NCBI GenBank assembly: GCA_964385465.1
Contig: CAYLPJ010000003.1
Location: 148,626-212,625, forward strand
DNA: 64,000 nucleotides
DNA from: an uncultured Planctomycetaceae bacterium
Lineage (GTDB): Bacteria > Planctomycetota > Phycisphaerae > SM23-33
Direction: 5' to 3'
Part shown: positions 1 through 64,000 of the stretch, one piece after another
Layout: each line of letters opens with the position of its first letter
Numbering within the stretch: the stretch's first letter is position 1
Program-made: the position numbers and the translations under genes
The notes under the pieces: model-generated
What the model was told of the DNA's origin: nothing
The model's input: only the letters and a program-made list of their open reading frames with translations
Database searches by the model: none

Positions 1-1
1 C

Positions 2-541
2 GCCGTCGCCGACGGGGAGAACCTCGACGCCCGGGAGGCCCTGGGGCTGGGCACCGACCTCGGCGGCTACGCGATCATGATCGGCGGGACCAACGGGGCG
101 CACCTCAACAGCTTCTCGCTGGTGGACCTGCTGCCGCACGGGCGAGCCTGTGCGGTGATGAACCCCTACTACGCCGTGCTGTTCGCCCCGGCCATTCCCG
201 AGCGGCTTCGGGCTGTGGGGGAGGTCTACCGCCGGGCCGGCTACGTCACCGCCGAGCTCGATGCCCTCAGACCCCGCGAACTGGGGATCGCCGTCGCCGA
301 GGGCATGGTCGCCATGTCCCGGGCCATCGGCTTCCCCGCCACGCTGGCGGAGATTGACGGCTTCTCCGACGAGCACGTCGACCGCTGCCTCCGCGCCGCC
401 AAGGACCCCAAGCTCGCCAGCAAGCTCGCCAACATGCCCGTCGCGCTGACGCCCGACAACGTCGACGAGATCATGGGCTCGGTGCTCGATGCGGCCGGGA
501 CCGGGGACTTCCGGAAGATCGCCGAGGTGGACGTACCGTGA
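2..541 (+). CDS. Iron-containing (group III) alcohol dehydrogenase, C-terminal fragment; the 5' end lies upstream of the window
   Basis: The reading frame is open from position 2 (AVADGENLDAREALGLGTDLGGYAIMIGGTNGAHL...). The motif '...LLPHGRACAVMNPYY...' resembles the Fe-ADH metal-site region. Stop is TGA at 539-541. Confidence 0.55.
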   Translation, partial: AVADGENLDAREALGLGTDLGGYAIMIGGTNGAHLNSFSLVDLLPHGRACAVMNPYYAVLFAPAIPERLRAVGEVYRRAGYVTAELDALRPRELGIAVAEGMVAMSRAIGFPATLAEIDGFSDEHVDRCLRAAKDPKLASKLANMPVALTPDNVDEIMGSVLDAAGTGDFRKIAEVDVP

Positions 542-1833
542 GCGCTTCCCGAACGGCTGCCCTCGCCGTCGTCCTCGCCGCCGCGCCCGCGTCGGCCGGG
601 TCCGGCCGCGACGCCGCCGAGCGCCTCGCCGGGCGGACGTTCCCATCGGTCTTCCAGGCGTGGAACCGCGCCGACAACCTGCCCGACGAGGAGCGCCTGG
701 CAACCGCGGCCAGGCACGACCTGATCTTCCACGGCGTGGGGTTCTTCGGCCTGCGATGGGCCGACAGGGAGCATCGCGGCCGGGCGACGGCGTTCCGCCC
801 GGACAGCATCGCCGCCGCCCGCAAGCGGCGGGCGGAACTGCTCGAGCGGAACCCGAATCTCGTTCTGCTGGCCGAGATCCGCTACCGCGACGCCCACCGA
901 AGCTGGCTGCCCGCCGGGCACGCCTGGTGGCTGCGCGACGCCGACGGGAAGATCGTTGCCGGGTGGAAGGAGGGCGGGTACTGGCGACTGGACTTCGGCA
1001 ACGCGGCGTACCGCCGGCACGTCGCCGCCCGGGCGAAGGCGGCCGTGGGGTCCGGGGTGCTCGACGGCGTGATGCTGGACTGGTGGCGGGACGACGCGGA
1101 CCGGCTGGCCCTGCTGGGGGCCGTTCGCGAGGCCGTCGGTCCCGACGCGCTGATCCTCGTCAACAGCAACGACCGCCGCGTGCCGCGCTCGGCAAAGGCG
1201 GTCAACGGCCTGTTCATGGAGTGCACACGGACGCGGGAGGCCCGGGACTGGCAGCGCCTTGCCGGAACGCTCGCCTGGGCCGAAAAGGCCCTGCGGACCC
1301 CGCGGATCAACTGCCTCGAGACCTGGTATCACCGGTCCCGCGAGGACCTTCACCTCATGCGGGCCACCACCACCCTCGCCCTGACGCGGTCCGACGGCTT
1401 CTGCCTGTTCTCCGACCCCAATCCCCTACCCAAGCCCGACCATCTGCACAACTGGTATCCGTTCTGGGATGCCCCCCTCGGCCGTCCCAAAGCCCCCGGC
1501 CGCGAGCATCACGACGGGACGTGGCGGCGCGAGTTCACCGGCGGCCTGGCCGTCTACAACCCCATCGGCAACACGCCCGCCACACTCGCCTTCGACCGCC
1601 CCCGCACCAGCCGCGCCACCGGCCGGACGGCCCGAAAGCACACCGTCCAGCCTTGCGACGGCGACGTGTTCCTCTCGGCCCGGGAAGGTCGGCGGTTCGA
1701 CAATACCCCGATGCCCGCGACCGACAGGCGCAGCCCGCTCGCGGCCGCCGTCGGTTTCAGAAGTGGCAGACACTTCCGCTTCCCGGACAGGAGACCATCA
1801 TGCCGACCACCTTCTCTCGACGGGCATTTCTGA
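538..1833 (+). CDS. Secreted hypothetical glycoside-hydrolase-like (GHL-type TIM-barrel) protein
   Basis: GTG start overlaps the ADH stop. There is an N-terminal signal peptide (AALAVVLAAAPASAGSG). The composition is Trp/aromatic-rich and barrel-like (FPSVFQAWN...WWLRDADGK...LDWWRDD), reminiscent of the 'hypothetical glycosyl hydrolase' families. The family assignment is unverified. Confidence 0.5.
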   Translation: MSASRTAALAVVLAAAPASAGSGRDAAERLAGRTFPSVFQAWNRADNLPDEERLATAARHDLIFHGVGFFGLRWADREHRGRATAFRPDSIAAARKRRAELLERNPNLVLLAEIRYRDAHRSWLPAGHAWWLRDADGKIVAGWKEGGYWRLDFGNAAYRRHVAARAKAAVGSGVLDGVMLDWWRDDADRLALLGAVREAVGPDALILVNSNDRRVPRSAKAVNGLFMECTRTREARDWQRLAGTLAWAEKALRTPRINCLETWYHRSREDLHLMRATTTLALTRSDGFCLFSDPNPLPKPDHLHNWYPFWDAPLGRPKAPGREHHDGTWRREFTGGLAVYNPIGNTPATLAFDRPRTSRATGRTARKHTVQPCDGDVFLSAREGRRFDNTPMPATDRRSPLAAAVGFRSGRHFRFPDRRPSCRPPSLDGHF

Positions 1834-3236
1834 AACGCGCAGGGCTCGGCGCGGCCGCGCTGGCCGCGACGCCGCGCCTGGCCTCGGCGGCCGCGGAGGC
1901 CGGGGGGAAGCCCAACTTCATCGTCATCTTCGCCGACGACCAGGGCTACGGGGACATGGGCTGCTACGGCTCGAGGAAGCTCAAGACGCCCGCCTGGGAT
2001 CGCATGGCCGCCGAGGGGATGAAGTTCACGGACTTCTACGTCACCGCGCCGGTGTGCACGCCGTCGCGGTCGAGCCTGGTCACCGCCTGCTACCCGCGGC
2101 GGGTCGGCATGCATCAGCACGTCCTGTTTCCCCACTCGAAGAAGGGCCTGAACCCCGACGAGATCACCATCGCCGAGGTGCTCAAGGGGGCCGGCTACGC
2201 CACGGCGTGCGTGGGCAAGTGGCACCTCGGGCACCAGCGGAAGTTCCTGCCCACCCGCCAGGGCTTCGACACGTACTACGGCGTCCCGTTCAGCAACGAC
2301 ATGTGGCTGCCGGCCGGGATGGCCTACGCCGACGACGCGAAACTGCCCGACGACTTCCCCGCCGACCTCCGCAAGGCCGGCGAGAAGAAGCGCAACGCCG
2401 TCCCGCTGATGCGTGACGAGGAAGTCATCGAGTACCCCGCGAACCAGGGCACGCTGACCGAGCGGTACACCGAGGAGGTCGTCCGCTTCATCACGGCCAA
2501 CAAGGACCGCCCGTTCTTCGTCTACCTTCCCCACACGATGTGCCACTACCCGCTGCACGTCTCCGAGCGGTTCAAGGGCAAGACGGGCGCGGGGCGGTTC
2601 GCCGACGTCATCGCCACGCTGGACTGGTCCACCGGCGAGATCCTCAAGGCCCTCAAGCGGCTCGGGCTGGACGAGAAGACGCTGGTGATCTACACGTCCG
2701 ACAACGGCCCGGCCCCCGGCTCGTCGGGGCCGCTGCGGGGCAAGAAGGGCTCGACGTGGGAGGGCGGCATGCGCGAGCCGTGCCTGATGCGCTGGCCCGG
2801 GAAGATCCCCCCCGGCAGCGTCTGCTCCGAGGTCGCCACCGTCATGGACTTCCTGCCCACGCTCGCCGGCCTCGCCGGGGCCGACGTGCCGACCGACCGC
2901 GTCATCGACGGCAAGGACATCGCCGACCTGATCACCGCCAAGCCCGGCGCCAAGAGCCCGCACGAGGCGTTCTTCTATCACACCGCCCGCGGCCAGCTCG
3001 CGGCCGTGCGGTGCGGCAAGTGGAAGCTGCACGTCAAGCCGCCGCGGCGCCGCCGGAAGAAGGGCAAGGACCAGCCGAAGCCCCCGGCGGTTGCCCTGTA
3101 CGACCTGGAGGCCGACCTCGGCGAGACGACGAACGTCGCCGACCGTCACCCGGACGTCGTGGCCCGGCTGGAGCGGCTGCTGGCGGAGTTCGACGCCGAG
3201 ATCAAGGCCAACAGCCGCCCGCCCGCGAAGGCGTGA
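1800..3236 (+). CDS. TAT-secreted formylglycine-type sulfatase (arylsulfatase family)
   Basis: ATG at 1800. Twin-arginine motif SRRAFLKRAG. Sulfatase signature C-T-P-S-R (CTPSRSSLVTACYPRR). Sulfatase-family motifs run throughout (GKWHLG, TSDNGP). Confidence 0.85.
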   Translation: MPTTFSRRAFLKRAGLGAAALAATPRLASAAAEAGGKPNFIVIFADDQGYGDMGCYGSRKLKTPAWDRMAAEGMKFTDFYVTAPVCTPSRSSLVTACYPRRVGMHQHVLFPHSKKGLNPDEITIAEVLKGAGYATACVGKWHLGHQRKFLPTRQGFDTYYGVPFSNDMWLPAGMAYADDAKLPDDFPADLRKAGEKKRNAVPLMRDEEVIEYPANQGTLTERYTEEVVRFITANKDRPFFVYLPHTMCHYPLHVSERFKGKTGAGRFADVIATLDWSTGEILKALKRLGLDEKTLVIYTSDNGPAPGSSGPLRGKKGSTWEGGMREPCLMRWPGKIPPGSVCSEVATVMDFLPTLAGLAGADVPTDRVIDGKDIADLITAKPGAKSPHEAFFYHTARGQLAAVRCGKWKLHVKPPRRRRKKGKDQPKPPAVALYDLEADLGETTNVADRHPDVVARLERLLAEFDAEIKANSRPPAKA

Positions 3237-3262
3237 AGGCGCACATGACACCGCCGCGGGCG

Positions 3263-4618
3263 TCAGGCTGAAGGCAGGCAGGCCAGGTACTGCCTGCCCT
3301 TGGCGTCGTTCTCGCGTTCGACGTATTGGGCCAAGCGGCCGCGGTGGGCGGCCAGCACGTCGCGCCCGGCCGGGTCCCCGGCGAGGTTGACGGTCTCGTC
3401 GGGGTCCGTCCGCATGTCGAAGAGTTGCTCCTCGGCGTTCTCGCCCTGGCAGTACAGCATGTACTTCCAGTCGGCCGAGCGGACCATCCGCCCGCCAACG
3501 GTTTCGGAGAAGACCGCGTCCCGCCAAGGGACTTCCGCCTCCCCGGCGACCAGCGGGCGGAGGCTGCGCCCGGCGAGGTCCGCCGGGGCGGCGATGCCCG
3601 CGTAGTCGCAGAGCGTCGGGATCAGGTCCGGGCCGCCGCAGACGAGGTGGTCGTCGTCCACGCGGGCGGGGGCCCCGGCGGCGGGGTCGCGGACGATCAG
3701 CGGCACGTGGACGGACTCCTCGTAGAACGAGCGCTTCATCGTCAGGCCGTGGGCGGCGTCGTGGTCGCCGTGGTCGCTGGTGAACAGCACGACGGTGCTG
3801 CCGGCCAGGCCGGCGTCGTCCAGCGCTTCCAGGACCGTGCCTATCTGCCGGTCCGCGACCTGCATATGGTGGCGGTATACGGCCCGGTAGCGGCCCCAGA
3901 CGTCCGCGTCCCATTCCCGGGCCGCCAGGGCGTAGCGGCGGTTGAGGCCGAGTTGGAAGTCCTCCTCCCGGCCCAGCATGCCCTCCCGGAAGCCGCGCAT
4001 CCAACGCGTCTCGCCCTCGGTGGGGGCAAAGTTGCGAGGCAGAGGAAGGGGCTCGATATCCGGGCCTCGTCCCTGGCCGGCCCGGCCAAGGAAGCGGCAG
4101 ATGTCGTGCGGGTTGTCGAACGACGCCCAGAGAAAGAACGGTCTGCCGTGGCGGCCGCGGAGATACTCCGCCGCCGCCACGGCGAGCCCGTCGCGATTGT
4201 CCCCCGTCAGGCATCGGAACCCGTAGGTCTTCTCGTCGGCGGGCGAGATGTTGTACGGCCCCTCGACGTGCAGCTTCCCGCCGTAGACCGTCTCGTACCC
4301 GGCCTCGCGGAGCAGCCGGCCCATCGGGGGAGTCGCCACGCAGGACGCCATCGCCGGCAGATCATGCTCGCGGCCCTTGCGGTTGGTCTCCAAGCCGTCG
4401 AAGCGGTGGGGCATGTGCCCGGTCATCATCGCGTAGCGAGCCGGGATGCACACGGGGTTCGGGCTGTACGCCCGGGCGAACCGCACGCCGCCGGCGGCGA
4501 GGCCGTCCAGCGCGGGCGTCCGCACGTGAGGATCGCCGGCACAGCTCATCAGGCGGTGGTGCTGCTGGTCGGTGGTGATGAGCAGGATGTTCGGCCGGTC
4601 GGCGGGAAGGTCAGGCAC
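3263..4618 (-). CDS. Sulfatase family protein with no signal peptide, probably cytoplasmic
   Basis: GTG start at 4618. CxPxR signature 'CIPARYAMMTG'. Motifs 'LLITTDQQ' and 'FTSDHGD' are present. No hydrophobic N-terminus. It is convergent with the upstream sulfatase, 26 nt apart. Confidence 0.85.
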   Translation of the reverse strand: MPDLPADRPNILLITTDQQHHRLMSCAGDPHVRTPALDGLAAGGVRFARAYSPNPVCIPARYAMMTGHMPHRFDGLETNRKGREHDLPAMASCVATPPMGRLLREAGYETVYGGKLHVEGPYNISPADEKTYGFRCLTGDNRDGLAVAAAEYLRGRHGRPFFLWASFDNPHDICRFLGRAGQGRGPDIEPLPLPRNFAPTEGETRWMRGFREGMLGREEDFQLGLNRRYALAAREWDADVWGRYRAVYRHHMQVADRQIGTVLEALDDAGLAGSTVVLFTSDHGDHDAAHGLTMKRSFYEESVHVPLIVRDPAAGAPARVDDDHLVCGGPDLIPTLCDYAGIAAPADLAGRSLRPLVAGEAEVPWRDAVFSETVGGRMVRSADWKYMLYCQGENAEEQLFDMRTDPDETVNLAGDPAGRDVLAAHRGRLAQYVERENDAKGRQYLACLPSA

Positions 4619-5153
4619 TGCCGCTTCCGTCCAGGCCGCGAGCCTTCATCTCCTCGTCCGGCTCCCAGGTGGGGCCGGCCAGGACGACGGATGCCTCGGT
4701 CTGCCGAGCGGGGATGGTCCAGTACTTCTCGAGCACGAAGACGGTCTGGTCGCGGTCCAGCACCCGGTAGCCGTGCTTGCGGTAGAAGTCGATCGCCCAG
4801 GTCGCCGCGGCCCAGGTGCCGATGAGGATCGGCTTGCCGGTGAGCCTCTCCAGGTGCTTCAGCAGCAGGGAGCCGACGCCCTGGCGGCGGTAGTCGGTCC
4901 GCACGTAGGCGTGGCGGATGAGCGTCACGGCCCCGCAGTCCTGGATGCCCATGACCCCCAGGAGCATGCCGTCCTGCTCGACCGCCCAGAACTGCACGCC
5001 GCTGGCGACCTCGGACCGGACGTGCGCCGCACGCATGTAGGGCTCGCGCCAGCGGTCCTTGGGGATCCGCCCGCGGTAGGCCTCCGCGGCGTCGTTGATG
5101 ACCTCGAAGATCTCCGGTACGTCGGCTTCGGTGCACTGTCGGATCATGGGCAT
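4611..5153 (-). CDS. GNAT family N-acetyltransferase
   Basis: Acetyl-CoA-binding motif RRQGVGSLLLKHLE. Length ~180 aa. Its stop overlaps the start of the downstream sulfatase by 8 nt. Confidence 0.7.
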   Translation of the reverse strand: MPMIRQCTEADVPEIFEVINDAAEAYRGRIPKDRWREPYMRAAHVRSEVASGVQFWAVEQDGMLLGVMGIQDCGAVTLIRHAYVRTDYRRQGVGSLLLKHLERLTGKPILIGTWAAATWAIDFYRKHGYRVLDRDQTVFVLEKYWTIPARQTEASVVLAGPTWEPDEEMKARGLDGSGSA

Positions 5154-5208
5154 CTCCAGGTTGTGTCCCGTTCTGTCTGCCGGGCGGCCGGGGGCCGTCC
5201 TGCTGTCT

Positions 5209-5466
5209 TCATCCCCCCGCCAAGGCGGCTTCGATGTGATCGGCGGCGCGGGCGTCGAGGTCGCGGGCCTGGCCGATCAGCTCGATGGACCGGCGGCGGC
5301 CCTTCGGGTCCGCGAACCGGCGGGCGGCCACCTCGCCCCGGCCCGTGCCGCCTTCGTTCTTCCAGACGGCCCACATCAGTTCGTGCTCCTTGGCGTAGCA
5401 CGACGCGGCCGCGTGGAGGTTCGAGGCCTGGCAGGGCATGCACTCGGGCGTTTCGCGGACGAGCAA
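5209..5466 (-). CDS. Small hypothetical protein (85 aa, TTG start)
   Basis: This is the only frame in the 5154-5620 gap with protein-like composition (W, K, N, H, C: 'CMPCQASNLHAAASCYAKEHELMWAVWKNEGG'). The other overlapping frames are Arg/Pro-rich junk. The weak start codon lowers confidence. Confidence 0.3.
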   Translation of the reverse strand: MLVRETPECMPCQASNLHAAASCYAKEHELMWAVWKNEGGTGRGEVAARRFADPKGRRRSIELIGQARDLDARAADHIEAALAGG

Positions 5467-5620
5467 GCGGCTGGCGTACCAGCGGCCCTCGGAGAGGGTG
5501 TCGGTCGCGTCGCGATGGACGTGGAAGGGCGGATACCCGCGGCACGCCCTCCCAGCACGCGGCGGCGAGGCGGTGCGGACGCGTCGGCCATGGTGTCCCC
5601 TTTCCGGGTGCCGCCGGCGG

Positions 5621-6238
5621 CTACGGCGCCTCGCGGACGGACTCGATCATCGCGTGATCGCCCTTGAGGTCGCCGCCCAGTCGGCCGAACTCGATCAACG
5701 CCTTGCCTTGTTCCCACTCGCTGACGTGCAGGCGATAGGCCAGGCCCAGCGCCCCGGCCCGGTGCGTGCCGCCGATGCAGTGCAGATAGAACGGCCCGTC
5801 GCCGCCGCGGACGGCATCGAGGAAGGTCGCGAGCGTCTCGGCCGGCACGCCGCCGGCCTTGTCGAACGCCAGGTCCACCAGCTTCAGGTCATGGTCTTGG
5901 GCGTACTTCCGGAGGATGTCGTCCGGCGAGACCGACAGGATCGTCGTGACGCCCCACTTCTTCAGCGCCTTCATCCCCTTGCCGCTGAGCGGCTGGCCGC
6001 CGCGGATGAGCCTGGCGTCGTAGCGGACCACGAAGTTGTTGAGCCCCTCCACCGTGCCGATCACCTCGTACTCGCCCACGTCCGGGGGCAGGACGGGGTT
6101 CTCGATCACCTTGTACGTCGCCTGCGTCACGGCATCGGGCTTGGGCGGCGCGGCCGAGTCGTCCCGGCATCCGGGGACCAGCCCGGCCACCAACGGCACC
6201 ACAACAAGGACAAGCGATCTCCGCAACACGACATCCAT
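5621..6238 (-). CDS. Lipoprotein, dual-specificity/tyrosine-phosphatase-like (CX5R) protein
   Basis: Signal peptide plus lipobox-like LVPGC. Catalytic P-loop HCIGGTHRAG (C-X5-R). Confidence 0.7.
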   Translation of the reverse strand: MDVVLRRSLVLVVVPLVAGLVPGCRDDSAAPPKPDAVTQATYKVIENPVLPPDVGEYEVIGTVEGLNNFVVRYDARLIRGGQPLSGKGMKALKKWGVTTILSVSPDDILRKYAQDHDLKLVDLAFDKAGGVPAETLATFLDAVRGGDGPFYLHCIGGTHRAGALGLAYRLHVSEWEQGKALIEFGRLGGDLKGDHAMIESVREAP

Positions 6239-6461
6239 ATCCGACTCTCCTGAACGGGGCTGCGCTCAAACCGGCAGTATATCGCATTTCCGTGGCTGGA
6301 TACACAGCACGCGGTCGGCGACTCGGCAAGCGTTCAGGGCTTCTCGGTCGCCCGATTGGCACAAGGTGCGGCACGAACAAGAAGCGGGCGGGGCGGCTGC
6401 TCCGAGGGCGTACCTACAGGGAAATGCCCGGTGGTCGGCGGATGCGTCAGGCACAGCAGGC

Positions 6462-6809
6462 CTATTCGTCCAGCCGTTGACCCCGGGGAAGGTCTGGCGC
6501 GTGATTGCCGTCTTCTCCACCCAGGCTCCGCTCGACGGGCAGGACGGCGGCGGTGAGGGTCTGGTGTGTCTTGCGCGCGTCCCGGAAGGTCTGGAGGGCG
6601 TCGAGGAGGTCGTCGACAGCCTCGTCGGGGATGTGGGCCTGGATGACCGTAAGGTTGCCCGGGTAGACCTGCGTGCCCTGGTGCTTGCCGGCGGCGTCGC
6701 GGCCGGCGGCCATGGACATGCGGACATAGTCCTGCACGTTGCGGTTGTCGAGGAGCCGCTCGACCTGCTCGGTGAACTCGAAGGGGAACGTGACGTGCAG
6801 GAGCTTCAT
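6462..6809 (-). CDS. Small P-II-like (DUF3240-type) protein, third gene of the RND operon
   Basis: ATG at 6809 (MKLLHVTFPFEFTEQVERLL...). An ATGA overlap with the stop of the RND pump gene implies translational coupling. The family call is from memory of CzcA-associated P-II-like proteins. Confidence 0.55.
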   Translation of the reverse strand: MKLLHVTFPFEFTEQVERLLDNRNVQDYVRMSMAAGRDAAGKHQGTQVYPGNLTVIQAHIPDEAVDDLLDALQTFRDARKTHQTLTAAVLPVERSLGGEDGNHAPDLPRGQRLDE

Positions 6810-9800
6810 GCCGACCCGCCCTCCTGTTCCTGGCGCTTGCCTCGGCGGGCGAGGCGCTGCCGCAGGCCGTCGGTCCCGGCGGTTACCAGGTGGTAGACGA
6901 CGGGCAGGAACACGAGCGTCAGCAGCGTGGTGGCCAGCAGGCCGAACGCCACGGCGACGCCCATCGGCGCGCGAGCCTCTCCGCCGGAGCCGAAGCCCAG
7001 GGCGATCGGCGTGATGCCCAGCACGGTCGAGACGGTGGTCATCACGACGGGGCGGAAGCGGACGGATGCGGCTTCGGCGGCGGCCTCCCGGCGGGTGCGA
7101 CCGCGGGCGACCAGCACGTTGGTGTAGTCGATCATGAGGATCGCGTTCTTCGTGGCCATGCCCGAGAGCATGATCAGCCCGATGAACGAGACGATCCCCA
7201 GGGGCATGCCGAACGCCCACAGCGCCGCGAACGCCCCGGCCCAGGCCAGCGGCAGGGCCACGAGAATGATCAGCGGCTGGAGGAACGACTCGAACTGTCC
7301 GGCCAGCACGAGGTAGATGAACAGCACGGCCAGGCCGACGGTCAGCAGGAGGTTACGGAAGGACTCCTGGAAGTCCTGCGTTCGGCCGGTGAAGGCGTAG
7401 TCGAACCGCTGGGGCAGTTGCTCGGCGAGGCGGTCCTCCAGGGCCCCAACGGCCCGGCCGAGGGAGGCGCCCGGCGGCGTGGAGGCGGAGATCGTGGCCG
7501 AGCGAATGCGGTTGAAGTGATGGATGGCGCTGGGCCCGACGCCCTCGCTGTGGGCGAGAAGGTCGCCGACGGAGACGAGCTTGCCGGTCTTGCTGCGGAC
7601 GTAGAGGGAGCGGATCATCTCGGGGACCATGCGTCCCTTGAGGACGATCTCGGGGATGACCTCATAGCGTTCGGCTCGGCGCTCGATCTCGGAGACGTCC
7701 GGTTCGCCGAGCAGCAGCCCGAAGGCATCGTTGAGGGCCCGCACGGACACGCCCATCTGGTTGGCGAGGTCGCGGCGGGGGCGCAGGTCCACTTGGGGCT
7801 TGTTCATCTTCAGGTCGGAGTTGACGCCGGTGAAGTCATCCTGCCGCCGCATCCAGGCCATCAGCTCGTCCTGGCGGCGAGCCAGTTCGGCGAGGTCGGG
7901 GTGCTGGAGGGCGACCTGGATCTCCGCTCCCCTGGCCACGCCCGCGCCGCCGGGCTCCAGGACGAACACGCGGCCAAGGGGGATCTTCGCGAACGCCTCC
8001 CGCATCTTCTGAACGACGCGGCTCTGGTGGAGCTCGCGCCGGCCGCGAGGCACGAGACGGACGAAGAAGATCCCCTCGTTGACCTTCCCCGGCCCGGCTC
8101 CGCGGGAGAGTCCGACGGCGTTGAAATAGTGCTTCACCTCGTCGGTGCGGCGCAGCACGCGGCGGATGGCCTCGGCCTGGCGCTCGGTCGCGCGGAGGGT
8201 CGAGCCCTCGGGCATCTCGTGGGAGATGATGAACTGGGAGCGGTCCACGGTGGGCAGGAATTCGGTGGACAGCCGACCGGCCAGCAGCACGGTGCCGCCG
8301 AGGATGCCGGCCGCGGCCAGCAGCGTGACGACCGGGTGGGCGAATGCCCGTTCCAGCAGCAAGCCGTAGCCCCTGCCCAGGGAGTCCACGGCGGCCTCGG
8401 CCCGGCGGGCGATCCGGCCTCGCGAGCCGCCGGGCTTGAGCAGGCGGGCGCACAGCATGGGCGTCAGCGTCAGGGCGGTCAACGTCGAGGCGAATACCGT
8501 CACGGCCACGGTGAGGCTGAACTCGTAGAAGAACCGTCCGATCAGCCCGGCGGTGAAGGCCACGGGGATGAATACGGCGGCAAGGGCGAGGGTGTTGGCG
8601 ATGGCGGGGAAGGCGACCTCGGTGGTGCCCACGCGTGCGGCGGGGCGTGGCTCTCCTCCTTCGTCCAGGGTCCGCTTGGCGGACTCCAGCACGACAACGG
8701 CGTCGTCGACGACGATGCCGATGGCCAGGATCAGCGCCAGCATGGTCAGCGTGTTGAGGCTGAAGCCAAGCAGGCTCATGATCGCCAGTCCGGCCAGGAG
8801 GCTGATCGGGATCGACAGCGTGGTGATCAGCGTCCCCCAGCCGCTTCGGAGGAAGCCGAGCACGACGGCGACAACGAGCCCGGTGGCCAGGAAGATGGTG
8901 AAGATCAGGTCGCGGATGCTGGCCTGGATGTACTCGGAGTCGTCGGTGGCGACGGTGTAGGTCAGGCCCTCGGGGAAGCGTTCGGCGAGCCGCTTCATGC
9001 GCTGCCGCACCGCGCGTGCGAGGGCGACGGTATTGGCCCCGCTGCGCTTGACGATGCCCAGCCCGATGGCCGTCTCGCCGTTGAACGCGGCGGTCTGGCG
9101 GTCGTTCTCCACGCCGGCGTAGGCCTTGCCGACGTCGCCAACGCGGACGACTGCGCCGTCCCGCTCGGCCACGACGATCCGGTTGATCGGCTCGGGGCCG
9201 TCGAGCTGCCCGTGTAGCTTGACGAGGAACTCGCGCTGGTCGCTCTCGACGCGTCCGGCGGGCAGGTCGACGTTGTTCGCCCGGATGGCCTCGACCACGT
9301 CCCCGACGGTGAGGTCCCGTGCGGCGAGGCGTTCGGGATCGAGGCGGACGCGAACGGCATAGCGCCTTTCGCCGCCGAGGATGACGCGTCCGACGCCGCG
9401 GAGGTTCTGGAGGCGTTCCTTGAGCGTCTCGTCGGCGTAGGCGCTCAGGGAGACGGCATCCCAACGGCGGTCGCCGGTCACGGCGATCCACATCACCGCC
9501 CGCGCGTCGGGATCGAGCTGGCGGACGATCGGCGACTCGATGCCGTCGGGCAGCTCCCGCAGGGCGCGGTCCACGCGGTCGCGGACGTCCTGGGTGGCGA
9601 TGTCCACGTCCACCCACAGCTCGAACTCCGCCGTGATTGTCCCCACCTGTTCTCGCGCGGTCGAGGTGAGCTTCTTGAGCCCCTCGACCGTGTTGATCTC
9701 CTCCTCCAGCGGGTCGATGACCTCCGTCTCGATGACCTCCGGCTCGGCCCCGGGCAGCACCACGTTCACGCTGACCACGGGGAACTCCACGTCCGGATTC

Positions 9801-9904
9801 TCGCGCAGCGGCATGCTGTCGTACGCCCACAGGCCGAAGACACCCACGGCGAGGTACACCACGGCCGTCAGGACCGGGCGGCGGATGGTCAAGTTCCAGA
9901 TCAT
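6806..9904 (-). CDS. RND family efflux transporter, inner-membrane pump (AcrB/CzcA superfamily)
   Basis: 1032 aa with the typical N-terminal TM1 and large periplasmic loops. Conserved segments include 'ITTLSIPISLLAGLAIM', 'LALILAIGIVVDDAVVVLE' and 'GLIMLSGMATKNAILM'. Confidence 0.9.
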   Translation of the reverse strand: MIWNLTIRRPVLTAVVYLAVGVFGLWAYDSMPLRENPDVEFPVVSVNVVLPGAEPEVIETEVIDPLEEEINTVEGLKKLTSTAREQVGTITAEFELWVDVDIATQDVRDRVDRALRELPDGIESPIVRQLDPDARAVMWIAVTGDRRWDAVSLSAYADETLKERLQNLRGVGRVILGGERRYAVRVRLDPERLAARDLTVGDVVEAIRANNVDLPAGRVESDQREFLVKLHGQLDGPEPINRIVVAERDGAVVRVGDVGKAYAGVENDRQTAAFNGETAIGLGIVKRSGANTVALARAVRQRMKRLAERFPEGLTYTVATDDSEYIQASIRDLIFTIFLATGLVVAVVLGFLRSGWGTLITTLSIPISLLAGLAIMSLLGFSLNTLTMLALILAIGIVVDDAVVVLESAKRTLDEGGEPRPAARVGTTEVAFPAIANTLALAAVFIPVAFTAGLIGRFFYEFSLTVAVTVFASTLTALTLTPMLCARLLKPGGSRGRIARRAEAAVDSLGRGYGLLLERAFAHPVVTLLAAAGILGGTVLLAGRLSTEFLPTVDRSQFIISHEMPEGSTLRATERQAEAIRRVLRRTDEVKHYFNAVGLSRGAGPGKVNEGIFFVRLVPRGRRELHQSRVVQKMREAFAKIPLGRVFVLEPGGAGVARGAEIQVALQHPDLAELARRQDELMAWMRRQDDFTGVNSDLKMNKPQVDLRPRRDLANQMGVSVRALNDAFGLLLGEPDVSEIERRAERYEVIPEIVLKGRMVPEMIRSLYVRSKTGKLVSVGDLLAHSEGVGPSAIHHFNRIRSATISASTPPGASLGRAVGALEDRLAEQLPQRFDYAFTGRTQDFQESFRNLLLTVGLAVLFIYLVLAGQFESFLQPLIILVALPLAWAGAFAALWAFGMPLGIVSFIGLIMLSGMATKNAILMIDYTNVLVARGRTRREAAAEAASVRFRPVVMTTVSTVLGITPIALGFGSGGEARAPMGVAVAFGLLATTLLTLVFLPVVYHLVTAGTDGLRQRLARRGKRQEQEGGSA

Positions 9905-11085
9905 CGCCCGCGGGCCTCGCCGGTGTCGCCGTCCCCGGCCGAGCGTGTGGCCGGCATCGTGGCCGATGCCCTGGTCCGGGCCGCCGCGGGCGCTGTGGCG
10001 GTGGCGGGTCCGCGGGTCACTCGGACGGCCTGGCCGTCCTTGAGGCGCATGTGTCCCGTGCGGACCACCCGCTCGCCGACATCGAGGCCGCGGCGGACCT
10101 CGACCAGGCCGGGCCTGCGGAGCCCCACCTCGACCTCCCGGCGCCGCGCCCGCCCGTTCTTGACGACGAACACCTGGTAGCCTTCTCTCGTGGCGATCAG
10201 CGCCTCCTCGGGGACCGAGGGCACGTCGCGGCGGACGTGGCTGATCAGCTCGACCGAGACGAACACGCCGGGGCGGAGCAGCCCGTCAGGGTCGTCCAGC
10301 ACGGCCACGACCGGAAGCTGTCGCGTGGAAGCGTCCACCGACGGCGCCACGTAGGCCACCGTGCCGAGGAAGGTCCCCCCGGCGATGGTATCGGCGGTCA
10401 GCCGTACGGACTGTCCGGTGCGGGCGTCCACGATGGCCTGCTGGCCCAGCGTGAACCGCACCTCCAGGGCCGAGTCGCTGAAGAGCGTGGCCAGCAGGTC
10501 CCCGCGGGAGACGAAGTCGCCGACGTCCACGCGATGGTCGGACATGGTTCCGCCCAGCGGGGCGCGGACGCGGGTGTCGCGGAGCTGCTCGCCGATCAGG
10601 TCGATGAGCGACTTCAGCCGCTGCTCCTCGGCCTCGAGGCCCTCGACGTCGCTTCGCACGCGGTCGCGTTCCTCAATCGTCGCGGCCCCCTGGCCATACG
10701 CACGCTCGACGCGCTCCCGCGTGCGCCGTGCCTTGCCCAGTCGGACCGAGAGGTTCTCCAACTCCGCCCGCCGGGCCGCCAGGCGGTCCTCCAACTCGGC
10801 ATGGTCGATTACGAACAGGACATCGCCCTTGCCCACCTTCGTGCCGCGTGTGAACCGGATCTCCCTCACGTGACCGGCCGCGTCGGGACGGATCTCCACC
10901 CTCTCTGCCGCCCGTACCGTTCCCACGCCCCGGTGGATCCGCTCGAAAACCCGCGGCCGCACCGTTTCCACCTGCACCGGGGCTGGAGAAGCATCCTGCC
11001 GGGAGGGTTCCCCGCCGCAGCCGGTACAGAGCAGCACCGCCGCCCAAAGGCCGGCCAAGTCACGTATGAGCATCACAATCCGCAT
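9901..11085 (-). CDS. RND efflux membrane fusion protein (periplasmic adaptor subunit), lipoprotein
   Basis: Start chosen at MRIVMLIRDLAGLWAAVLLCTGC (lipobox LLCTGC). It has biotinyl/lipoyl-like and beta-barrel adaptor regions. ATGA overlap with the pump gene start. Confidence 0.8.
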   Translation of the reverse strand: MRIVMLIRDLAGLWAAVLLCTGCGGEPSRQDASPAPVQVETVRPRVFERIHRGVGTVRAAERVEIRPDAAGHVREIRFTRGTKVGKGDVLFVIDHAELEDRLAARRAELENLSVRLGKARRTRERVERAYGQGAATIEERDRVRSDVEGLEAEEQRLKSLIDLIGEQLRDTRVRAPLGGTMSDHRVDVGDFVSRGDLLATLFSDSALEVRFTLGQQAIVDARTGQSVRLTADTIAGGTFLGTVAYVAPSVDASTRQLPVVAVLDDPDGLLRPGVFVSVELISHVRRDVPSVPEEALIATREGYQVFVVKNGRARRREVEVGLRRPGLVEVRRGLDVGERVVRTGHMRLKDGQAVRVTRGPATATAPAAARTRASATMPATRSAGDGDTGEARGR

Positions 11086-11408
11086 CTCCCGGGCTCGGCA
11101 CGATGGCGCGGCCCTGTGCCGCGCCGCCAGGTCCATCGTATGCCCGCACGCAGGCCGCAAGCGGGACGAACGGTGCGTGGGGCGCTATGATGCTCACGGA
11201 GAAATGCCTGCTCTTGACCATCTCGCCGGGCACACGGGCTGGAGTCCAGCCCCACGGATGGGAATCCACGTTGCTGTGCCTCGGGGGGCCCCGCACACCC
11301 ATACGGGGAAGCCACCACACCGGCCGCGATGCGGCCCTCGCTTGCGGAAAGGAAAACCATGTGGCACAACGCTGGAATCGGATGGGTTGGCCGCGGGAGG
11401 GAATTGCC

Positions 11409-11750
11409 ATGAAGACGATCAGCAGAGACAGGCTTGAGGAAATGCGTCAGGCCCGGGACGACGTGACGGTCGTGGATGTGCTGGGCCCGGATGCGTACAA
11501 AGAATACCACATCCCCGGGGCGATCAACGTGCCCGTGGGCGATGGCTTCGCCAACCGCATCCAGGAGGCCGTGCCTGACAAGCAGAAGCCCGTCGTGGTC
11601 TACTGCATGGACGAAGCCTGTCAGGCCTCCCCCAAGGCCGCACTCGAGATGGGCCGGCTCGGCTACCAGGAAGTCTACGACTACGAGGCGGGCAAGAAGG
11701 ACTGGCAGGAGGCCGGATTGCCCGTCGTGGCCGGGACCAGGCCGGGCTGA
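11409..11750 (+). CDS. Single-domain rhodanese-like (sulfurtransferase) protein
   Basis: ATG at 11409, preceded by a GGGAGGG RBS. Rhodanese fold motifs are present (VVDVLGPDAYKEYHIPGAINVP...VVVYCMDEAC) with an active-site Cys. Confidence 0.7.
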   Translation: MKTISRDRLEEMRQARDDVTVVDVLGPDAYKEYHIPGAINVPVGDGFANRIQEAVPDKQKPVVVYCMDEACQASPKAALEMGRLGYQEVYDYEAGKKDWQEAGLPVVAGTRPG

Positions 11751-11779
11751 GCCGACGCGTCGATCGCAGAGGAGCCACC

Positions 11780-12670
11780 ATGTCGGATTCCTTCCTCGTC
11801 AACCCCGCCAGTCGCCTCCGTCCGGATGGCAAGCAGCGCCGCGTCGCGGTGACGGGGGCTGCCGGGCGGATCGGTACGTACTTCGCCGAGAACAGCCCCG
11901 AGCGCTTCGACCTGCTGCTGCTGGATCACCCGGACGCGGACCGCTCCCACCTCGAGCCGCACGGCGAGGTCGCTGCCTGCGACCTGCGGGAGCTTCAACG
12001 GCTGAAGGAACTGCTGGACGGCGTGGACACGGTGCTGCACCTGGCCGCCGAGGCCGGACCGGCAACGACCTGGGGCCCGCTGCTGGAGAGCAACTTCGTG
12101 GGGACCTATAACGCGTTTGTAGCCGCCGAGGCCGCCCGGTGCCGCCGGGTTGTGTTCGCCTCCTCGATCCACGCCGTCTCGGGCTACCCGGCCGAGCGGC
12201 AGGTTCAGGCGGCCGACCCGGTCAGCCCGGGGGACCTGTACGGCGTCAGCAAATGCTTCGGTGAGGCGATGGCGCGGTTCCTGAGCACGCAGCACGGACT
12301 GTCGGCGATCTGCGTGCGGATCGGCGCGTTCCAGCCGGTGGACAAGGCCCGCGAGGCCGACGCGCTGCCGTTGATGAACGCGTTCGTTTCCCGCCGCGAC
12401 CTGCAGCAGTTGCTGGTACGGTGCATCGACGACGAGCGGCTTCAGTTCGCGATCGTCCACGGCTTGTCGAACAACCGCTTCAACCGCATGGACGTCAGCG
12501 AGGCGCGGGAGCTTCTCGGATACGAGCCCCAGGACGACTTCACCGAGCTCAACCGCCGACTGGGGGACCTCGATCTGTCCGGCAGGGTCCATCCGCACAG
12601 CGAGCGCGGCGGCCAGGCCAGCGGAATCCGCGAGGAGCTCGGCGGCCCGGGCAACGAGGGTGGGGTGTAG
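11780..12670 (+). CDS. NAD-dependent epimerase/dehydratase (extended SDR) family protein
   Basis: Rossmann motif VTGAAGRIGT. Catalytic YxxxK (YGVSK). 296 aa. Confidence 0.8.
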   Translation: MSDSFLVNPASRLRPDGKQRRVAVTGAAGRIGTYFAENSPERFDLLLLDHPDADRSHLEPHGEVAACDLRELQRLKELLDGVDTVLHLAAEAGPATTWGPLLESNFVGTYNAFVAAEAARCRRVVFASSIHAVSGYPAERQVQAADPVSPGDLYGVSKCFGEAMARFLSTQHGLSAICVRIGAFQPVDKAREADALPLMNAFVSRRDLQQLLVRCIDDERLQFAIVHGLSNNRFNRMDVSEARELLGYEPQDDFTELNRRLGDLDLSGRVHPHSERGGQASGIREELGGPGNEGGV

Positions 12671-12705
12671 GCGCCGGGTGGCCCGGGCGGGGCCCGGGCA
12701 GTATC

Positions 12706-13473
12706 ATGACCACGATGAACCAGACCTCAGCCCGGATCACGGCGGCCGCTCTGCGGTGCATCGACCTCGGCCGCGCTGCGTACGCGCCCACGCTTGCCCT
12801 TCAGCAGCGGCTGGTCGATGCCGTCGCCCGCGGGGCCCTCGGACCGCATCTGCTGCTGGTCGAGCACCTCCCGGCGGTCATCACGCTGGGCCGGCGGGCG
12901 CGGGCCGAACATGTGCTGCTTCCGCCGGAGCAGTTGGCCCGACGCGGCGTGGAGGTCCATCATATCTCCCGCGGTGGCGACGTGACCTACCACGGCCCCG
13001 GCCAGCTCGTGGTCTATCCGATCCTCGCCCTGCGCGCCGTCGGGTGCAGCTTGCGGGAGTACCAGCGGCGGCTCGAGGAGGCGCTCATCCGTGCCCTGGC
13101 CGACCACGACGTCCAGGCCGGGCGCGTCGAGGGGGCGACGGGCGTGTGGGTGGGGCAGCGGAAGATCGCTGCCATCGGTATCGCCGCGCGGCGGTGGGTG
13201 ACCTATCACGGCCTGGCGCTGAACGTCACGACCGACCTGCAGGACTTCGGCCTGATCGTGCCCTGCGGCATCACCGATTGCGGCGTGACCAGCCTGGCCG
13301 AGCTGGGCCGACCGGCGTCCGTCGAGCGCGTCAAGCCGGTGCTGGTCCGGCGGTTCGCGGAGGTCTTCGGGTTCGCGCCGCCGGACGAGCCGGCCGTGGT
13401 GTCCGTCGAGGAAGCCGTCGAAGGCGTACCCGCCCCCGCGGAAGGCCGCGGCGGCACGCCCCCGGTGGGCTGA
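12706..13473 (+). CDS. lipB: Lipoyl(octanoyl) transferase
   Basis: ATG at 12706 (MTTMNQ). Hallmark motif RGGDVTYHGPGQLVVYPI. 'KIAAIGI' lysine region. Confidence 0.85.
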   Translation: MTTMNQTSARITAAALRCIDLGRAAYAPTLALQQRLVDAVARGALGPHLLLVEHLPAVITLGRRARAEHVLLPPEQLARRGVEVHHISRGGDVTYHGPGQLVVYPILALRAVGCSLREYQRRLEEALIRALADHDVQAGRVEGATGVWVGQRKIAAIGIAARRWVTYHGLALNVTTDLQDFGLIVPCGITDCGVTSLAELGRPASVERVKPVLVRRFAEVFGFAPPDEPAVVSVEEAVEGVPAPAEGRGGTPPVG

Positions 13474-13485
13474 GCGGGCGCGCCT

Positions 13486-13649
13486 CTAAGCGGTCTTGCG
13501 TAAGTTCGTTGGTGTGTGTGCGCCGGATTCGCGTTGGCTGCCAAGGCGGCCGATGCAGGCGATGCCGTGGCATCGCAGGAGCAGGCCAACGCGGGCAGGC
13601 AGCGCGAAGACAAGCACACACGCACCATGACTTACGCAGGACCGCTTAG
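13486..13649. repeat. Long imperfect nested inverted repeat (stem-loop) in the convergent lipB/aceF intergenic region; putative bidirectional terminator or structured element
   Basis: 13486-13505 (ctaagcggtcttgcgtaagt) pairs with 13630-13649 over 20 bp, with one G.U. A second ~10-bp stem pairs 13511-13520 with 13617-13626. Inner hairpins are gcgttggctgcc/ggcagccaacgc-like and gcgatgccgtggcatcgc. Confidence 0.4.
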
Positions 13650-15034
13650 CTCATCAGCAGCCGTCCCGGGTCCTCCAGCAACGAGATCACGTCATTGAGG
13701 AACCGCCCTGCCTCGGCGCCGTCGATGATGCGATGGTCGTAGGACAGGCTCAGCGGGAGCATGGTTCGGATGACCACGCGGTCCTCCCGCACGACGGGTG
13801 TGGGCTTGGCCCGGCCGGTGAGCAGCAGGGCGGACTCGGGGTAGTTGATCACGGGTGTGGCATATTTGCCGCCCACGCTGCCGAGGTTGCTGACGGTGAA
13901 GGTTCCGCCGCGCAGGTCGGCGACCTCGAACTCCCCGGAGCGTACCTTCCCGGCGAGGCGATCGATCTGGCGGGCGGTCTCGGCGAGGCTGAGGCTGCCG
14001 GCCTCGCGGAGTACGGGCACGACGAGTCCGCGGTCGGAGTCGACGGCCAGGCCGATGCTGACGTACTGCTTGTAGATGATTTGCCCGGCGTCGGCATCGA
14101 GGGACGCGTTGACGACGGGGTGGAGCTTGAGGGCATCCACGACGGCGCGGACGATGAAGGGCAGCAGGGAGAGCTTGATCTCCTCGTCGGCGAAGTCCTG
14201 CTTGTGGCGGGCGCGGAAGTCCTCGAGGTCGGTGACGTCCGCATCGGCGAAGTGCGTGACGCGGACGGTGTTGGCGTGGGACTCGGCCATCTTGTCGGCG
14301 ATGGTGCGGCGGATCTTGGGCATCTTCTCCCGGCGGACGGGCCCCCAGTCGTCGCGGTCGCCTTCCTCGCCTTCGGCCTTGGGGGCGGGCCTGCGGGGGC
14401 TCCCTCCGCGAACGGCCGCCTTCACGTCCGCCTCGGTGATCCAGCCGCCTTCCCCGCTGCCGGAGAGCTTCGAGAGGTCCACCCCCAGCTCCCGGGCGAG
14501 CCGGCGGACGTACGGTGCGGCGGGGATGGCGCCGTCCCCGGCGGTGGCCTGACGCTGGCGGCGGGCGGCGTGGGGGACCTCCTGGGCCCGGTCGGCCCCG
14601 CCGGGCTTCCCGGCGGAAGCTCCCTCGGCCTCGGTCTCCTTCTGGGCCTGGTCGGCTTCCCCTGCCTTCTTCTCGTCCTTCTCCGCCGTTTCGGCTTCTT
14701 CTTTCTCGCGTTCCTTCTCGCCCGCGGCATCCTTCTGCGGTTGCTCGGCCTCTTGGGTCTCGTCGGGCTGGTCGGCTCCCCCGCCGTCCTCGCCTTCGCC
14801 GACCTCCAGGGTCAGCAGCGGCGTGCCCGGTTCGACCTCCTGGCCGGGTTCGACGTGGATCTCCTTGACGGTGCCCGCCTTGGGGGAGGGGACCTCGGCG
14901 ACGGCTTTGTCCGTCTCCAGCTCGATGATCCCCTGGTCCACCTCGATGTCGTCTCCGGGCTGGACCAGGATGCTGGTCACCGTGGCCGACTCGACGCCTT
15001 CGCCCATATCCGGCAGCTTGACTTGCTCTTGCAC
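13646..15034 (-). CDS. aceF: Dihydrolipoamide acetyltransferase, E2 of pyruvate dehydrogenase
   Basis: GTG start at 15034 after the RBS 'aaaggaag'. N-terminal lipoyl domain (LPDMGEGVESATVTSILVQPGD...ELETDKA). Long E/K/A-rich linker. C-terminal catalytic domain with 'SYDHRIIDGAEAGRF'. Confidence 0.85.
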   Translation of the reverse strand: MQEQVKLPDMGEGVESATVTSILVQPGDDIEVDQGIIELETDKAVAEVPSPKAGTVKEIHVEPGQEVEPGTPLLTLEVGEGEDGGGADQPDETQEAEQPQKDAAGEKEREKEEAETAEKDEKKAGEADQAQKETEAEGASAGKPGGADRAQEVPHAARRQRQATAGDGAIPAAPYVRRLARELGVDLSKLSGSGEGGWITEADVKAAVRGGSPRRPAPKAEGEEGDRDDWGPVRREKMPKIRRTIADKMAESHANTVRVTHFADADVTDLEDFRARHKQDFADEEIKLSLLPFIVRAVVDALKLHPVVNASLDADAGQIIYKQYVSIGLAVDSDRGLVVPVLREAGSLSLAETARQIDRLAGKVRSGEFEVADLRGGTFTVSNLGSVGGKYATPVINYPESALLLTGRAKPTPVVREDRVVIRTMLPLSLSYDHRIIDGAEAGRFLNDVISLLEDPGRLLMS

Positions 15035-15053
15035 GTGTCTTCCTTTCCGCGTC

Positions 15054-17732
15054 TCACACTGTCCAGGGCGCCGGCGCATCGGCGTCGATGCCCAGCTTCT
15101 CGATTGCCTCGGCGAGCACGTCGCGCTCGACCTCGCCGGCGACCGCCAGGCGATGCAGGGCCGCCAGGGCGATCTGCTCGGCGCTGACCTCGAAAAACCG
15201 CCGCAGTTGCTCGCGCGAGTCGCTCCGGCCGAAGCCGTCCGTGCCCAGCACCGTCATCGGGGCGGGCACCCAGGGGCGGATCTGCTCGGGCACGGCCCGG
15301 ACGTAATCCGAGGCCGCCACCACCGGGCCCGGCGCCTCGGCCAGGCAGTCGGTCACGTAGGCCGATCGCGGCTCCTCGTCCGGGTGCAGCCGGGACCATC
15401 GCTCGGCGGCCATGCCGTCGCGTGCCAGCAGGCACCAGCTCGTCGCGCTCCAGACGTCGGCGGCCACGCCGAACTGCTCGCCCAGGAGCTTCTGCGCCCG
15501 CGTGGCCTCGTACAGGATCGCTCCGCTGGCCAGCAACTGCACGCGTGGGGCGTTGTCGTCCGTCTCGGCCGGGGCCACGCGATACAGTCCGCGGCGGATG
15601 CCGTCGGCAGCGCCTTCGGGCATCGCGGGCATGGCGTGGTTCTCGTTGTGAATCGTCAGGTACATCATCTCCGTCTCGCCGTCGGCGACCATCCGGCGGA
15701 TCCCGTCGAGGGTCAGCACGACGACCTCGTAGGCGTAGGCCGGGTCGTACGGGCGGACGGTCGGGAACGCCGAGGCCATCAGGTGGCTGTGCCCGTCCTG
15801 GTGCTGGAGGCCCTCGCCGCTGAGGGTCGTCCGCCCGGAGGTGGCCCCGACGAGGAAGCCCCTGCACCGGCTGTCTCCGGCGGCCCAGAGAAGGTCGCCG
15901 ACGCGTTGGAAGCCGAACATCGAGTAGTACATGAAGACGGGGATGGTGGGCACACCGCGGGTGGCGTAGGAGGAGCCGGCCGCGATGAACGAACTGGCAC
16001 AGCCCGCCTCGGTGATGCCCTCCTCGAGGATCTGCCCGTCGGTGACCTCGCGGTAGTAGAGCATCTTGTCGCGGTCGACGGGCTCGTAGTTCTGCCCGAC
16101 GTGCGAGTAGATGCCGCACTGGCGGAACAGCGACTCCATGCCGAAGGTTCGCGCCTCGTCGGGGACGATGGGCACGAGGTACTTGCCCACCCGATCGTCA
16201 CGGAGCAGCCGGCCCAGCAGGCGGACGAACGCCATGGTCGTCGAGATCGCCTTGTCGTTGCTGCCCCCCAGCAGCTCGGCGTAGTCGTCCAGCGGCGGGG
16301 CGTCAAGCGGCTCGGCCCGCTCGCGGCGCTGCGGCAGGTAGCCGCCCAGCGCCTCGCGGCGCTTCTGGAGGTAGCGGATCTCGGCGCTGTCTTCCTCCGG
16401 GCGGTAGAAAGGCGCCTCGGCGACGGCCTCGTCAGAGATGGGGACCTCCAGCCGCGTGCGGAAGGCCTTCAGCTCCGCCTCGTTCATCTCCTTCTGCTTG
16501 TGGCTGATGTTGCGCCCTTCGCCGGCCTCGCCCTGCCCGTAGCCCTTGACGGTCTGCGCGAGGATGACGACGGGCCGGCCCTTCTCCTGCATCGCGGCCC
16601 TGTAGGCGGCATGGACCTTCTTGGGGTCGTGCCCGCCTCGGCGGAGGCTTGCGAGTTTCTCGTCGGAGAGGTCCTTGACCAGCTCGGCCAGGTCGGGGTC
16701 CTTGCCGAAGAAGTGTTCGCGCATGTAGGCCCCGCCGGCGACGGTGTACTTCTGGTACTCGCCGTCGCACACTTCGCCCATGCGGCGGAGCAGCTTCTCG
16801 CCGGCTTCCGAGGCCAGCAGCGGGTCCCAGTCCTCGCTCCACAGCACCTTGACGACCCCCCAGCCGGCGCCCCGGAAGAACTGCTCCAGCTCGCGGATGA
16901 TGCTGCCGTTGCCCCGCACCGGACCGTCCAGGCGCTGGAGGTTGCAGTTGACCACGAAGACCAGGTTGCCCAGGCGCTGGTTGCCGGCGAAGTGGATCGC
17001 GCCGGTTGACTCCGGCTCGTCCATCTCGCCGTCGCCGAGCAGGGCCCAGACCTTCTCGCCCCGGTCCTCGGCCAGGCCGCGATCGACGAGGTACTTCTGG
17101 AACCGCGCCTGGTAGATGGCCATCAGAGGTGACAGGCCCATCGAGACGGTCGGCATCTCCCAGAACTCGGGCATCAGCCAGGGGTGAGGGTAGGATGCCA
17201 ATCCCCCCTCGGGGTCCAGCTCGCGGCGGAAGCTGGCGAGGTCCCGCTCCGACAGCCGGCCTTCCAGGAACGCCCGGGCGTACACGCCGGGCGAGGCATG
17301 GCCCTGGAAGAAGACCAGGTCCCCGGCGAAGTCCTCGCCCGGGGCGCGCCAGAAATGGTTGAAGCCCACCTCCCAGAGCGTCGCGGCCGAGCCGTAGGTC
17401 GAGATATGCCCGCCGATGCCGCTCTGTCGGCGGTTGGCCTGGACGACCATGGCCATGGCATTCCATCGGATGAGGTTGGTCAGACGGCGTTCGGTTTCGA
17501 GGTCGCCGGGGTACGGCGGTTCCTGGTCGGCGGGAATGGTATTGACGTGCGGCGTGTTGCCCAGCATGCAGACTTCCACGCCGCGGAGGAACGCCCGCTC
17601 GTTGAGCAGGCTCATCAGCAGCTCGGCCCGGCGGGGCCCGTCGTGCTCGATGACGTATTCCAGCGACTGGAGCCACTCGACGACCTCGGTATCGGGAATG
17701 CTTTCCAGGTTCACGGGGGGCTTGTGTTGCAT
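15054..17732 (-). CDS. aceE: Pyruvate dehydrogenase E1 component, homodimeric type
   Basis: ATG at 17732 (MQHKPPVNLESIPDTEVVEWLQSLEYV), ~892 aa. The N-terminus and the 'ETERRLTNLIRWNAMAMV' region parallel E. coli AceE. Confidence 0.9.
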   Translation of the reverse strand: MQHKPPVNLESIPDTEVVEWLQSLEYVIEHDGPRRAELLMSLLNERAFLRGVEVCMLGNTPHVNTIPADQEPPYPGDLETERRLTNLIRWNAMAMVVQANRRQSGIGGHISTYGSAATLWEVGFNHFWRAPGEDFAGDLVFFQGHASPGVYARAFLEGRLSERDLASFRRELDPEGGLASYPHPWLMPEFWEMPTVSMGLSPLMAIYQARFQKYLVDRGLAEDRGEKVWALLGDGEMDEPESTGAIHFAGNQRLGNLVFVVNCNLQRLDGPVRGNGSIIRELEQFFRGAGWGVVKVLWSEDWDPLLASEAGEKLLRRMGEVCDGEYQKYTVAGGAYMREHFFGKDPDLAELVKDLSDEKLASLRRGGHDPKKVHAAYRAAMQEKGRPVVILAQTVKGYGQGEAGEGRNISHKQKEMNEAELKAFRTRLEVPISDEAVAEAPFYRPEEDSAEIRYLQKRREALGGYLPQRRERAEPLDAPPLDDYAELLGGSNDKAISTTMAFVRLLGRLLRDDRVGKYLVPIVPDEARTFGMESLFRQCGIYSHVGQNYEPVDRDKMLYYREVTDGQILEEGITEAGCASSFIAAGSSYATRGVPTIPVFMYYSMFGFQRVGDLLWAAGDSRCRGFLVGATSGRTTLSGEGLQHQDGHSHLMASAFPTVRPYDPAYAYEVVVLTLDGIRRMVADGETEMMYLTIHNENHAMPAMPEGAADGIRRGLYRVAPAETDDNAPRVQLLASGAILYEATRAQKLLGEQFGVAADVWSATSWCLLARDGMAAERWSRLHPDEEPRSAYVTDCLAEAPGPVVAASDYVRAVPEQIRPWVPAPMTVLGTDGFGRSDSREQLRRFFEVSAEQIALAALHRLAVAGEVERDVLAEAIEKLGIDADAPAPWTV

Positions 17733-17772
17733 GCGCGGTCCTTTGTGGCGTCGGGGTCTGTGGCGGCTGCGG

Positions 17773-19179
17773 TCAGCGGCGCTTCGGACCGACTTCGGTG
17801 GAGATTCCCAGGTGCACCTCGGCGGCACCGAAGATCGTCTCGCCCAGCGTCGGGTGCGGATGAACCGTGCCGGAAAGGTCGGCTGCGCGGCAACCCATCT
17901 CGATGGCCAGGGCGCACTCGCCGATGAGCTCCCCGGCCTCGGGGCCGACCAGACCGGCGCCCACCAGGCGATCGGTGTCGGCGTCGAACAGCAGCTTGGT
18001 CAGGCCTTCGGGCCGCCCCAGCGAATGCGCCCGGCCGTTGGCGGCCCAGGGGAACTTGCCGACCTTCACCCCGACGCCCCTCTCGCCCGCTTGCTGCTCG
18101 CTCAGGCCGGCGACGGCGATCTCGGGGTCGGTGAAGACCACGGCGGGCACGACGCGCTTATCGAACGCGGCCGGCTCGCCGGCAAGGGCCTCGGCGGCGA
18201 CGTGACCTTCGTGGAACGCCTTGTGGGCCAGCAGCGGCTCGCCGGTGACGTCCCCGGCGGCGAAGATGCGGTCGGCGGAGGTCCGCTGGCGGTCGTCCAC
18301 GGCCACGTAGCCCTTGTCGTCCAGCTCGACGCCGGCGTCCTCCAGGCCGAGGTCCCCGCTGTTGGGCTCGCGACCGACGGCCACGAGGACGCGATCGAAC
18401 GTCGCCGAGAACGTCTCGTCGCCGCGCCCCATGGTGGCCTCGATCTGCTCGCCGCTTTCGGTGAGTTCCTCGACCGTCGTGCCGAGATGGATCGCCTCGA
18501 CAAGGCCCTCGAGCCGCTTGTGCAGCGGCTTGACCAGGTCGTTGTCGACGCCGGGCATGAGGTTGTCGAGCATCTCGACGATGCTGACCCTGCTGCCGAG
18601 GCGGGCGTAGGTCGTGCCCATCTCCAGGCCGACGTACGCCCCACCGATGACCAGCAGCGTCTCGGGAATGTCCGGCAGGTACAGCGCGCCCTGGCTGGTC
18701 ATCAGCCGGTCGCTGTCCAGCCGCAGCGGCCCAGGCACCACCGGGCGGGAGCCCGAGCACAGGACCGCGTGCTCGAATTCCACGCGGTCCTCGTCGAGAT
18801 CCTCCCCGTCGAGGTGCAGGCTCCGGCCGTCGGTGAACCGGGCCCGGGCGCGGATCACCTTGACCTTCCGCCGTTTGGCCATGCCCCCCAGACCCTTGAC
18901 CAGCGCGGCGATGCACTTGTCCTTTCGCGCTCGGACGGCGTCGACGTCGATTGCACGGTCGCCGAAGGTCACGCCCCATTCGGCCGCCTCTTCCACCCGG
19001 GCGAGGCTCCGCCCCACGTTCAGCAGGGCCTTGGAGGGAATGCAGCCTTCCAGCAGGCAGACGCCGCCCAGGCGTGGACGGGCCTCGATCAGCGTCGTCT
19101 CGATCCCCAGGTCCGCCGCCCTGAAGGCCGCCGAGTATCCCGCCGGCCCGCCACCGACTACCGCCAGTTCCGTGCGCAT
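17773..19179 (-). CDS. lpd: Dihydrolipoyl dehydrogenase (E3)
   Basis: ATG at 19179 (MRTELAVVGGGPAGY). Redox-active disulfide motif GGVCLLEGCIPSK. ~468 aa. Confidence 0.9.
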   Translation of the reverse strand: MRTELAVVGGGPAGYSAAFRAADLGIETTLIEARPRLGGVCLLEGCIPSKALLNVGRSLARVEEAAEWGVTFGDRAIDVDAVRARKDKCIAALVKGLGGMAKRRKVKVIRARARFTDGRSLHLDGEDLDEDRVEFEHAVLCSGSRPVVPGPLRLDSDRLMTSQGALYLPDIPETLLVIGGAYVGLEMGTTYARLGSRVSIVEMLDNLMPGVDNDLVKPLHKRLEGLVEAIHLGTTVEELTESGEQIEATMGRGDETFSATFDRVLVAVGREPNSGDLGLEDAGVELDDKGYVAVDDRQRTSADRIFAAGDVTGEPLLAHKAFHEGHVAAEALAGEPAAFDKRVVPAVVFTDPEIAVAGLSEQQAGERGVGVKVGKFPWAANGRAHSLGRPEGLTKLLFDADTDRLVGAGLVGPEAGELIGECALAIEMGCRAADLSGTVHPHPTLGETIFGAAEVHLGISTEVGPKRR

Positions 19180-19595
19180 GGCTCTCCCGTGTGCGAATAC
19201 AGTATTTCCGCCGTGTCGGCCGGCGTGGGCCCACCGGCCGTGTCGCGGTATTGTAGCGCGGCAAGACGCCGGCGGACCGGTGGGAATTCTGCGCGCCCCG
19301 GTCAAGGGCGTGTCGGGCAATCCCCCGTACTCTCAAGGGGAACACCCCGTAGCCGATTGGGCAGGCCGGCGGACAGACGGTCCCCGCGTCTTCTCGTTAC
19401 AATCGCGGACAGTTCGGCTTGGAGCGCAAAGCGTGCTGGTTGGAGGCTCGCCCGAAAAGCCCTTCTATCGAGAAGAGATGTTCCCTCGTCGGAGGAAGTC
19501 TCCGCAGGGCGGCGTTCGTCAAGCATCTCGGCGGAGACGAGTCGTTCCGGACGGCCCGCCCTTCCAGGTTGCCGTCCGGTCGGCCGGGGCCGACA

Positions 19596-19700
19596 TGGAA
19601 CGACTTGCCGAACGCTTTTTTATCGCCGTAAGACCAAACACTACGACGTATTAGGCAACACGAACGCAAACCGTGCCCTTTCTTCAGGCACGGGTGACGC
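19596..19700 (+). promoter_or_regulatory. Locally AT-richer island with a T-run and a hairpin in the ~760-nt leader upstream of the giant gene; putative promoter / 5'-UTR element
   Basis: Sequence 'ttgccgaacgcttttttatcgccgtaagacc' followed by the hairpin ccgtgcc-ctttcttca-ggcacgg. It is unusually AT-rich for this genome. No confident -35/-10 assignment. Confidence 0.3.
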
Positions 19701-19930
19701 GGCTGGCGCATACGATCCTTTGTACGCGAATCTCACTTCTGCCCAGGTCAGTTGGACGACAACCGAGATACGAGGGCCACCTCGATCCCCGCTGCGCCGG
19801 CTCCTCCTTGGAGGAACCCTTCCAGCCAGCGCCGATCCAGCACGTCCGGCCGATCTCCATGGCGGTACCGCCCCGTTGCGGCGCGCAGGGTTTCGGTCTC
19901 GATGTACCCGGAGGTCTTCACGGACATAGA

Positions 19931-19936
19931 AGGAGG
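19931..19936 (+). promoter_or_regulatory. Shine-Dalgarno AGGAGG for the giant gene
   Basis: AGGAGG lies 7 nt upstream of the ATG at 19944. Confidence 0.5.
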
Positions 19937-19943
19937 CAGCATC

Positions 19944-22900
19944 ATGGATACGTCGAGCAGCCCGTCTTCGCCCGCTTCGCCCGACGGCTCTCCCGATTCC
20001 GTAGTCCAGGTGGTCACGGTCCCGACCGGAGGCAACCTGCCGTCGATCGAGCCCCTCGAGCCGAGACTCCTGCTGTCGGTCGGGGACGTCACGCTGATGC
20101 AGCAGATGGTCGAGACGCTCGACGCGGCCGGAGAGCACGCCGACCGGCTGCGCTCGGACTTCCTCCGCGGCGCCGATCCGGTGGTCACGTCCGAGACGCT
20201 GCCCGGCACAAACGCCACGCTCGACGAGCTGACGGGGCTGTCGGACTACATGAACGTGGGGACGTACGTGCGGCACTACGTGCACCCGGTGGCTCATCCC
20301 GACGAGGACCTGCCCGGCGGCGACACGCTGCCCGTCGGCCCCGAGGAAGACCCGAGCATCGAGGGCCTGGCCGACTTTCTCGAGGCCAACTGGTTCGGCT
20401 CGCTGTTCGGCGGCGCCCTGGCCGGGACCGAGCTGGACGTCTCCTCCACCACATCCGACCCCGTCACCGACGCGACCATCAGCTTCGCCACCGACCCCGG
20501 CGGGGAGACTTTCACCGCCAGCGTGCCGATCGGCATCAGCGAGGACGTCGCGGGGATCAGCCCGGCCTTCACCGACGTACTGGCTACGTTCACCGTCGAG
20601 TTCGCCTTCTCGTTGACCGTGGACTGGGCCGACGCCGAGCCGGAGTTCTCCTACTCCGTCGACACGCTCGCCGTCGACTTCTTCGCCGTCGATGCCACGC
20701 CGGTAGTCCCCTTCCGGGTCGGGGACCTCGCCGGTTCGGCCGGGCACCCCCAGGAGATCCCGGGCCTGATTACAGCCGGCGTCTACGTGGACGCGCCGCT
20801 GGACACGGTGGCCGGGGAATTCGTTGCCGACTTCGACCCCACCGGCGACCCGGTCAGCTCGATCAGCATGGACTTGCCTGTCCACGCCGTCCTGGCCGGG
20901 CAGGACGTCACGCAAGGCGCCGACGCGCGGGTCATGCTCCAGGGGGACTACTTCGTCGACCAGGGGCGAGGCACCACGCCGGCGACGTTCACCACCCAGA
21001 ACATGGAGAATGTCTCGGACTTCTCCGACGTCACGCTCGACGGGCTCCGCCAGACGCTGGAGTCCCTCCGCGACGACTGGCTTGCCGGCGTGACCTCGAC
21101 GGACGCCTTCAACGTCGAGATCCCCTTCCTGGACTCGACGCTCGCGCAGACCGTCGACTTCGGCACGGCGTTCGACGCCGCCGTGCTGGGGGAGCTCGAC
21201 TTCGACTCGCTCGAAACGCTCCAGGACTTCGAGGCCGAGGCCAGCCGCCTCGGCCTTTTTGCTGACGGGGAATCGCTGAGCTACGATCCCGCCACGCAGA
21301 CGGTCACGCTGCCGCTGGACTTCGCCGTGGACCTCCACGAGCTGGACCTTCGCGGGCTGGACGAACTGGGGCTGACCGACGCCGAGACGCTCGTCGCCGA
21401 GGGGCTCATCCAGATCGACGACCTCGTCGACCCCGACGACCTCCTCGACGAGGGCACGCTGACGCTCAGCGAGCTGATCGACGTCGGCGTGCTGTCGTCG
21501 GCGGACGTGGCCGACTGGGAGGGCATGGACCTCGACGCCGTCGCCGCGGCGGGGCTGATCGGCCCGCGCGGTCTCGACCAGGCCGGGCTCACCGGTCCGG
21601 ACGTGGACCTCGACGAGCTGATGGTCGCCGAGCTGGTCACGCTGGCCGACCTCGTCGAGGCCGACTACGTTACGATCGGCTCGATCGCCTCGCAGCTCGG
21701 GTTCATCAAGGAGGCGAACCTGCTGGCCTCCAACCTGGCCGACTTCGGCTTCGACCTGCTGAGCTTGAGCACCACCACCGACATCGTCGAGGTCGAGGAC
21801 GTCCTCGGCAGCGGCCTGACCGACCTGGAGGAGCTCTTCGACGAGGCCCTGCTCGGTCTCGGCGACCTGGCCGTGGAATCGCTGCCCGTCGATGAGGTCA
21901 TCGCCGCCGGCGTCGCGTCCCTGCACGACCTCGTCGACCAGGGGCTGCTCGTCGCCGACGACCTGCTCGACTCCGTCGTCTTGGCCGTCACCGACATCGT
22001 CGATCAGACCACCGTCACGCTGGTGGACCTCTTCGATCACTCGCTGGTGGGCATCGAGGATTTCGCCTCCGACACCGCCGTGGACCTCGTCGATGTTCTC
22101 GACGAGGGCCTGACCACGCTCCGCAGGCTCGTGGATACCGGGCTGGTCGTCGTGGACAGCTTCCCCGACTTGGACCTCGATCCGGCCGACCTGCTGAACG
22201 AAGGGCTTGTCACGCAGTTCCAGCTCGATTTCAACGAGCTGGTCGAGTCCGGAACGGTCTCGCTCCACCGGCTGGTCAACGAAGAGATCGTCCCGCTGCT
22301 GGACCTCGTGGACGCCGGGCTCGTCGTGGCCGGAGACATCGCGGCGGCGACCGCCTCGCTGTCGGACATCCTGGCCGAGAACCTGTTCGCTGCCCGCGAC
22401 CTGCTGGTCGCCGAGCTGGTGGACGCCGCCGCCCTGGTCCGCGACACGCTGGACGTCCACGATCTCCTGGACAGCGGGGCCGCCCAGTTGGCCGAGCTCG
22501 TCAACGCCGGATTGATCGACGCGTCGGAGTTCCTCGCCGACCAGCTCGACATCCGCGAGCTGATCGGCACGCCGCTGGCGGACCTAGGCGACCTTGCGCG
22601 GGAGAACCTGCTCGAACCGGCGGACGTCGTGCTGGACGCGTGGAAGGAGTCGGAGATCGCCTCCAAGGCCTCCGACCTGCTCTCGGACATCCAGACCAAC
22701 GGGCTGGTCGGGCCCGGGGCGATCATCGACCTAGACCAGCTCGTCACCAACAGCCCCATCCAGCTTGAGCACCTGGTCTACTTCCAGTTGATCTCCCACG
22801 CCGATCTACCGGACCTCGGCACGGTGCCCCGCGGGGACCTGCTGGACGCCGGCATCATCGACGGCAGCATGCTCGAGCGCAACGGGCCCGCCGAGGTCGT

Positions 22901-25900
22901 GGACGCCGGCCTGCTGACGCTCGGCGACCTGGTGGACCTTTCCGAACTCGAACGGGGCGACCTCGCCGACCTGGCGCCGGTGGACCTGGACCTGTTCGGC
23001 TTCGACGCCGCCACCATCGAGGACCTGGACACCGGCGGATTCATCGATCACAGCGACGCCGTATCGATCACCGACCTGGCCGCCCACACGTCGCTGACGA
23101 TCCAGCGGCTGCGCCGCCTGGGGCTGCTTACCGACGGCGACCTCTCCGACGACCTCGGCAACGTGCTGCTGGACGACGTGCTCGTCCAGGGCTTCGTCGA
23201 CCGCGACGACCTGCTGGCCTCCGGCGTCGTCGAGAATGCCAAGCTCGACCCCTACATCACGCAGGATGCGCAGGGCAGGGACGTCGTGCCCGTCGTGACC
23301 CTCACCAGCGTCGGCCTGGCGACCCTGGCCGAGCTCGCCGAGGCCGGGCTTCTGGACCTGACCGACCTGGACGCCACGCTGCTGGGCCTGACGACGGTCG
23401 GCGAGCACGACGTGCTGGCCTCGGGGCTGGTCTCCCCGCGGGCGCTGGACGACAACGGTCTGCTCCAGACCGCTGGCGGGCCCAACGACCGCTCCGTCAA
23501 CGTCGAGGACCTCCTGAAGCTCGAACTGGTCTCCCTGGCAGAGGCCTTCGAGGCCGGGTGGGTCCACATCGCCCACGTGCCCGGGGTCGACATTGCCCTG
23601 GACGGGCTGCTGGCCTCGGACGTCGTCGGCGAGAACGCCCTGGCCGACGAGGGGCTGACCGACGCCGACGTGCCGATCGAGGCCCTCGTCTCGGCCGGGC
23701 TCGCCGACGCCGAGAGCCTCGTGGTCGCCGGGCTGATCCGCCAGAGCGAGCTGTGGGACGCCAGCGCCGTTTCCCTCCGGCGGCTGATCGACGCCGGCCT
23801 GGTGGATACCTCGGACCTCGCCTCCGGCGGCGTGGTGGACCTGGAGGACCTGCTCGAAGCCAACGTCTTGGACCAGAAGTACGTCGACGAGAACGACCTG
23901 GCCGAGACCGTCGCCGGCGAGGAAGACCACATCCTGCTGGAGACCCTCCTGGCCGACGGGAACCTGACCTTCGAGAACCTGGTCACCAGCGGGGCCATCA
24001 CGAGGGACGACTTCGTCAACAAGGCCTTCAACCAGTTCGCACTCGAGGCAACGCTCCTGGAAGGCGAGCTGCTGTTCGACGCCGGCGAGTTCGATGACGT
24101 GGTTCACTTCGGCACGGTCCCGCTGGACACCCTGCTGGACTCGATCCTCTTCGTCACCACGCTGACCGACTACATCGGCCTGGAGTTTGTCGACCATTTC
24201 GACTTCAACAACGTCTCGCTGACCACCGCGAACATCGAGGCGGAGTTCGGCGTGGACGTCGACGCCGCCTTCGAGCCGACCGTCGCCCTGTACGACCTCA
24301 TCGACGAGGACATCCCCGGCGTCTCGCTGACCACACTGGTCATGGCCGACTTCGTCGCCCGCTCCGACCTGATCGACGAGTCCATGCCGCTGGACATCGT
24401 CGAGCTCGAGGCCTCGCCGCTGTTCGAGGAGGGCGACCTGAACAACTTCATCAGCAGGTTCGACGTCTACCTCTACGACGTGATGGAGGACCACTTCGTC
24501 GGCGACCTCGTCCGCGCAGGCCTGGTGGATGCCAACGACCTGATCATCCGCAACTTCGCGGACCTGGCCGACTTCGTCGAAGAAAGGCTGCTCGGCAAGC
24601 AGGACTTCCAGGACGTGGACATCCCCGCCGCGGACCTGACCTCCGCCGGTGTGGCGACCTCGGTGGCCCTGACCGACCGCGGGCTGATCGATGCCGGCAA
24701 CGTCTCGCTGCTGAGCCTGGTCAACACCGACCTGACCGAACTGCCCATCCTCATCGAGCAGGGACTGGTGGACTCCGATGACCTCGCCGCGCACGTCCTC
24801 GCCCGCGAGACCGAGACCGTCCTCAACAGCAACGTCATCGACCAGGCCCTGCTCGACGCCGCCGGCGTGATCACCGGCGCCGAGAACGATCAGGTCACTC
24901 TCAACGGGCCGACCAGCCTGCTCAGCGAGGACCTCGCGGGCATCTACCACCTGGCCCGGACCGGCGTGATCGCCCCGTCCTACCTCGACCCGGCCGCGAC
25001 GGTCGACGCCGACGATCTGCTCTCCACCACGCTGGTCTCCGATGGCGAGCTCTTCGACGCCGGTACGGTGGAACTGCTCACGCCGGGCGAGCTGTTCGCC
25101 GCCGGGCTGGTCTCCCCGGGGGACCTGGGCGTCACCGAGATCAGCCTCAACGCCCTCGACCGGGTCAATGCGATGGACCTGGACGACCTCAGCGACCCCG
25201 ATCTGCTGATTGCCCTGGGCCTGGCGACGGCCGATCGGATCGACGGCGTCGGCAGCGTGGACGTCGCCGAGATCACCGCCGCCGGGCTGACCACCGAGGC
25301 GGACCTGCTGGCTGCCGGGCTGCTCGGTACGCACGTGGACCTGGCCGCCCTGCTCGATTCCGGCCTCGTCACGGCCGAGCAGTTGCTCGACGAGGGGCTC
25401 GACGACCGTAGCGGGCGTGTGCCCCTGGAAGACCTGGTCGACTCCCCCCTGACGACGCTGACCGACCTCCAGACCGCCGGCCTCGTGCCCGCGAGCATTC
25501 CCATCGCCGACCTGGTCGACTCCGGCGAGGTCGCCCTGGCGGACCTGCTGGAAGACGGCGTGGACAAGGCCGCCCTGGTCGCCTCGGCGCTGGGCATCAG
25601 CGAGCAGGACCTCGTCGACGCCGGGCTGTTCGACCGCGGCGTGAACATCGCCGACCTGGTGGCGACGGACCTGGCTACCGCGGAGGACTTGTCGCTCTTC
25701 GGGCTGCTTCCCACGGTGGTCGATCCGGAGGATATGATCCTGTTGAACCTGGTCACCGGCGAGCAGCTCGTCGACGCCGGCCTGATCTCTCAGGCGATCC
25801 TGGACACCGAGGCCTTCGTCCCGGTGCTGCTGACCGACGTGCTCGAGGCGCTGCGGGACGGCGGCGACCCGAACTCCCACCTTGTCACCGTCGCCGACCT

Positions 25901-28900
25901 GGCGATGAACGGCTTCTTCACCGACGACATCGCGCGCGGCGACCTGACCGGCTCGGGCGTGGTCACCGGGGGTGAGCTGGACGACGCCGGCCTGACGGGC
26001 GACCCGATCAATCCCCGCGACCTGCTGATCGCCGGGCTGGTTGCCGGCACCGAGCTCGCCGCCGCCGGGCTGCTGACGCTGACGGTCTCCAAGGACGACA
26101 TCACGAGCCCGGGCTTCGCCGCCGTCGCCGGGGAGGCGGTCACCGAGGCCGACCTCGTGGACGCCGACCTCCTTCGCGGGCGGGTCGATCCGGACGGTAT
26201 CGTCGCCGCCGGCCTGGCCACGCAGGGCCAGCTCGACAGCGAGGGCCTGGCCGCCGAGCCGATCATCCCCCGCGCGGACCTCGATGACCTGCCGCGCGTG
26301 GACGTCGACGCCCTGGACCTCGCCCCCGTGCCGCTGGCCAAGCTGCTGGCCGAGGGCATCGTCGACGAGAACGACCACGTGGACCTCGATGCCGTGCTCG
26401 ACACCGTGCCGACCGGCGAGAACGCCCCGCTGCTCAGCGCCGCCGACCTGGCCCGGCTGGGGCTGATCACGCCCCGCGACCTCAACGGCCACGATCCAAA
26501 CGTCCTGCTGCTCCACGATCAGCCGATCGACCTGAGCGGCGACTACGGCCTGGACCTCGTCGGCCTGGTGACCGACGCAACCGCCGACCTGCGGGCGACG
26601 GCGAGCGGGTCGTTCGACCTGGTCGCCGACGCCGACGGGCCCGCCGGCGGCGGGACGCTCACGTGGACCGTGGACGACGCCGAGCTGACCGCCGAGGTCG
26701 GTTTCGACGTCCGCGACATCGACGCGACCGGGCGGCTGGGCTTCATCGGGGTGACGCTGGCCGACGTCGCCGGCCTCGAGAGCCTGATCCACCTGGACCT
26801 GACGCAGACGGGCGTACTGGACGCCGACGGCAGCCTCGGGACGGACACGGACCGCTCGTTCGCCGCCGGCGAGGTCGCCGCCGGCGATCACGACGACAAA
26901 TGGGTCACCGACACCACCGGCACGGCGGAGGCGACGCTGCGCGGGGTCAAGGTCAACACCGGCCTCGGCGGCGTCCCGGTCGCCCACGGCGCGGAGATCG
27001 TGCTGAGCGTCGAGGACCTGACGCGCGACAAGGACCATGCCGACTACCTCTCCCTGGAGCTGCGCAACCTGCCGGGCATCTTCTCCATCCACGAGCTGTT
27101 GCGGCTGGAGGACCTGCTGACGACGCTGCTCCGCGCCCGCGACTACGTCCGCACGGCCATGGACCAGGTTCCGTTCTTCGTCACCGACCCGGAGTCGCCG
27201 GTCTACGAGTTGCTGGACAGCGTGAAGCTGCCGATTCTCGATCGCTCGCCGGTCGAGCTGCTGACGGTGATCGGGGACATCGACGAGGCGATCACCGACG
27301 TCGAGCGGTTCCTCCGCGATCCCGAGAACGACATCCAGCGGCTCGTCGGCGTGTTGATGAACGCCCTGGGCCTGGACATCGAGGCCGACAGCGACGTCTT
27401 CAGCGTGGCCATGGAGGGCAACGTGCTGAAGGCGAGCCTGAGCATCGACCAGGACGTCAGCGAGACCGTGCCCTTCGATTTCGACTTCTCGGCCCTCGCC
27501 GACGCGTTCGGCGGCAGCCTGCCGAGCGAACTGGACGGGCTGGGTGAGCTGGTCAGCCTCGACGCCGAGGGCGAACTGACGTTCACCGGCTTCGCCGAGC
27601 TGGACGTCCAGGCCGGCGTGGACCTCGGCCCTCGCGCCGAGGACCAGCCGGTGGACAAGTTCCTCTACGACTGGGACGACGGCCTCCAGGCAGGCACGCG
27701 CGTGGCCGCGGGGTTCAAGGTGCTCGGGCAGAACCTCGACCTGGGCTTCGAGGTTTTCGACTCCATCGGCCTGTCCACCTTCAACGGCGCCCAATTCGAC
27801 CTCGACGAGAGCGGGTCGCTCGACGCGACCACCTACAACGCCGACGTGACCATCGACGCCGACGCCGACGTGACCACCAACCCCGAGCTCGGCGACCCGA
27901 ACGACCGCTCGGACTACGTGGCCGTCACGTTCGAGCTGGACCAGCAGCCGGGCACCGGCGTGGACGACGACGGGCTGTATCGCTTCGACGAGACGCTGCT
28001 GGGCGATAACGTGGTCTTCGGCGGCGTCGACGGCGGGTTCGAGGTGCTCCTGCCGCTTGAGATGGACATCTTCGGCGCGACGACGCAGTTCGAGGGCCTG
28101 GGCACCTGGCCGCTGTGGATCCGCACGAACCCGGTCTACGAAAGCGGAACGAATGCGGGGCTGGAGCAGGTCTTCCGCCACGTCTTCAACACCAGCCCGG
28201 GCCCCGACGAGCCCGTGCTCATCGACGCGCCGGACATCACCGGCCAGCTCGGCAACCTGGCCGACAGCGTCATCCGCACGCTGCTGGAGGAGCTCGCCGA
28301 CCTGGTCGGGGACCTCAAGCAGGAGCTGCTCGACGCCGGCCTGCTGGACCTCGAGATCCCTGGCACGAGCACGACGGTGGACGACCTCTTCGGGGCCGGC
28401 AACGACAACGGCCTGCCCGGCGTGCCCACCGCGACGGGAGCCGAGGCGCTGCTGGATATCGACACGTACGTCTTCGAGTACCTCGATACGGTGCAGTGGA
28501 CGGGCTCCAATTCGGTGCAGGACGGCTCGGTCACGCCGGGGGACATCTGGAACGGCCTGGCGACGTTCCTGACCAACCACTGGGTCCCGACCCTGCCGGG
28601 GATCGGCGTGGGCGTCGGCGGGAACTTCATCACGGCCAACGTCTCGGGCGACCAGTTGAGCCTCGACGTCGACGGCAGCTACAGCTTCAACGAGACGGTG
28701 GACGCCGACTTCGGCGAGCACCTCGGCGGGCTGAGCCTGACGATGAATACGCTTGGGATGGACCTCGCCCTGTCGACGCTTCTGAAGTTCGGGTTCGACG
28801 TGGACCTGGGGACCAACGACGTGGAGTTCGACTTCGAGGAGTTCGGTTTCGACGCGTCGTTCGACACCACCACGCTGGACCTCGGGCTGACCTACGAGGG

Positions 28901-31900
28901 CACGGGGCTGACGACGGACGGCGAGGGCGAGGTGGACCTGGACGTCGGCGGGTCGATCCTGCACGACGGGGCGAGTTTCAGCTTCGACCCGGAGAAGAAC
29001 AGCGACGGCGTGTCCGTCCACACCAACCAGGTGGACATCGACCTGCCGCTCGAGCTGACAGGCGGCGGCGGGGTGGACGTCGCGACAGTGACCTTCGCCG
29101 ATTCGGACTTCTACGACGGCCAGTTGGACCCCGGCTTCAGCGCGGACCTGCGAGACGTGAACGTCGTGCTGACCGAGCTGGCCTACCAGGCCCTGGACCT
29201 GCTGGGCGAGGAGATCGAGACGCTCCGGGGCACGCTGATCACGCAGTACGACTCCGAAGGCAACGCGGTCACCTCCGGCAGCTTCCTCGACGAGCAACTG
29301 CCCGGGGTGGACGTCTCGCTGGACCGCATGCTGGGGATCGACTCGATCCTGTCGGTCGGCAGCTACATCCGCCACTACCTCCGGCCCCACCTGGACGAGA
29401 CGGGCTTCGAGCGCGACGAGGCGATCCCCTTCGGCCAGAACGGCGAGGACTACTACGGCGGCGGCGTGCCCACCATGGGCGGGCTGTTCGACTACCTCGA
29501 GAGCACCTGGCTGGAGGGCCTTGGCGGCCAGGCCGGCGGACTGACGTGGGAACTGGACGGCACCGATGCCATCGAGATCACCTACACCGCCAGCGCCCCG
29601 TTCAGCCGGTCCATCGGCATCGATCTCGGCGCCGGGGCCGAGGACATCGGCCTGAGCATCGACGGCGACGCGACCTTCGACATCGACTTCACCCAGGACA
29701 TCGAGGCCGTCATGCGCTTCGACTGGGGAAGCAGCACGGCGGACTTCGAGCTGGATCACTACGACTTCACGGCCGCGGCGTCGGTGGATGACCTCGTCGT
29801 CGGCGCCTCGCTGGGCCCGCTGGATGTGGGCATCGGCAAGTCGGGCGAGGAAGAGGGCGCGATGTCCGTCCGGCTGGGCGGACGGCTGTCCTTCGACAAT
29901 CCCAGCGAGCTGGCCCGGGGCGACCTGCTGTTCACCGCCGGCGACCTGGCGTTCCGGCTGTTCCACGAGGTTGGCGGCCTGCCCAACAACGCCGTCGCCG
30001 CCGACTTGCCCATCTACGCCGAGTTGGGCGGGCAGGCGCTGGGCGGCACGGCGACGTCGAGGCCGCGAGTCGGGCTGGAGGGTGCCCTGTTCCCCACGGC
30101 CGGGGCGCCGGAGCTGGCGTTCACGACCGAGAACCTCGACGAGTTGCTGAACTTCAGCGACTTCAACGTCGGCAGCCTGATCGCGATGCTCCAGGGCACG
30201 CTGAACTGGCTGGACGGGCTGACCGGCTCGGACTTCCTGAGCGCCGAGATCCCCTTCGTGGGGAAGACGCTCGGGGACGTGCTGGACTTCGCCACCACGT
30301 TCAACGACCGCGTGCTGTCGAAGATCGACCCGGCACAGATCGGCACGATACAGGACTTCATCCGCGAGTTCAGCGAGGCCGGCATCCTGCCCGAGGGCCT
30401 GGACGTAACGTTCGACCCCGCCAGCGGCGTGCTCCGCCTGCCCAGCCTGTTCGACTTCAACCTCCACGAGTTCGGCCTGCGGAACCTCCAGAACCTCGGC
30501 GAGGCGAGCTTCCAGAAGCTCGTGGACATCGGCGCGATCGATCCGACCGTCGAGATGTCCAAGCTCACGCTGGTCAACAACCTGCTGGACATGCCGCTGG
30601 TGGGCCTACGCGGGCTGGTGGAATGGGGCCTGGTGGACGGCGACTCCTTCGGCTCGACCACGCTCGCCGTGGCGGACCTCGAGGGCCTCGGCCTGGCCGA
30701 TCCCGGCGACCTCGCCGGCCCGAACATCTCGCTGACGGCGCTGCTGGCAAGTCCGGCTGTGGACCTCCGCCTCGTGGACCTGGTCGACTACGACCTGCTG
30801 TCCCTGTCGGACCTGGCGGCCGGGCAGTGGATCGACTACGACGACCTCATCGACTCCCGCCTGATCACCGCCAGCCAGCTCATCGAGCTGGGCGTGACGC
30901 TGCGCGACCGCAACGACGAGATCACCGAGGACCCGGCCCTGGCGATCGAGGTCAGCCTGGACTCGCTGACATCGCTGAATGCCTTCGATCTCGCCGGGCT
31001 GCTGGACATGGGTTTCGTGGCCGTCGACGAGTTCGATCCGACGACGGCAATTTCCGAGGCCGCCCTGGAGTCCGCCGAGCTCATCGCCGAGGACGCCCTG
31101 GACGGCACGGGGTTGGTCAGCAGCGGGGACATCACGCTGGAGGACCTGCTCAGCGTGGACTCCGGCGTCAGCGTGGCCGTGGCGGACCTGATCGCCGAGG
31201 GCCTGCTGGGTGTCGGCGACCTGGACCTGGGCAACGTGGAGATCGGCAACCTGGGCGTCGAGGGCTTCGACCTCTACGAGCTGGTGGACCTGGGCCTGCT
31301 GACCCAGACCGAGATCACCACGTTCGTCCACGACGAGTTCGGGCTGATGGACGTCCCGCTGGACCTCGGGCTGGACCTCGGCGACGTGCTGGAGCTGGGC
31401 ACCACCGCCACGGTGGACCTCAAGGCGACTGTCGAGGCCGGCTTCGACTGGCTGCTGGACCTCGACGGCCCGACCGGCGAGGAGGGCCTGACGCTGCTGA
31501 TCGACAACGCCCACGTCTCCGGCGAGGCGTGGCTGGACGTCGAGGACCTGGAGTTCTTCGCCGAGCTCGGATTCGTCGGGCTCACCGCGGGCGGGCCGGG
31601 CACGGGCAGCGGCGTGAACCTCTACGCCAAGGCCGAGGCCGCCCTCGACGAGGACGGCGACCTCGCCACAACCGACGACCGCCAGTTCTCGTTCACCGAT
31701 CTGCTGGGCGGGGCGCTGTTCGACGAGCTGGCCTTCGACTTCTCCGGCTACGGGCAGGCGGCGCTGAAGTCCATCGAACTGGCCCAGCCCATCCCCGGCA
31801 TCAGCGACTCGGCCCTGGCGGGCAAGGAGCTGTCGATCACCATCCCGGACATCACCGACTGGGAACAGGTCGACGTGCTCAATCAGGGCGAGTTGACACC

Positions 31901-34900
31901 CTCGGAGCTGGACAGCGAGAGGGACCGCCTCACCGGCCTCGGGCACGTGGTCGTCGTCGTGCCGGACTTCGGCGACGTCTTCAACGTCAGCGACCTCGAC
32001 TTCGCCAGCATCATCCAGGCCATCCGCTCGGCCCTGGACTACCTCGACGACGCTCTCGAGGGCACGAGCTTCTACAACACCACCATCCCCGTCATCAACC
32101 GCTCCATCGACGACGTGATGGACTTCGTCGACGATCTCGCGGCGAAGGTCGAAGAGGCGGCGACGAACCCCGCGGCCGTCATCCAGGACGTCGAGCTGCT
32201 GATCGAGGACGCCCTGGGCATCGACGACGACAACTTCACCGACGGGATGGGCGGCTTCAGCACGACGTACGACGAGACGCTCTACCCGGACCCGGTGGAC
32301 GCGCGGGAGCAGACCTTCGCGTTGTGGCTGGACGGCGAGACGCTGAACATGCACCTGGAGTGGGAGGCCGCGTTCTCCGACGAGTTCGCCTTCTCGCTGG
32401 ACCTGGCGCAGATGAAGGCCCTGGCCGACGGTGCCGGCAACGACTACAGCGTGCTGGAAGGGCTCAACCAGTTCGTCGACGCCGGCGGGCAGGTCTCCTT
32501 CGAGGCCTACGCCACGGCGGTCATCGAGTTGGGCATCGACTTCAGCGAGATCGACACCCAGGGCCTCGGCGGCATCGACTTCTTCCTGCTCGATCACGAC
32601 GAGCAGGGGCCCGGCTCGGCCGACGACATCGGCACGCGGGTCGAGCTCGGCGCCACGGTCATCGCCGAGGACCTCGAGCTGTCCATCCAGCCGTTCGACA
32701 TCGGCATCACCGGCGGCCTGATCCTGCTGGACGCCGACCAGAACGCCGCCACGGACGACGCGGCCACGCTGACGTTCTCGCTGGACCAGCAGAGCGGCGC
32801 CGTCGCCGACGACGGGCGGTTCCGCATCGGCGAGGAGGACATCCTCGACAACCTGGACTTCTCGCTGGCGGGCAACTTCATCGTCGACCTGCCTGTGGAG
32901 ATCCTCGGCATCGGGCTGAACCCGAACCTGACGATCCAGACCAATTCCGCCGACTACGGCAGCGATGCGCTGATGCAACTGTTCCATCACATCGCCGGCT
33001 CGTCGGAAGCCGGGCCGCACGACCCGATCACCTTCACCTTCCCGGACATCACCGGCGCGCTGGGCGGGGACTTCGGCCTGCTGGGCATCCTCAACGATCC
33101 CAGCTACATTCTCGACGGCGTGGACCTCGCACTCGGCGGCGTCCAGGACATCCTCGGCTCCAGCTTCGCCTCCGATATCCCGCTGATCGGCGACAAACTC
33201 GACGACGCGGCCACGTTCATCCGCGACATGCGCCTGGGCTTCCTGGCCGACCTCCGCGAGCGGCTGGACGGCCCCGGCAAGGCGATCGAGTTCCTCCGCG
33301 ACGGCATGTGGGACGTGTTCGGACCGGCAGGGCTGGACATCATCCTGGACCGCGACGGTGACGGGGCGATCGAGGTGGAGGACATCCACGTCGGCTGGTA
33401 TGACGTCGACGGCAACCTGGTCAAGGAGTGGGTCGTCGGCGAGCAGGTGCCCGAGGCGGGCTTCGTCTACGACGAGGACGGCGACTACGTCAGCGACTCG
33501 GGCAGCCCGCCGGCCGGCGGGTTCACCGCCTCGGCCGACGCCGACGCGATCCAGTTCGACCTGACCCTCGGCGGGGTGGCCTTCGGCACGGGCGTGGACA
33601 TCCCGCTGGACATCGATCTGCCCGGCTTCGGCCTGGAGATCGACGGCGGCTTCGCCGTGCAGCTCGACTGGAGCTTCGACTTCGGCATGGGCCTGAGCCT
33701 GGAAGACGGGTTCTACCTGTCCACCAACGACAAGTCCGCCCCGGCCGACCCGGAACTGGAAGTCGAGATCGGCGCGTTCCTGGACGGCAAGCCGCTGGAC
33801 AACGCGCAGATCACCCCGTTCGTCGCCGGCGGCAAGCTGTTGTTCTTCCAGGTGACCGCCACGGATACCGACCGCGAGCCGGGCACGACGGGTTTCCAGC
33901 CCAGCGGCGTCTTCGGCTTCCTCGAGATCGACGCCATGGGCGACGCCTCCACCGGGCGCATGACGCTCAACCACATGCTGTCCACGCCGCTGGACGATCT
34001 CTTCGCCGTGGACCTGGGCGTCGACGCCGGAATGAATCTCGAGTTGAGGCTCGAACTGGCCGGGGTCGAGGGCCTGCCCAGCCTCGCCGCCGACTTCGTG
34101 GTCGACTGGGGTTGGAGCCTCGCCGGCGGGGCCGAGGACCCCGAAATCGCCCTGGAGAACCTCCGCATCGACGTCGGGCCGCTCGTCTCCGACGTGCTCA
34201 AGCCGATCAGCGAGGCCATCGCCGACGTCCTCGAACCCATCGAGCCGGTCATCGACGTGCTGCTGACCCCCATCCCCGGCCTGGACGTTTTGCTCGACGA
34301 TCCCAACCTGCTGGGGCTGATCAACTTCGTCGCCGGGCTGATGGGCTACGGCGAGGTCCCGCCGCAGTTCTTCTATGCCGCCCAGGACATGCTGGAGCTC
34401 GTCCAGCAGGTCGATGCCATGCTCGGCACGGACGGCGAGATCCTCCTCGGCGACGTGCTGGGGCTCGGAACGGACAGCCCGTCGGCCAACCAGGCCGAGG
34501 GGTCCGTCCCCGGCGTGCTCCAGGACTTCCTGGACTCCGTCGCCAGCGACTCGATGGGCGGCGAGCTGATCGCCTCCGGCGCCTCCGGCGGGGCCGTCAA
34601 CGAGCAGCGCAGCGGCTTCGAGATCCTCTCCTACATCACCGACATCGGCAACTGGATGAACCTGCTGACCGGTGGGGACGCCACGCTGTTCACCTACGAG
34701 ATGCCCCTGCTGGGCTACGAGATGAGCTTCAACCAGACGATCGCCACCATCACCGCCGGGCCCGCGGTGATCAAGGTCTCGGCGGTGGGGGGCTTCAGCA
34801 TCACGGCGGACCTCGGCTTCGGGTACGACACGTACGGCATCCGCCGGGCGATCGAGACGGGCAACCCGTGGCTTGCGTTCGACGGGTTCTTCATCGCCGA

Positions 34901-37900
34901 CTACTCCCTGGGCGATGAGTTCGTGGAGAAGGACGAACTGACCTTCGGCGCCGAGATCGGGCTGGAGGCGGCGTTGTGGTTGGCGCTGATCGAGGCGGGC
35001 CTCGGCGGCGTGCTGGGCTTCACCACCGGCATCGACCTCCAGGACGTCAACGACGACGGCAAGATCCACTTCTCCGAACTCGACACGATGTGGAACTACA
35101 CCGGCAACGACGCGCCGGGCGGCCTGCTGAACCTCTTCAACCTCCACGGTGAGGCCTACGCCGAGGCGTATGTGTTCGTGGACGTCGGCATCTCCATCCC
35201 GTTCGTCGGCAAGATCATGAAGCGGGTCGTCGACTGGACCATCGTCGACATCACCCTCGCCGAGTGGGAGTACAACGCGCCCAAGGTCCAGCCCGTGCTG
35301 GCCAGTACCGACGGCGACACCCTCGTCCTGCACACCGGCAAGCGAGCCGGCGACCGCGAGTACCTCGACACCGAGGACGGCGGGGAGCACTTCACCCTCA
35401 CCGGCGACAGCTCGGCCATCGAGGTCGCCTACGGCGAGTGGTCCTTCACCTACGACGACACCACCTACACCAAGGTCATCGCGGACGGCGGCGCCGGCGA
35501 GGATGTCTTCGACGCCTCCGGGCTGACCGGGGTGGACGTCGAGTTCGACGGCGGCGAGGGAGACGACACGCTCACCGCCGGGACGGGCGCGGCCGTGCTG
35601 ATCGGCGGGCCCGGCGACGACCGCCTCCAGGCCGGTTCGGCGACGGGGACGATCACGCTGGACGGCGGCGAGGGCGACGATTTCCTGATCGGCGGCCCGG
35701 GCGTCAACGACCTGACCGGCGGGCCGGGCAACGACCGGCTCACCGGCGGCTCGGACGCCGACACGCTCGCCGGTGGGACCGGCAAGGACACCCTCAGCGG
35801 CGCCGCGGGGGCCGAAACGTACATCTTCGAGGCCGACTTCGGGCCCGACCGCTGGTCCGACTCCGCCGACGCCAGCGTCCTCGACCTCAGCGCCACCACC
35901 GAGAACCTTACCGTCGACATCAGCGCCACCGGAATCAAGATCGCCAGCGACGACGCCGAACTCCGCTTCGGCCGAAGCGAGATCAGCCAGATCATCCTCG
36001 GCACCGGAGACGACGTGCTCCGCATCCGCGACTGGCCGGCCGGAACGCTCCAGATCGAGGACACCGGCGGCTCGGCCACCTACAACTTCGAGTTGGGGCT
36101 CCAGAGCTCCAACAAGGCCGACGGCATCATCGACATCGTCGACAACGATGACGACCACGACGAGATCATCCTCGACAACCTTGTGGGCATGGACCCCGAC
36201 GACAACGTCTTCGACGCGCTGACGATCAACGACCACGAGCTCGTCAACGGCCGGGAGATTATCCGCTACACCGACGGCGTCGAGCAGATCAGCCTGCCGG
36301 TGGTCGAATCGGAGATCGACGACACGGGCGAGACGACGTTCCACATGCGGGACCTGGAGATCGTCTCGACGAACCCCGGCGGGGCGGTGCTGGGCGAGAC
36401 GGACCTGATCGTCGACGCCCGCAACCTGACGGTCTCGACGGACCTCGACGGCGACGGCTTCGTGTTCACCGTCGAGGAGGACGTGGTGCTGGACGGCTCG
36501 GTGCACGCCACCGGGGACATGGACATCGCCTCCGACACGATCGGCAGCAGCGCGGGCGTCGGGCGGGTGGATCACGCAATTGACGCCCACGACCTCGACT
36601 GGCACATCCGCGTCAGCGACGTTATTGCCAACGCCCGCATCAACGCGATCTTCGACGGCAAGCTGGATATTTACGCCGCCAACACGACCCCGGCGGACAT
36701 CATCCTCAACGTGGACATCACGTCCTCCTCGGGCGACACCACCGACGGCCAGGGCGGCGGGACCATGCGCCTGGTCGCCGAGGGCGTGCTGGATATGCAC
36801 AACGACATGCAGTTCCTCGGCGCCGGCGCGCACCTGATCCTCGCGGCCGACAACATCAACAACCACTTCTACGGCGGCTCGAACAAGATCCGCACGACGG
36901 TGGCGGGCCTGACGGTGCTCACGCGGGACGAGGGCGTGGTCTCCGGCAGCGAGATCGTCGTCGAGGAGACCGACAGCCTGGTCGTCCACGGGCTGGACCT
37001 CTCGGACGTCCCCTCGCAGAACCCCGTGGGGCTCAGCAGCGCCCACGGCATCATTCACGTGACGCTGGCGGGCACCGACGCGCGGCTGACCCTCGACACC
37101 GGCAGCATCATCACGCGCGACCCGGGCATGGACATCACGCTGTTCGCCGACGACTTCGACTTCATCCCCTCGCCGCTGGTTCGCGACACCACCACCGACC
37201 GGCCCCGCGGCGGCGTGATCGGCACGGGGCAGCTCACGCTGCGGGCGCCGAACGCCTCGACGTTCATCATGGGCACCGCGGCCGAGCACGAGCTGGGCAA
37301 GGACTGGACGGACCTCGCCGCGGACACGCCGGGCTACACGGCGTTCCCCGAGCACGTGGGCGGCAACTTCAGCGGCCCCGAGGGCGACAAGAGCTACGAC
37401 GAGGACGGGTCGATTTTCCAGGACACGGTGCACCTGTCCACGCGGGACCTGTCGGCGCTGGCGGACGGCTTCACGCTGATCACGATCGGCGACGACGTCG
37501 GCGACGCCAACCCGACGGCGGAGATGCGGTTCGGCGACGCGATGGACGCCGCGATCGTCAAGCACGACGGCTCGCCGCGCGACCGGGACAGCTCCTTCCG
37601 GGACGACGTGATCCTCAACGCCGCGAAGGTGTTCGTCGAGGGCGAGGTCGAGGCGCTCGCGCCGGGCGGCGACCCGCCGATCACGCTGGAGATGAACACC
37701 GACCGCCTCCAGATCAAGGACAAGAACATCCACAACCCGCTGGGCGGGACCGATTCGGGCATCACCGGCGACCTGCTGGAGCTCGACGGCATCCGCGACC
37801 GCATGATCGTCGACGGCTGGGTGCGGACCTGGGGCGACATCCGCGTGAACATCCAGGGCGACGGCGAGTCGTACGTCTCGCCGATGATGACCGACGTCAC

Positions 37901-40900
37901 CGACGACGACAAGCGGCTGAACAACTTCATCCAGGGCGTTCCCGGCACCATGGAGACGTTCGCCGACGGCGGGGTCATCGAGATCATCACCAAGAACTCC
38001 GTCGTGCTGGAGGGGCGTACCTTCGTCCAAGGCGAGGGCGCGCGGGTCACGATCAAGCCGGGCACCTTCTTCGAGCTCGTGCAGATCGCCGGGCAGATCA
38101 GCTCCGCCGATGCCGACAGCCTCATCGAGATCGAGGCCCCCGAGGCCGTCTACGTCAACGGCGAGGTCCTCGCCGGCGTCGAGTGGCAGGGCGGGGTGAA
38201 GGTCGTCACCGGCGAGGGCGCCGACGTGACCGTCAATACCCCGCACGAACTGCGGATCTTCGGGGCCATCACGTCCACGGACGTCATGGAACTGACCGGC
38301 GGCGCCGACCAGGACTGGAACGAGCGCGATCCGCAGGACGCCAGCATTCACCTGACCGGGCAGCTCACCTCGCTCGACGACAACCGCCTGCTGAAGCTCC
38401 AGGGCCCCGACGACGTCCTCGTCGAGGGCAGCATCTTCGTCCGCGGGCGAAACAGCGGCCTGCTCATCGACTCCGGTCAGCGCGTCAAGTTCGCCACCAG
38501 CTTCGTCGAGGTCGAGGACGGCATCGACATCTACGGGCGGGGTGAGTCCACCGACGTCGACACCGGAATCACGTCCAGTGTCTTCGTGGACGCCACGGCC
38601 GTCATCACCAGCTTCCAGAACGGCAGCAACATTCACATCGAGGGCGCCGGGGACGTGGACATCCTCGGCACGGTCCTGGCCGGCGGGGCGATCGGCCCGA
38701 CGGGCGTGACGTGGTCCGGCACGGACAGCGAGGCGGTCGTCACCGCCGGCGAGCAGGTGTACGTGGACAGCGGCATCCTCGCCAGCGACACGGTGACGGT
38801 CGTCGGCGGCCCGGCCGGCGAGGACGACGCCAGCCTCGACCCCGCCAACGACGGGCTGGCCCCGGCTGACCAGCGCCGCGTCAGCGTCGTGGTCACCACC
38901 GCCGGCGGCATGACCGCCGCGGGGCGCACCTCCGACGGCTCGGCCGGGCTCATCCGCATCTTCGGCGCCAGCGGCGTGGAGATGATGGGCCACCTCTACA
39001 GCGGCGCCACCAAGGGCCTGCTGTTCGACGGCGAGGGCAACCTCATCAAGGAGATCATCGACTGGGAAAGTTCCGTCGGCGGCGACGTGTCCATCGAGTC
39101 GCCCGGGCAGGTCTTCATCGGCGGTTGGGCCGAAAACCAGGCCACCGAGGTCGTCCTCGACAGCGACGTCACGCTGCATATCATCCTGGACCCCGACGGG
39201 TCCCCCACGCCCGGGAGCATCACTCTCGACGCCGACGACACGACGAACTTCACCCGCCTGCACGAGTTGCGGCAACTCGTCTCCGATGCCCTGACGGCCG
39301 AGTTCGGCGGGGACATCGACGTGCAGATCGAAAACGACCGCCTCGTGTTCGTGGCGGACCAGCCGTTCACCATGGAGTCCACCAGCACCAACGCCGACCT
39401 GCTCGGCCTCGGCGGCGGGGACCTGGAGGGCAACGAGGTCGTCCCCGACGCGGAGATCGCCGCCGACGTCGCCCCGCCGAGCATGGCCCTGAGCTCCGAC
39501 GCGACCCTCGTGCTCAACGACGGCGAAGGCGACGCGCTGGGCTCGATCACCGTGACCGCCGCCGAGACGGCCGGGTTCACGCAGCTCAGCGAGCTGATCG
39601 CCTTGTTGAATGACAAGCTCAACGACGCGGGGCTGACCGAGATGCTCGCCCGCGACGGCGGCGGGTTGCTGGCGCTGACCGGCGAGTTCGACTTCGAGAT
39701 CGACGAGACCTCCTCGAACGCCGACCTGCTGGGCTTCGACGCCGTCGCCGCCCCGGCCACCGTCGCCAGCGCGCGCGACGCCTCCACCTGGGAGGTTACC
39801 GCGGTGCACTCGCTGTTCGGCAGCGTGGTGGAGACCGGCGGCTACATCGCGGCCAGCGACACCATCTCGCTGTTCAACTGGGACACCGCCGAGCACCCGT
39901 ACATCGGCGGGGAGGTGGGCGTCCGCATCCAGGGCTCCAGCGAGTTGACCACCCACGAGGACGAGAGCCTCATCGAGGTGGACTCGAAGCTCGACGCCGA
40001 GATCGAGGGACACCTCATCGCCGGCGGCGAGGTCGAGACCATCCGCGACGCCGAGACCGGCGGGTTCATCGGCTCGAGGCTGATCGACTTCGGCACGGAT
40101 ACCGACGACACCGAGATCGACATCCAGGCCGAGCACCAGGTGCGGATCGGCACGACGCTGAAGGCCGGCGGGAGGATTCACGTCGTCGGCGGGGACGACC
40201 CCGTCGAGGGCGACCCGGGCGACCCGTTCAACTTCACCGGCTCCAGCGTCCTGATCTTCGGCTCGGCGAAGCTGGAGACCTGGGGCGAGAACAGCGCCAT
40301 CGACATCGAGGGCACCGGCGACATCAAGGTGCTCTCGCCCACGCACTTCCACGAGGTCGAGCCCGAGGAGTGGGCCAAGGGCCCGCGGGCGTTCCTCGTC
40401 GGCGAGGGCCAGTTTGCCCTCGGGGGCGTCCTGCCCGCCGACGTCACGCTCGACATGCGCCGCCGCGACGGGTTGGGCGGGTACCTCACCGAGTCGATCA
40501 CCCTCTCGGCCGGAGACTACGCCAACGATGCCCTGATCGTCACCTCCCTGGAAGCCGAGTTCGCCGCCAGTACGGACTTCACCGACGTGCAGGTGAGCAA
40601 CCCGGGCCGCTACCTGGTGCTGGATGCGCCGTACGACTTCGACATCGAAAGCACGTCGGTCAACCTCGACCTGCTGGGCCTTGCCAGCGTGCAGACGGCC
40701 CGGGTGGTCTATCCCGAGGCCCGGGTTGTCGGCGACGTGAACATCCCGACGACCGGTCGGCTGGTCGAGGATGTGGTGCTGGACCTGAGCATGGACGACG
40801 GCGTCGGCGGGACCATCGACGATACCGTCACCATCGCCGCGGCGGACACGACCGGCCATACCACGCAGGCCGAGCTGCTCACGACGATCAACACGGCCCT

Positions 40901-43900
40901 GGACGCCTCGGCGTTCGCGGACATCGACGCGGTGCTGCGCGACGGCAAGATCGTGCTGACGACCCTCGGGCTGGACTTCACCGTCAAGGGGACCTCCCAG
41001 AACGTCAACCTCCTGGGCCTCCGCGGCGAGTGGGAGACCGAGGAACTCCGCGATCCGGCCGTGCTTACGCCAGCCAGCGACGCTCCGACCACCGGGCAGC
41101 TCATCCGCGACCTCGTGCTCATCATCCGCATCGAGGCGACGGACCTGGAAGACGAACTGCTGGGCGCGGTGATCGTCTCCGCCGCCGACACGACGGACAA
41201 CACGACGCTGGTCGACCTGGTCACCGACATCAACAACGAGTTGACCGGCACGGACGTGCCCCGGTACGTCGGCACGCGGACGTTTGGAGACTACCTCACC
41301 GCGTCGATCCGCGACGGGAAGCTGCTGCTGACCGGCACGCACGAGTTCAAGCTCAGGGAAGCCTCGCAGGCGTTGGAACTGGTCGGCATGGACTCCGGCG
41401 AGGAACTGCCCGCCACCGAGATCTTCTTCGACGCGATCCTGGCCGCCGACGTCGACCTCCCCGCGGCCGTGCTGACCGACCCGGTCACCCTCGACCTGAT
41501 GGTCAACCGCAACGGCTCGGTGACCGAGGACACCGTGACGGTGCCCGTGGACGGCAGCAACTCGACGCTGGCCGACCTGGTCGCCGACGTGGACGCCGCC
41601 CTGACGCTGGCGGGCTTCGGCGATGTCGAGGCCGAGCTCGAAGGCGACCGCCTGGAGCTGGTCAGCCACTGGGAATTCACCGTCAAGGGCACGAGCACCA
41701 ACGCCGACCTGCTGGGCCTTACGACCGTAGACGGCGGCGCGGACGTGGCCGCGTCCCGCCAGGCGTCGATCTTCGAGCTGCTCGGCCCGCGCGACGTTCC
41801 CACCACCGGCGTCCTCGCCGAGGACGTGGCGCTCGAGGTCGAGGCCGTCGACAGCGACGACGTGGTCACCGCGGCGACCGTCACCGTCGCCCGCGAGGAC
41901 ACGCTGGGCAACGCGAGCATCGCCGAGCTGGCCGCGACCGTCGGGGCCGCCTTCGCCGAGGCCGGACTGGACATCCAGGCCGCCGAGGACAGCGGCACGA
42001 TCGTGCTGAGCAGCCTGACGGTGGACTTCGAGGTCTTCACCACCAGCGAGGCCGCCGACCTGCTGGGCCTGACGGACGTCCATGGCGGGTCGGACGTCTC
42101 CTCCGACCGCCCGGACGCCACCTTTGAGCTGGTCCCCGACGACGAGCTCTGGTCCACCGGCGTGCTGCCCGACAACGTCGAACTGGCGATCACACGGGCG
42201 CTGGAGGACCCCAACGACGACCCGGCCCACATCAGCCCGGACCTGCCCGAGGAGATCGACCGGGACGAGGATAACGTGGTCACCGGCACGGTGACGATCA
42301 GCCGTTCCGACACGCTGGACAACACCGCCGGCAGCGAGGCCGACCGCCTGGAGGCTCTCGCCGAGGACATTACCGCGGCGTTCATTCGCGACGGCTTCCG
42401 CCAGATCACCGCGTCGGTTGACAGCGGTAAGATCGTGCTGTCCAGCCCGTATGCGTGGTCGATCGGTGAGGAATCCGCCGAGACCGAGCTGCTGGGCATC
42501 ACCACCGTGCCGACGCCCGAGCTCGAGGCCGAGCGCCCGCCGGAGACCTACCAGGTCACCGGCGTCGACAGCATGATCAACGGCGTGCTCGACGACGACA
42601 TCACGCTGGACCTGTCGATCGACGACGGCGGCGGCGGGACATTCGACGGCGAGGTCAGCCTGCCGGCCTCGGCGACCGACGGGACCGACAGCGGCACCAG
42701 TGCCAATGCGGGCATCGCCGATCTCGTCGCCGACCTCAACGCCGCCCTGGCCGATACCGAAATCCCCGGCCACCCGGGGCAGTTCTTCGGCGACGTCATC
42801 GAGGCGGCCGCCGTCGGCGGCTTCGACGCCAGCGCCGGCGGGGCAGGTGTCGGCTCGGCTGCCGACGCGACCGGGCGGATCGTCTTCGTCGCCGACGAGG
42901 CCTTCACGCTGACCGTCGACGCCGCGGACAGCCTCGATCAGCTCGGCTTGGCCAACGGCACGCAGAGCTCGGCCGCGACGGACCCGGACTGGGAGGTCGC
43001 CGCCTCGGCGGACCTGCCCTCCGACGGCGTGATCACCGGCGACGTGACGCTGCGGGTCACGCTCGACGACGGCGGCTCGGACCTCGACTTCACGGTCACG
43101 CTGCCGGCGGTCGACACCACCGCCAATACCTCGGCAACCGAGCTGCTGCTGGACCTCCAGACCGCCTTGGCGGCCACGGAAGTCCAGGACGTCAGCGAGG
43201 CCGAGTCCACCGGCTCCTACGCCAGCCAGTTCGTCGTCACGCAGATCCGGGACGGCAAGCTGGTGCTGGTCAGCGAGCTGGAGTTCGAGATCGACGGCGA
43301 CGCGTCATCCAATGCCGCCCTGCTCGGCCTGGCCAGCGTCTCCCCGGGCAGCGACGTGGCCTCGGCCAAGCCGCCGGTCCGGCAGGAGCTCCCGGCCGAC
43401 AACGTCCTTCCGCCGCGGCGCTCGTTCACGCAAGACGTGGTCTTCGACCTGCGGATGCTGCCCGAGAATCTCATCGCGAGCATCCCGGTCAACGAGTACG
43501 AGGTCACCGTCGCCGCCGCCGACACCGAGAGCAACGCGGACATCGACGACCTGGTCGCCGACATCGACGACGCGCTGCTGGCCGCGATCGGCAGCCAGGA
43601 TGTCTGGGCGCAGTACCAGGGCGGCAAGCTCTCGCTGGTCAGCTACACGCCGTTCCAGCTCGAGTACTCCTCGGAGAACGAGGGGCTGATGGGCGTGACG
43701 GACATGCCCAACGAGCTCATCGCCGCCAACCGCGCCAGCCAGGACGGCGAGCTGCCCGAGGACGTCACCCTCGTGGTCTGGGTGAATCTGGGCACGAAGA
43801 AGATCGTCGGCGAGGTAACCATCTCCGCTGCCGACACGGCCGACAACCCCGCGGGCAATGGCATCACGGACCTGCTGAACGATATCCAGGACGCGCTGAA

Positions 43901-46900
43901 CGGCGCCGTGCCAGGCGCCATCAGCGGCGGCAGCTATTACGACCTGGACGGCAACCCCTACGACCCGGCGGACTTCGCCGACGACCCGGTCACCACCGGC
44001 GGGATCGCCGACCCGCTGATCCGGATGAAGCTCAAGCACGGCAAGCTGCTGTTCACCAGCCAGTACGAGTTCCGCATCTTCGACGAATTCACCAACCCGG
44101 CCAACCCGACCCCGGCGCTCCAGCACCTCGAAAGCGCCAACGTCCAGCACCTCGGGCTCGACTCGGTCGCCGACGGCGACACGGCCGTGTCCAGCAGGCC
44201 CTTCAACATCCTCGCGCCCGCCGCCGGGTCGGAGGTGAGCTTCACCTCGACCGACGCCGGCGCGGAACTGTACATCGCCGGGGCGGTCAAGAGCGACCGC
44301 ATGATCCAGATGTCCGGCGGGCCGGAAGGGCTGGACCTCGACTGGTCCGGGCTGCTGGAGACCGTCGACGGGCCGATCGATCTGGACCTCGGCACCAGCG
44401 GGCACCTCAAGGGCGACCTGACCGCCGGCGGCGACGAGGGCGACGTGATCCTCGCCGCCGACGACACGCTGCTGATCAACGGCATCATCCGCGCCGACCG
44501 TGACATCGACCTCTCGGCCGGGCACGCGCTGGGCGGGTCGGCTTCCACCGACAGCATCACCATCGACAAGACCGCCTGGCTGGTGACGACCGGCCCCCCG
44601 GACCTGGATCAGCAGGTCACGGTGGACGGCTACAAGCGGGTGGTGGTCGACGGGCCGATCGGCTCGCAGCAGCTCGACGAGCCGCGGATGCTCGGCGACA
44701 TTCACGTCGTCAGCCAGACGCACGACGTGGTGATGACTGCCGAGTCCGGCTGGCTGGAGACGGACGGGCGGATCGTCGTCGAGGGCGACACGGTGGATGT
44801 CGCCGGCGTGATCAAGAACGGCGACACCTCGGCCCCCGCGCCCGCAGACCCGAGCAACCCGCTTGCCGAGAACTTCGAAGTCGTCCTCGACGCGGACACC
44901 GTCGTGCTGCTGACCGGCGACGTGGACGCCCTCGGCTCGGTACTGATCGACTCCCCGAACGCGATCCAGATCGCCGGGTCCGTCGAGGCCGGCGGGATCG
45001 AGACGTTCGAGTTCATCACCGAAGACCGCGACTTCCTCACCGCCGCCGACGAGCAGGTCCGCGTGCTCGCGCCGGGCATCACCGTCGGCGGGGTGACCGC
45101 AACGGTCGAGGCCGGCCAGGACTGGCCCGATACCGACGACGACAGCAACCCCGACCTGACCGTCGGCGACAGCTACCCGCTGGGCGGCACCGTCGTCGGC
45201 TCGGGGCAGGTGCTCCTGCTGGCCGGCGCCGGCGGGATCGAGGTCGCCGCCGCCAGCGAGGTCCGCACGCGAAGCGACGACAGCGAGATTACCCTCCAGG
45301 GCGACTTCATCGATATCCTCGGCTCGCTCTACGCCGGGGCCGAGCGCGGCCGACAGGCCGTCGGCGAGGACCCCGAGGACCTCACCTGGCTGGGCGAGAG
45401 CGCGGGCATCACGCTGGACGCGGCCGAGATGGTCACCTTCGGCGGCGAGGACACGGCCACGGACCTGGACGTCTTCAACGGCTTGGCCGACACCGAAGGC
45501 GAGACGATCACGCGCGGCGGCTCGGCGCGAGCGACCGGGGACGTGGTGATCACTGCCGACGAATCCGGGGACCAGCTCGTGCATATCAACGGGCTCAGCG
45601 CCATCGTGACCGACGCCGAGGCGGTCGCCTCGCCGAGCCCGGGCGCGGCCAGCTCGGTGGACATCACCGCCGGCGACGGCGTGCAGGTCCACGGCGTCAT
45701 CCAGGGCCTCGACCCCGACAGCGACGTGACCATCGTCTCCGGAACGGGCCTGCTGCTTGTGGACGGTTTTGTCGAGGGCGGGCGGGACGTCACACTCACC
45801 GGCGCGACGGCCGGCGACCTCAGCGTGCTGGTCACCAAGCTGCTCTACGAGACCAAGACCGAGACGGTGCCCACCAGCGACGGCGGCAGCGGCGAGTTCA
45901 ACCTGGACATGAACGGCGACCACGTCGACGACTACGGCTTCCTGCTGGAGGTCAACGGCTCCGACGAGATCGTCGTCGACGGCAGCGGCCAGCCCGTCCG
46001 CGTGACCGAAGGCGGCGTCGAGCAGCTCGGCGAGGGCATCGTCTATCTCGTCGAGGACGAAATGGGCGATCCCGTCACCGTGGACAAGGAGGGCCACGAG
46101 CTTACCGAGCACGCCGGCCGGTACTTCCTCGTAGACGAGGCCGGGCAGTTCCTCGACGACCAGGGGCGCGTGATCAACGAGGACGGCCAGCTCCTCGATG
46201 CGATGGGCCGCCCGGTCAACGAGGCCGGCTACCTGATCGACGCCAACGGCAACCTCATCGACGAGTTCGGCGACGCCATCACCATCTACGGCGACCGCGT
46301 CAACGCCGACGGGCTGCTGCTGGACGTCAGCGACAACCTGATCAGCCCCGATGGCTGGCGGATCAACGCATCCGGTGAGTTGGTCAACGCCGGCGGCATG
46401 CCGCTGAACGGCGTGGGCGAGATCCGCACCGTCGTCGAGATCGACGGGACGGACTACCTCGCCGACGAATACGGCAACCTCGTGGACGACGAGGGCAACC
46501 TCATCGACGAGGACGGCTACCTCATCAACGAGCGCGGCGAACGGATCACCGCCGACGGCCGACCGCTGACGCACCTCGACGATCCCGTCGAAGGCAGCGA
46601 CCGCGTCGAGAACCCGCCGACGCCGGAGGCTCCCGTCGCCGGCGACGACCGCAAGACCGGCGGGAGCATCCAGGAGGGCGACGCCCTCAAGTCCACCACC
46701 GGCTTCGTCATGGTCGACCTGCCCCAGCGCCGCGGCGGGGGCGTGGTCAACGGCACGGGGCCGGCCTCGACGGTTACCATCACCGGCGACCACGACGTGG
46801 AGATCCACGGCATGGTCGGGCAGGTGTACCTCGACGAGGGCACCGCCGCCCCGGCCGTGGACACGGTCGAGGTGACCATCACGTCGTCCGAGGACGTCAC

Positions 46901-49900
46901 CATCCTCACCGACGCGCTCGTCAACGCCCGGGACGGCGTCGAGGTCAGCGGGGAGAACGTCTGGGCGCTGGACGAGAGCGTCACGATCACCCGGGCGGAC
47001 CACTCCCGCACGGCGTTGACGGCGACCGGCACGCTGCCGGACGGTGGGACGATCCACGTCGCCCGCAGCCAGATCTACTTCTTCCGCGCGTTGGTGGCCT
47101 CGGCGGGCGAGGTGGAGCTGACGGGCAAGGAAATCAGCGTGTACGGCACGGTGGAGGTCGAGGGCAGCGAGCGCAACGGCGACGGCGACCCGGCGCGGGC
47201 ACGTCTCCAGGCCGACCGCAACGTGGTCGTCCGCGGCGAGGTGCTCAGCGGGGCCGACATCGACATCGACGCCGGGCTGGTCGATCCGACCGGCTGCGTG
47301 GTGGTCTCCGCCGAGGGCAGGCTTGCGGCGGGCTATGGCACGGAGGCGGTCGGCGACATCATGCTTGACGCCGCCGGCGAGGTGACGCTGCTGAGCTACG
47401 ACGACGACGCCAACGACGACCTCCAGTTCGCCGCGCCGTACGTCACCTACGAGCCGGTGTTCGTGGACGTGGTGACCGGCTTCCGGCGCGTCGAGGACGG
47501 CTTCATCCAGCGCCCGGTCGTGCACTACATCCCGACGATCACGACCGAGCAGACCGGCTTCATCGACGTGAAGGTCGGCAGCGAGTTCGGCAGCGCCGAG
47601 GTCCGGCTGTTCCAGGACGGCTACTGGTCGGACACGGCCCCGGCGGACGAGCGGTTCCGCGAGTACTTCATTCCGGGCGTGGACTACGAGATCGACGACC
47701 TCGACTGGCCCGGCAAGGCCCCGGACGAGAACCCGGGCCTGTATCGCAAGGTGGCCCCCGGCGAGTACGAGCTGATGGACACCTCGACGTTTGACCTGAT
47801 CGGCGAGGTCACGAACTACGGCGGCCCGCCGATCGACCCGGGCACGACGTTCGCCCAGGGCGTGACGATCGACGGGGCGGTCAACGCCGTCCGCCAGGAC
47901 CGCACGCCCACCCTCGGCGGGCTCTTCTCGCCGGGCAGCACCACGGTCGGCGGCGGGGAGCTGCCTCTGCTGACCGGCCAGTTTGCCGGCGAGGAGTCGG
48001 TGAGCTACGCCGACGTGCTGACCACCATGGAGAGCGAGGTCTACCTGGTGATCGACGATGTCTTCGTCCAGCAGACCTACAAGCCGTGGGACGAGCTGAC
48101 CGCCACCGAGAAGGCCAACGCCATCCTGGATCACCTCGGCTACCGCAAGCTGTTCGACGTGCGGTTCCTCGAAGAATTCGAGAAGACCGTCTATATCACC
48201 AGCCCGAACGACCGGTTCGAACTGGAGCGCGACTCGGCCATCACGGACCGTTTCGACGGCAAGACGGTCAACGAGATGGTCGAGGAAGAGAACGCCACGC
48301 GGGTCAAGGGCGTCAACTTGAGCTTCGCCGACGGCGAGTCCGTGGTCGCCCTCGACGAGCTGGCGGCGCTGAATGCCGGCAACGGTGAGTTCGCATTCAC
48401 CGAGGCCTCGCCGGCCTTGGAAGGCGTGACCTTCCAGGACAGCGGTGGCGAGAAGAAGTTCGTCCCCGGCGTGGTCGTCGACGGCGTCTTCCGCGTCACG
48501 CCCTCCGACAACCTGGCTATCCGGCCGGACTGGTCCGTCACCACCGACAGCTACACGATCACCAAGAAGTACTTCGACTTCTGGTTCCCCGAGTTCATCC
48601 CCTTCGACCCGGCCGTGCATTACGACCCCGGCGAGCACGCCAGCGTCGAGGAAGCGGCCTACCGCCATTGGACGCCACCGTCGGAGATGGTGGACGAGGT
48701 GCTGGACGGCGTGCCCCCGGAGGACCACGAAGAGGCGCTGGAGGAGTTCAGCGAGCAGTTCTTCATCGCCGGGCGGGACTACGACGAGGAATACGCCAAC
48801 CCGGCCAAGGAGGACAGCGGCGACTACATTGCCAGCTTCTTCGAGCGGGAGGACACGATCCTCGCCGACGGCGACTGGGAGAAGGTGTACGGGACCGAGA
48901 CGTCGCTGGGGCGGATCAACCGCAACTTCGAGGGCATCCCGACGGTGCACCTGTGGGAGACGGACCTGACCGATCAGGACCGCGAGGTCTTCGAATACAC
49001 GCTGGACGACGGCACGGAAATCTTCCTGCGGGCGCCCGAGCAGTGGTGGAGCGAGTACGAGGTCACCGCCCTGGGCAACGACCGCGTGGACCCCGACGAC
49101 AAGAAGCTCCAGTATGTCGGCAACGTCGAGACGTACGACGAGGAGGTCGGGCAGATCCGCGAGGTCGCCCAACTGGAGTACATCCAGGAGTGGTCCTCGG
49201 CCGTGCCGCATAAGCCGAGCAACCCCGAGGAAGGCGACCTGTGGGTCGTGGATGACTACGACGACAGCCCGGGACGCTGGGTGGTCTACCTCCGCGACGA
49301 CCCGCACGAGGTCTGGCCCGACGGCGATCCGACGGCCTACGAGCAGTACAGCATCAACGACGGGCGGTCGGTCAGCGAGTTCGACCCGCCGTATGCCGAC
49401 ACCGTGTTCACCGGCTTCTACGGCCTGCTGGCCGACGCGGCGTTCGCGCCGCTGGCCGCCGGCGGGCTCGAGCTGACCGAGGCCTTCCTGCCGGAAGGCA
49501 CGGTCGCCAGCCTGGTCACCTACGACAACTCGGTGAAGCTCGATTACGACTTCGAGGACTGGGACACCGGCGAGCCGGGCACGGTGGACGACCAGGGCAG
49601 CGTCTCGGGCTTCACGGGCGACAACTGGGCCGAGGGCACGGACGCCAACGGGCGGCTCGTCTACGGGCAGATCAACGCCGGTGACGAGGAGGACGGCCTG
49701 GCCGTCGCGCAGACCAACATCAACCTCGAGCAGTTGAACGACGATCCGCGCACCGAGCACGACGTCGCCGAGATGCGCCGCTACGAGGGGCGCGACTACT
49801 ACCTGACCATCGGCCACTACGACTGGTACGAGGCCGGCAACGTGCGAAGCTGGCCGTGGCATCTGGCGGTCGTCAACGACGCCGCCGAGAACGCCCTTAT

Positions 49901-52900
49901 CCGGGACATGATCTCCGCCGCCGACACGTCCGCCTGGCTGGGCGGGTACGACCTCAACGGCGTCAGCCACAACTCATGGTCCATGGAGTGGGTCCACGGC
50001 TCGGGGATCAGCAACGGCTCGGGCTACAGCAACTTCCACCCCTCCGAGCCGAACAACGAGGGCCCGTACAACGACGAAGACCACCTCCAGATGTGGACCA
50101 GCGGCTACTGGAACGACCTCAACGCGGTCGAGGAGCTGCGGGCCGTGCTGGAACGCGAGCCGGACTGGGGCGACCCGTTCGACGGCGACGAGACCCAGCA
50201 CGACTTCATCTACAAGATGACCACCGACTGGCGGGCTATCGAGGACGTCCGCTCGGACATCACCTACCGCGCGTTCACCGAGGCCCACGACATCATCGAC
50301 AAGCGCCCGCGGTACGAGACCATCGAGTCCGAGGTCCCCGTCATCAAGATGGAGCAGGTGACCAACTGGACCTACGAACCGGTCGTCGAGCAGGTCCTCG
50401 ATTTCGCCAGCAGCGCCGTGCCCGCCGACGGGCCGGGAAGCCTGGCGATCTTCGACCGCCAGGCCCTCTCGGCCACGGGCGACATCACCATCAACGCCGG
50501 CTCCGACGTGCTGGTCCGCTCCAGCGTGGCCGCCGGCGAGACCGACGGGGCCATCTCCGTCAACTCCAGCGGCGGGGCGGTCACGGTCGGCACGGACATG
50601 CCCGCCGAGCCGAAGCTGTACGACATGATCCACCTGACCGCCGGAGAGGCGATCGACATCGACGCCGCGGGCGGCGCGGTCGAGATCGGCGCCACGGCCG
50701 AACTGCGGACCGAAACCGACGCCCCGGCGCCGCCGAACGGCAACAGCGGCGGCGAGCCGGTGCAGGATATCTCCGTGGACGCCTCCGATGCCGTCCGCAT
50801 CGACGGACAGGTCGCCGCTCGCGACAACGTCGCCGTCACCGCCGCGGCCGACGTGACCCTCACCAGCAGCCTCCAGGCCGTCAACCTCATCGCCGCCGAG
50901 GCCGGCAACGGCGGCGGGGCCGGCACGGTCTTCGTCCACGACCCCGACGCGCCGCTCGACGGCGAGTTCGACGAGGACGACCAGAGGCCGGCGATCGGCG
51001 GCTTCCTCACCGTCACCGGCACCGACGGCGAGATCCGCCTGACGGCCGGCGCCGCAGGTGGGGACATCTCCCTCATCGACGCCGAGTTGGAGGCCGACCT
51101 GATCACGCTGTCGGCCCCGGCAGGCGAAATCCTCCAGCCCGCGGCCGTCACGCCTCCGGGCGATGGGGACACGCCGACCACCGGCGGGCAGCTCCGGGCC
51201 GTGACACTCGACGCCGACGCCGGCGCGGGCATCACGCTGGAGAACCTCCACGTCGGCGAGGTCACCGCGGTCGTCACCGGACCCGGCGACGTCGTGCTGC
51301 ACGACACGGATCTGGCCGGCGTGGCCGGGGGCGCCGATCCCGCGACGGCCGGGCTGGACCTGGTCAACGTCCGCACGGCCGACGGGTCGATCGACGTGAC
51401 GGCCCTGGGCAGCGGCCTGGTGGCCACGGACGTCCGCAGCCTCGGCGGCGGGGACGAGGACGACGTGACGCTCAACGCCGAGATCGGCGCCGGGGGCTCG
51501 ACATCGCTGACGGTGCACCACGTCGAGGCTGCCGGGGATGCAGACGTCTTCCTGAACGTGCAGGGCCAGCTGATCCAGCCGGACGGCTCGGTGAGCGCCG
51601 ACGAGGTGACGGTCCAGGCCAACGGCGCGACGGAGATCCACACGCAGGCGTCGTCGATCGACATCGACCTGGCCGCGCCGGGCAGCCTGGTGATCGTCGG
51701 CGATTCGCCGACGCTGACGCTGGCGAACGTCCGCGTGCTCAACGGCGACTTGACGGTCATCAACGCCGGCGACATCGACGCGCAGAACGTCGAGCTGGTC
51801 ACCGATTGGAACACCTCGAAGGTCCCGCCGGAGGCGAACGTCATCCGCCTGGAGACCACCGAGGGCAGCGGCGGGACGATCACCGTCGGCAGCATCGTCG
51901 GGGGCACCTACGCCGCCAGCGAGGCCGAGGCCGACGCCATCCGCCTGGACATGCTCAACTCGATCCTGCGGAAGATCGATCCCGCCGGCATCCCCGCCGA
52001 GTTCCTCACCGACGGGACGGACGGGGAGGGCGACCCGATCCAGTTCGTCGAGCTGACGCAGCCCGAGGCGGACGACCTGGCGGCCATCGTCACCGACGAC
52101 TTCGCCGCCGATGGCGAGCTCATGGCCGCCGCCACGGCCTTTACGATGTACAGCCGTGTGCTCGACGTCCTGGGCGTGGCCTACGAGGGCACGTACGAGG
52201 AGACCGACGAGCAGGCCGTCGAGGACGAGGCGCGGTCGCTGTTTACGCTCAGCCGCGGGCTCAGCTCGGCCGGGCGCGTGGAACTGTACTCCGACGGCGC
52301 CATTACCAGCCCCGTGCCGCTGGCCCCGCTGGGTGCCGGGCCGATGCCGCCGTCCAACGGCGTGGGCATCGTGGCCGACACGCTCGTCGCAGTGGCCGGG
52401 TCCGACATCACCGGCCTGACCACGGCGGTCAATCGGATGGAGGAGGTCTGCTCGATCGGCGGGTCGGCCTCGGACGTCCGCGACGTCGACGGCATCGGCG
52501 AGCTCTCGCCCGGGGTGAAGGTCGACCTGGCCGAGGCCCTGGCCGGATCGCTGGCGATCACGGCACAGAACGCGCTGATCGTCACCTCGGTACGGACGCC
52601 GGCGTCCGACGCGCAGTTGTCGCTGACCAGCGAGCTCGGCGGGCTGTTCGTCGAGCGCAACGGCGGGGGCAACGCTTTGGAGTCCGGCGGCGGGATCAAG
52701 CTGGAGACCCTTGCGGCCGACCGGGACCTGACGGTCACCGGCCACGTCCAGGCCGGCGGCAAGCTGGAGTTGGCCACGCGGGGCACCGTCAGCTCGCTGG
52801 GCCAGGGCGTGGACCTCGACGTCGGCGACCTGTCGGTGGACTCCGACAGCTCGGTCGTGCTGTCCGGCGAGTTCAATACCCTGGGCGAGGTGGACGTCGT

Positions 52901-55900
52901 CAGCGACGGGAACATCGCCCTCAGCCAACTGGATGAGGCCTTCGAGGGCTTCCGCGTTTCCAACCAGCGGTTCTCGCTCCAGCAGCGAATGCTCCAGACG
53001 CTGGGCGACAACCTCGATGCACAGATTGACGCGCTCTCGACATACCAGGCCCTGATGGCCGCCGCGGCCAGCAGGGAGGCCGGCCAGGGCGACGTGCTGA
53101 GCACGCTCGAGGCCCAGCAGCTCCAGCACCTCGTGCGGATGCCGCTGGAGCTCCAGCATCAGCAGCTTCAGACGCAGCTCGCGGACCTCGGCAGCCTGCT
53201 GGAGGTCCAGGACCAGTTGCCGGATACGCTGGGCGAGATGGAGGGCTACGATCAGATCGTTCAGCAGCGCGACCAGGTGACCGACCAGCTTCAGAGCGCT
53301 CAGAGCACCCTTGGGCAGGTCCGGACGGACCTGCTGGAGATCATCGGCGATACCGACGACCTCGTCGCCGACCTGGAGGACGTGCAGACAACGATCGCCG
53401 ACCGTCAGGCCTATCGCGACGGGCTCGGCGGCGTGCTGAGCGACATCCAGGCGGAGATCAACAGCCGCCCGGACTACACCCCGCCGGCCCTGAACGGCGG
53501 CGAGGAAGGCGCGCCCGACCTCAGCCTCGACGCGCTGAACAGCGTGGACCTCGACGAGCTCAGCGACGAGCAACTCGGGCGGCTCCACCACGACGTCCAG
53601 GGCGTCGCCGACGAGGTGGACGGCGAGCTCCAGGACCTCGGCCAGCAGGTCGAGACGCTCCAGGACCAGATCCACGCCAACCAGGGCGACCTGGCGTTCG
53701 TCCGCGAGGACCTCTCGGCCGTGCGGGACACGGTGCAGGGCCTCGGCGGTCAGCTCGACGCCCTGGACGCTCAGATCGCCGCACACCAGGCCGCCCTGGC
53801 CGAGATCGAGACGATCATCGGCCTCAGCGATCCGGCGGCCATGGACCCGGCTGTTCGCGACCTGGACGACAACGCGGACGTGCTCAGCGACACGATCAAC
53901 AGCGGCGTCGACGCGCTGCGCGACCAGCGCCTGCTCGAGACCGTCAACGCCAGCCTGGCGGACGTCAACAGCCAGATTGCCCGCGTCAATGATGCGATCG
54001 ACGCCGTGGCCCCGCTGACGGACACGACCGACTTCGGCGTGCTGGACTCGGGTATCCGCGGGCTGACGGCCTACCAGGACGTGCTCAGCGGCGCCATCCT
54101 GGACGGCATCGCCGGCCTGCCGGACCGGACGTACTCCGAGCTTCAGGCGCAGGTCGCGGACGTCATGGCGGATATCCAGCAGGTCGACCAGGCCCTCGCG
54201 GCCCTGGAAGCCATCCAGGGCGCGTCGGGCTTCGCCGTTGTCGACCGCAACGTCCGCAGCCTCGCGAGCGTCCAGGACCTGCTGACGCCGACGTACCAGC
54301 AGATCGTCTCCGACGTGACCGCGCTGCCGACGTACTCCAACCTGCTCGAAGAGATCGGCACGATGCAGCAGCAGTTGGAGCAGGAGCGGCCACTTGACGA
54401 GGTCCAGGCCGATCTCCAGCAGGTGGGCAAGCAGCTCGACACCCTCGCTGCGGAGATCGCCCCGATCGAGCTCCAGTTGATCAAGCTCGCCTATCGCTAC
54501 CTCAGCCACCAGAAGCGCGACATCCTGCCGAGGGTGATGGCGTGGCACGACGAGATCGGCAACCGCCTGGGCGGGCGCGTCGGCAGCCCCGAAGACGTGG
54601 AGCCCGATCCCGAGGCGTTCCCCATCGACTGGGACTTCTACGATCTCGGCCGGATCCACGGCTTCGATGCCCATCTCGACCAGATGGACGACGAGCAGTT
54701 CGGCAAGTTCCTCGACGGGCTGGAGCCCGCGGAGCTGGCGGCTGTCCAGGACGTGCTGGCCACCCAGGCGAGCAAGTCCGAGGGCCTGGACAAGGAGCTT
54801 CAGGACCTCGACGCCGCCGGCGGCGCCGACCCGTTGGACCCCGAGCTGCCCCAGAACCGGTTCGACCTGCTGCCGCAGTGGGAGCAGTTGGACAAGCAGC
54901 GCGACGATCTCCTGCTCCAGCAGGCCGACCTCCAGGCAGAACACGACCGTATCGTCGCATTGCAGGACCAGTTGGATGCCCTGCAAGGCCGGCGTGACGA
55001 CCTCGAGGGCGCCCTCATCAGCGCCCAGGAGTTCGCCTTCAGCGAGGCCGACAACCTCCAGGGCATCCGCGGAGGTCTCCAGGAGCAGCTCAACGGTCTG
55101 AACACCGACCGGCGGAATCACGAGGGCCAGCTCAGCGACCTCCAGGGCGACCTGTCCCCCGAGTTGAGCCGTCTCTACGCCGAACGCGAGGACCTCACCG
55201 GCCAGCGGAACACGCTGGAAGCCGAGCAGGGAACCGTCACCGGCTACATCTTCGGGGTCGTGGAGTTCCTGCCCGGCGAGCAGAGCCGCCTGAACGAGGC
55301 CCTCGGCGGCATCCAGCAGCAGCGCGAGGCGGTCAACACGCAGTACCAGGACGCCTTGGCCGAAGAGAGCACGTTGGAGCAGCAGGAGACGCAACTGGTC
55401 GCCGAGCGGGACACGCTCCAGACGCAGGTCACGCAGATCGAGGAGGATATCTCCGGCTACCAAACCACGCTGGAGGACCTGGACGACCAGGAGGCCGCGC
55501 TTCAGACCGAGCTGGACGGCATCCTCCAGACGAAGCAGACCGAGCGCGTCGGCCTGCGGGACGACCTGGTCGGGGTCCAGCAGCTCCAGGCCGACTACGC
55601 TCTCGTCGCCCAGGATTTCCAGTCGCTCCAGCACGGGCTGAACCTCGGCGCGATGGCCGGGGAGTTCCGCGGCAACGTCCTCGATGACATGCAGCGGATG
55701 AGCCGGCTCCGCGCGGATCTCGAGCAGATGCGCCAGACGCAGGAGAGGCTGGAGTACGGGCTGCGGCGGACGCAGATGGGCGGCGACGGGCTGACCAGCA
55801 TCAGCATTCGCGCCCAGGGCTTCAGCGAGCAACTGCTCTCGGCCGGCGTGGAGCTGTCCCTGGCTCAGCCCGGGGACGACTCGGAGGACCCCGGCGACAA

Positions 55901-58900
55901 GGTTGCCCAGGACGACTTCTCCGGCTGGTACCTCTACACGCATTCGGACACCGAGCAGACGCACTACCGCGACGCTCGGGGGACCGAGAACGACATCGAG
56001 GACGACGTCTTCCGCGTCCGCGAGTTCAGCCCGTTCTACGTCGACGAGCAGGCCTACTACCGGCGGCTGGACGACGTCGACGCCACGCCGGGCGAGCTCG
56101 GCGACGACGAGGAGACGTTCTACGCCTGGGACAGCGCCGTGCTGGAGACGTTCTACGTCTTCGACGGCACGTACTCGGTGCAGAAGTTCGCCGGTACGAC
56201 CAGCGAGGAGCGCACCGAGGTCCGCCCCGACACCGGCGAGGAATTCACCTTCACCATCGACAGCCCGCTCTACGACGTGCACGACTACCGTGCCCACTTC
56301 CTCGCGGACTCGCCCGATACCGAGTTTGCCGACGCCGAGCTGTTCGTCACCAGCGACGACGAGACCGGCGAGCACGTGCGGGCCTTCCAGGACATCCTCG
56401 ACGACCTGTCGGCCGAGCTGGGCGAGGAAGGCCGGCTCATCGTCCTCTACCCGGGCCAGACGCTCGATGACCTGGATGTCGGCGAGGTCACCGAGGATGA
56501 CATCCTGGTGACCTTCCTGGACTTCACGCCCATCTACCGGCAGGTCTCCAACAGCGAGATCGCCTTCGACGACCCGCAGTCCCACGGCGAGCAGGTGTTC
56601 GAAACGCTGCCTTCGCTGCTGACGGAAGTCTACCGCGGCGGCGTCGAGCTGCTGCCTGTCGAGGCCCCCGAGGCCGGCAACGTCTTCACCGGCGGGCTGC
56701 GGGCGTCCGCATCGGAGCTGATCGAGCTGCTGGCGACCGACCGGCTGACCGGGCTGGAGACCAACGCGCTGCTGTCGGCGCCGACGGTGCGGCTGGCCAG
56801 CGGCGACGTCCTGGAACTCGGCGGGCTCATCCTCGCCAGCGAGTCCGTCCAGGTCGATGCCGGCGGCGGGCTCGTGTTGTCCGAGGACGCCCGCGTCAAG
56901 GCCGGCGCCGTGAACGTCAACAGCGCCTTCGGCGACGTCGTCGGGCGCCAGGGCAGCGTCATCGAGGCCGACACGGTCGATGTCTTCGGCGCCGGGATGG
57001 TGGACATCGTCACCGACGCCCGCGCCGTGGCCGCGTCGGCCGGCCTGTCCGGCGACGTGGTCGTCACCAACATCGGCGACGATCCGGTGACCGTGGAAAC
57101 CCAGACCGACGGCGGGACGGTGGATGTGCGGTCCGATGGCACGATCCAGGCGGGCAACGTCGCCGGCGGCGACGTCTCCCTGATGGCCGGCGGCCGCGGC
57201 GACGTGCTCATCGGGCAGGTCGACGCCACCGGCAACGTCACGCTCGACGCCGCACGCGGTATCGGGTCGTACACGCCGCCGCCTCCCAACGGGCCGCTCG
57301 TGCCCCTCATGGCCGAGCCGCGGCTCAACGTCGGCGGCGACCTGAACGTCATCGCCGGGCTCGGCGCGGACCTGCCGGGCGGCACGGTCGGCGGCGAGAG
57401 CTCCGTTACCGACAACGTCAGCCTGGTGATCGACTCGCTCGACGACCTCCCGGCCACGGGGCCGGCCCACATCGCCGTTGACGGCGACGTGGTGATCGAG
57501 ATCGCGCTGACGCTCCACTACGACCTCACCATCGAGGCCGACAACATCATCTTCTCCGGCGCCGGGGCGATCCTGAATCCCGGCGGCGAGACCAGCCTCA
57601 AGGCCGACGGCGCGGTCATGCTCAACGGCATGCCCTCGCAGGACAACGACGGCGGGAAGGAGGGCACGGTCGTCCTGTCCGGCGAGAGAGTCTCCATCGA
57701 GGCGGCCGAAGTCCTCGGCGGCGGCGAGCGGCTCATCCGCGCCGACCTGCTCCGCGTCGTCACCGAGACGGACCTGGCCCTGATGACCGACGTGGACACC
57801 CTCGAGGCGATCATCACCGGCCGCGGGGACCTTCGCGTCGAGGCGGGCGGCTCGATCGAGCTGCGGGACGTGCAGGTGCACGACGGCAGCGTGATCGTTG
57901 AGGCCCCCGGGGACATCGTGGCCACCGGCGTGGTGTTCGGGACGGACCGTTACGCCAACCGCCTGAGCCTCCAGGCCGGCGGGGAGCTGACGCTGGGCAA
58001 CGTGGTCGTCGGGCGACTGATGGGCACCGAGCTCGAGACCGGGGCGGGGCTGACCAACGCCGGCGGCGTGCTGGACGTGGAGGTCACGCAGGACGACGAC
58101 AGCGTCGTCGAGGACCGGCCCGGCAGCTTCACGGCCCGGGTGACTGACCCGACGCACACCTACGAGCCGGGCGAAACGGTCGAGATGGGGATCGAGTTCG
58201 GCGACGGCTCCCAGCAGATGCTGGACGTGGACGTCGCCGGTCCCCGGGTCGAGGTCATCGGCCCGCCGAGCGAACGGTTCGGCGGCGTGCAGGACTACAG
58301 CGGCATGGGTGAGGCCGTCGTGCTGGCCGACGTCAACGCCGACGGCCTCGCCGACCTGATCCTCGGCGAGGGCCGCCACGACCTGCCCGACGCCGAGGAC
58401 ATCGGCCGAGTGCAGGTCCGCCTCGGCTCGCCCGACGGCCTCGTCGACGACCCGCTGACGCTCTGGGGCAGCGAAAGCGACGACGAGTTCGGCCAAAGCA
58501 TCGCCGGCGGCGACGTCAACGGCGACGGCGTCGACGACATCATCGTCAACGCTCCCGGCTACACGAGCCTGCGGACCACCACCACCGTCCAGCCGGACGG
58601 CACGGTGACGGTCGAGGAGTTCGAGGTCGACGGCGGGTTGTTCGTCTACTACGGCTCGGACGCCGGCCTGAGCGTGGAGCCGTCCTTCGTGCAGCTCCCG
58701 GCCATCCAGAGCATCGCCCCGGCCGGGGACGTCAATGGCGACGGCATCGACGACATCCTGGCCATGGACCCCTCGGCGGAGGTCGACCGGGTCATCGACG
58801 GAGAGCTGGAGACGCTCCCGTTCGCCGGGCGCGTGACGCTGCACCTCGGCTCGGCCGAGGGCCCGGCCGCCGAGCCGGTCTGGAGCTACGAAGGCAGCGA

Positions 58901-60869: not shown

Positions 60870-60963
60870 GCCGGCACGGATGCCCGGCCACTCCCCGCGA
60901 AGATACGGGCCTGCCGGGCTGCTACAATGAATGGTCCCCTTAGAGGAAGAGGAGGATGCAGAC

Positions 60964-61563
60964 ATGAAATCCGGTTATTGGATCCTGCCCGCGTGTGTGC
61001 TGCTCGCCGCGGCTACCGGCGCGAGGGCGGACTACTTGTTCCACGCCGACAACGTGGTCGGTGCGTTTGCCGGCACGGATTTCGACGTGACGGTGATGCT
61101 CACCTCCGATGACTCCAACGCCGCCGACAGTGTGGTCTTCACCGTGCGGTTCGACCAGCCCGGACTGCTGCTCCGCGGGTACCAGTGGCAGGACGTGTTC
61201 AGCGCGGGCTTCGATCTCAGCGAGCCCGGCGCGGCTGCGCTGAGCGGGGGGCCGGTGTCGATCCTGGCCGACACGCATGAGTCCACCACCTATGTCGGCG
61301 ACATGGATATCTACCTCGACGCCTTCTCTCCGGTAGGCTCGTTCGACAGCGGTCAGCTCGTGACACTCCAACTCAGCGTGCCGTGGGACATGGCGTACGA
61401 CGAGATCACCGCGGACATCCTGCCCGACCAGGTCTACAACGACGGGCAACCCGTCGCCGCGCTGCCCTCATCCTTCACCATCACCCCCGAGCCGGCCGCG
61501 CTCGCCGTGCTGGCCGCCGGAGCCGTCGGGCTGCTCCGTCGGCGGAGGCACCGAGCGGCGTAG
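60964..61563 (+). CDS. PEP-CTERM sorting-domain protein (putative exosortase substrate), secreted
   Basis: ATG at 60964 with a GGAGG 8 nt upstream. N-terminal signal peptide (WILPACVLLAAATGARA). C-terminus 'TITPEPAALAVLAAGAVGLLRRRRHRAA*' is PEP, then a hydrophobic span, then an Arg cluster. Confidence 0.7.
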   Translation: MKSGYWILPACVLLAAATGARADYLFHADNVVGAFAGTDFDVTVMLTSDDSNAADSVVFTVRFDQPGLLLRGYQWQDVFSAGFDLSEPGAAALSGGPVSILADTHESTTYVGDMDIYLDAFSPVGSFDSGQLVTLQLSVPWDMAYDEITADILPDQVYNDGQPVAALPSSFTITPEPAALAVLAAGAVGLLRRRRHRAA

Positions 61564-61569
61564 CGCGTG

Positions 61570-62292
61570 TCAGGTCGCCGAAGACCGGCGCAGCATGTCG
61601 GCTGCTTCGTCCTCGCTCACGTCCCGCCAGTTGCGGTAGGCGTCGGCGACGGCAAACCGCGCGCCGGCTCGGAGATTGGCGCACCACAGTTCGTCGACGT
61701 GCGGGATCAGGTCTTCGGCCGTCGAAGCGGGAGCGGTAGGCACGGCCACAGACACCCTGTCGGGGCCAAGCTTCCGCACCGCCTCGACCGCCAGGCGCAT
61801 GGTGAAGCCGGAGGCCAGCCCGTCGTCAACGAGGATGGCGTCCCGGCCGGTGGGGTCCAGTTCCCCGCGGCCCGGGCGGAGGGCCTGCTGCCGCCGCTGC
61901 ACCTTCTCGCGGGTGGCCTCGATCCGCTCGGCGACGGCCTTGCTGCTGAACCCCAGCCGTCGGAGGAGTGGTTCGTTCATTTCGAGGGTCCCGTCGAACG
62001 CAACCGCGCCGCAGCCTACCTCGGTATTGCCCGGAACCGTGACCTTGCTCACGCAGGCCACGTCCAGCGCCAGGGCCAGGCGCTCGGCCAGGGCCACGGC
62101 GACGGGTACGCCTCCGGCGGGCACGGCCAGGATGAGTGTTCGGCCGGCGTCGCGCCCGCCGAGCAGGTCCGCAAGCACCTCGCCGGCCTGCCGGCGGTCG
62201 CGGAACACGTGCACCTCCTGTCGGTAGTCCGGACAGTCGCGCAGCGTCCCCGGGTACCGGTCCACCAGCGATGCCACGATGCCTTCGGTCAT
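61570..62292 (-). CDS. Phosphoribosyltransferase-domain protein
   Basis: ATG at 62292 (MTEGIVASLVDRYPG). PRPP-binding motif ILVDDGLASGFTM. Confidence 0.75.
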   Translation of the reverse strand: MTEGIVASLVDRYPGTLRDCPDYRQEVHVFRDRRQAGEVLADLLGGRDAGRTLILAVPAGGVPVAVALAERLALALDVACVSKVTVPGNTEVGCGAVAFDGTLEMNEPLLRRLGFSSKAVAERIEATREKVQRRQQALRPGRGELDPTGRDAILVDDGLASGFTMRLAVEAVRKLGPDRVSVAVPTAPASTAEDLIPHVDELWCANLRAGARFAVADAYRNWRDVSEDEAADMLRRSSAT

Positions 62293-62302
62293 TGGGACAC
62301 TC

Positions 62303-63094
62303 TCAGGGCCTGGACTGGCAGTCGGGGCAGAACCACGCCGTCCGGCCATTGACGGTGGCGCTGTCCATCTCCGCGCCGCATCGGGGGCAGGGGGCCTCGG
62401 GGCCGCGGCGGCCCAGCAGCCAGCCCCGCGGGGCCTTGTGCCCGTTGCCGCCCTTGCCGGCGGCCACCCGCAACACCCGCCGCATCGTCTTGTAGAGGTT
62501 GCGGAGGTCACTCTCGTCCATGTTGCCGAGCCGGGCATTCGGGTGGAGGCCGGCCTGGAAGAGGATCTCGTCGGAGTAGACGTTGCCGATTCCCGCGAGG
62601 ATCGACTGGTTCATCAGGGCGCTCTTGGCCGATCCCCGCCGGCCCCGCATCATCTCCACGAACCGCTCGGCGTCGAGGTCGTCGTCGAGGGCATCGGGAC
62701 CCAACTCGTGCTCGGCGGCAAAGGCGCGCGGGTCGTCCGTGTAAGACGCCCGGCCGATCATCCGCTGGGAGATCACCGCCAGCCGATAGCCGTTGTCGAA
62801 GAACAGCGCCAGTCTCGTGTGCCCGGGCAGGACATCGTCGGCCGCGTAGTCCAGCATCCCGGTCATGCCGAAATGGAGGACGAGGTGGCCCCTGCGGCTG
62901 AGGTCCACGAAAAGCCACTTGCCCCGCCGGCATGACCCTTCCAGGCTCTCGCCCTTGAGCCTCCGCTGGAGGGCGCCCCGGGACACGCCCTTGACGAACC
63001 GGTCATCCAGGCACTTGGTGGCCCTGATCGTCTGGTGCAGCGAGGTCGCGTCGAGATAGCGTTTGAAGCCTGCGACGTCGGGCAGTTCAGGCAT
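62303..63094 (-). CDS. mutM: Fpg/Nei family DNA glycosylase (formamidopyrimidine-DNA glycosylase-like)
   Basis: ATG at 63094, N-terminus MPELPDV (catalytic Pro2). H2TH motif NQSILAGIGNVYSDEILFQAGLHP. C-terminal zinc finger CPRCG...CPDCQ. The Fpg versus Nei subtype is not resolved. Confidence 0.8.
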   Translation of the reverse strand: MPELPDVAGFKRYLDATSLHQTIRATKCLDDRFVKGVSRGALQRRLKGESLEGSCRRGKWLFVDLSRRGHLVLHFGMTGMLDYAADDVLPGHTRLALFFDNGYRLAVISQRMIGRASYTDDPRAFAAEHELGPDALDDDLDAERFVEMMRGRRGSAKSALMNQSILAGIGNVYSDEILFQAGLHPNARLGNMDESDLRNLYKTMRRVLRVAAGKGGNGHKAPRGWLLGRRGPEAPCPRCGAEMDSATVNGRTAWFCPDCQSRP

Positions 63095-63323
63095 GGGAGA
63101 GTCCTTCGGGGGTCGGCAGAGCATCGTGTTCATTCCATCGTATACCGAATGTGTGGCCAGTCCCCCCTGCCGCGTTCACCGCCGGACGCGTGGGCCGAGG
63201 GCCGCAACTGCGCGCGGCGGATAGGATGTTTGCGATGCAGGACAGAAACGTGCCCGCGTCGCGGTCCCGGGGATGGGCCGGAGCGGCGCACGGTCAGGCC
63301 CCGTGACCACAAAGGAGCATCTC

Positions 63324-63494
63324 ATGGCCATGACGATTCTCGCCAACGGAGAGATCCTTCCCGAGACATTCGAGTTTCTTCGCGTGGGATGGTGGATCGT
63401 GCACCTGGTCGGGATCCCGGTGGTCGGGTTCGTGGGCTACATGATCGGCAAGGGCAAGGGCGGGAAGTCCGCCCCGCCTGCGCAGGGATCGTGA
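63324..63494 (+). CDS. Small membrane protein (56 aa, one predicted TM helix)
   Basis: AAGGAG RBS 6 nt upstream of the ATG. Hydrophobic stretch LRVGWWIVHLVGIPVVGFVGYMIG followed by a K/G-rich tail. Confidence 0.4.
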   Translation: MAMTILANGEILPETFEFLRVGWWIVHLVGIPVVGFVGYMIGKGKGGKSAPPAQGS

Positions 63495-63662
63495 CGCGAC
63501 GCGAGCGGGGCGGCGGTCCAACCGGCCCGCCGGGGCCCGAGACGCCCACGACCGACAATGCGACGGTCGCCATGGGGAGGGTGTCGCGGAGCAGGTGGCT
63601 GGCCGCGAAGCCGGTGCCGCTCTCTGCCCGCCCAATCGGGCCGTAGGCCGCAGGAGATCGCT

Positions 63663-64000
63663 GTGACCCAACAGAAACCACTATCGCAAGAGGAACTGGA
63701 GTCGTTCCGTCAGAAGCTGCTGGCCCGGCGGGCCGAGATCGTCGGCGACCTGTCCGGCGTCGAGGCCGAGCGGGCCCAGGAAGGCGGCGCGGCTCCTCCG
63801 GGCGCGGCCGCCTCCGACGTGCCCACGCACCAGGCCGACGCCGCCAGCGACGAGCAGATCGCCCATGACGACCTCCAGATCTCCGGGCACGAGCGGGACA
63901 TGATCGCCGAGATCGACGCCGCCATCGAACGCATGAACCGCGGCGAGTACGGACGGTGCCCGGCGGGGGGTTGCGCGATCTCGCGCCGGCGTCTGGAGGC
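63663..64000 (+). CDS. DksA/TraR-family zinc-finger protein, 5' part; the 3' end lies beyond the window
   Basis: GTG at 63663 with an AGGAG 6 nt upstream. An N-terminal coiled-coil-like region (QEELESFRQKLLARRAEIVGDL) is followed by 'EYGRCPAGGCAISRRRLE', resembling the DksA/TraR C4 finger start. The ORF is truncated by the window edge, so it is absent from the supplied track. Confidence 0.5.
   Translation, partial: MTQQKPLSQEELESFRQKLLARRAEIVGDLSGVEAERAQEGGAAPPGAAASDVPTHQADAASDEQIAHDDLQISGHERDMIAEIDAAIERMNRGEYGRCPAGGCAISRRRLE

Follow-up and report, generated by a model that had tools for sequence, protein, structure and literature searches.

The giant open reading frame and its surroundings

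The stretch of DNA analysed here (the window, 64,000 nucleotides, 70% GC) contains an open reading frame of 13,705 codons on the forward strand (positions 19752 to 60869 in the list of open reading frames), which hosts a glutamine- and leucine-rich helical module (positions 52941 to 55781, forward strand, residues 11064 to 12010). Codon-position GC is 0.70/0.42/0.94 over the whole frame and 0.77/0.35/0.92 within the module, a pattern typical of coding sequence at 70% GC, and the module is genuine coding sequence that lies in frame inside this single open reading frame. A further open reading frame of 2,956 codons on the opposite strand (positions 49974 to 58844) was rejected as a gene, because its codon-position GC is inverted, as expected of a GC3 artefact.

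The encoded protein is strongly acidic (D+E 18.6%, K+R 4.5%), is nearly devoid of cysteine and for most of its length has no match to any known family. Searches against Pfam returned RTX above threshold, FG-GAP, and weak, sub-threshold matches to dockerin, Big_5 and C-lectin. On account of the RTX and FG-GAP matches and the sub-threshold dockerin and Big_5 matches, together with similarity to integrin alpha-5 and the weak C-lectin match, the protein is probably extracellular. Its N-terminal motif LEPRLLLS resembles what we take to be a feature of planctomycete secreted proteins. The neighboring genes include an RND efflux pair, an AcrB-type transporter and a membrane-fusion protein, which suggests a cell with two membranes (diderm); a gene for PDH E1 is another neighbor of the giant frame. 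We consider the product to be probably a planctomycete surface protein.

The module lies between segments of different character. On its N-terminal side, residues ~10200 to 11063 (positions 50349 to 52940, forward strand) form a repetitive segment rich in glycine, valine, threonine and serine, which is beta-solenoid-like as judged from its sequence pattern only. This segment carries a strand-like period-2 hydrophobic signal and is common to the homologues P0001 to P0007 (the homologues are described below); a search for a sequence relative of it in the PDB found none. Directly after the module comes a non-helical domain recognized by its sequence conservation (positions 55839 to 56741, forward strand), with the motif VAQD.FSG.YLY...YYRD. 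It is common to P0001, P0002, P0004, P0005, P0017 and P0018 and matches no Pfam family above threshold. Further downstream, residues ~12830 to 13200 (positions 58239 to 59351, forward strand) correspond to an FG-GAP or integrin-alpha-like beta-propeller region (Pfam FG-GAP, E=1.4e-32; integrin alpha-5, E=4.7e-8). An initial annotation of this DNA had described the helical region as followed by a propeller; this is loosely true, since FG-GAP matches do lie downstream, but they begin ~820 residues past the module.

Heptad periodicity and segmentation of the module

The module is the only part of the giant protein that is both rich in glutamine and leucine and periodic in heptads. Glutamine makes up 11.9% of its residues, compared with ~2.5% elsewhere in the protein, and leucine 14.3%; aspartate (11.5%) outnumbers glutamate (7.5%), hydrophobic residues (LIVMFYW) amount to ~30%, and the net charge is about -120. 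We used a re-implementation of COILS for coiled-coil prediction, with the MTIDK matrix and parameters entered by hand and a 28-residue window, on which the GCN4 control scored P=1.0. P exceeded 0.5 for 47% of module residues and for ~0% of the other 12,758 residues of the protein. When the module was shuffled, either globally or within 28-residue blocks, the predicted coiled coil fell to 2%, with a maximum of 11% in 200 trials. As the signal is lost on shuffling, it is positional and not compositional.

The same contrast is seen in the periodicity. The spacing of LIVMF residues peaks at 3.5 residues with a power of 0.77, against 0.20 +/- 0.03 in shuffled sequences (~17 standard deviations), and along the whole protein this 3.5-residue periodicity is restricted to residues 11001 to 12000. 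When residues are assigned to heptad positions, a is occupied by L31/I9/V5 and d by L23/V16/I6, while e and g are dominated by glutamine and not by Glu/Lys pairs. The module thus has canonical coiled-coil heptad character above composition-matched chance.

It could be argued that the coiled-coil call is a by-product of structureless, low-complexity or disordered sequence rich in glutamine, leucine and aspartate, given the unusual composition (Q 12%) and the fact that word-index homology searches were swamped by low-complexity words. We regard this explanation as very improbable, and a compositional artefact as essentially excluded. Composition-preserving shuffles remove almost all of the signal, even when they are confined to 28-residue blocks, and the periodicity lies far outside the shuffled range; in addition, hydrophobic and proline positions are conserved among homologues at ~30% identity, and the AlphaFold2 (AF2) model described below has a mean pLDDT of 78.5.

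The coiled-coil calls are not continuous. They are split into 10 segments of 29 to 81 residues, the longest unbroken heptad register between breaks is ~81 residues (~12 nm), and the module holds 26 prolines and ~71 glycines. The initial annotation had proposed an uninterrupted coiled coil of about 950 residues, giving a rod of more than 100 nm. What stands of this proposal is a very large, heptad-rich, coiled-coil-type alpha-helical region within a giant and probably extracellular protein; its continuity does not, as the register is not maintained over the whole region. The description "uninterrupted" is contradicted by the prolines, the glycines, the 10 separate segments and the 22 helices and non-helical stretches of the AF2 model, and a single rod of more than 100 nm finds no support in a register that is kept for no more than ~81 residues and in breaks of which many are conserved prolines. 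The module is better described as ~20 helices split by conserved breaks.

Homologues and internal anatomy

HMMER, run exhaustively on 1.84 billion cluster representatives, identified 18 distant homologues (E-values from 2e-58 to 3e-4, ~30% identity). Each of them is a singleton from a short metagenomic contig and represents part of a larger (giant) gene. Word-index homology searches with the module, with a 6-sequence profile and with the adjacent domain found no relative; since HMMER recovered 18, these negative results reflect a problem of sensitivity. No relative of the module was found in a search of species-representative genomes; in the same genomes the neighboring PDH E1 gene had matches in many phyla, none above 63% identity, so that the source organism is evidently absent from that collection. 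Exact-sequence look-ups with two proteins of the window gave no source contig. Those homologues that carry a name are annotated as "hypothetical" or "VCBS repeat-containing" and are mostly from Planctomycetota; their sources are a Thermoguttaceae MAG, a Planctomycetota MAG and a Methanomethylicaceae bin, the last of which probably results from mis-binning. The giant-protein family with this module is most likely from Planctomycetota.

The longer homologue fragments keep a common order of parts: a lectin-like part, a repetitive segment rich in glycine, valine and threonine, the helical module, the domain with the VAQD.FSG.YLY...YYRD motif and, continuing downstream, a repetitive segment, the FG-GAP propeller and then C-terminal parts of Ig-like, PKD, RTX or dockerin type. 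P0001, P0002, P0004 and P0005 have the same domain order as the protein in the window, and their alignments with it span the two halves of the module. The module is rich in glutamine and leucine in 17 of the 18 homologues, and coiled-coil calls in them are essentially confined to it. The alignments show conservation of the h..h...h hydrophobic spacing and of prolines that sit at the ends of helices, residues 11131, 11157, 11244, 11513, 11526 and 11547 among them. The conservation of these prolines, and of the LP.E motifs described below, indicates that the breaks belong to the design of the family and have not arisen by decay.

Known families account for little of this sequence. Pfam searches with the module at E<=5 returned only generic coiled-coil families, all sub-threshold, and phmmer against the PDB gave nothing significant. 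A profile search against the PDB gave as its best match a coiled-coil stretch of 8qox_B (an entry with three chains, E=1.6e-5), with weaker matches to spike HR1, sigma-1 and M protein. Homology to 8qox_B was rejected, as the match reflects similarity of heptads and composition (bias 14 of 26 bits). There is good support for regarding the module as conserved, segmented and helical, of coiled-coil type, and as part of a rare and unannotated giant-protein family.

We distinguish an N-terminal arm, a variable middle and a C-terminal arm within the module. The N-terminal arm (module positions 1 to 297; positions 52941 to 53831, forward strand) is predicted by AF2 as six helices of 26 to 47 residues (9-55, 66-91, 103-135, 139-175, 209-247 and 249-293), and varies little in length among full-length homologues (294 to 307 residues). 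It is broken by a Pro/Gly-rich loop at module positions 176 to 208 (positions 53466 to 53564, forward strand), which begins SRPDYTPPALNGGEEGAP, is modelled as non-helical with a pLDDT of ~60, and contains two residues, R176 and P181, that are invariant in the 6-sequence alignment A1.

The middle begins with three diverged, 66-residue tandem helical repeats (residues 11358 to 11555; positions 53823 to 54416, forward strand), recognized from pairwise repeat scores and sharing the motif D..(L/V)R.L..Y..(L/V)LS. Their pairwise alignments score z=9.5 and 8.5 against shuffles, and AF2 predicts each as one long and two short helices; a DNA-level tandem repeat beneath them was sought and none was found. 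The number of copies varies among homologues, in which this segment measures 117 to 228 residues, and the helix that follows the repeats measures 17 to 64 residues. Next comes a largely non-helical, proline-rich insert of ~90 residues (residues 11611 to 11702; positions 54582 to 54857, forward strand), delimited from AF2 secondary structure, which is 54 to 101 residues long in the homologues and mostly negative by COILS, with one segment (residues 11660 to 11688) inside it. We consider this insert a candidate tip element.

In the C-terminal arm (residues 11703 to 12010; positions 54858 to 55781, forward strand) the heptads run furthest without a break, for 81, 52 and 40 residues, and the conserved helix-start motif LP.E occurs at P11803 and P11841. 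The last 170 residues of this arm are of constant length in four of six homologues; the first part of the C-terminal helices ranges from 92 to 194 residues. A blastp comparison of the region with the whole giant protein gave no off-diagonal match within the region, and so nothing suggests that the N-terminal helices and the C-terminal ones arose by duplication.

Predicted structure and possible folds

Structure prediction with AF2 agrees that the module is mostly helical, and its runs disagree on the C-terminal part. From the single sequence, the model is mostly helical with a pLDDT of 50 overall, and residues 11707 to 11990 form a two-helix hairpin (pLDDT 70 to 82) with its turn at residues 11837 to 11843. 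With the 19-sequence alignment A2, which is too shallow for covariation, mean pLDDT is 78.5 and pTM 0.37, and 82% of residues fall into 22 helices. In the 19-sequence model the six helices of the N-terminal third are followed by short helices in the repeats, a 63-residue helix, the insert, and two helices of 255 and 43 residues that make up the C-terminal arm; non-helical stretches fall at module positions 176 to 208, 548 to 583 and 626 to 639. The 255-residue helix (residues 11703 to 11957) takes the place of the hairpin, and its continuity is doubtful because it contains three prolines and 19 glycines.

The AF2 model was compared with PDB structures using Foldseek, and the top matches were all intramolecular antiparallel arms: MukB (E=6e-7), condensin SMC, Smc5/6, JetC, the cohesin elbow and Rad50. 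Prefoldin-type hairpins were also among the best structural matches. TM-scores did not exceed 0.15, which is very low, as expected of long flexible rods. The idea that the module is an alpha-helical pore-forming or membrane-inserting toxin-like element of the ClyA, XaxB or YaxB type was rejected, its similarity to such proteins being no better than generic helical similarity. Antiparallel coiled coils in general match the module at least as well as these toxins do, the net charge of about -120 argues against such a role, and no Pfam match to such families was obtained, so that we give this reading hardly any weight and regard a pore-forming-toxin-like module as essentially excluded.

The arrangement that we favor, with a probability that still falls a little short of even, is an intramolecular antiparallel stalk of ~40 nm that folds back on itself and carries the variable middle as an exposed tip projecting from the beta-rich fibre. 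Here ~20 amphipathic helices with heptad spacing (L/I/V at a and d, e and g rich in glutamine), parted by conserved Pro/Gly breaks, would be folded so that the N-terminal set of ~300 residues runs antiparallel to the C-terminal set of ~300 residues. The resulting two-stranded stalk would be ~40 nm long, with the variable middle (66-residue helical repeats and proline-rich insert) placed at its tip. The module would then be a semi-rigid stalk or side arm, from which a fast-evolving tip stands clear of the beta-rich fibre, and would be neither a single rod of more than 100 nm nor a zipper between chains.

The pairing of the two arms is suggested by the structural neighbors of the model and by the symmetry of the module. 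The arms are of similar length: the N-terminal arm has 297 residues and the C-terminal arm 308 here and 304 to 310 in four of six sequences, the exceptions being P0001 (262 residues) and P0004 (386 residues). Stretches of low pLDDT are mirrored, at positions 48 to 75 from the start and 43 to 73 from the end, and the N-terminal loop at 176 to 208 mirrors the C-terminal LP.E breaks at distances of 169 and 207 residues from the end. The matched lengths, mirrored low-confidence stretches and mirrored breaks fit a fold-back of the N-terminal helices onto the C-terminal helices, and a middle of variable length is as expected of an exposed tip. We also count in its favor the hairpin that the single-sequence prediction draws in the C-terminal part.

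Other evidence fits a parallel oligomer equally well, namely the model with a continuous C-terminal helix and the profile similarity to 8qox_B (trimeric coiled coils). The module may instead form a kinked, parallel, homo-oligomeric (dimeric or trimeric) coiled-coil rod, in which copies zip together in register, bundle fibres and space the beta-rich flanks by many tens of nm; this takes up the oligomerization suggested in the initial annotation and adds kinks to it. The strong canonical heptads with L/I/V at a and d fit such a rod, AF2 often draws oligomeric coiled coils as single long helices of the kind seen at residues 11703 to 11957, and the weaker profile matches to spike HR1, sigma-1 and M protein point the same way as 8qox_B. 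Variation in the copy number of the helical units, of 66 and ~38 residues, would also be easiest to accommodate in a linear rod. However, the 26 prolines, many of them conserved, and the non-helical inserts would repeatedly break its register; the e and g positions are glutamine or acidic and nearly lack basic partners, and stabilizing g-e' salt bridges are therefore not available; and the monomer model has its structural neighbors among intramolecular antiparallel coils. Taken together, we judge the parallel rod unlikely, at about half the weight given to the folded-back stalk.

The repeats of the middle part raise the further alternative of a linear, monomeric rod of small helical bundles, arranged one after another in a one-way chain like the beads of spectrin or Ebh, with two or three helices to each bundle, and serving as a flexible or extensible spacer of ~50 to 80 nm. 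Three 66-residue repeats, each of one long and two short helices and variable in number among homologues, are what such a rod would be built from. A hydrophobic content of ~30% (LIVMFYW), however, suits a narrow two-stranded seam better than the cores of bundles, blastp shows no repeat relationship between the long N- and C-terminal helices, and Pfam gives no spectrin, FIVAR or GA signal. We consider this rod a poor prospect, slightly less probable than the parallel one.

Comparison with the known systems helps to place the folded-back stalk. In SMC proteins, MukB and Rad50 the long arm is formed within one chain by two antiparallel helices, with discontinuities, and helical halves of similar length flank a middle domain; this is the topology proposed for the module. 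The module differs from them in its extracellular-type context and in lacking sequence similarity, so that the resemblance is one of shape only. A Pfam search for ABC-type ATPase heads, a hinge or a zinc hook found no SMC_N, hinge or AAA family above noise (AAA_13, E=3.4), and the flanks are beta-rich or FG-GAP. A more specific version of the proposal is that the module is an SMC-arm-like folded-back coil with ~300 residues per strand (~40 nm), a conserved "elbow" and a fast-varying tip, which forms a side arm flanked on both sides by beta-solenoid segments of the giant fibre; this we put forward more tentatively, as a possibility that we would sooner expect to fail than to hold. Tip domains presented on a stalk are known from dynein, with its microtubule-binding domain, from enterococcal PrgA and from streptococcal antigen I/II; none of these is related in sequence to the module, whose proposed tip would consist of the predicted repeats and the proline-rich insert.

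Classic examples of helical rods on bacterial surfaces are the stalks of trimeric autotransporters, the M proteins of streptococci and the rod of Ebh, built of helical bundles. The initial annotation therefore overstates the rarity of long coiled coils among secreted bacterial adhesins, as long helical stalks are well known in bacterial surface fibres, for example in UspA1 (PMC2396876). Trimeric autotransporters (YadA, UspA1, BadA) are secreted fibres in which long heptad coiled coils alternate with beta-rich segments, and the present protein probably resembles them in this. Its coil, however, makes up a single internal module in a chain of 13.7k residues, and no YadA-type beta-barrel anchor, stalk or neck motif was found by Pfam in the last 4,705 residues or in the module. 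Ebh, with its FIVAR-GA rods, is a giant bacterial surface protein whose rod consists of tandem short helical bundles, as in spectrin repeats, whereas the module has only three repeats and consists mostly of long, non-repetitive helices; FIVAR, GA and spectrin models of Pfam do not match it even at E<=5. Streptococcal M-like proteins are parallel dimeric coiled coils with a C-terminal LPXTG cell-wall anchor, whereas here no Gram-positive anchor family was found by Pfam in the C-terminal 4,705 residues.

Proteins of more than 10,000 residues with dockerin, RTX and cadherin-type domains are reported to be enriched in Planctomycetota and their relatives (bioRxiv 10.1101/2023.11.21.568195; PMC11573180), and a term search for "coiled" found it absent from the main text of both reports. 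The protein in the window resembles the giant proteins of the PVC group in that named homologues of its module come from Thermoguttaceae and Planctomycetota MAGs, and stands apart from them in that the module family comprises only 18 clusters among 1.84 billion representatives. The module family is new and unannotated, while the general kind of structure to which it belongs, a helical stalk in a surface fibre, is already known.

Giant proteins of more than 10,000 residues from Planctomycetota and related bacteria are almost wholly uncharacterized. With its clear boundaries, conserved breaks and variable middle, the module offers a tractable piece of such a protein, either as ~950 residues or as two arms of ~300 residues, and a specific structural hypothesis in the form of a choice between a fold-back stalk and a parallel rod. 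If the module is merely a segmented spacer, the finding is an ordinary one. If it does fold back, it would represent a new design among bacterial surface fibres and would help to annotate related "hypothetical" proteins from metagenomes. Should the reading as an SMC-arm-like side arm be true, bacterial fibres would have a means of presenting a binding tip that has not been described before, in a domain family that has so far gone unannotated.

Relatives of the Q/L-rich helical module

The coiled-coil-type helical module of the giant protein (residues 11064-12010, window positions 52941-55781) returned no relatives among the best 8,000 candidates of a word-indexed protein search, whether the module itself or its profile was used as the query, and the same type of search with the neighbouring non-repetitive domain also returned none. 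An exhaustive HMMER search, in contrast, recovered 18 relatives of the module, and negative results from indexed searches should therefore not be equated with absence for sequences of this kind.

Two of these homologues call for comment on their records. P0001 (3,731 residues) lies on the metagenomic contig L081 (1-15626, JGI metagenome 3300076001), where it is preceded by a gene fragment of 1,064 residues that stops 44 nt upstream of it in a different frame and is overlapped by an ORF starting at position 3168. P0001 and this fragment are probably parts of a single giant gene, broken either by a frameshift or by an assembly error. P0007 (MEM4406983.1) is a clear member of the bacterial giant-protein family to which the module belongs; its record gives as its origin a metagenome-assembled genome of a Candidatus Methanomethylicaceae archaeon, and the contig has probably been mis-binned.

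Genomic setting of the giant gene

Ordinary chromosomal genes occupy window positions 3263-19320: a sulfatase, a GNAT acetyltransferase, an RND efflux pair (an AcrB-type transporter and a membrane-fusion protein), an epimerase, and pyruvate dehydrogenase E1, E2 and E3, the last three transcribed divergently from the giant gene. The top genome matches of E1 share at most 63% identity with it and are spread over several phyla, which indicates that the set of species-representative genomes searched contains nothing closely related to the source lineage.

The module is also overlapped by a minus-strand ORF of 2,956 codons (window positions 49974-58844). We rejected it as a gene on account of its inverted codon-position GC content (0.92 at the first position and 0.77 at the third); the ORF is thus a side effect of the plus-strand gene's high GC3.

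Other regions of the giant protein

Near the N-terminus, a stretch of about 1,600 residues (~480-2100, window positions 21190-26050) is composed of 18-20% Leu and approximately 20% Asp plus Glu, with Leu autocorrelation maxima at lag 11 (0.20) and lag 5, as exemplified by the motif DLVDAGLVxxx. A Pfam scan of this stretch gave no match, and amphipathic-helix periodicity was absent from it. Judged from composition and periodicity, it looks like an unexplained acidic repeat region with an 11-residue period, possibly a new solenoid.

RTX calcium-binding nonapeptide repeats were identified by Pfam in the middle of the protein (residues ~5302-5330, window positions 35655-35741), scoring 34.5 bits against a threshold of 23. 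At the C-terminus, the strongly acidic composition gives way over the last ~200 residues (window positions ~60250-60866) to a basic one that is rich in Ala and Pro (K+R 13.7%, A 21.5%, P 10.2%), and this tail could have an anchoring or secretion-related role.

Upstream of the module, residues ~10037-10129 (window positions 49860-50138) gave a weak, below-threshold match to C-type lectins (E=0.005). Since an equivalent lectin-like 'W.D.' stretch is kept upstream of the module in the homologues P0002, P0003 and P0007, this segment may represent a genuine carbohydrate-binding domain within the cassette that they share.

What the first reader, a model, noticed from the sequence alone, without database searches (positions are those of the whole stretch)
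60964..61563. PEP-CTERM (exosortase-substrate) protein gene 94 nt downstream of the giant gene
The 199-aa secreted protein ends in PEP-[hydrophobic 14]-RRRRHRAA, a textbook PEP-CTERM sorting signal. Its placement directly after the giant gene, same strand and short gap, suggests co-transcription and a functional link, for instance a surface-anchored partner or matrix component. It also implies an exosortase/EPS system elsewhere in the genome.
Basis: partly seen in the sequence, partly recalled or inferred. Interest (0 to 1): 0.55.

Follow-up and report, generated by a model that had tools for sequence, protein, structure and literature searches.

The report
Cohesin anchor for a giant protein
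The small gene after the 13,705-residue giant gene encodes a secreted cohesin-fold module with a PEP-CTERM sorting tail, and the giant protein carries the matching dockerin plug near its end, so the pair most likely forms a cellulosome-style dock that holds the giant protein on the cell surface of a planctomycete-like bacterium.

Summary
The ORF at 60964-61563 (+) encodes 199 aa, starts 94 nt after the giant gene's stop, has a GGAGG ribosome-binding site, and ends in PEP-AALAVLAAGAVGLL-RRRRHRAA. TIGR02595 scores above its curated cutoff.

The giant protein carries an Ig-like module followed by a type-I-like dockerin (aa 13438-13515). This scores 27.2 bits against Pfam Dockerin_1, above the gathering score, and its family profile matches solved dockerins at E 4e-11.

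The gene pairing is conserved. Four of the seven cohesin relatives I looked up sit beside a dockerin-bearing gene; the other three contigs are too short to tell. In the reverse test, 10 of 17 loci (mostly Planctomycetota MAGs) retrieved with the Ig module alone carry a cohesin-family ORF downstream on the same strand. Three of the seven negatives lack downstream sequence.

The best reading is a diderm counterpart of the sortase-anchored ScaE cohesin, using an exosortase signal instead. Binding, co-transcription and the presence of an exosortase in this genome remain untested. I rate it a new variant of a known kind, of moderate to high interest.

The parts
19752..60869 (+). Giant gene encoding 13,705 aa from the TTG start (the true start may lie further in). 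The product is acidic (pI 4.05) and almost free of Cys. It is the proposed cargo tethered by the anchor.
   Evidence: The last ~1000 aa hold FG-GAP x7, PKD, Big_5 and Dockerin_1. Pfam finds nothing in aa 1-5000, only RTX and DUF3659 in aa 5001-10000, and nothing in aa 10001-12706. The C-terminal ~2000 aa are 37% identical to the orthologue in L002.
59742..60062 (+). Ig-like module (Big_5-like, motifs W-S-AA-HG ... ALP-AARY) immediately before the dockerin. It is conserved as a dyad with the dockerin in all partner proteins and may play the role of an X module.
   Evidence: Pfam Big_5 is sub-threshold (20.7 vs 23.6 bits). Alignments A3 and A4. This module was the query that retrieved 17 related loci.
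60063..60296 (+). Type-I-like dockerin module, giant protein aa 13438-13515. It has two DxxxDxxxxxxD calcium-loop and helix repeats, with loops at about 60117-60152 and 60219-60254.
   Evidence: Pfam Dockerin_1 scores 27.2 bits on the isolated module (gathering score 22.9), and 22 of 24 family modules hit it. The family profile matches solved dockerins 2ccl_B at 4e-11 and 1ohz_B at 1.6e-10. D19, D23, D30, D53, G58 and D64 are invariant.
60297..60866 (+). 190-aa low-complexity Ala/Arg/Pro-rich tail after the dockerin. Its function is unknown.
   Evidence: Tails of 63-339 aa follow the dockerin in relatives.
60870..60963 (+). 94-nt intergenic gap. It contains GGAGG at 60951-60955 and a lone TACAAT at 60923-60928.
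   Evidence: No terminator-like or sigma-70-like site was found. The RNA fold is unremarkable, z -0.62.
60964..61029 (+). Signal peptide, aa 1-22, with predicted cleavage ARA|DY.
   Evidence: By inspection. The A-x-A|(D)Y junction is conserved in the family. The model shows helix 7-15.
61030..61482 (+). Cohesin-fold module, aa 23-173.
61483..61563 (+). PEP-CTERM sorting signal, aa 174-199 (T-PEP, 14-residue hydrophobic helix, RRRRHR, AA), plus the TAG stop.
   Evidence: TIGR02595 at 19.8 bits, above the cutoff of 16. PF07589 at 19.4 bits, below 20.7. The model shows helix 178-198. Family conservation.

Best explanation
The 199-aa protein is a single-cohesin surface anchor, and the giant protein is its cargo.

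Shown:
- The small protein has three parts: a signal peptide, a cohesin-fold module, and a PEP-CTERM tail.
- The giant protein has an Ig-like module followed by a type-I-like dockerin, 190 aa before its C-terminus.
- The two gene types are adjacent on the same strand in many genomes, mostly Planctomycetota.

Inferred:
- The two genes are expressed together.
- The small protein is exported by Sec. Its PEP-CTERM tail is then processed by an exosortase encoded elsewhere, which leaves the cohesin fixed at the outer face of the envelope.
- The secreted giant protein binds this cohesin through its calcium-loaded dockerin. It is therefore held non-covalently by its C-terminal end, with about 13,400 acidic residues projecting outward as a fibre or adhesin.

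This is the logic of the sortase-anchored ScaE cohesin of Ruminococcus flavefaciens, transposed to a diderm bacterium and an exosortase signal. Nothing indicates a role in cellulose degradation.
For: PEP-CTERM tail:
- TIGR02595 scores above its cutoff, and the tail is conserved across the family.

Cohesin fold:
- The model has pLDDT 89.7.
- 9 of 56 relatives reach Pfam Cohesin.

Dockerin:
- Pfam Dockerin_1 scores 27.2 bits on the isolated module, above the gathering score, and 22 of 24 family modules hit it.
- The family profile matches the dockerin chains of solved cohesin-dockerin complexes at E 4e-11.
- Two calcium loops are invariant.

Linkage, forward test (starting from seven cohesin relatives):
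- L002: the 39%-identical homologue lies 134 nt after an orthologous gene of at least 2795 aa with the same FG-GAP/PKD/Big_5/dockerin end.
- L009: the homologue lies 71 nt after a 783-aa Ig-dockerin protein.
- L003 and L004: the homologue lies directly upstream of dockerin proteins with quite different bodies (CARDB; LamG/Calx-beta). In L004 the dockerin scores 31.1 bits, above the gathering score.

Linkage, reverse test:
- A search with the Ig module alone returned 17 loci.
- 10 of them hold a cohesin-family ORF downstream on the same strand.
- Three of the seven negatives have less than 1 kb of downstream sequence.
- Gaps range from -8 to 189 nt except in the frameshifted L020, and three are start/stop overlaps.

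Gap and taxonomy:
- There is no terminator in the window's gap.
- PEP-CTERM proteins and an EpsH exosortase are documented in Planctomycetes: Rhodopirellula baltica has 12 PEP-CTERM proteins plus RB2461 (PMC1569441).
Against: - The window protein itself does not reach Pfam Cohesin at any E-value up to 10. Its identity to solved cohesins is only 10-17%, so the assignment rests on fold and on relatives.
- No binding was shown or could be modelled.
- The second calcium loop has Leu at position 3 (DVLADGRISSAD), where Asn or Asp is usual.
- The dockerin is followed by a 190-aa tail rather than being terminal.
- Four informative Ig-dockerin loci (L012, L014, L018, L019) have no cohesin gene within 10 kb, so adjacency is common but not obligatory.
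- No exosortase was found in the window or in the flanks of relatives, and the rest of the genome could not be examined.
- What exosortases attach their substrates to is not established. The final location of the cohesin (outer membrane, exopolysaccharide or released) is therefore an assumption.
- A lone TACAAT at 60923-60928 could be an internal -10 element.
Confidence: 0.66

Rival explanations
1. The small protein is an independent PEP-CTERM matrix or floc protein. It is exported and handed to exopolysaccharide like other exosortase substrates, and it merely lies next to the giant gene without binding it.
For: The PEP-CTERM tail is genuine. PEP-CTERM proteins are generally diverse, small, Ser/Thr-rich and associated with exopolysaccharide (PMC1569441). 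Weak matches to floc PepA and other PEP-CTERM families are confined to the tail.
Against: Recurrent adjacency to dockerin-bearing genes with unrelated bodies, in either gene order, is not expected for an unrelated neighbour. The domain is a cohesin fold, and the neighbour carries the complementary module.
Confidence: 0.12
2. The cohesin-like beta-sandwich binds something other than a dockerin, such as a carbohydrate, another part of the giant protein, or itself. Alternatively it acts as a periplasmic chaperone or export partner for the giant protein. The gene linkage is real, but the mechanism is not cohesin-dockerin docking.
Confidence: 0.14
3. The PEP-CTERM tail is not processed, either because there is no cognate exosortase or because the signal is non-functional. 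It then acts only as an inner-membrane anchor, so the cohesin faces the periplasm and retains or stages the C-terminal end of the giant protein there.
For: No exosortase was seen in the window or in related flanks. The Pfam PEP-CTERM score is just under the gathering score. Some relatives replace PEP-CTERM with other C-terminal ends.
Against: TIGR02595 passes its cutoff. The PEP motif and the Arg cluster are conserved across the family. Other PEP-CTERM ORFs occur in related loci L004, L014 and L020. Planctomycetes are known to carry the system. Exosortases are normally encoded away from their many substrates.
Confidence: 0.08

Closest known systems
ScaE anchoring scaffoldin of Ruminococcus flavefaciens (single cohesin plus LPXTG/sortase signal; binds the X-module-dockerin dyads of ScaB and CttA; PMC5301203; structures 2zf9, 4iu2)
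   Same: Both are small secreted proteins with one cohesin and a C-terminal tripartite sorting signal (motif, hydrophobic helix, basic cluster). Both are encoded in the same cluster as their dockerin-bearing partners. In both, the partner's dockerin is preceded by a conserved accessory module. 2zf9 is among the fold hits and is the best PDB sequence hit of the family profile.
   Different: The signal here is PEP-CTERM (exosortase, diderm envelope), not LPXTG (sortase, peptidoglycan). The cargo is a 13,705-aa protein almost without recognisable domains, not a cellulosomal scaffoldin. Sequence identity is about 11-15%. The dockerin resembles type I rather than type III. No binding data exist.
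PEP-CTERM/exosortase (EpsH) protein-sorting system (Haft et al. 2006, PMC1569441; TIGR02595)
   Same: Signal peptide, PEP motif, 14-residue hydrophobic stretch and basic cluster at the extreme C-terminus. The mature part is low in Cys and Lys and acidic. Planctomycete-type relatives.
   Different: Most PEP-CTERM proteins have no recognisable domain or known function. This family has a defined protein-binding fold and a genomically linked candidate ligand. The exosortase partner is unverified for this genome.
Non-cellulosomal cohesin-dockerin systems: the hypothetical 'planctosome' of freshwater Phycisphaerae (PMC6461901), the Archaeoglobus fulgidus cohesin 2xdh, and Clostridium perfringens cohesin modules (2jh2, 2vo8, 2w1n)
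   Same: Cohesin and dockerin modules are used outside cellulose degradation. 2xdh is the top Foldseek hit. The hosts are Planctomycetota-type bacteria.
   Different: The planctosome model anchors through a lamin-tail domain on a 2,210-aa protein and assembles peptidases. Here the anchor is a minimal cohesin with a PEP-CTERM tail, and the cargo is a giant protein. No paper in the searched library contains both 'PEP-CTERM' and 'cohesin'.
SLH-anchored cohesin proteins of Clostridium thermocellum (OlpA, OlpC, SdbA; fold hits 3ul4, 4dh2, 5k39)
   Different: They anchor through S-layer-homology repeats to the Gram-positive wall, and they form part of a polysaccharide-degrading machine.

Membership tests
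PEP-CTERM sorting-signal proteins (TIGR02595 / PF07589) | Near-invariant Pro-Glu-Pro motif | tested here: met
   PEP at aa 175-177. In the 56-member family P175 is invariant and P177 is at least 90% conserved.
PEP-CTERM sorting-signal proteins (TIGR02595 / PF07589) | Hydrophobic transmembrane stretch of about 14 residues followed by a basic cluster, at the extreme C-terminus | tested here: met
   AALAVLAAGAVGLL, then RRRRHR, then AA and the stop. The model shows helix 178-198. Definition taken from PMC1569441.
PEP-CTERM sorting-signal proteins (TIGR02595 / PF07589) | HMM score at or above the curated cutoff | tested here: met
   TIGR02595 scores 19.8 bits against a cutoff of 16. Pfam PF07589 scores 19.4 against 20.7, just below.
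PEP-CTERM sorting-signal proteins (TIGR02595 / PF07589) | N-terminal signal peptide | tested here: inconclusive
   MKSGYWILPACVLLAAATGARA|DY fits a Sec signal, and the junction is conserved in homologues. No dedicated predictor was available.
PEP-CTERM sorting-signal proteins (TIGR02595 / PF07589) | Exosortase (EpsH/Xrt) gene in the same genome | not testable with these tools
   Only 64 kb of the genome is available, and it contains none. None was found in the flanks of relatives. The source genome was not in the genome-contig collection.
PEP-CTERM sorting-signal proteins (TIGR02595 / PF07589) | Several PEP-CTERM proteins per genome | not testable with these tools
   A pattern scan found only this one in the window. 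Additional PEP-CTERM ORFs occur in related loci L004, L014 and L020.
Cohesin module (PF00963) | Sequence match to the Pfam Cohesin model | tested here: not met
   The window protein gives no hit at E up to 10. 9 of 56 family members do, best 9.2e-7. The family profile hits cohesins 2zf9 and 5n5p only weakly, at E 0.02 and 0.16.
Cohesin module (PF00963) | Cohesin-type beta-sandwich fold | tested here: met
Cohesin module (PF00963) | Binds a cognate dockerin | not testable with these tools
   Only genomic linkage to dockerin genes is available.
Dockerin type I (PF00404), in the giant protein | HMM score at or above the gathering score | tested here: met
   The isolated module 60063-60296 scores 27.2 bits against 22.9. 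The same module scanned within a 999-aa segment gave 20.4 bits. The family profile matches solved dockerins at E 4e-11.
Dockerin type I (PF00404), in the giant protein | Two tandem segments, each a 12-residue EF-hand-like calcium loop plus a helix | tested here: met
   DVSGDLRVTSAD and DVLADGRISSAD. D at positions 1, 5 and 12 of both loops is invariant or nearly so in 24 modules. Position 3 of the second loop is Leu, which is atypical.

The most novel reading that the evidence does not exclude
Planctomycetota and their relatives may possess a widespread, previously undescribed surface-display system. In it, minimal cohesin proteins fixed by the exosortase/PEP-CTERM pathway act as sockets for Ig-dockerin 'plugs' carried by giant and other large secreted proteins. 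Cohesin-plus-dockerin relatives would serve as adaptors. This would give a PEP-CTERM protein class a defined molecular function, and it would explain how proteins of more than 10,000 residues are retained on a diderm cell.
Probability: 0.45. Interest if true: 0.78.

Novelty: new variant of a known kind. Interest (0 to 1): 0.62.

Why it matters
Two long-standing gaps meet at this locus. The first is what PEP-CTERM/exosortase substrates actually do. The second is how bacteria hold giant extracellular proteins on their surface.

A cohesin socket carrying an exosortase signal, genetically coupled to a dockerin-bearing 13,705-aa protein, turns both into a simple binding experiment with two small recombinant modules.

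It also extends the cohesin-dockerin principle to a new anchoring chemistry in diderm bacteria. That principle is best known from Gram-positive cellulosomes and is widely used in synthetic biology. Finally, it gives a recognisable two-gene signature for annotating many uncharacterised proteins in Planctomycetota-type MAGs.

Tried and rejected
- The word-indexed homologue search with the protein, and later with its family alignment, found essentially only the protein itself. The exhaustive HMMER search was needed to find the family.
It worked only with the three-sequence Ig-dockerin alignment A4. The window's own genome was not among the hits, so the organism is inferred only from relatives.
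I considered a cohesin-linker-dockerin chimera but dropped it, because the tool returns no contact or PAE information and the input would not be a window sequence.
- The afdb50 fold library was unavailable.
- The paper by Peer et al. 2009 on non-cellulosomal cohesins is not held.
- NCBIfam found nothing in the first 500 aa of the giant protein. Rfam found nothing in the window.
- The promoter and terminator scan and the RNA fold of the gap were negative.
- Multi-TM ORFs in all fetched flanks turned out to be a cytochrome c assembly protein, an M48 peptidase, a LysE translocator, an FtsW/RodA protein and one ORF with no Pfam match. None is an exosortase.
- I rejected the ATG at 60931 as the start, because of the RBS position, the acidic extension it would add, and the start positions of homologues.
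- I rejected the long antisense ORFs inside the giant gene (for example 49974-58844 on the minus strand) as artefacts of 69% G+C.

Full report
**1. The observation**

The ORF at 60964-61563 (+) is real and encodes 199 aa. The giant ORF 19752-60869 (13,705 aa from its TTG) stops at 60867-60869, so the gap is exactly 94 nt on the same strand.

A GGAGG lies 8 nt before the ATG at 60964. The upstream ATG at 60931 would place an acidic MVPLEEEEDAD stretch ahead of the signal peptide, and homologues do not use it.

TIGR02595 matches residues 174-195 at 19.8 bits (curated cutoff 16). Pfam PF07589 gives 19.4 bits against a gathering score of 20.7.

The tail is conserved in the protein's family. P175 is invariant, and P177, R193 and R195 are at least 90% conserved. 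27 of 56 members hit Pfam PEP-CTERM. It therefore meets the sequence definition of Haft et al. 2006 (PMC1569441).

**2. The rest of the small protein**

The word-indexed search found only the protein itself. The exhaustive HMMER search of 1.84 billion representatives found 92 relatives at E<=1e-3. Most are about 200 aa with the same three parts: a signal peptide, a ~150-aa domain and a PEP-CTERM tail.

An AlphaFold2 model built on this alignment is confident (pLDDT 89.7, pTM 0.79). The evidence that it is a cohesin fold is as follows.
- Foldseek against the PDB returns almost only cohesin modules at the top: 2xdh at 6e-7, then 5lxv, 6kgc, 4ums, 2ccl, 1ohz and others, with target TM-scores of 0.6-0.75.
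- 9 of 56 relatives reach Pfam Cohesin (best 9.2e-7).
- The two best PDB sequence hits of the family profile are cohesins, including ScaE 2zf9, though weakly (E 0.02 and 0.16).

The window protein itself does not reach Pfam Cohesin. I therefore call it a cohesin-fold module of a divergent family rather than a model-certified member.

**3. What the giant protein offers**

Its last ~1000 aa contain seven FG-GAP repeats, a PKD remnant, a Big_5-like Ig module and a Dockerin_1 match.
- Scanned alone, the 78-aa module at 60063-60296 (aa 13438-13515) scores 27.2 bits, above the gathering score of 22.9. 22 of 24 homologous modules also hit Dockerin_1.
- A profile of these modules matches the dockerin chains of solved cohesin-dockerin complexes: 2ccl_B at 4e-11, 1ohz_B at 1.6e-10, 4fl4_A at 7e-10.
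- The alignment shows two DxxxDxxxxxxD calcium loops with invariant Asp residues.

The remaining ~12,700 residues are almost blank to Pfam, with only an RTX repeat and DUF3659. The protein is very acidic (pI 4.05) and nearly Cys-free, as is the mature small protein.

**4. Is the adjacency meaningful?**

*Forward test.* I looked up the genomic contexts of seven cohesin-family relatives.
- The closest relative (39% identity, L002) lies 134 nt downstream of a contig-truncated gene of at least 2795 aa. That gene is 37% identical to the giant protein over about 1970 aa and ends in the same FG-GAP/PKD/Big_5/dockerin arrangement.
- In L009 the relative lies 71 nt after a 783-aa protein with the same Ig-dockerin dyad.
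- In L003 and L004 the order is reversed. The cohesin gene directly precedes dockerin proteins with quite different bodies: CARDB/Big_13 of at least 3314 aa, and LamG/Calx-beta of 1040 aa with Dockerin_1 at 31.1 bits.
- The remaining contexts (L006/L007 and L008) are contigs too short to show the upstream module.

*Reverse test.* I searched 185,579 species-representative genomes with peptide patterns from the Ig module only. This gave 17 loci. Fifteen are MAGs labelled Planctomycetaceae, Planctomycetales, Thermoguttaceae, Phycisphaerae/Phycisphaerales or Sedimentisphaerales; one is labelled Verrucomicrobiota and one Armatimonadia.

A family HMM run on six-frame ORFs found a cohesin-family ORF downstream on the same strand in 10 of the 17 loci. 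Three of the seven negatives have less than 1 kb of downstream sequence.
- Apart from L020, whose dockerin gene is frameshifted, each cohesin ORF directly follows a dockerin-bearing gene. In L015 and L016 that gene is the second of two in tandem.
- Stop-to-start distances range from -8 to 189 nt, and three are overlaps.

The family has only about a hundred 50%-identity representatives among 1.84 billion proteins, so chance co-location at this rate is negligible.

**5. Variations**

- The C-terminal end of the cohesin protein varies. It is PEP-CTERM in the window and in L011, L013, L015, L016, L020 and the first ORF of L024.
- It is a dockerin-like end in L022, L026 and P0061 (the second L024 ORF, a 1270-aa protein), and in P0006, P0028 and P0031. 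This is the pattern of adaptor scaffoldins.
- One MAG (CAYRVX01) has at least five Ig-dockerin modules on four contigs but only one of those loci has a cohesin gene. This suggests one socket serving several plugs.

**6. Mechanism**

*Shown:* the domain composition of both proteins and the conserved linkage of the two gene types.

*Inferred:*
- Sec export and signal cleavage at ARA|DY.
- Recognition of the PEP-CTERM tail by an exosortase encoded elsewhere.
- Display of the cohesin at the outer envelope.
- Calcium-dependent docking of the giant protein's dockerin, with the Ig module acting like the X module of XDoc dyads.

The result would be a ~13,400-residue acidic fibre tethered by its C-terminal end.

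The gap has no terminator-like hairpin, no sigma-70-like promoter and no unusual RNA structure. A lone TACAAT at 60923-60928 keeps an internal promoter possible. The downstream gene (a phosphoribosyltransferase, 61570-62535, minus strand) is convergent and the upstream genes are divergent, so the two genes form an isolated plus-strand pair.

**7. Comparison with known systems**

The closest analogue in function is ScaE of Ruminococcus flavefaciens. It has one cohesin and an LPXTG signal, is attached by sortase, binds the XDoc dyads of ScaB and CttA, and is encoded in the same cluster (PMC5301203). The present case differs in three ways:
- the sorting signal (PEP-CTERM/exosortase);
- the envelope type (diderm);
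- the cargo (a giant non-enzymatic protein).

Non-cellulosomal cohesin-dockerin pairs are known in all domains of life. A 'planctosome' anchored by a lamin-tail domain has been hypothesised for freshwater Phycisphaerae (PMC6461901). Giant dockerin-rich proteins have been described in Omnitrophota without a cohesin anchor (bioRxiv 10.1101/2023.11.21.568195).

The held library contains no paper with both 'PEP-CTERM' and 'cohesin'. The single paper with both 'exosortase' and 'dockerin' treats them separately, in ANME archaea. This library is incomplete, so I rate the finding a new variant of a known kind rather than categorically new.

**8. What remains open**

- Binding is not demonstrated.
- Co-transcription is not demonstrated.
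- The presence of an exosortase and of other PEP-CTERM proteins in this genome could not be tested. None is in the window or in related flanks. Planctomycetes are documented carriers of the system.
- The acceptor to which exosortases attach their substrates is unknown in general.
- The organism is inferred to be a Planctomycetota-type bacterium. This rests on relatives, 69% G+C and neighbouring sulfatase genes.

**9. Verdict**

Confidence in this mechanism is about 0.66, and interest is 0.62.

Noticed in passing
window 19752-57869: About 12,700 of the giant protein's 13,705 residues have no Pfam match apart from one RTX nonapeptide repeat and a DUF3659 hit. The protein has pI 4.05, about 0% Cys and 1% Lys. 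Near the N-terminus is the motif LEPRLLLS, which I recall as typical of large planctomycetal secreted proteins, but NCBIfam found nothing in the first 500 aa.
   Followed up: partly
L024 11601-15413 (= P0061); also L022 10526-11428, L026 11070-12032, P0006, P0028, P0031: Some relatives combine the same cohesin-fold domain with their own dockerin-like DxDxDG repeats. P0061 is a 1270-aa protein with long internally repeated regions between the two. This is adaptor-scaffoldin-like and suggests multi-tier assemblies.
   Followed up: partly
L012, L013, L014, L019 (all from MAG CAYRVX01): One Planctomycetaceae MAG carries at least five Ig-dockerin modules on four contigs, some in tandem genes. Only one of those loci holds a cohesin-PEP-CTERM gene within 10 kb. 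This hints at one anchor serving several cargo proteins.
   Followed up: partly
window 60923-60928: A TACAAT hexamer lies 36 nt upstream of the small gene's ATG. The corresponding -35 position matches poorly (AAGATA), and the site did not pass the promoter scan. It could be an internal promoter.
   Followed up: no
window 61561-61572: The small gene's stop (61561-61563) and the stop of the convergent phosphoribosyltransferase gene (61570-62535, minus strand) are only 6 nt apart, and no terminator-like hairpin was detected between them.
   Followed up: no
L020 10331-10568: The dockerin of this relative is split across two reading frames. This is either a frameshift in the MAG assembly or a pseudogene. 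The cohesin ORF downstream also lacks an obvious start codon.
   Followed up: no
window 49974-58844 (-) and other antisense ORFs: Very long open frames run antisense to the giant gene, up to 2956 aa. They have no family matches and are best explained by 69% G+C, not by genes.
   Followed up: partly
window 60297-60866; L002 7633-8388; L006 1-348: The dockerin is followed by a 63-339-aa Ala/Pro/Arg-rich tail in nearly all partner proteins. Short motifs recur in it, for example 'MLDVL' in the window and 'RMDVL' in L006. Its role is unexplained.
   Followed up: no
window 1-19320: The neighbourhood holds two sulfatases (489-3233 +, 3263-4615 -), an AcrB/HlyD efflux pair (6806-11157 -), a rhodanese, an epimerase, and the pyruvate dehydrogenase E1/E2/E3 genes (13646-19317 -). 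After the gene pair come a PRTase and an Fpg glycosylase. There are no exopolysaccharide or exosortase genes.
   Followed up: yes
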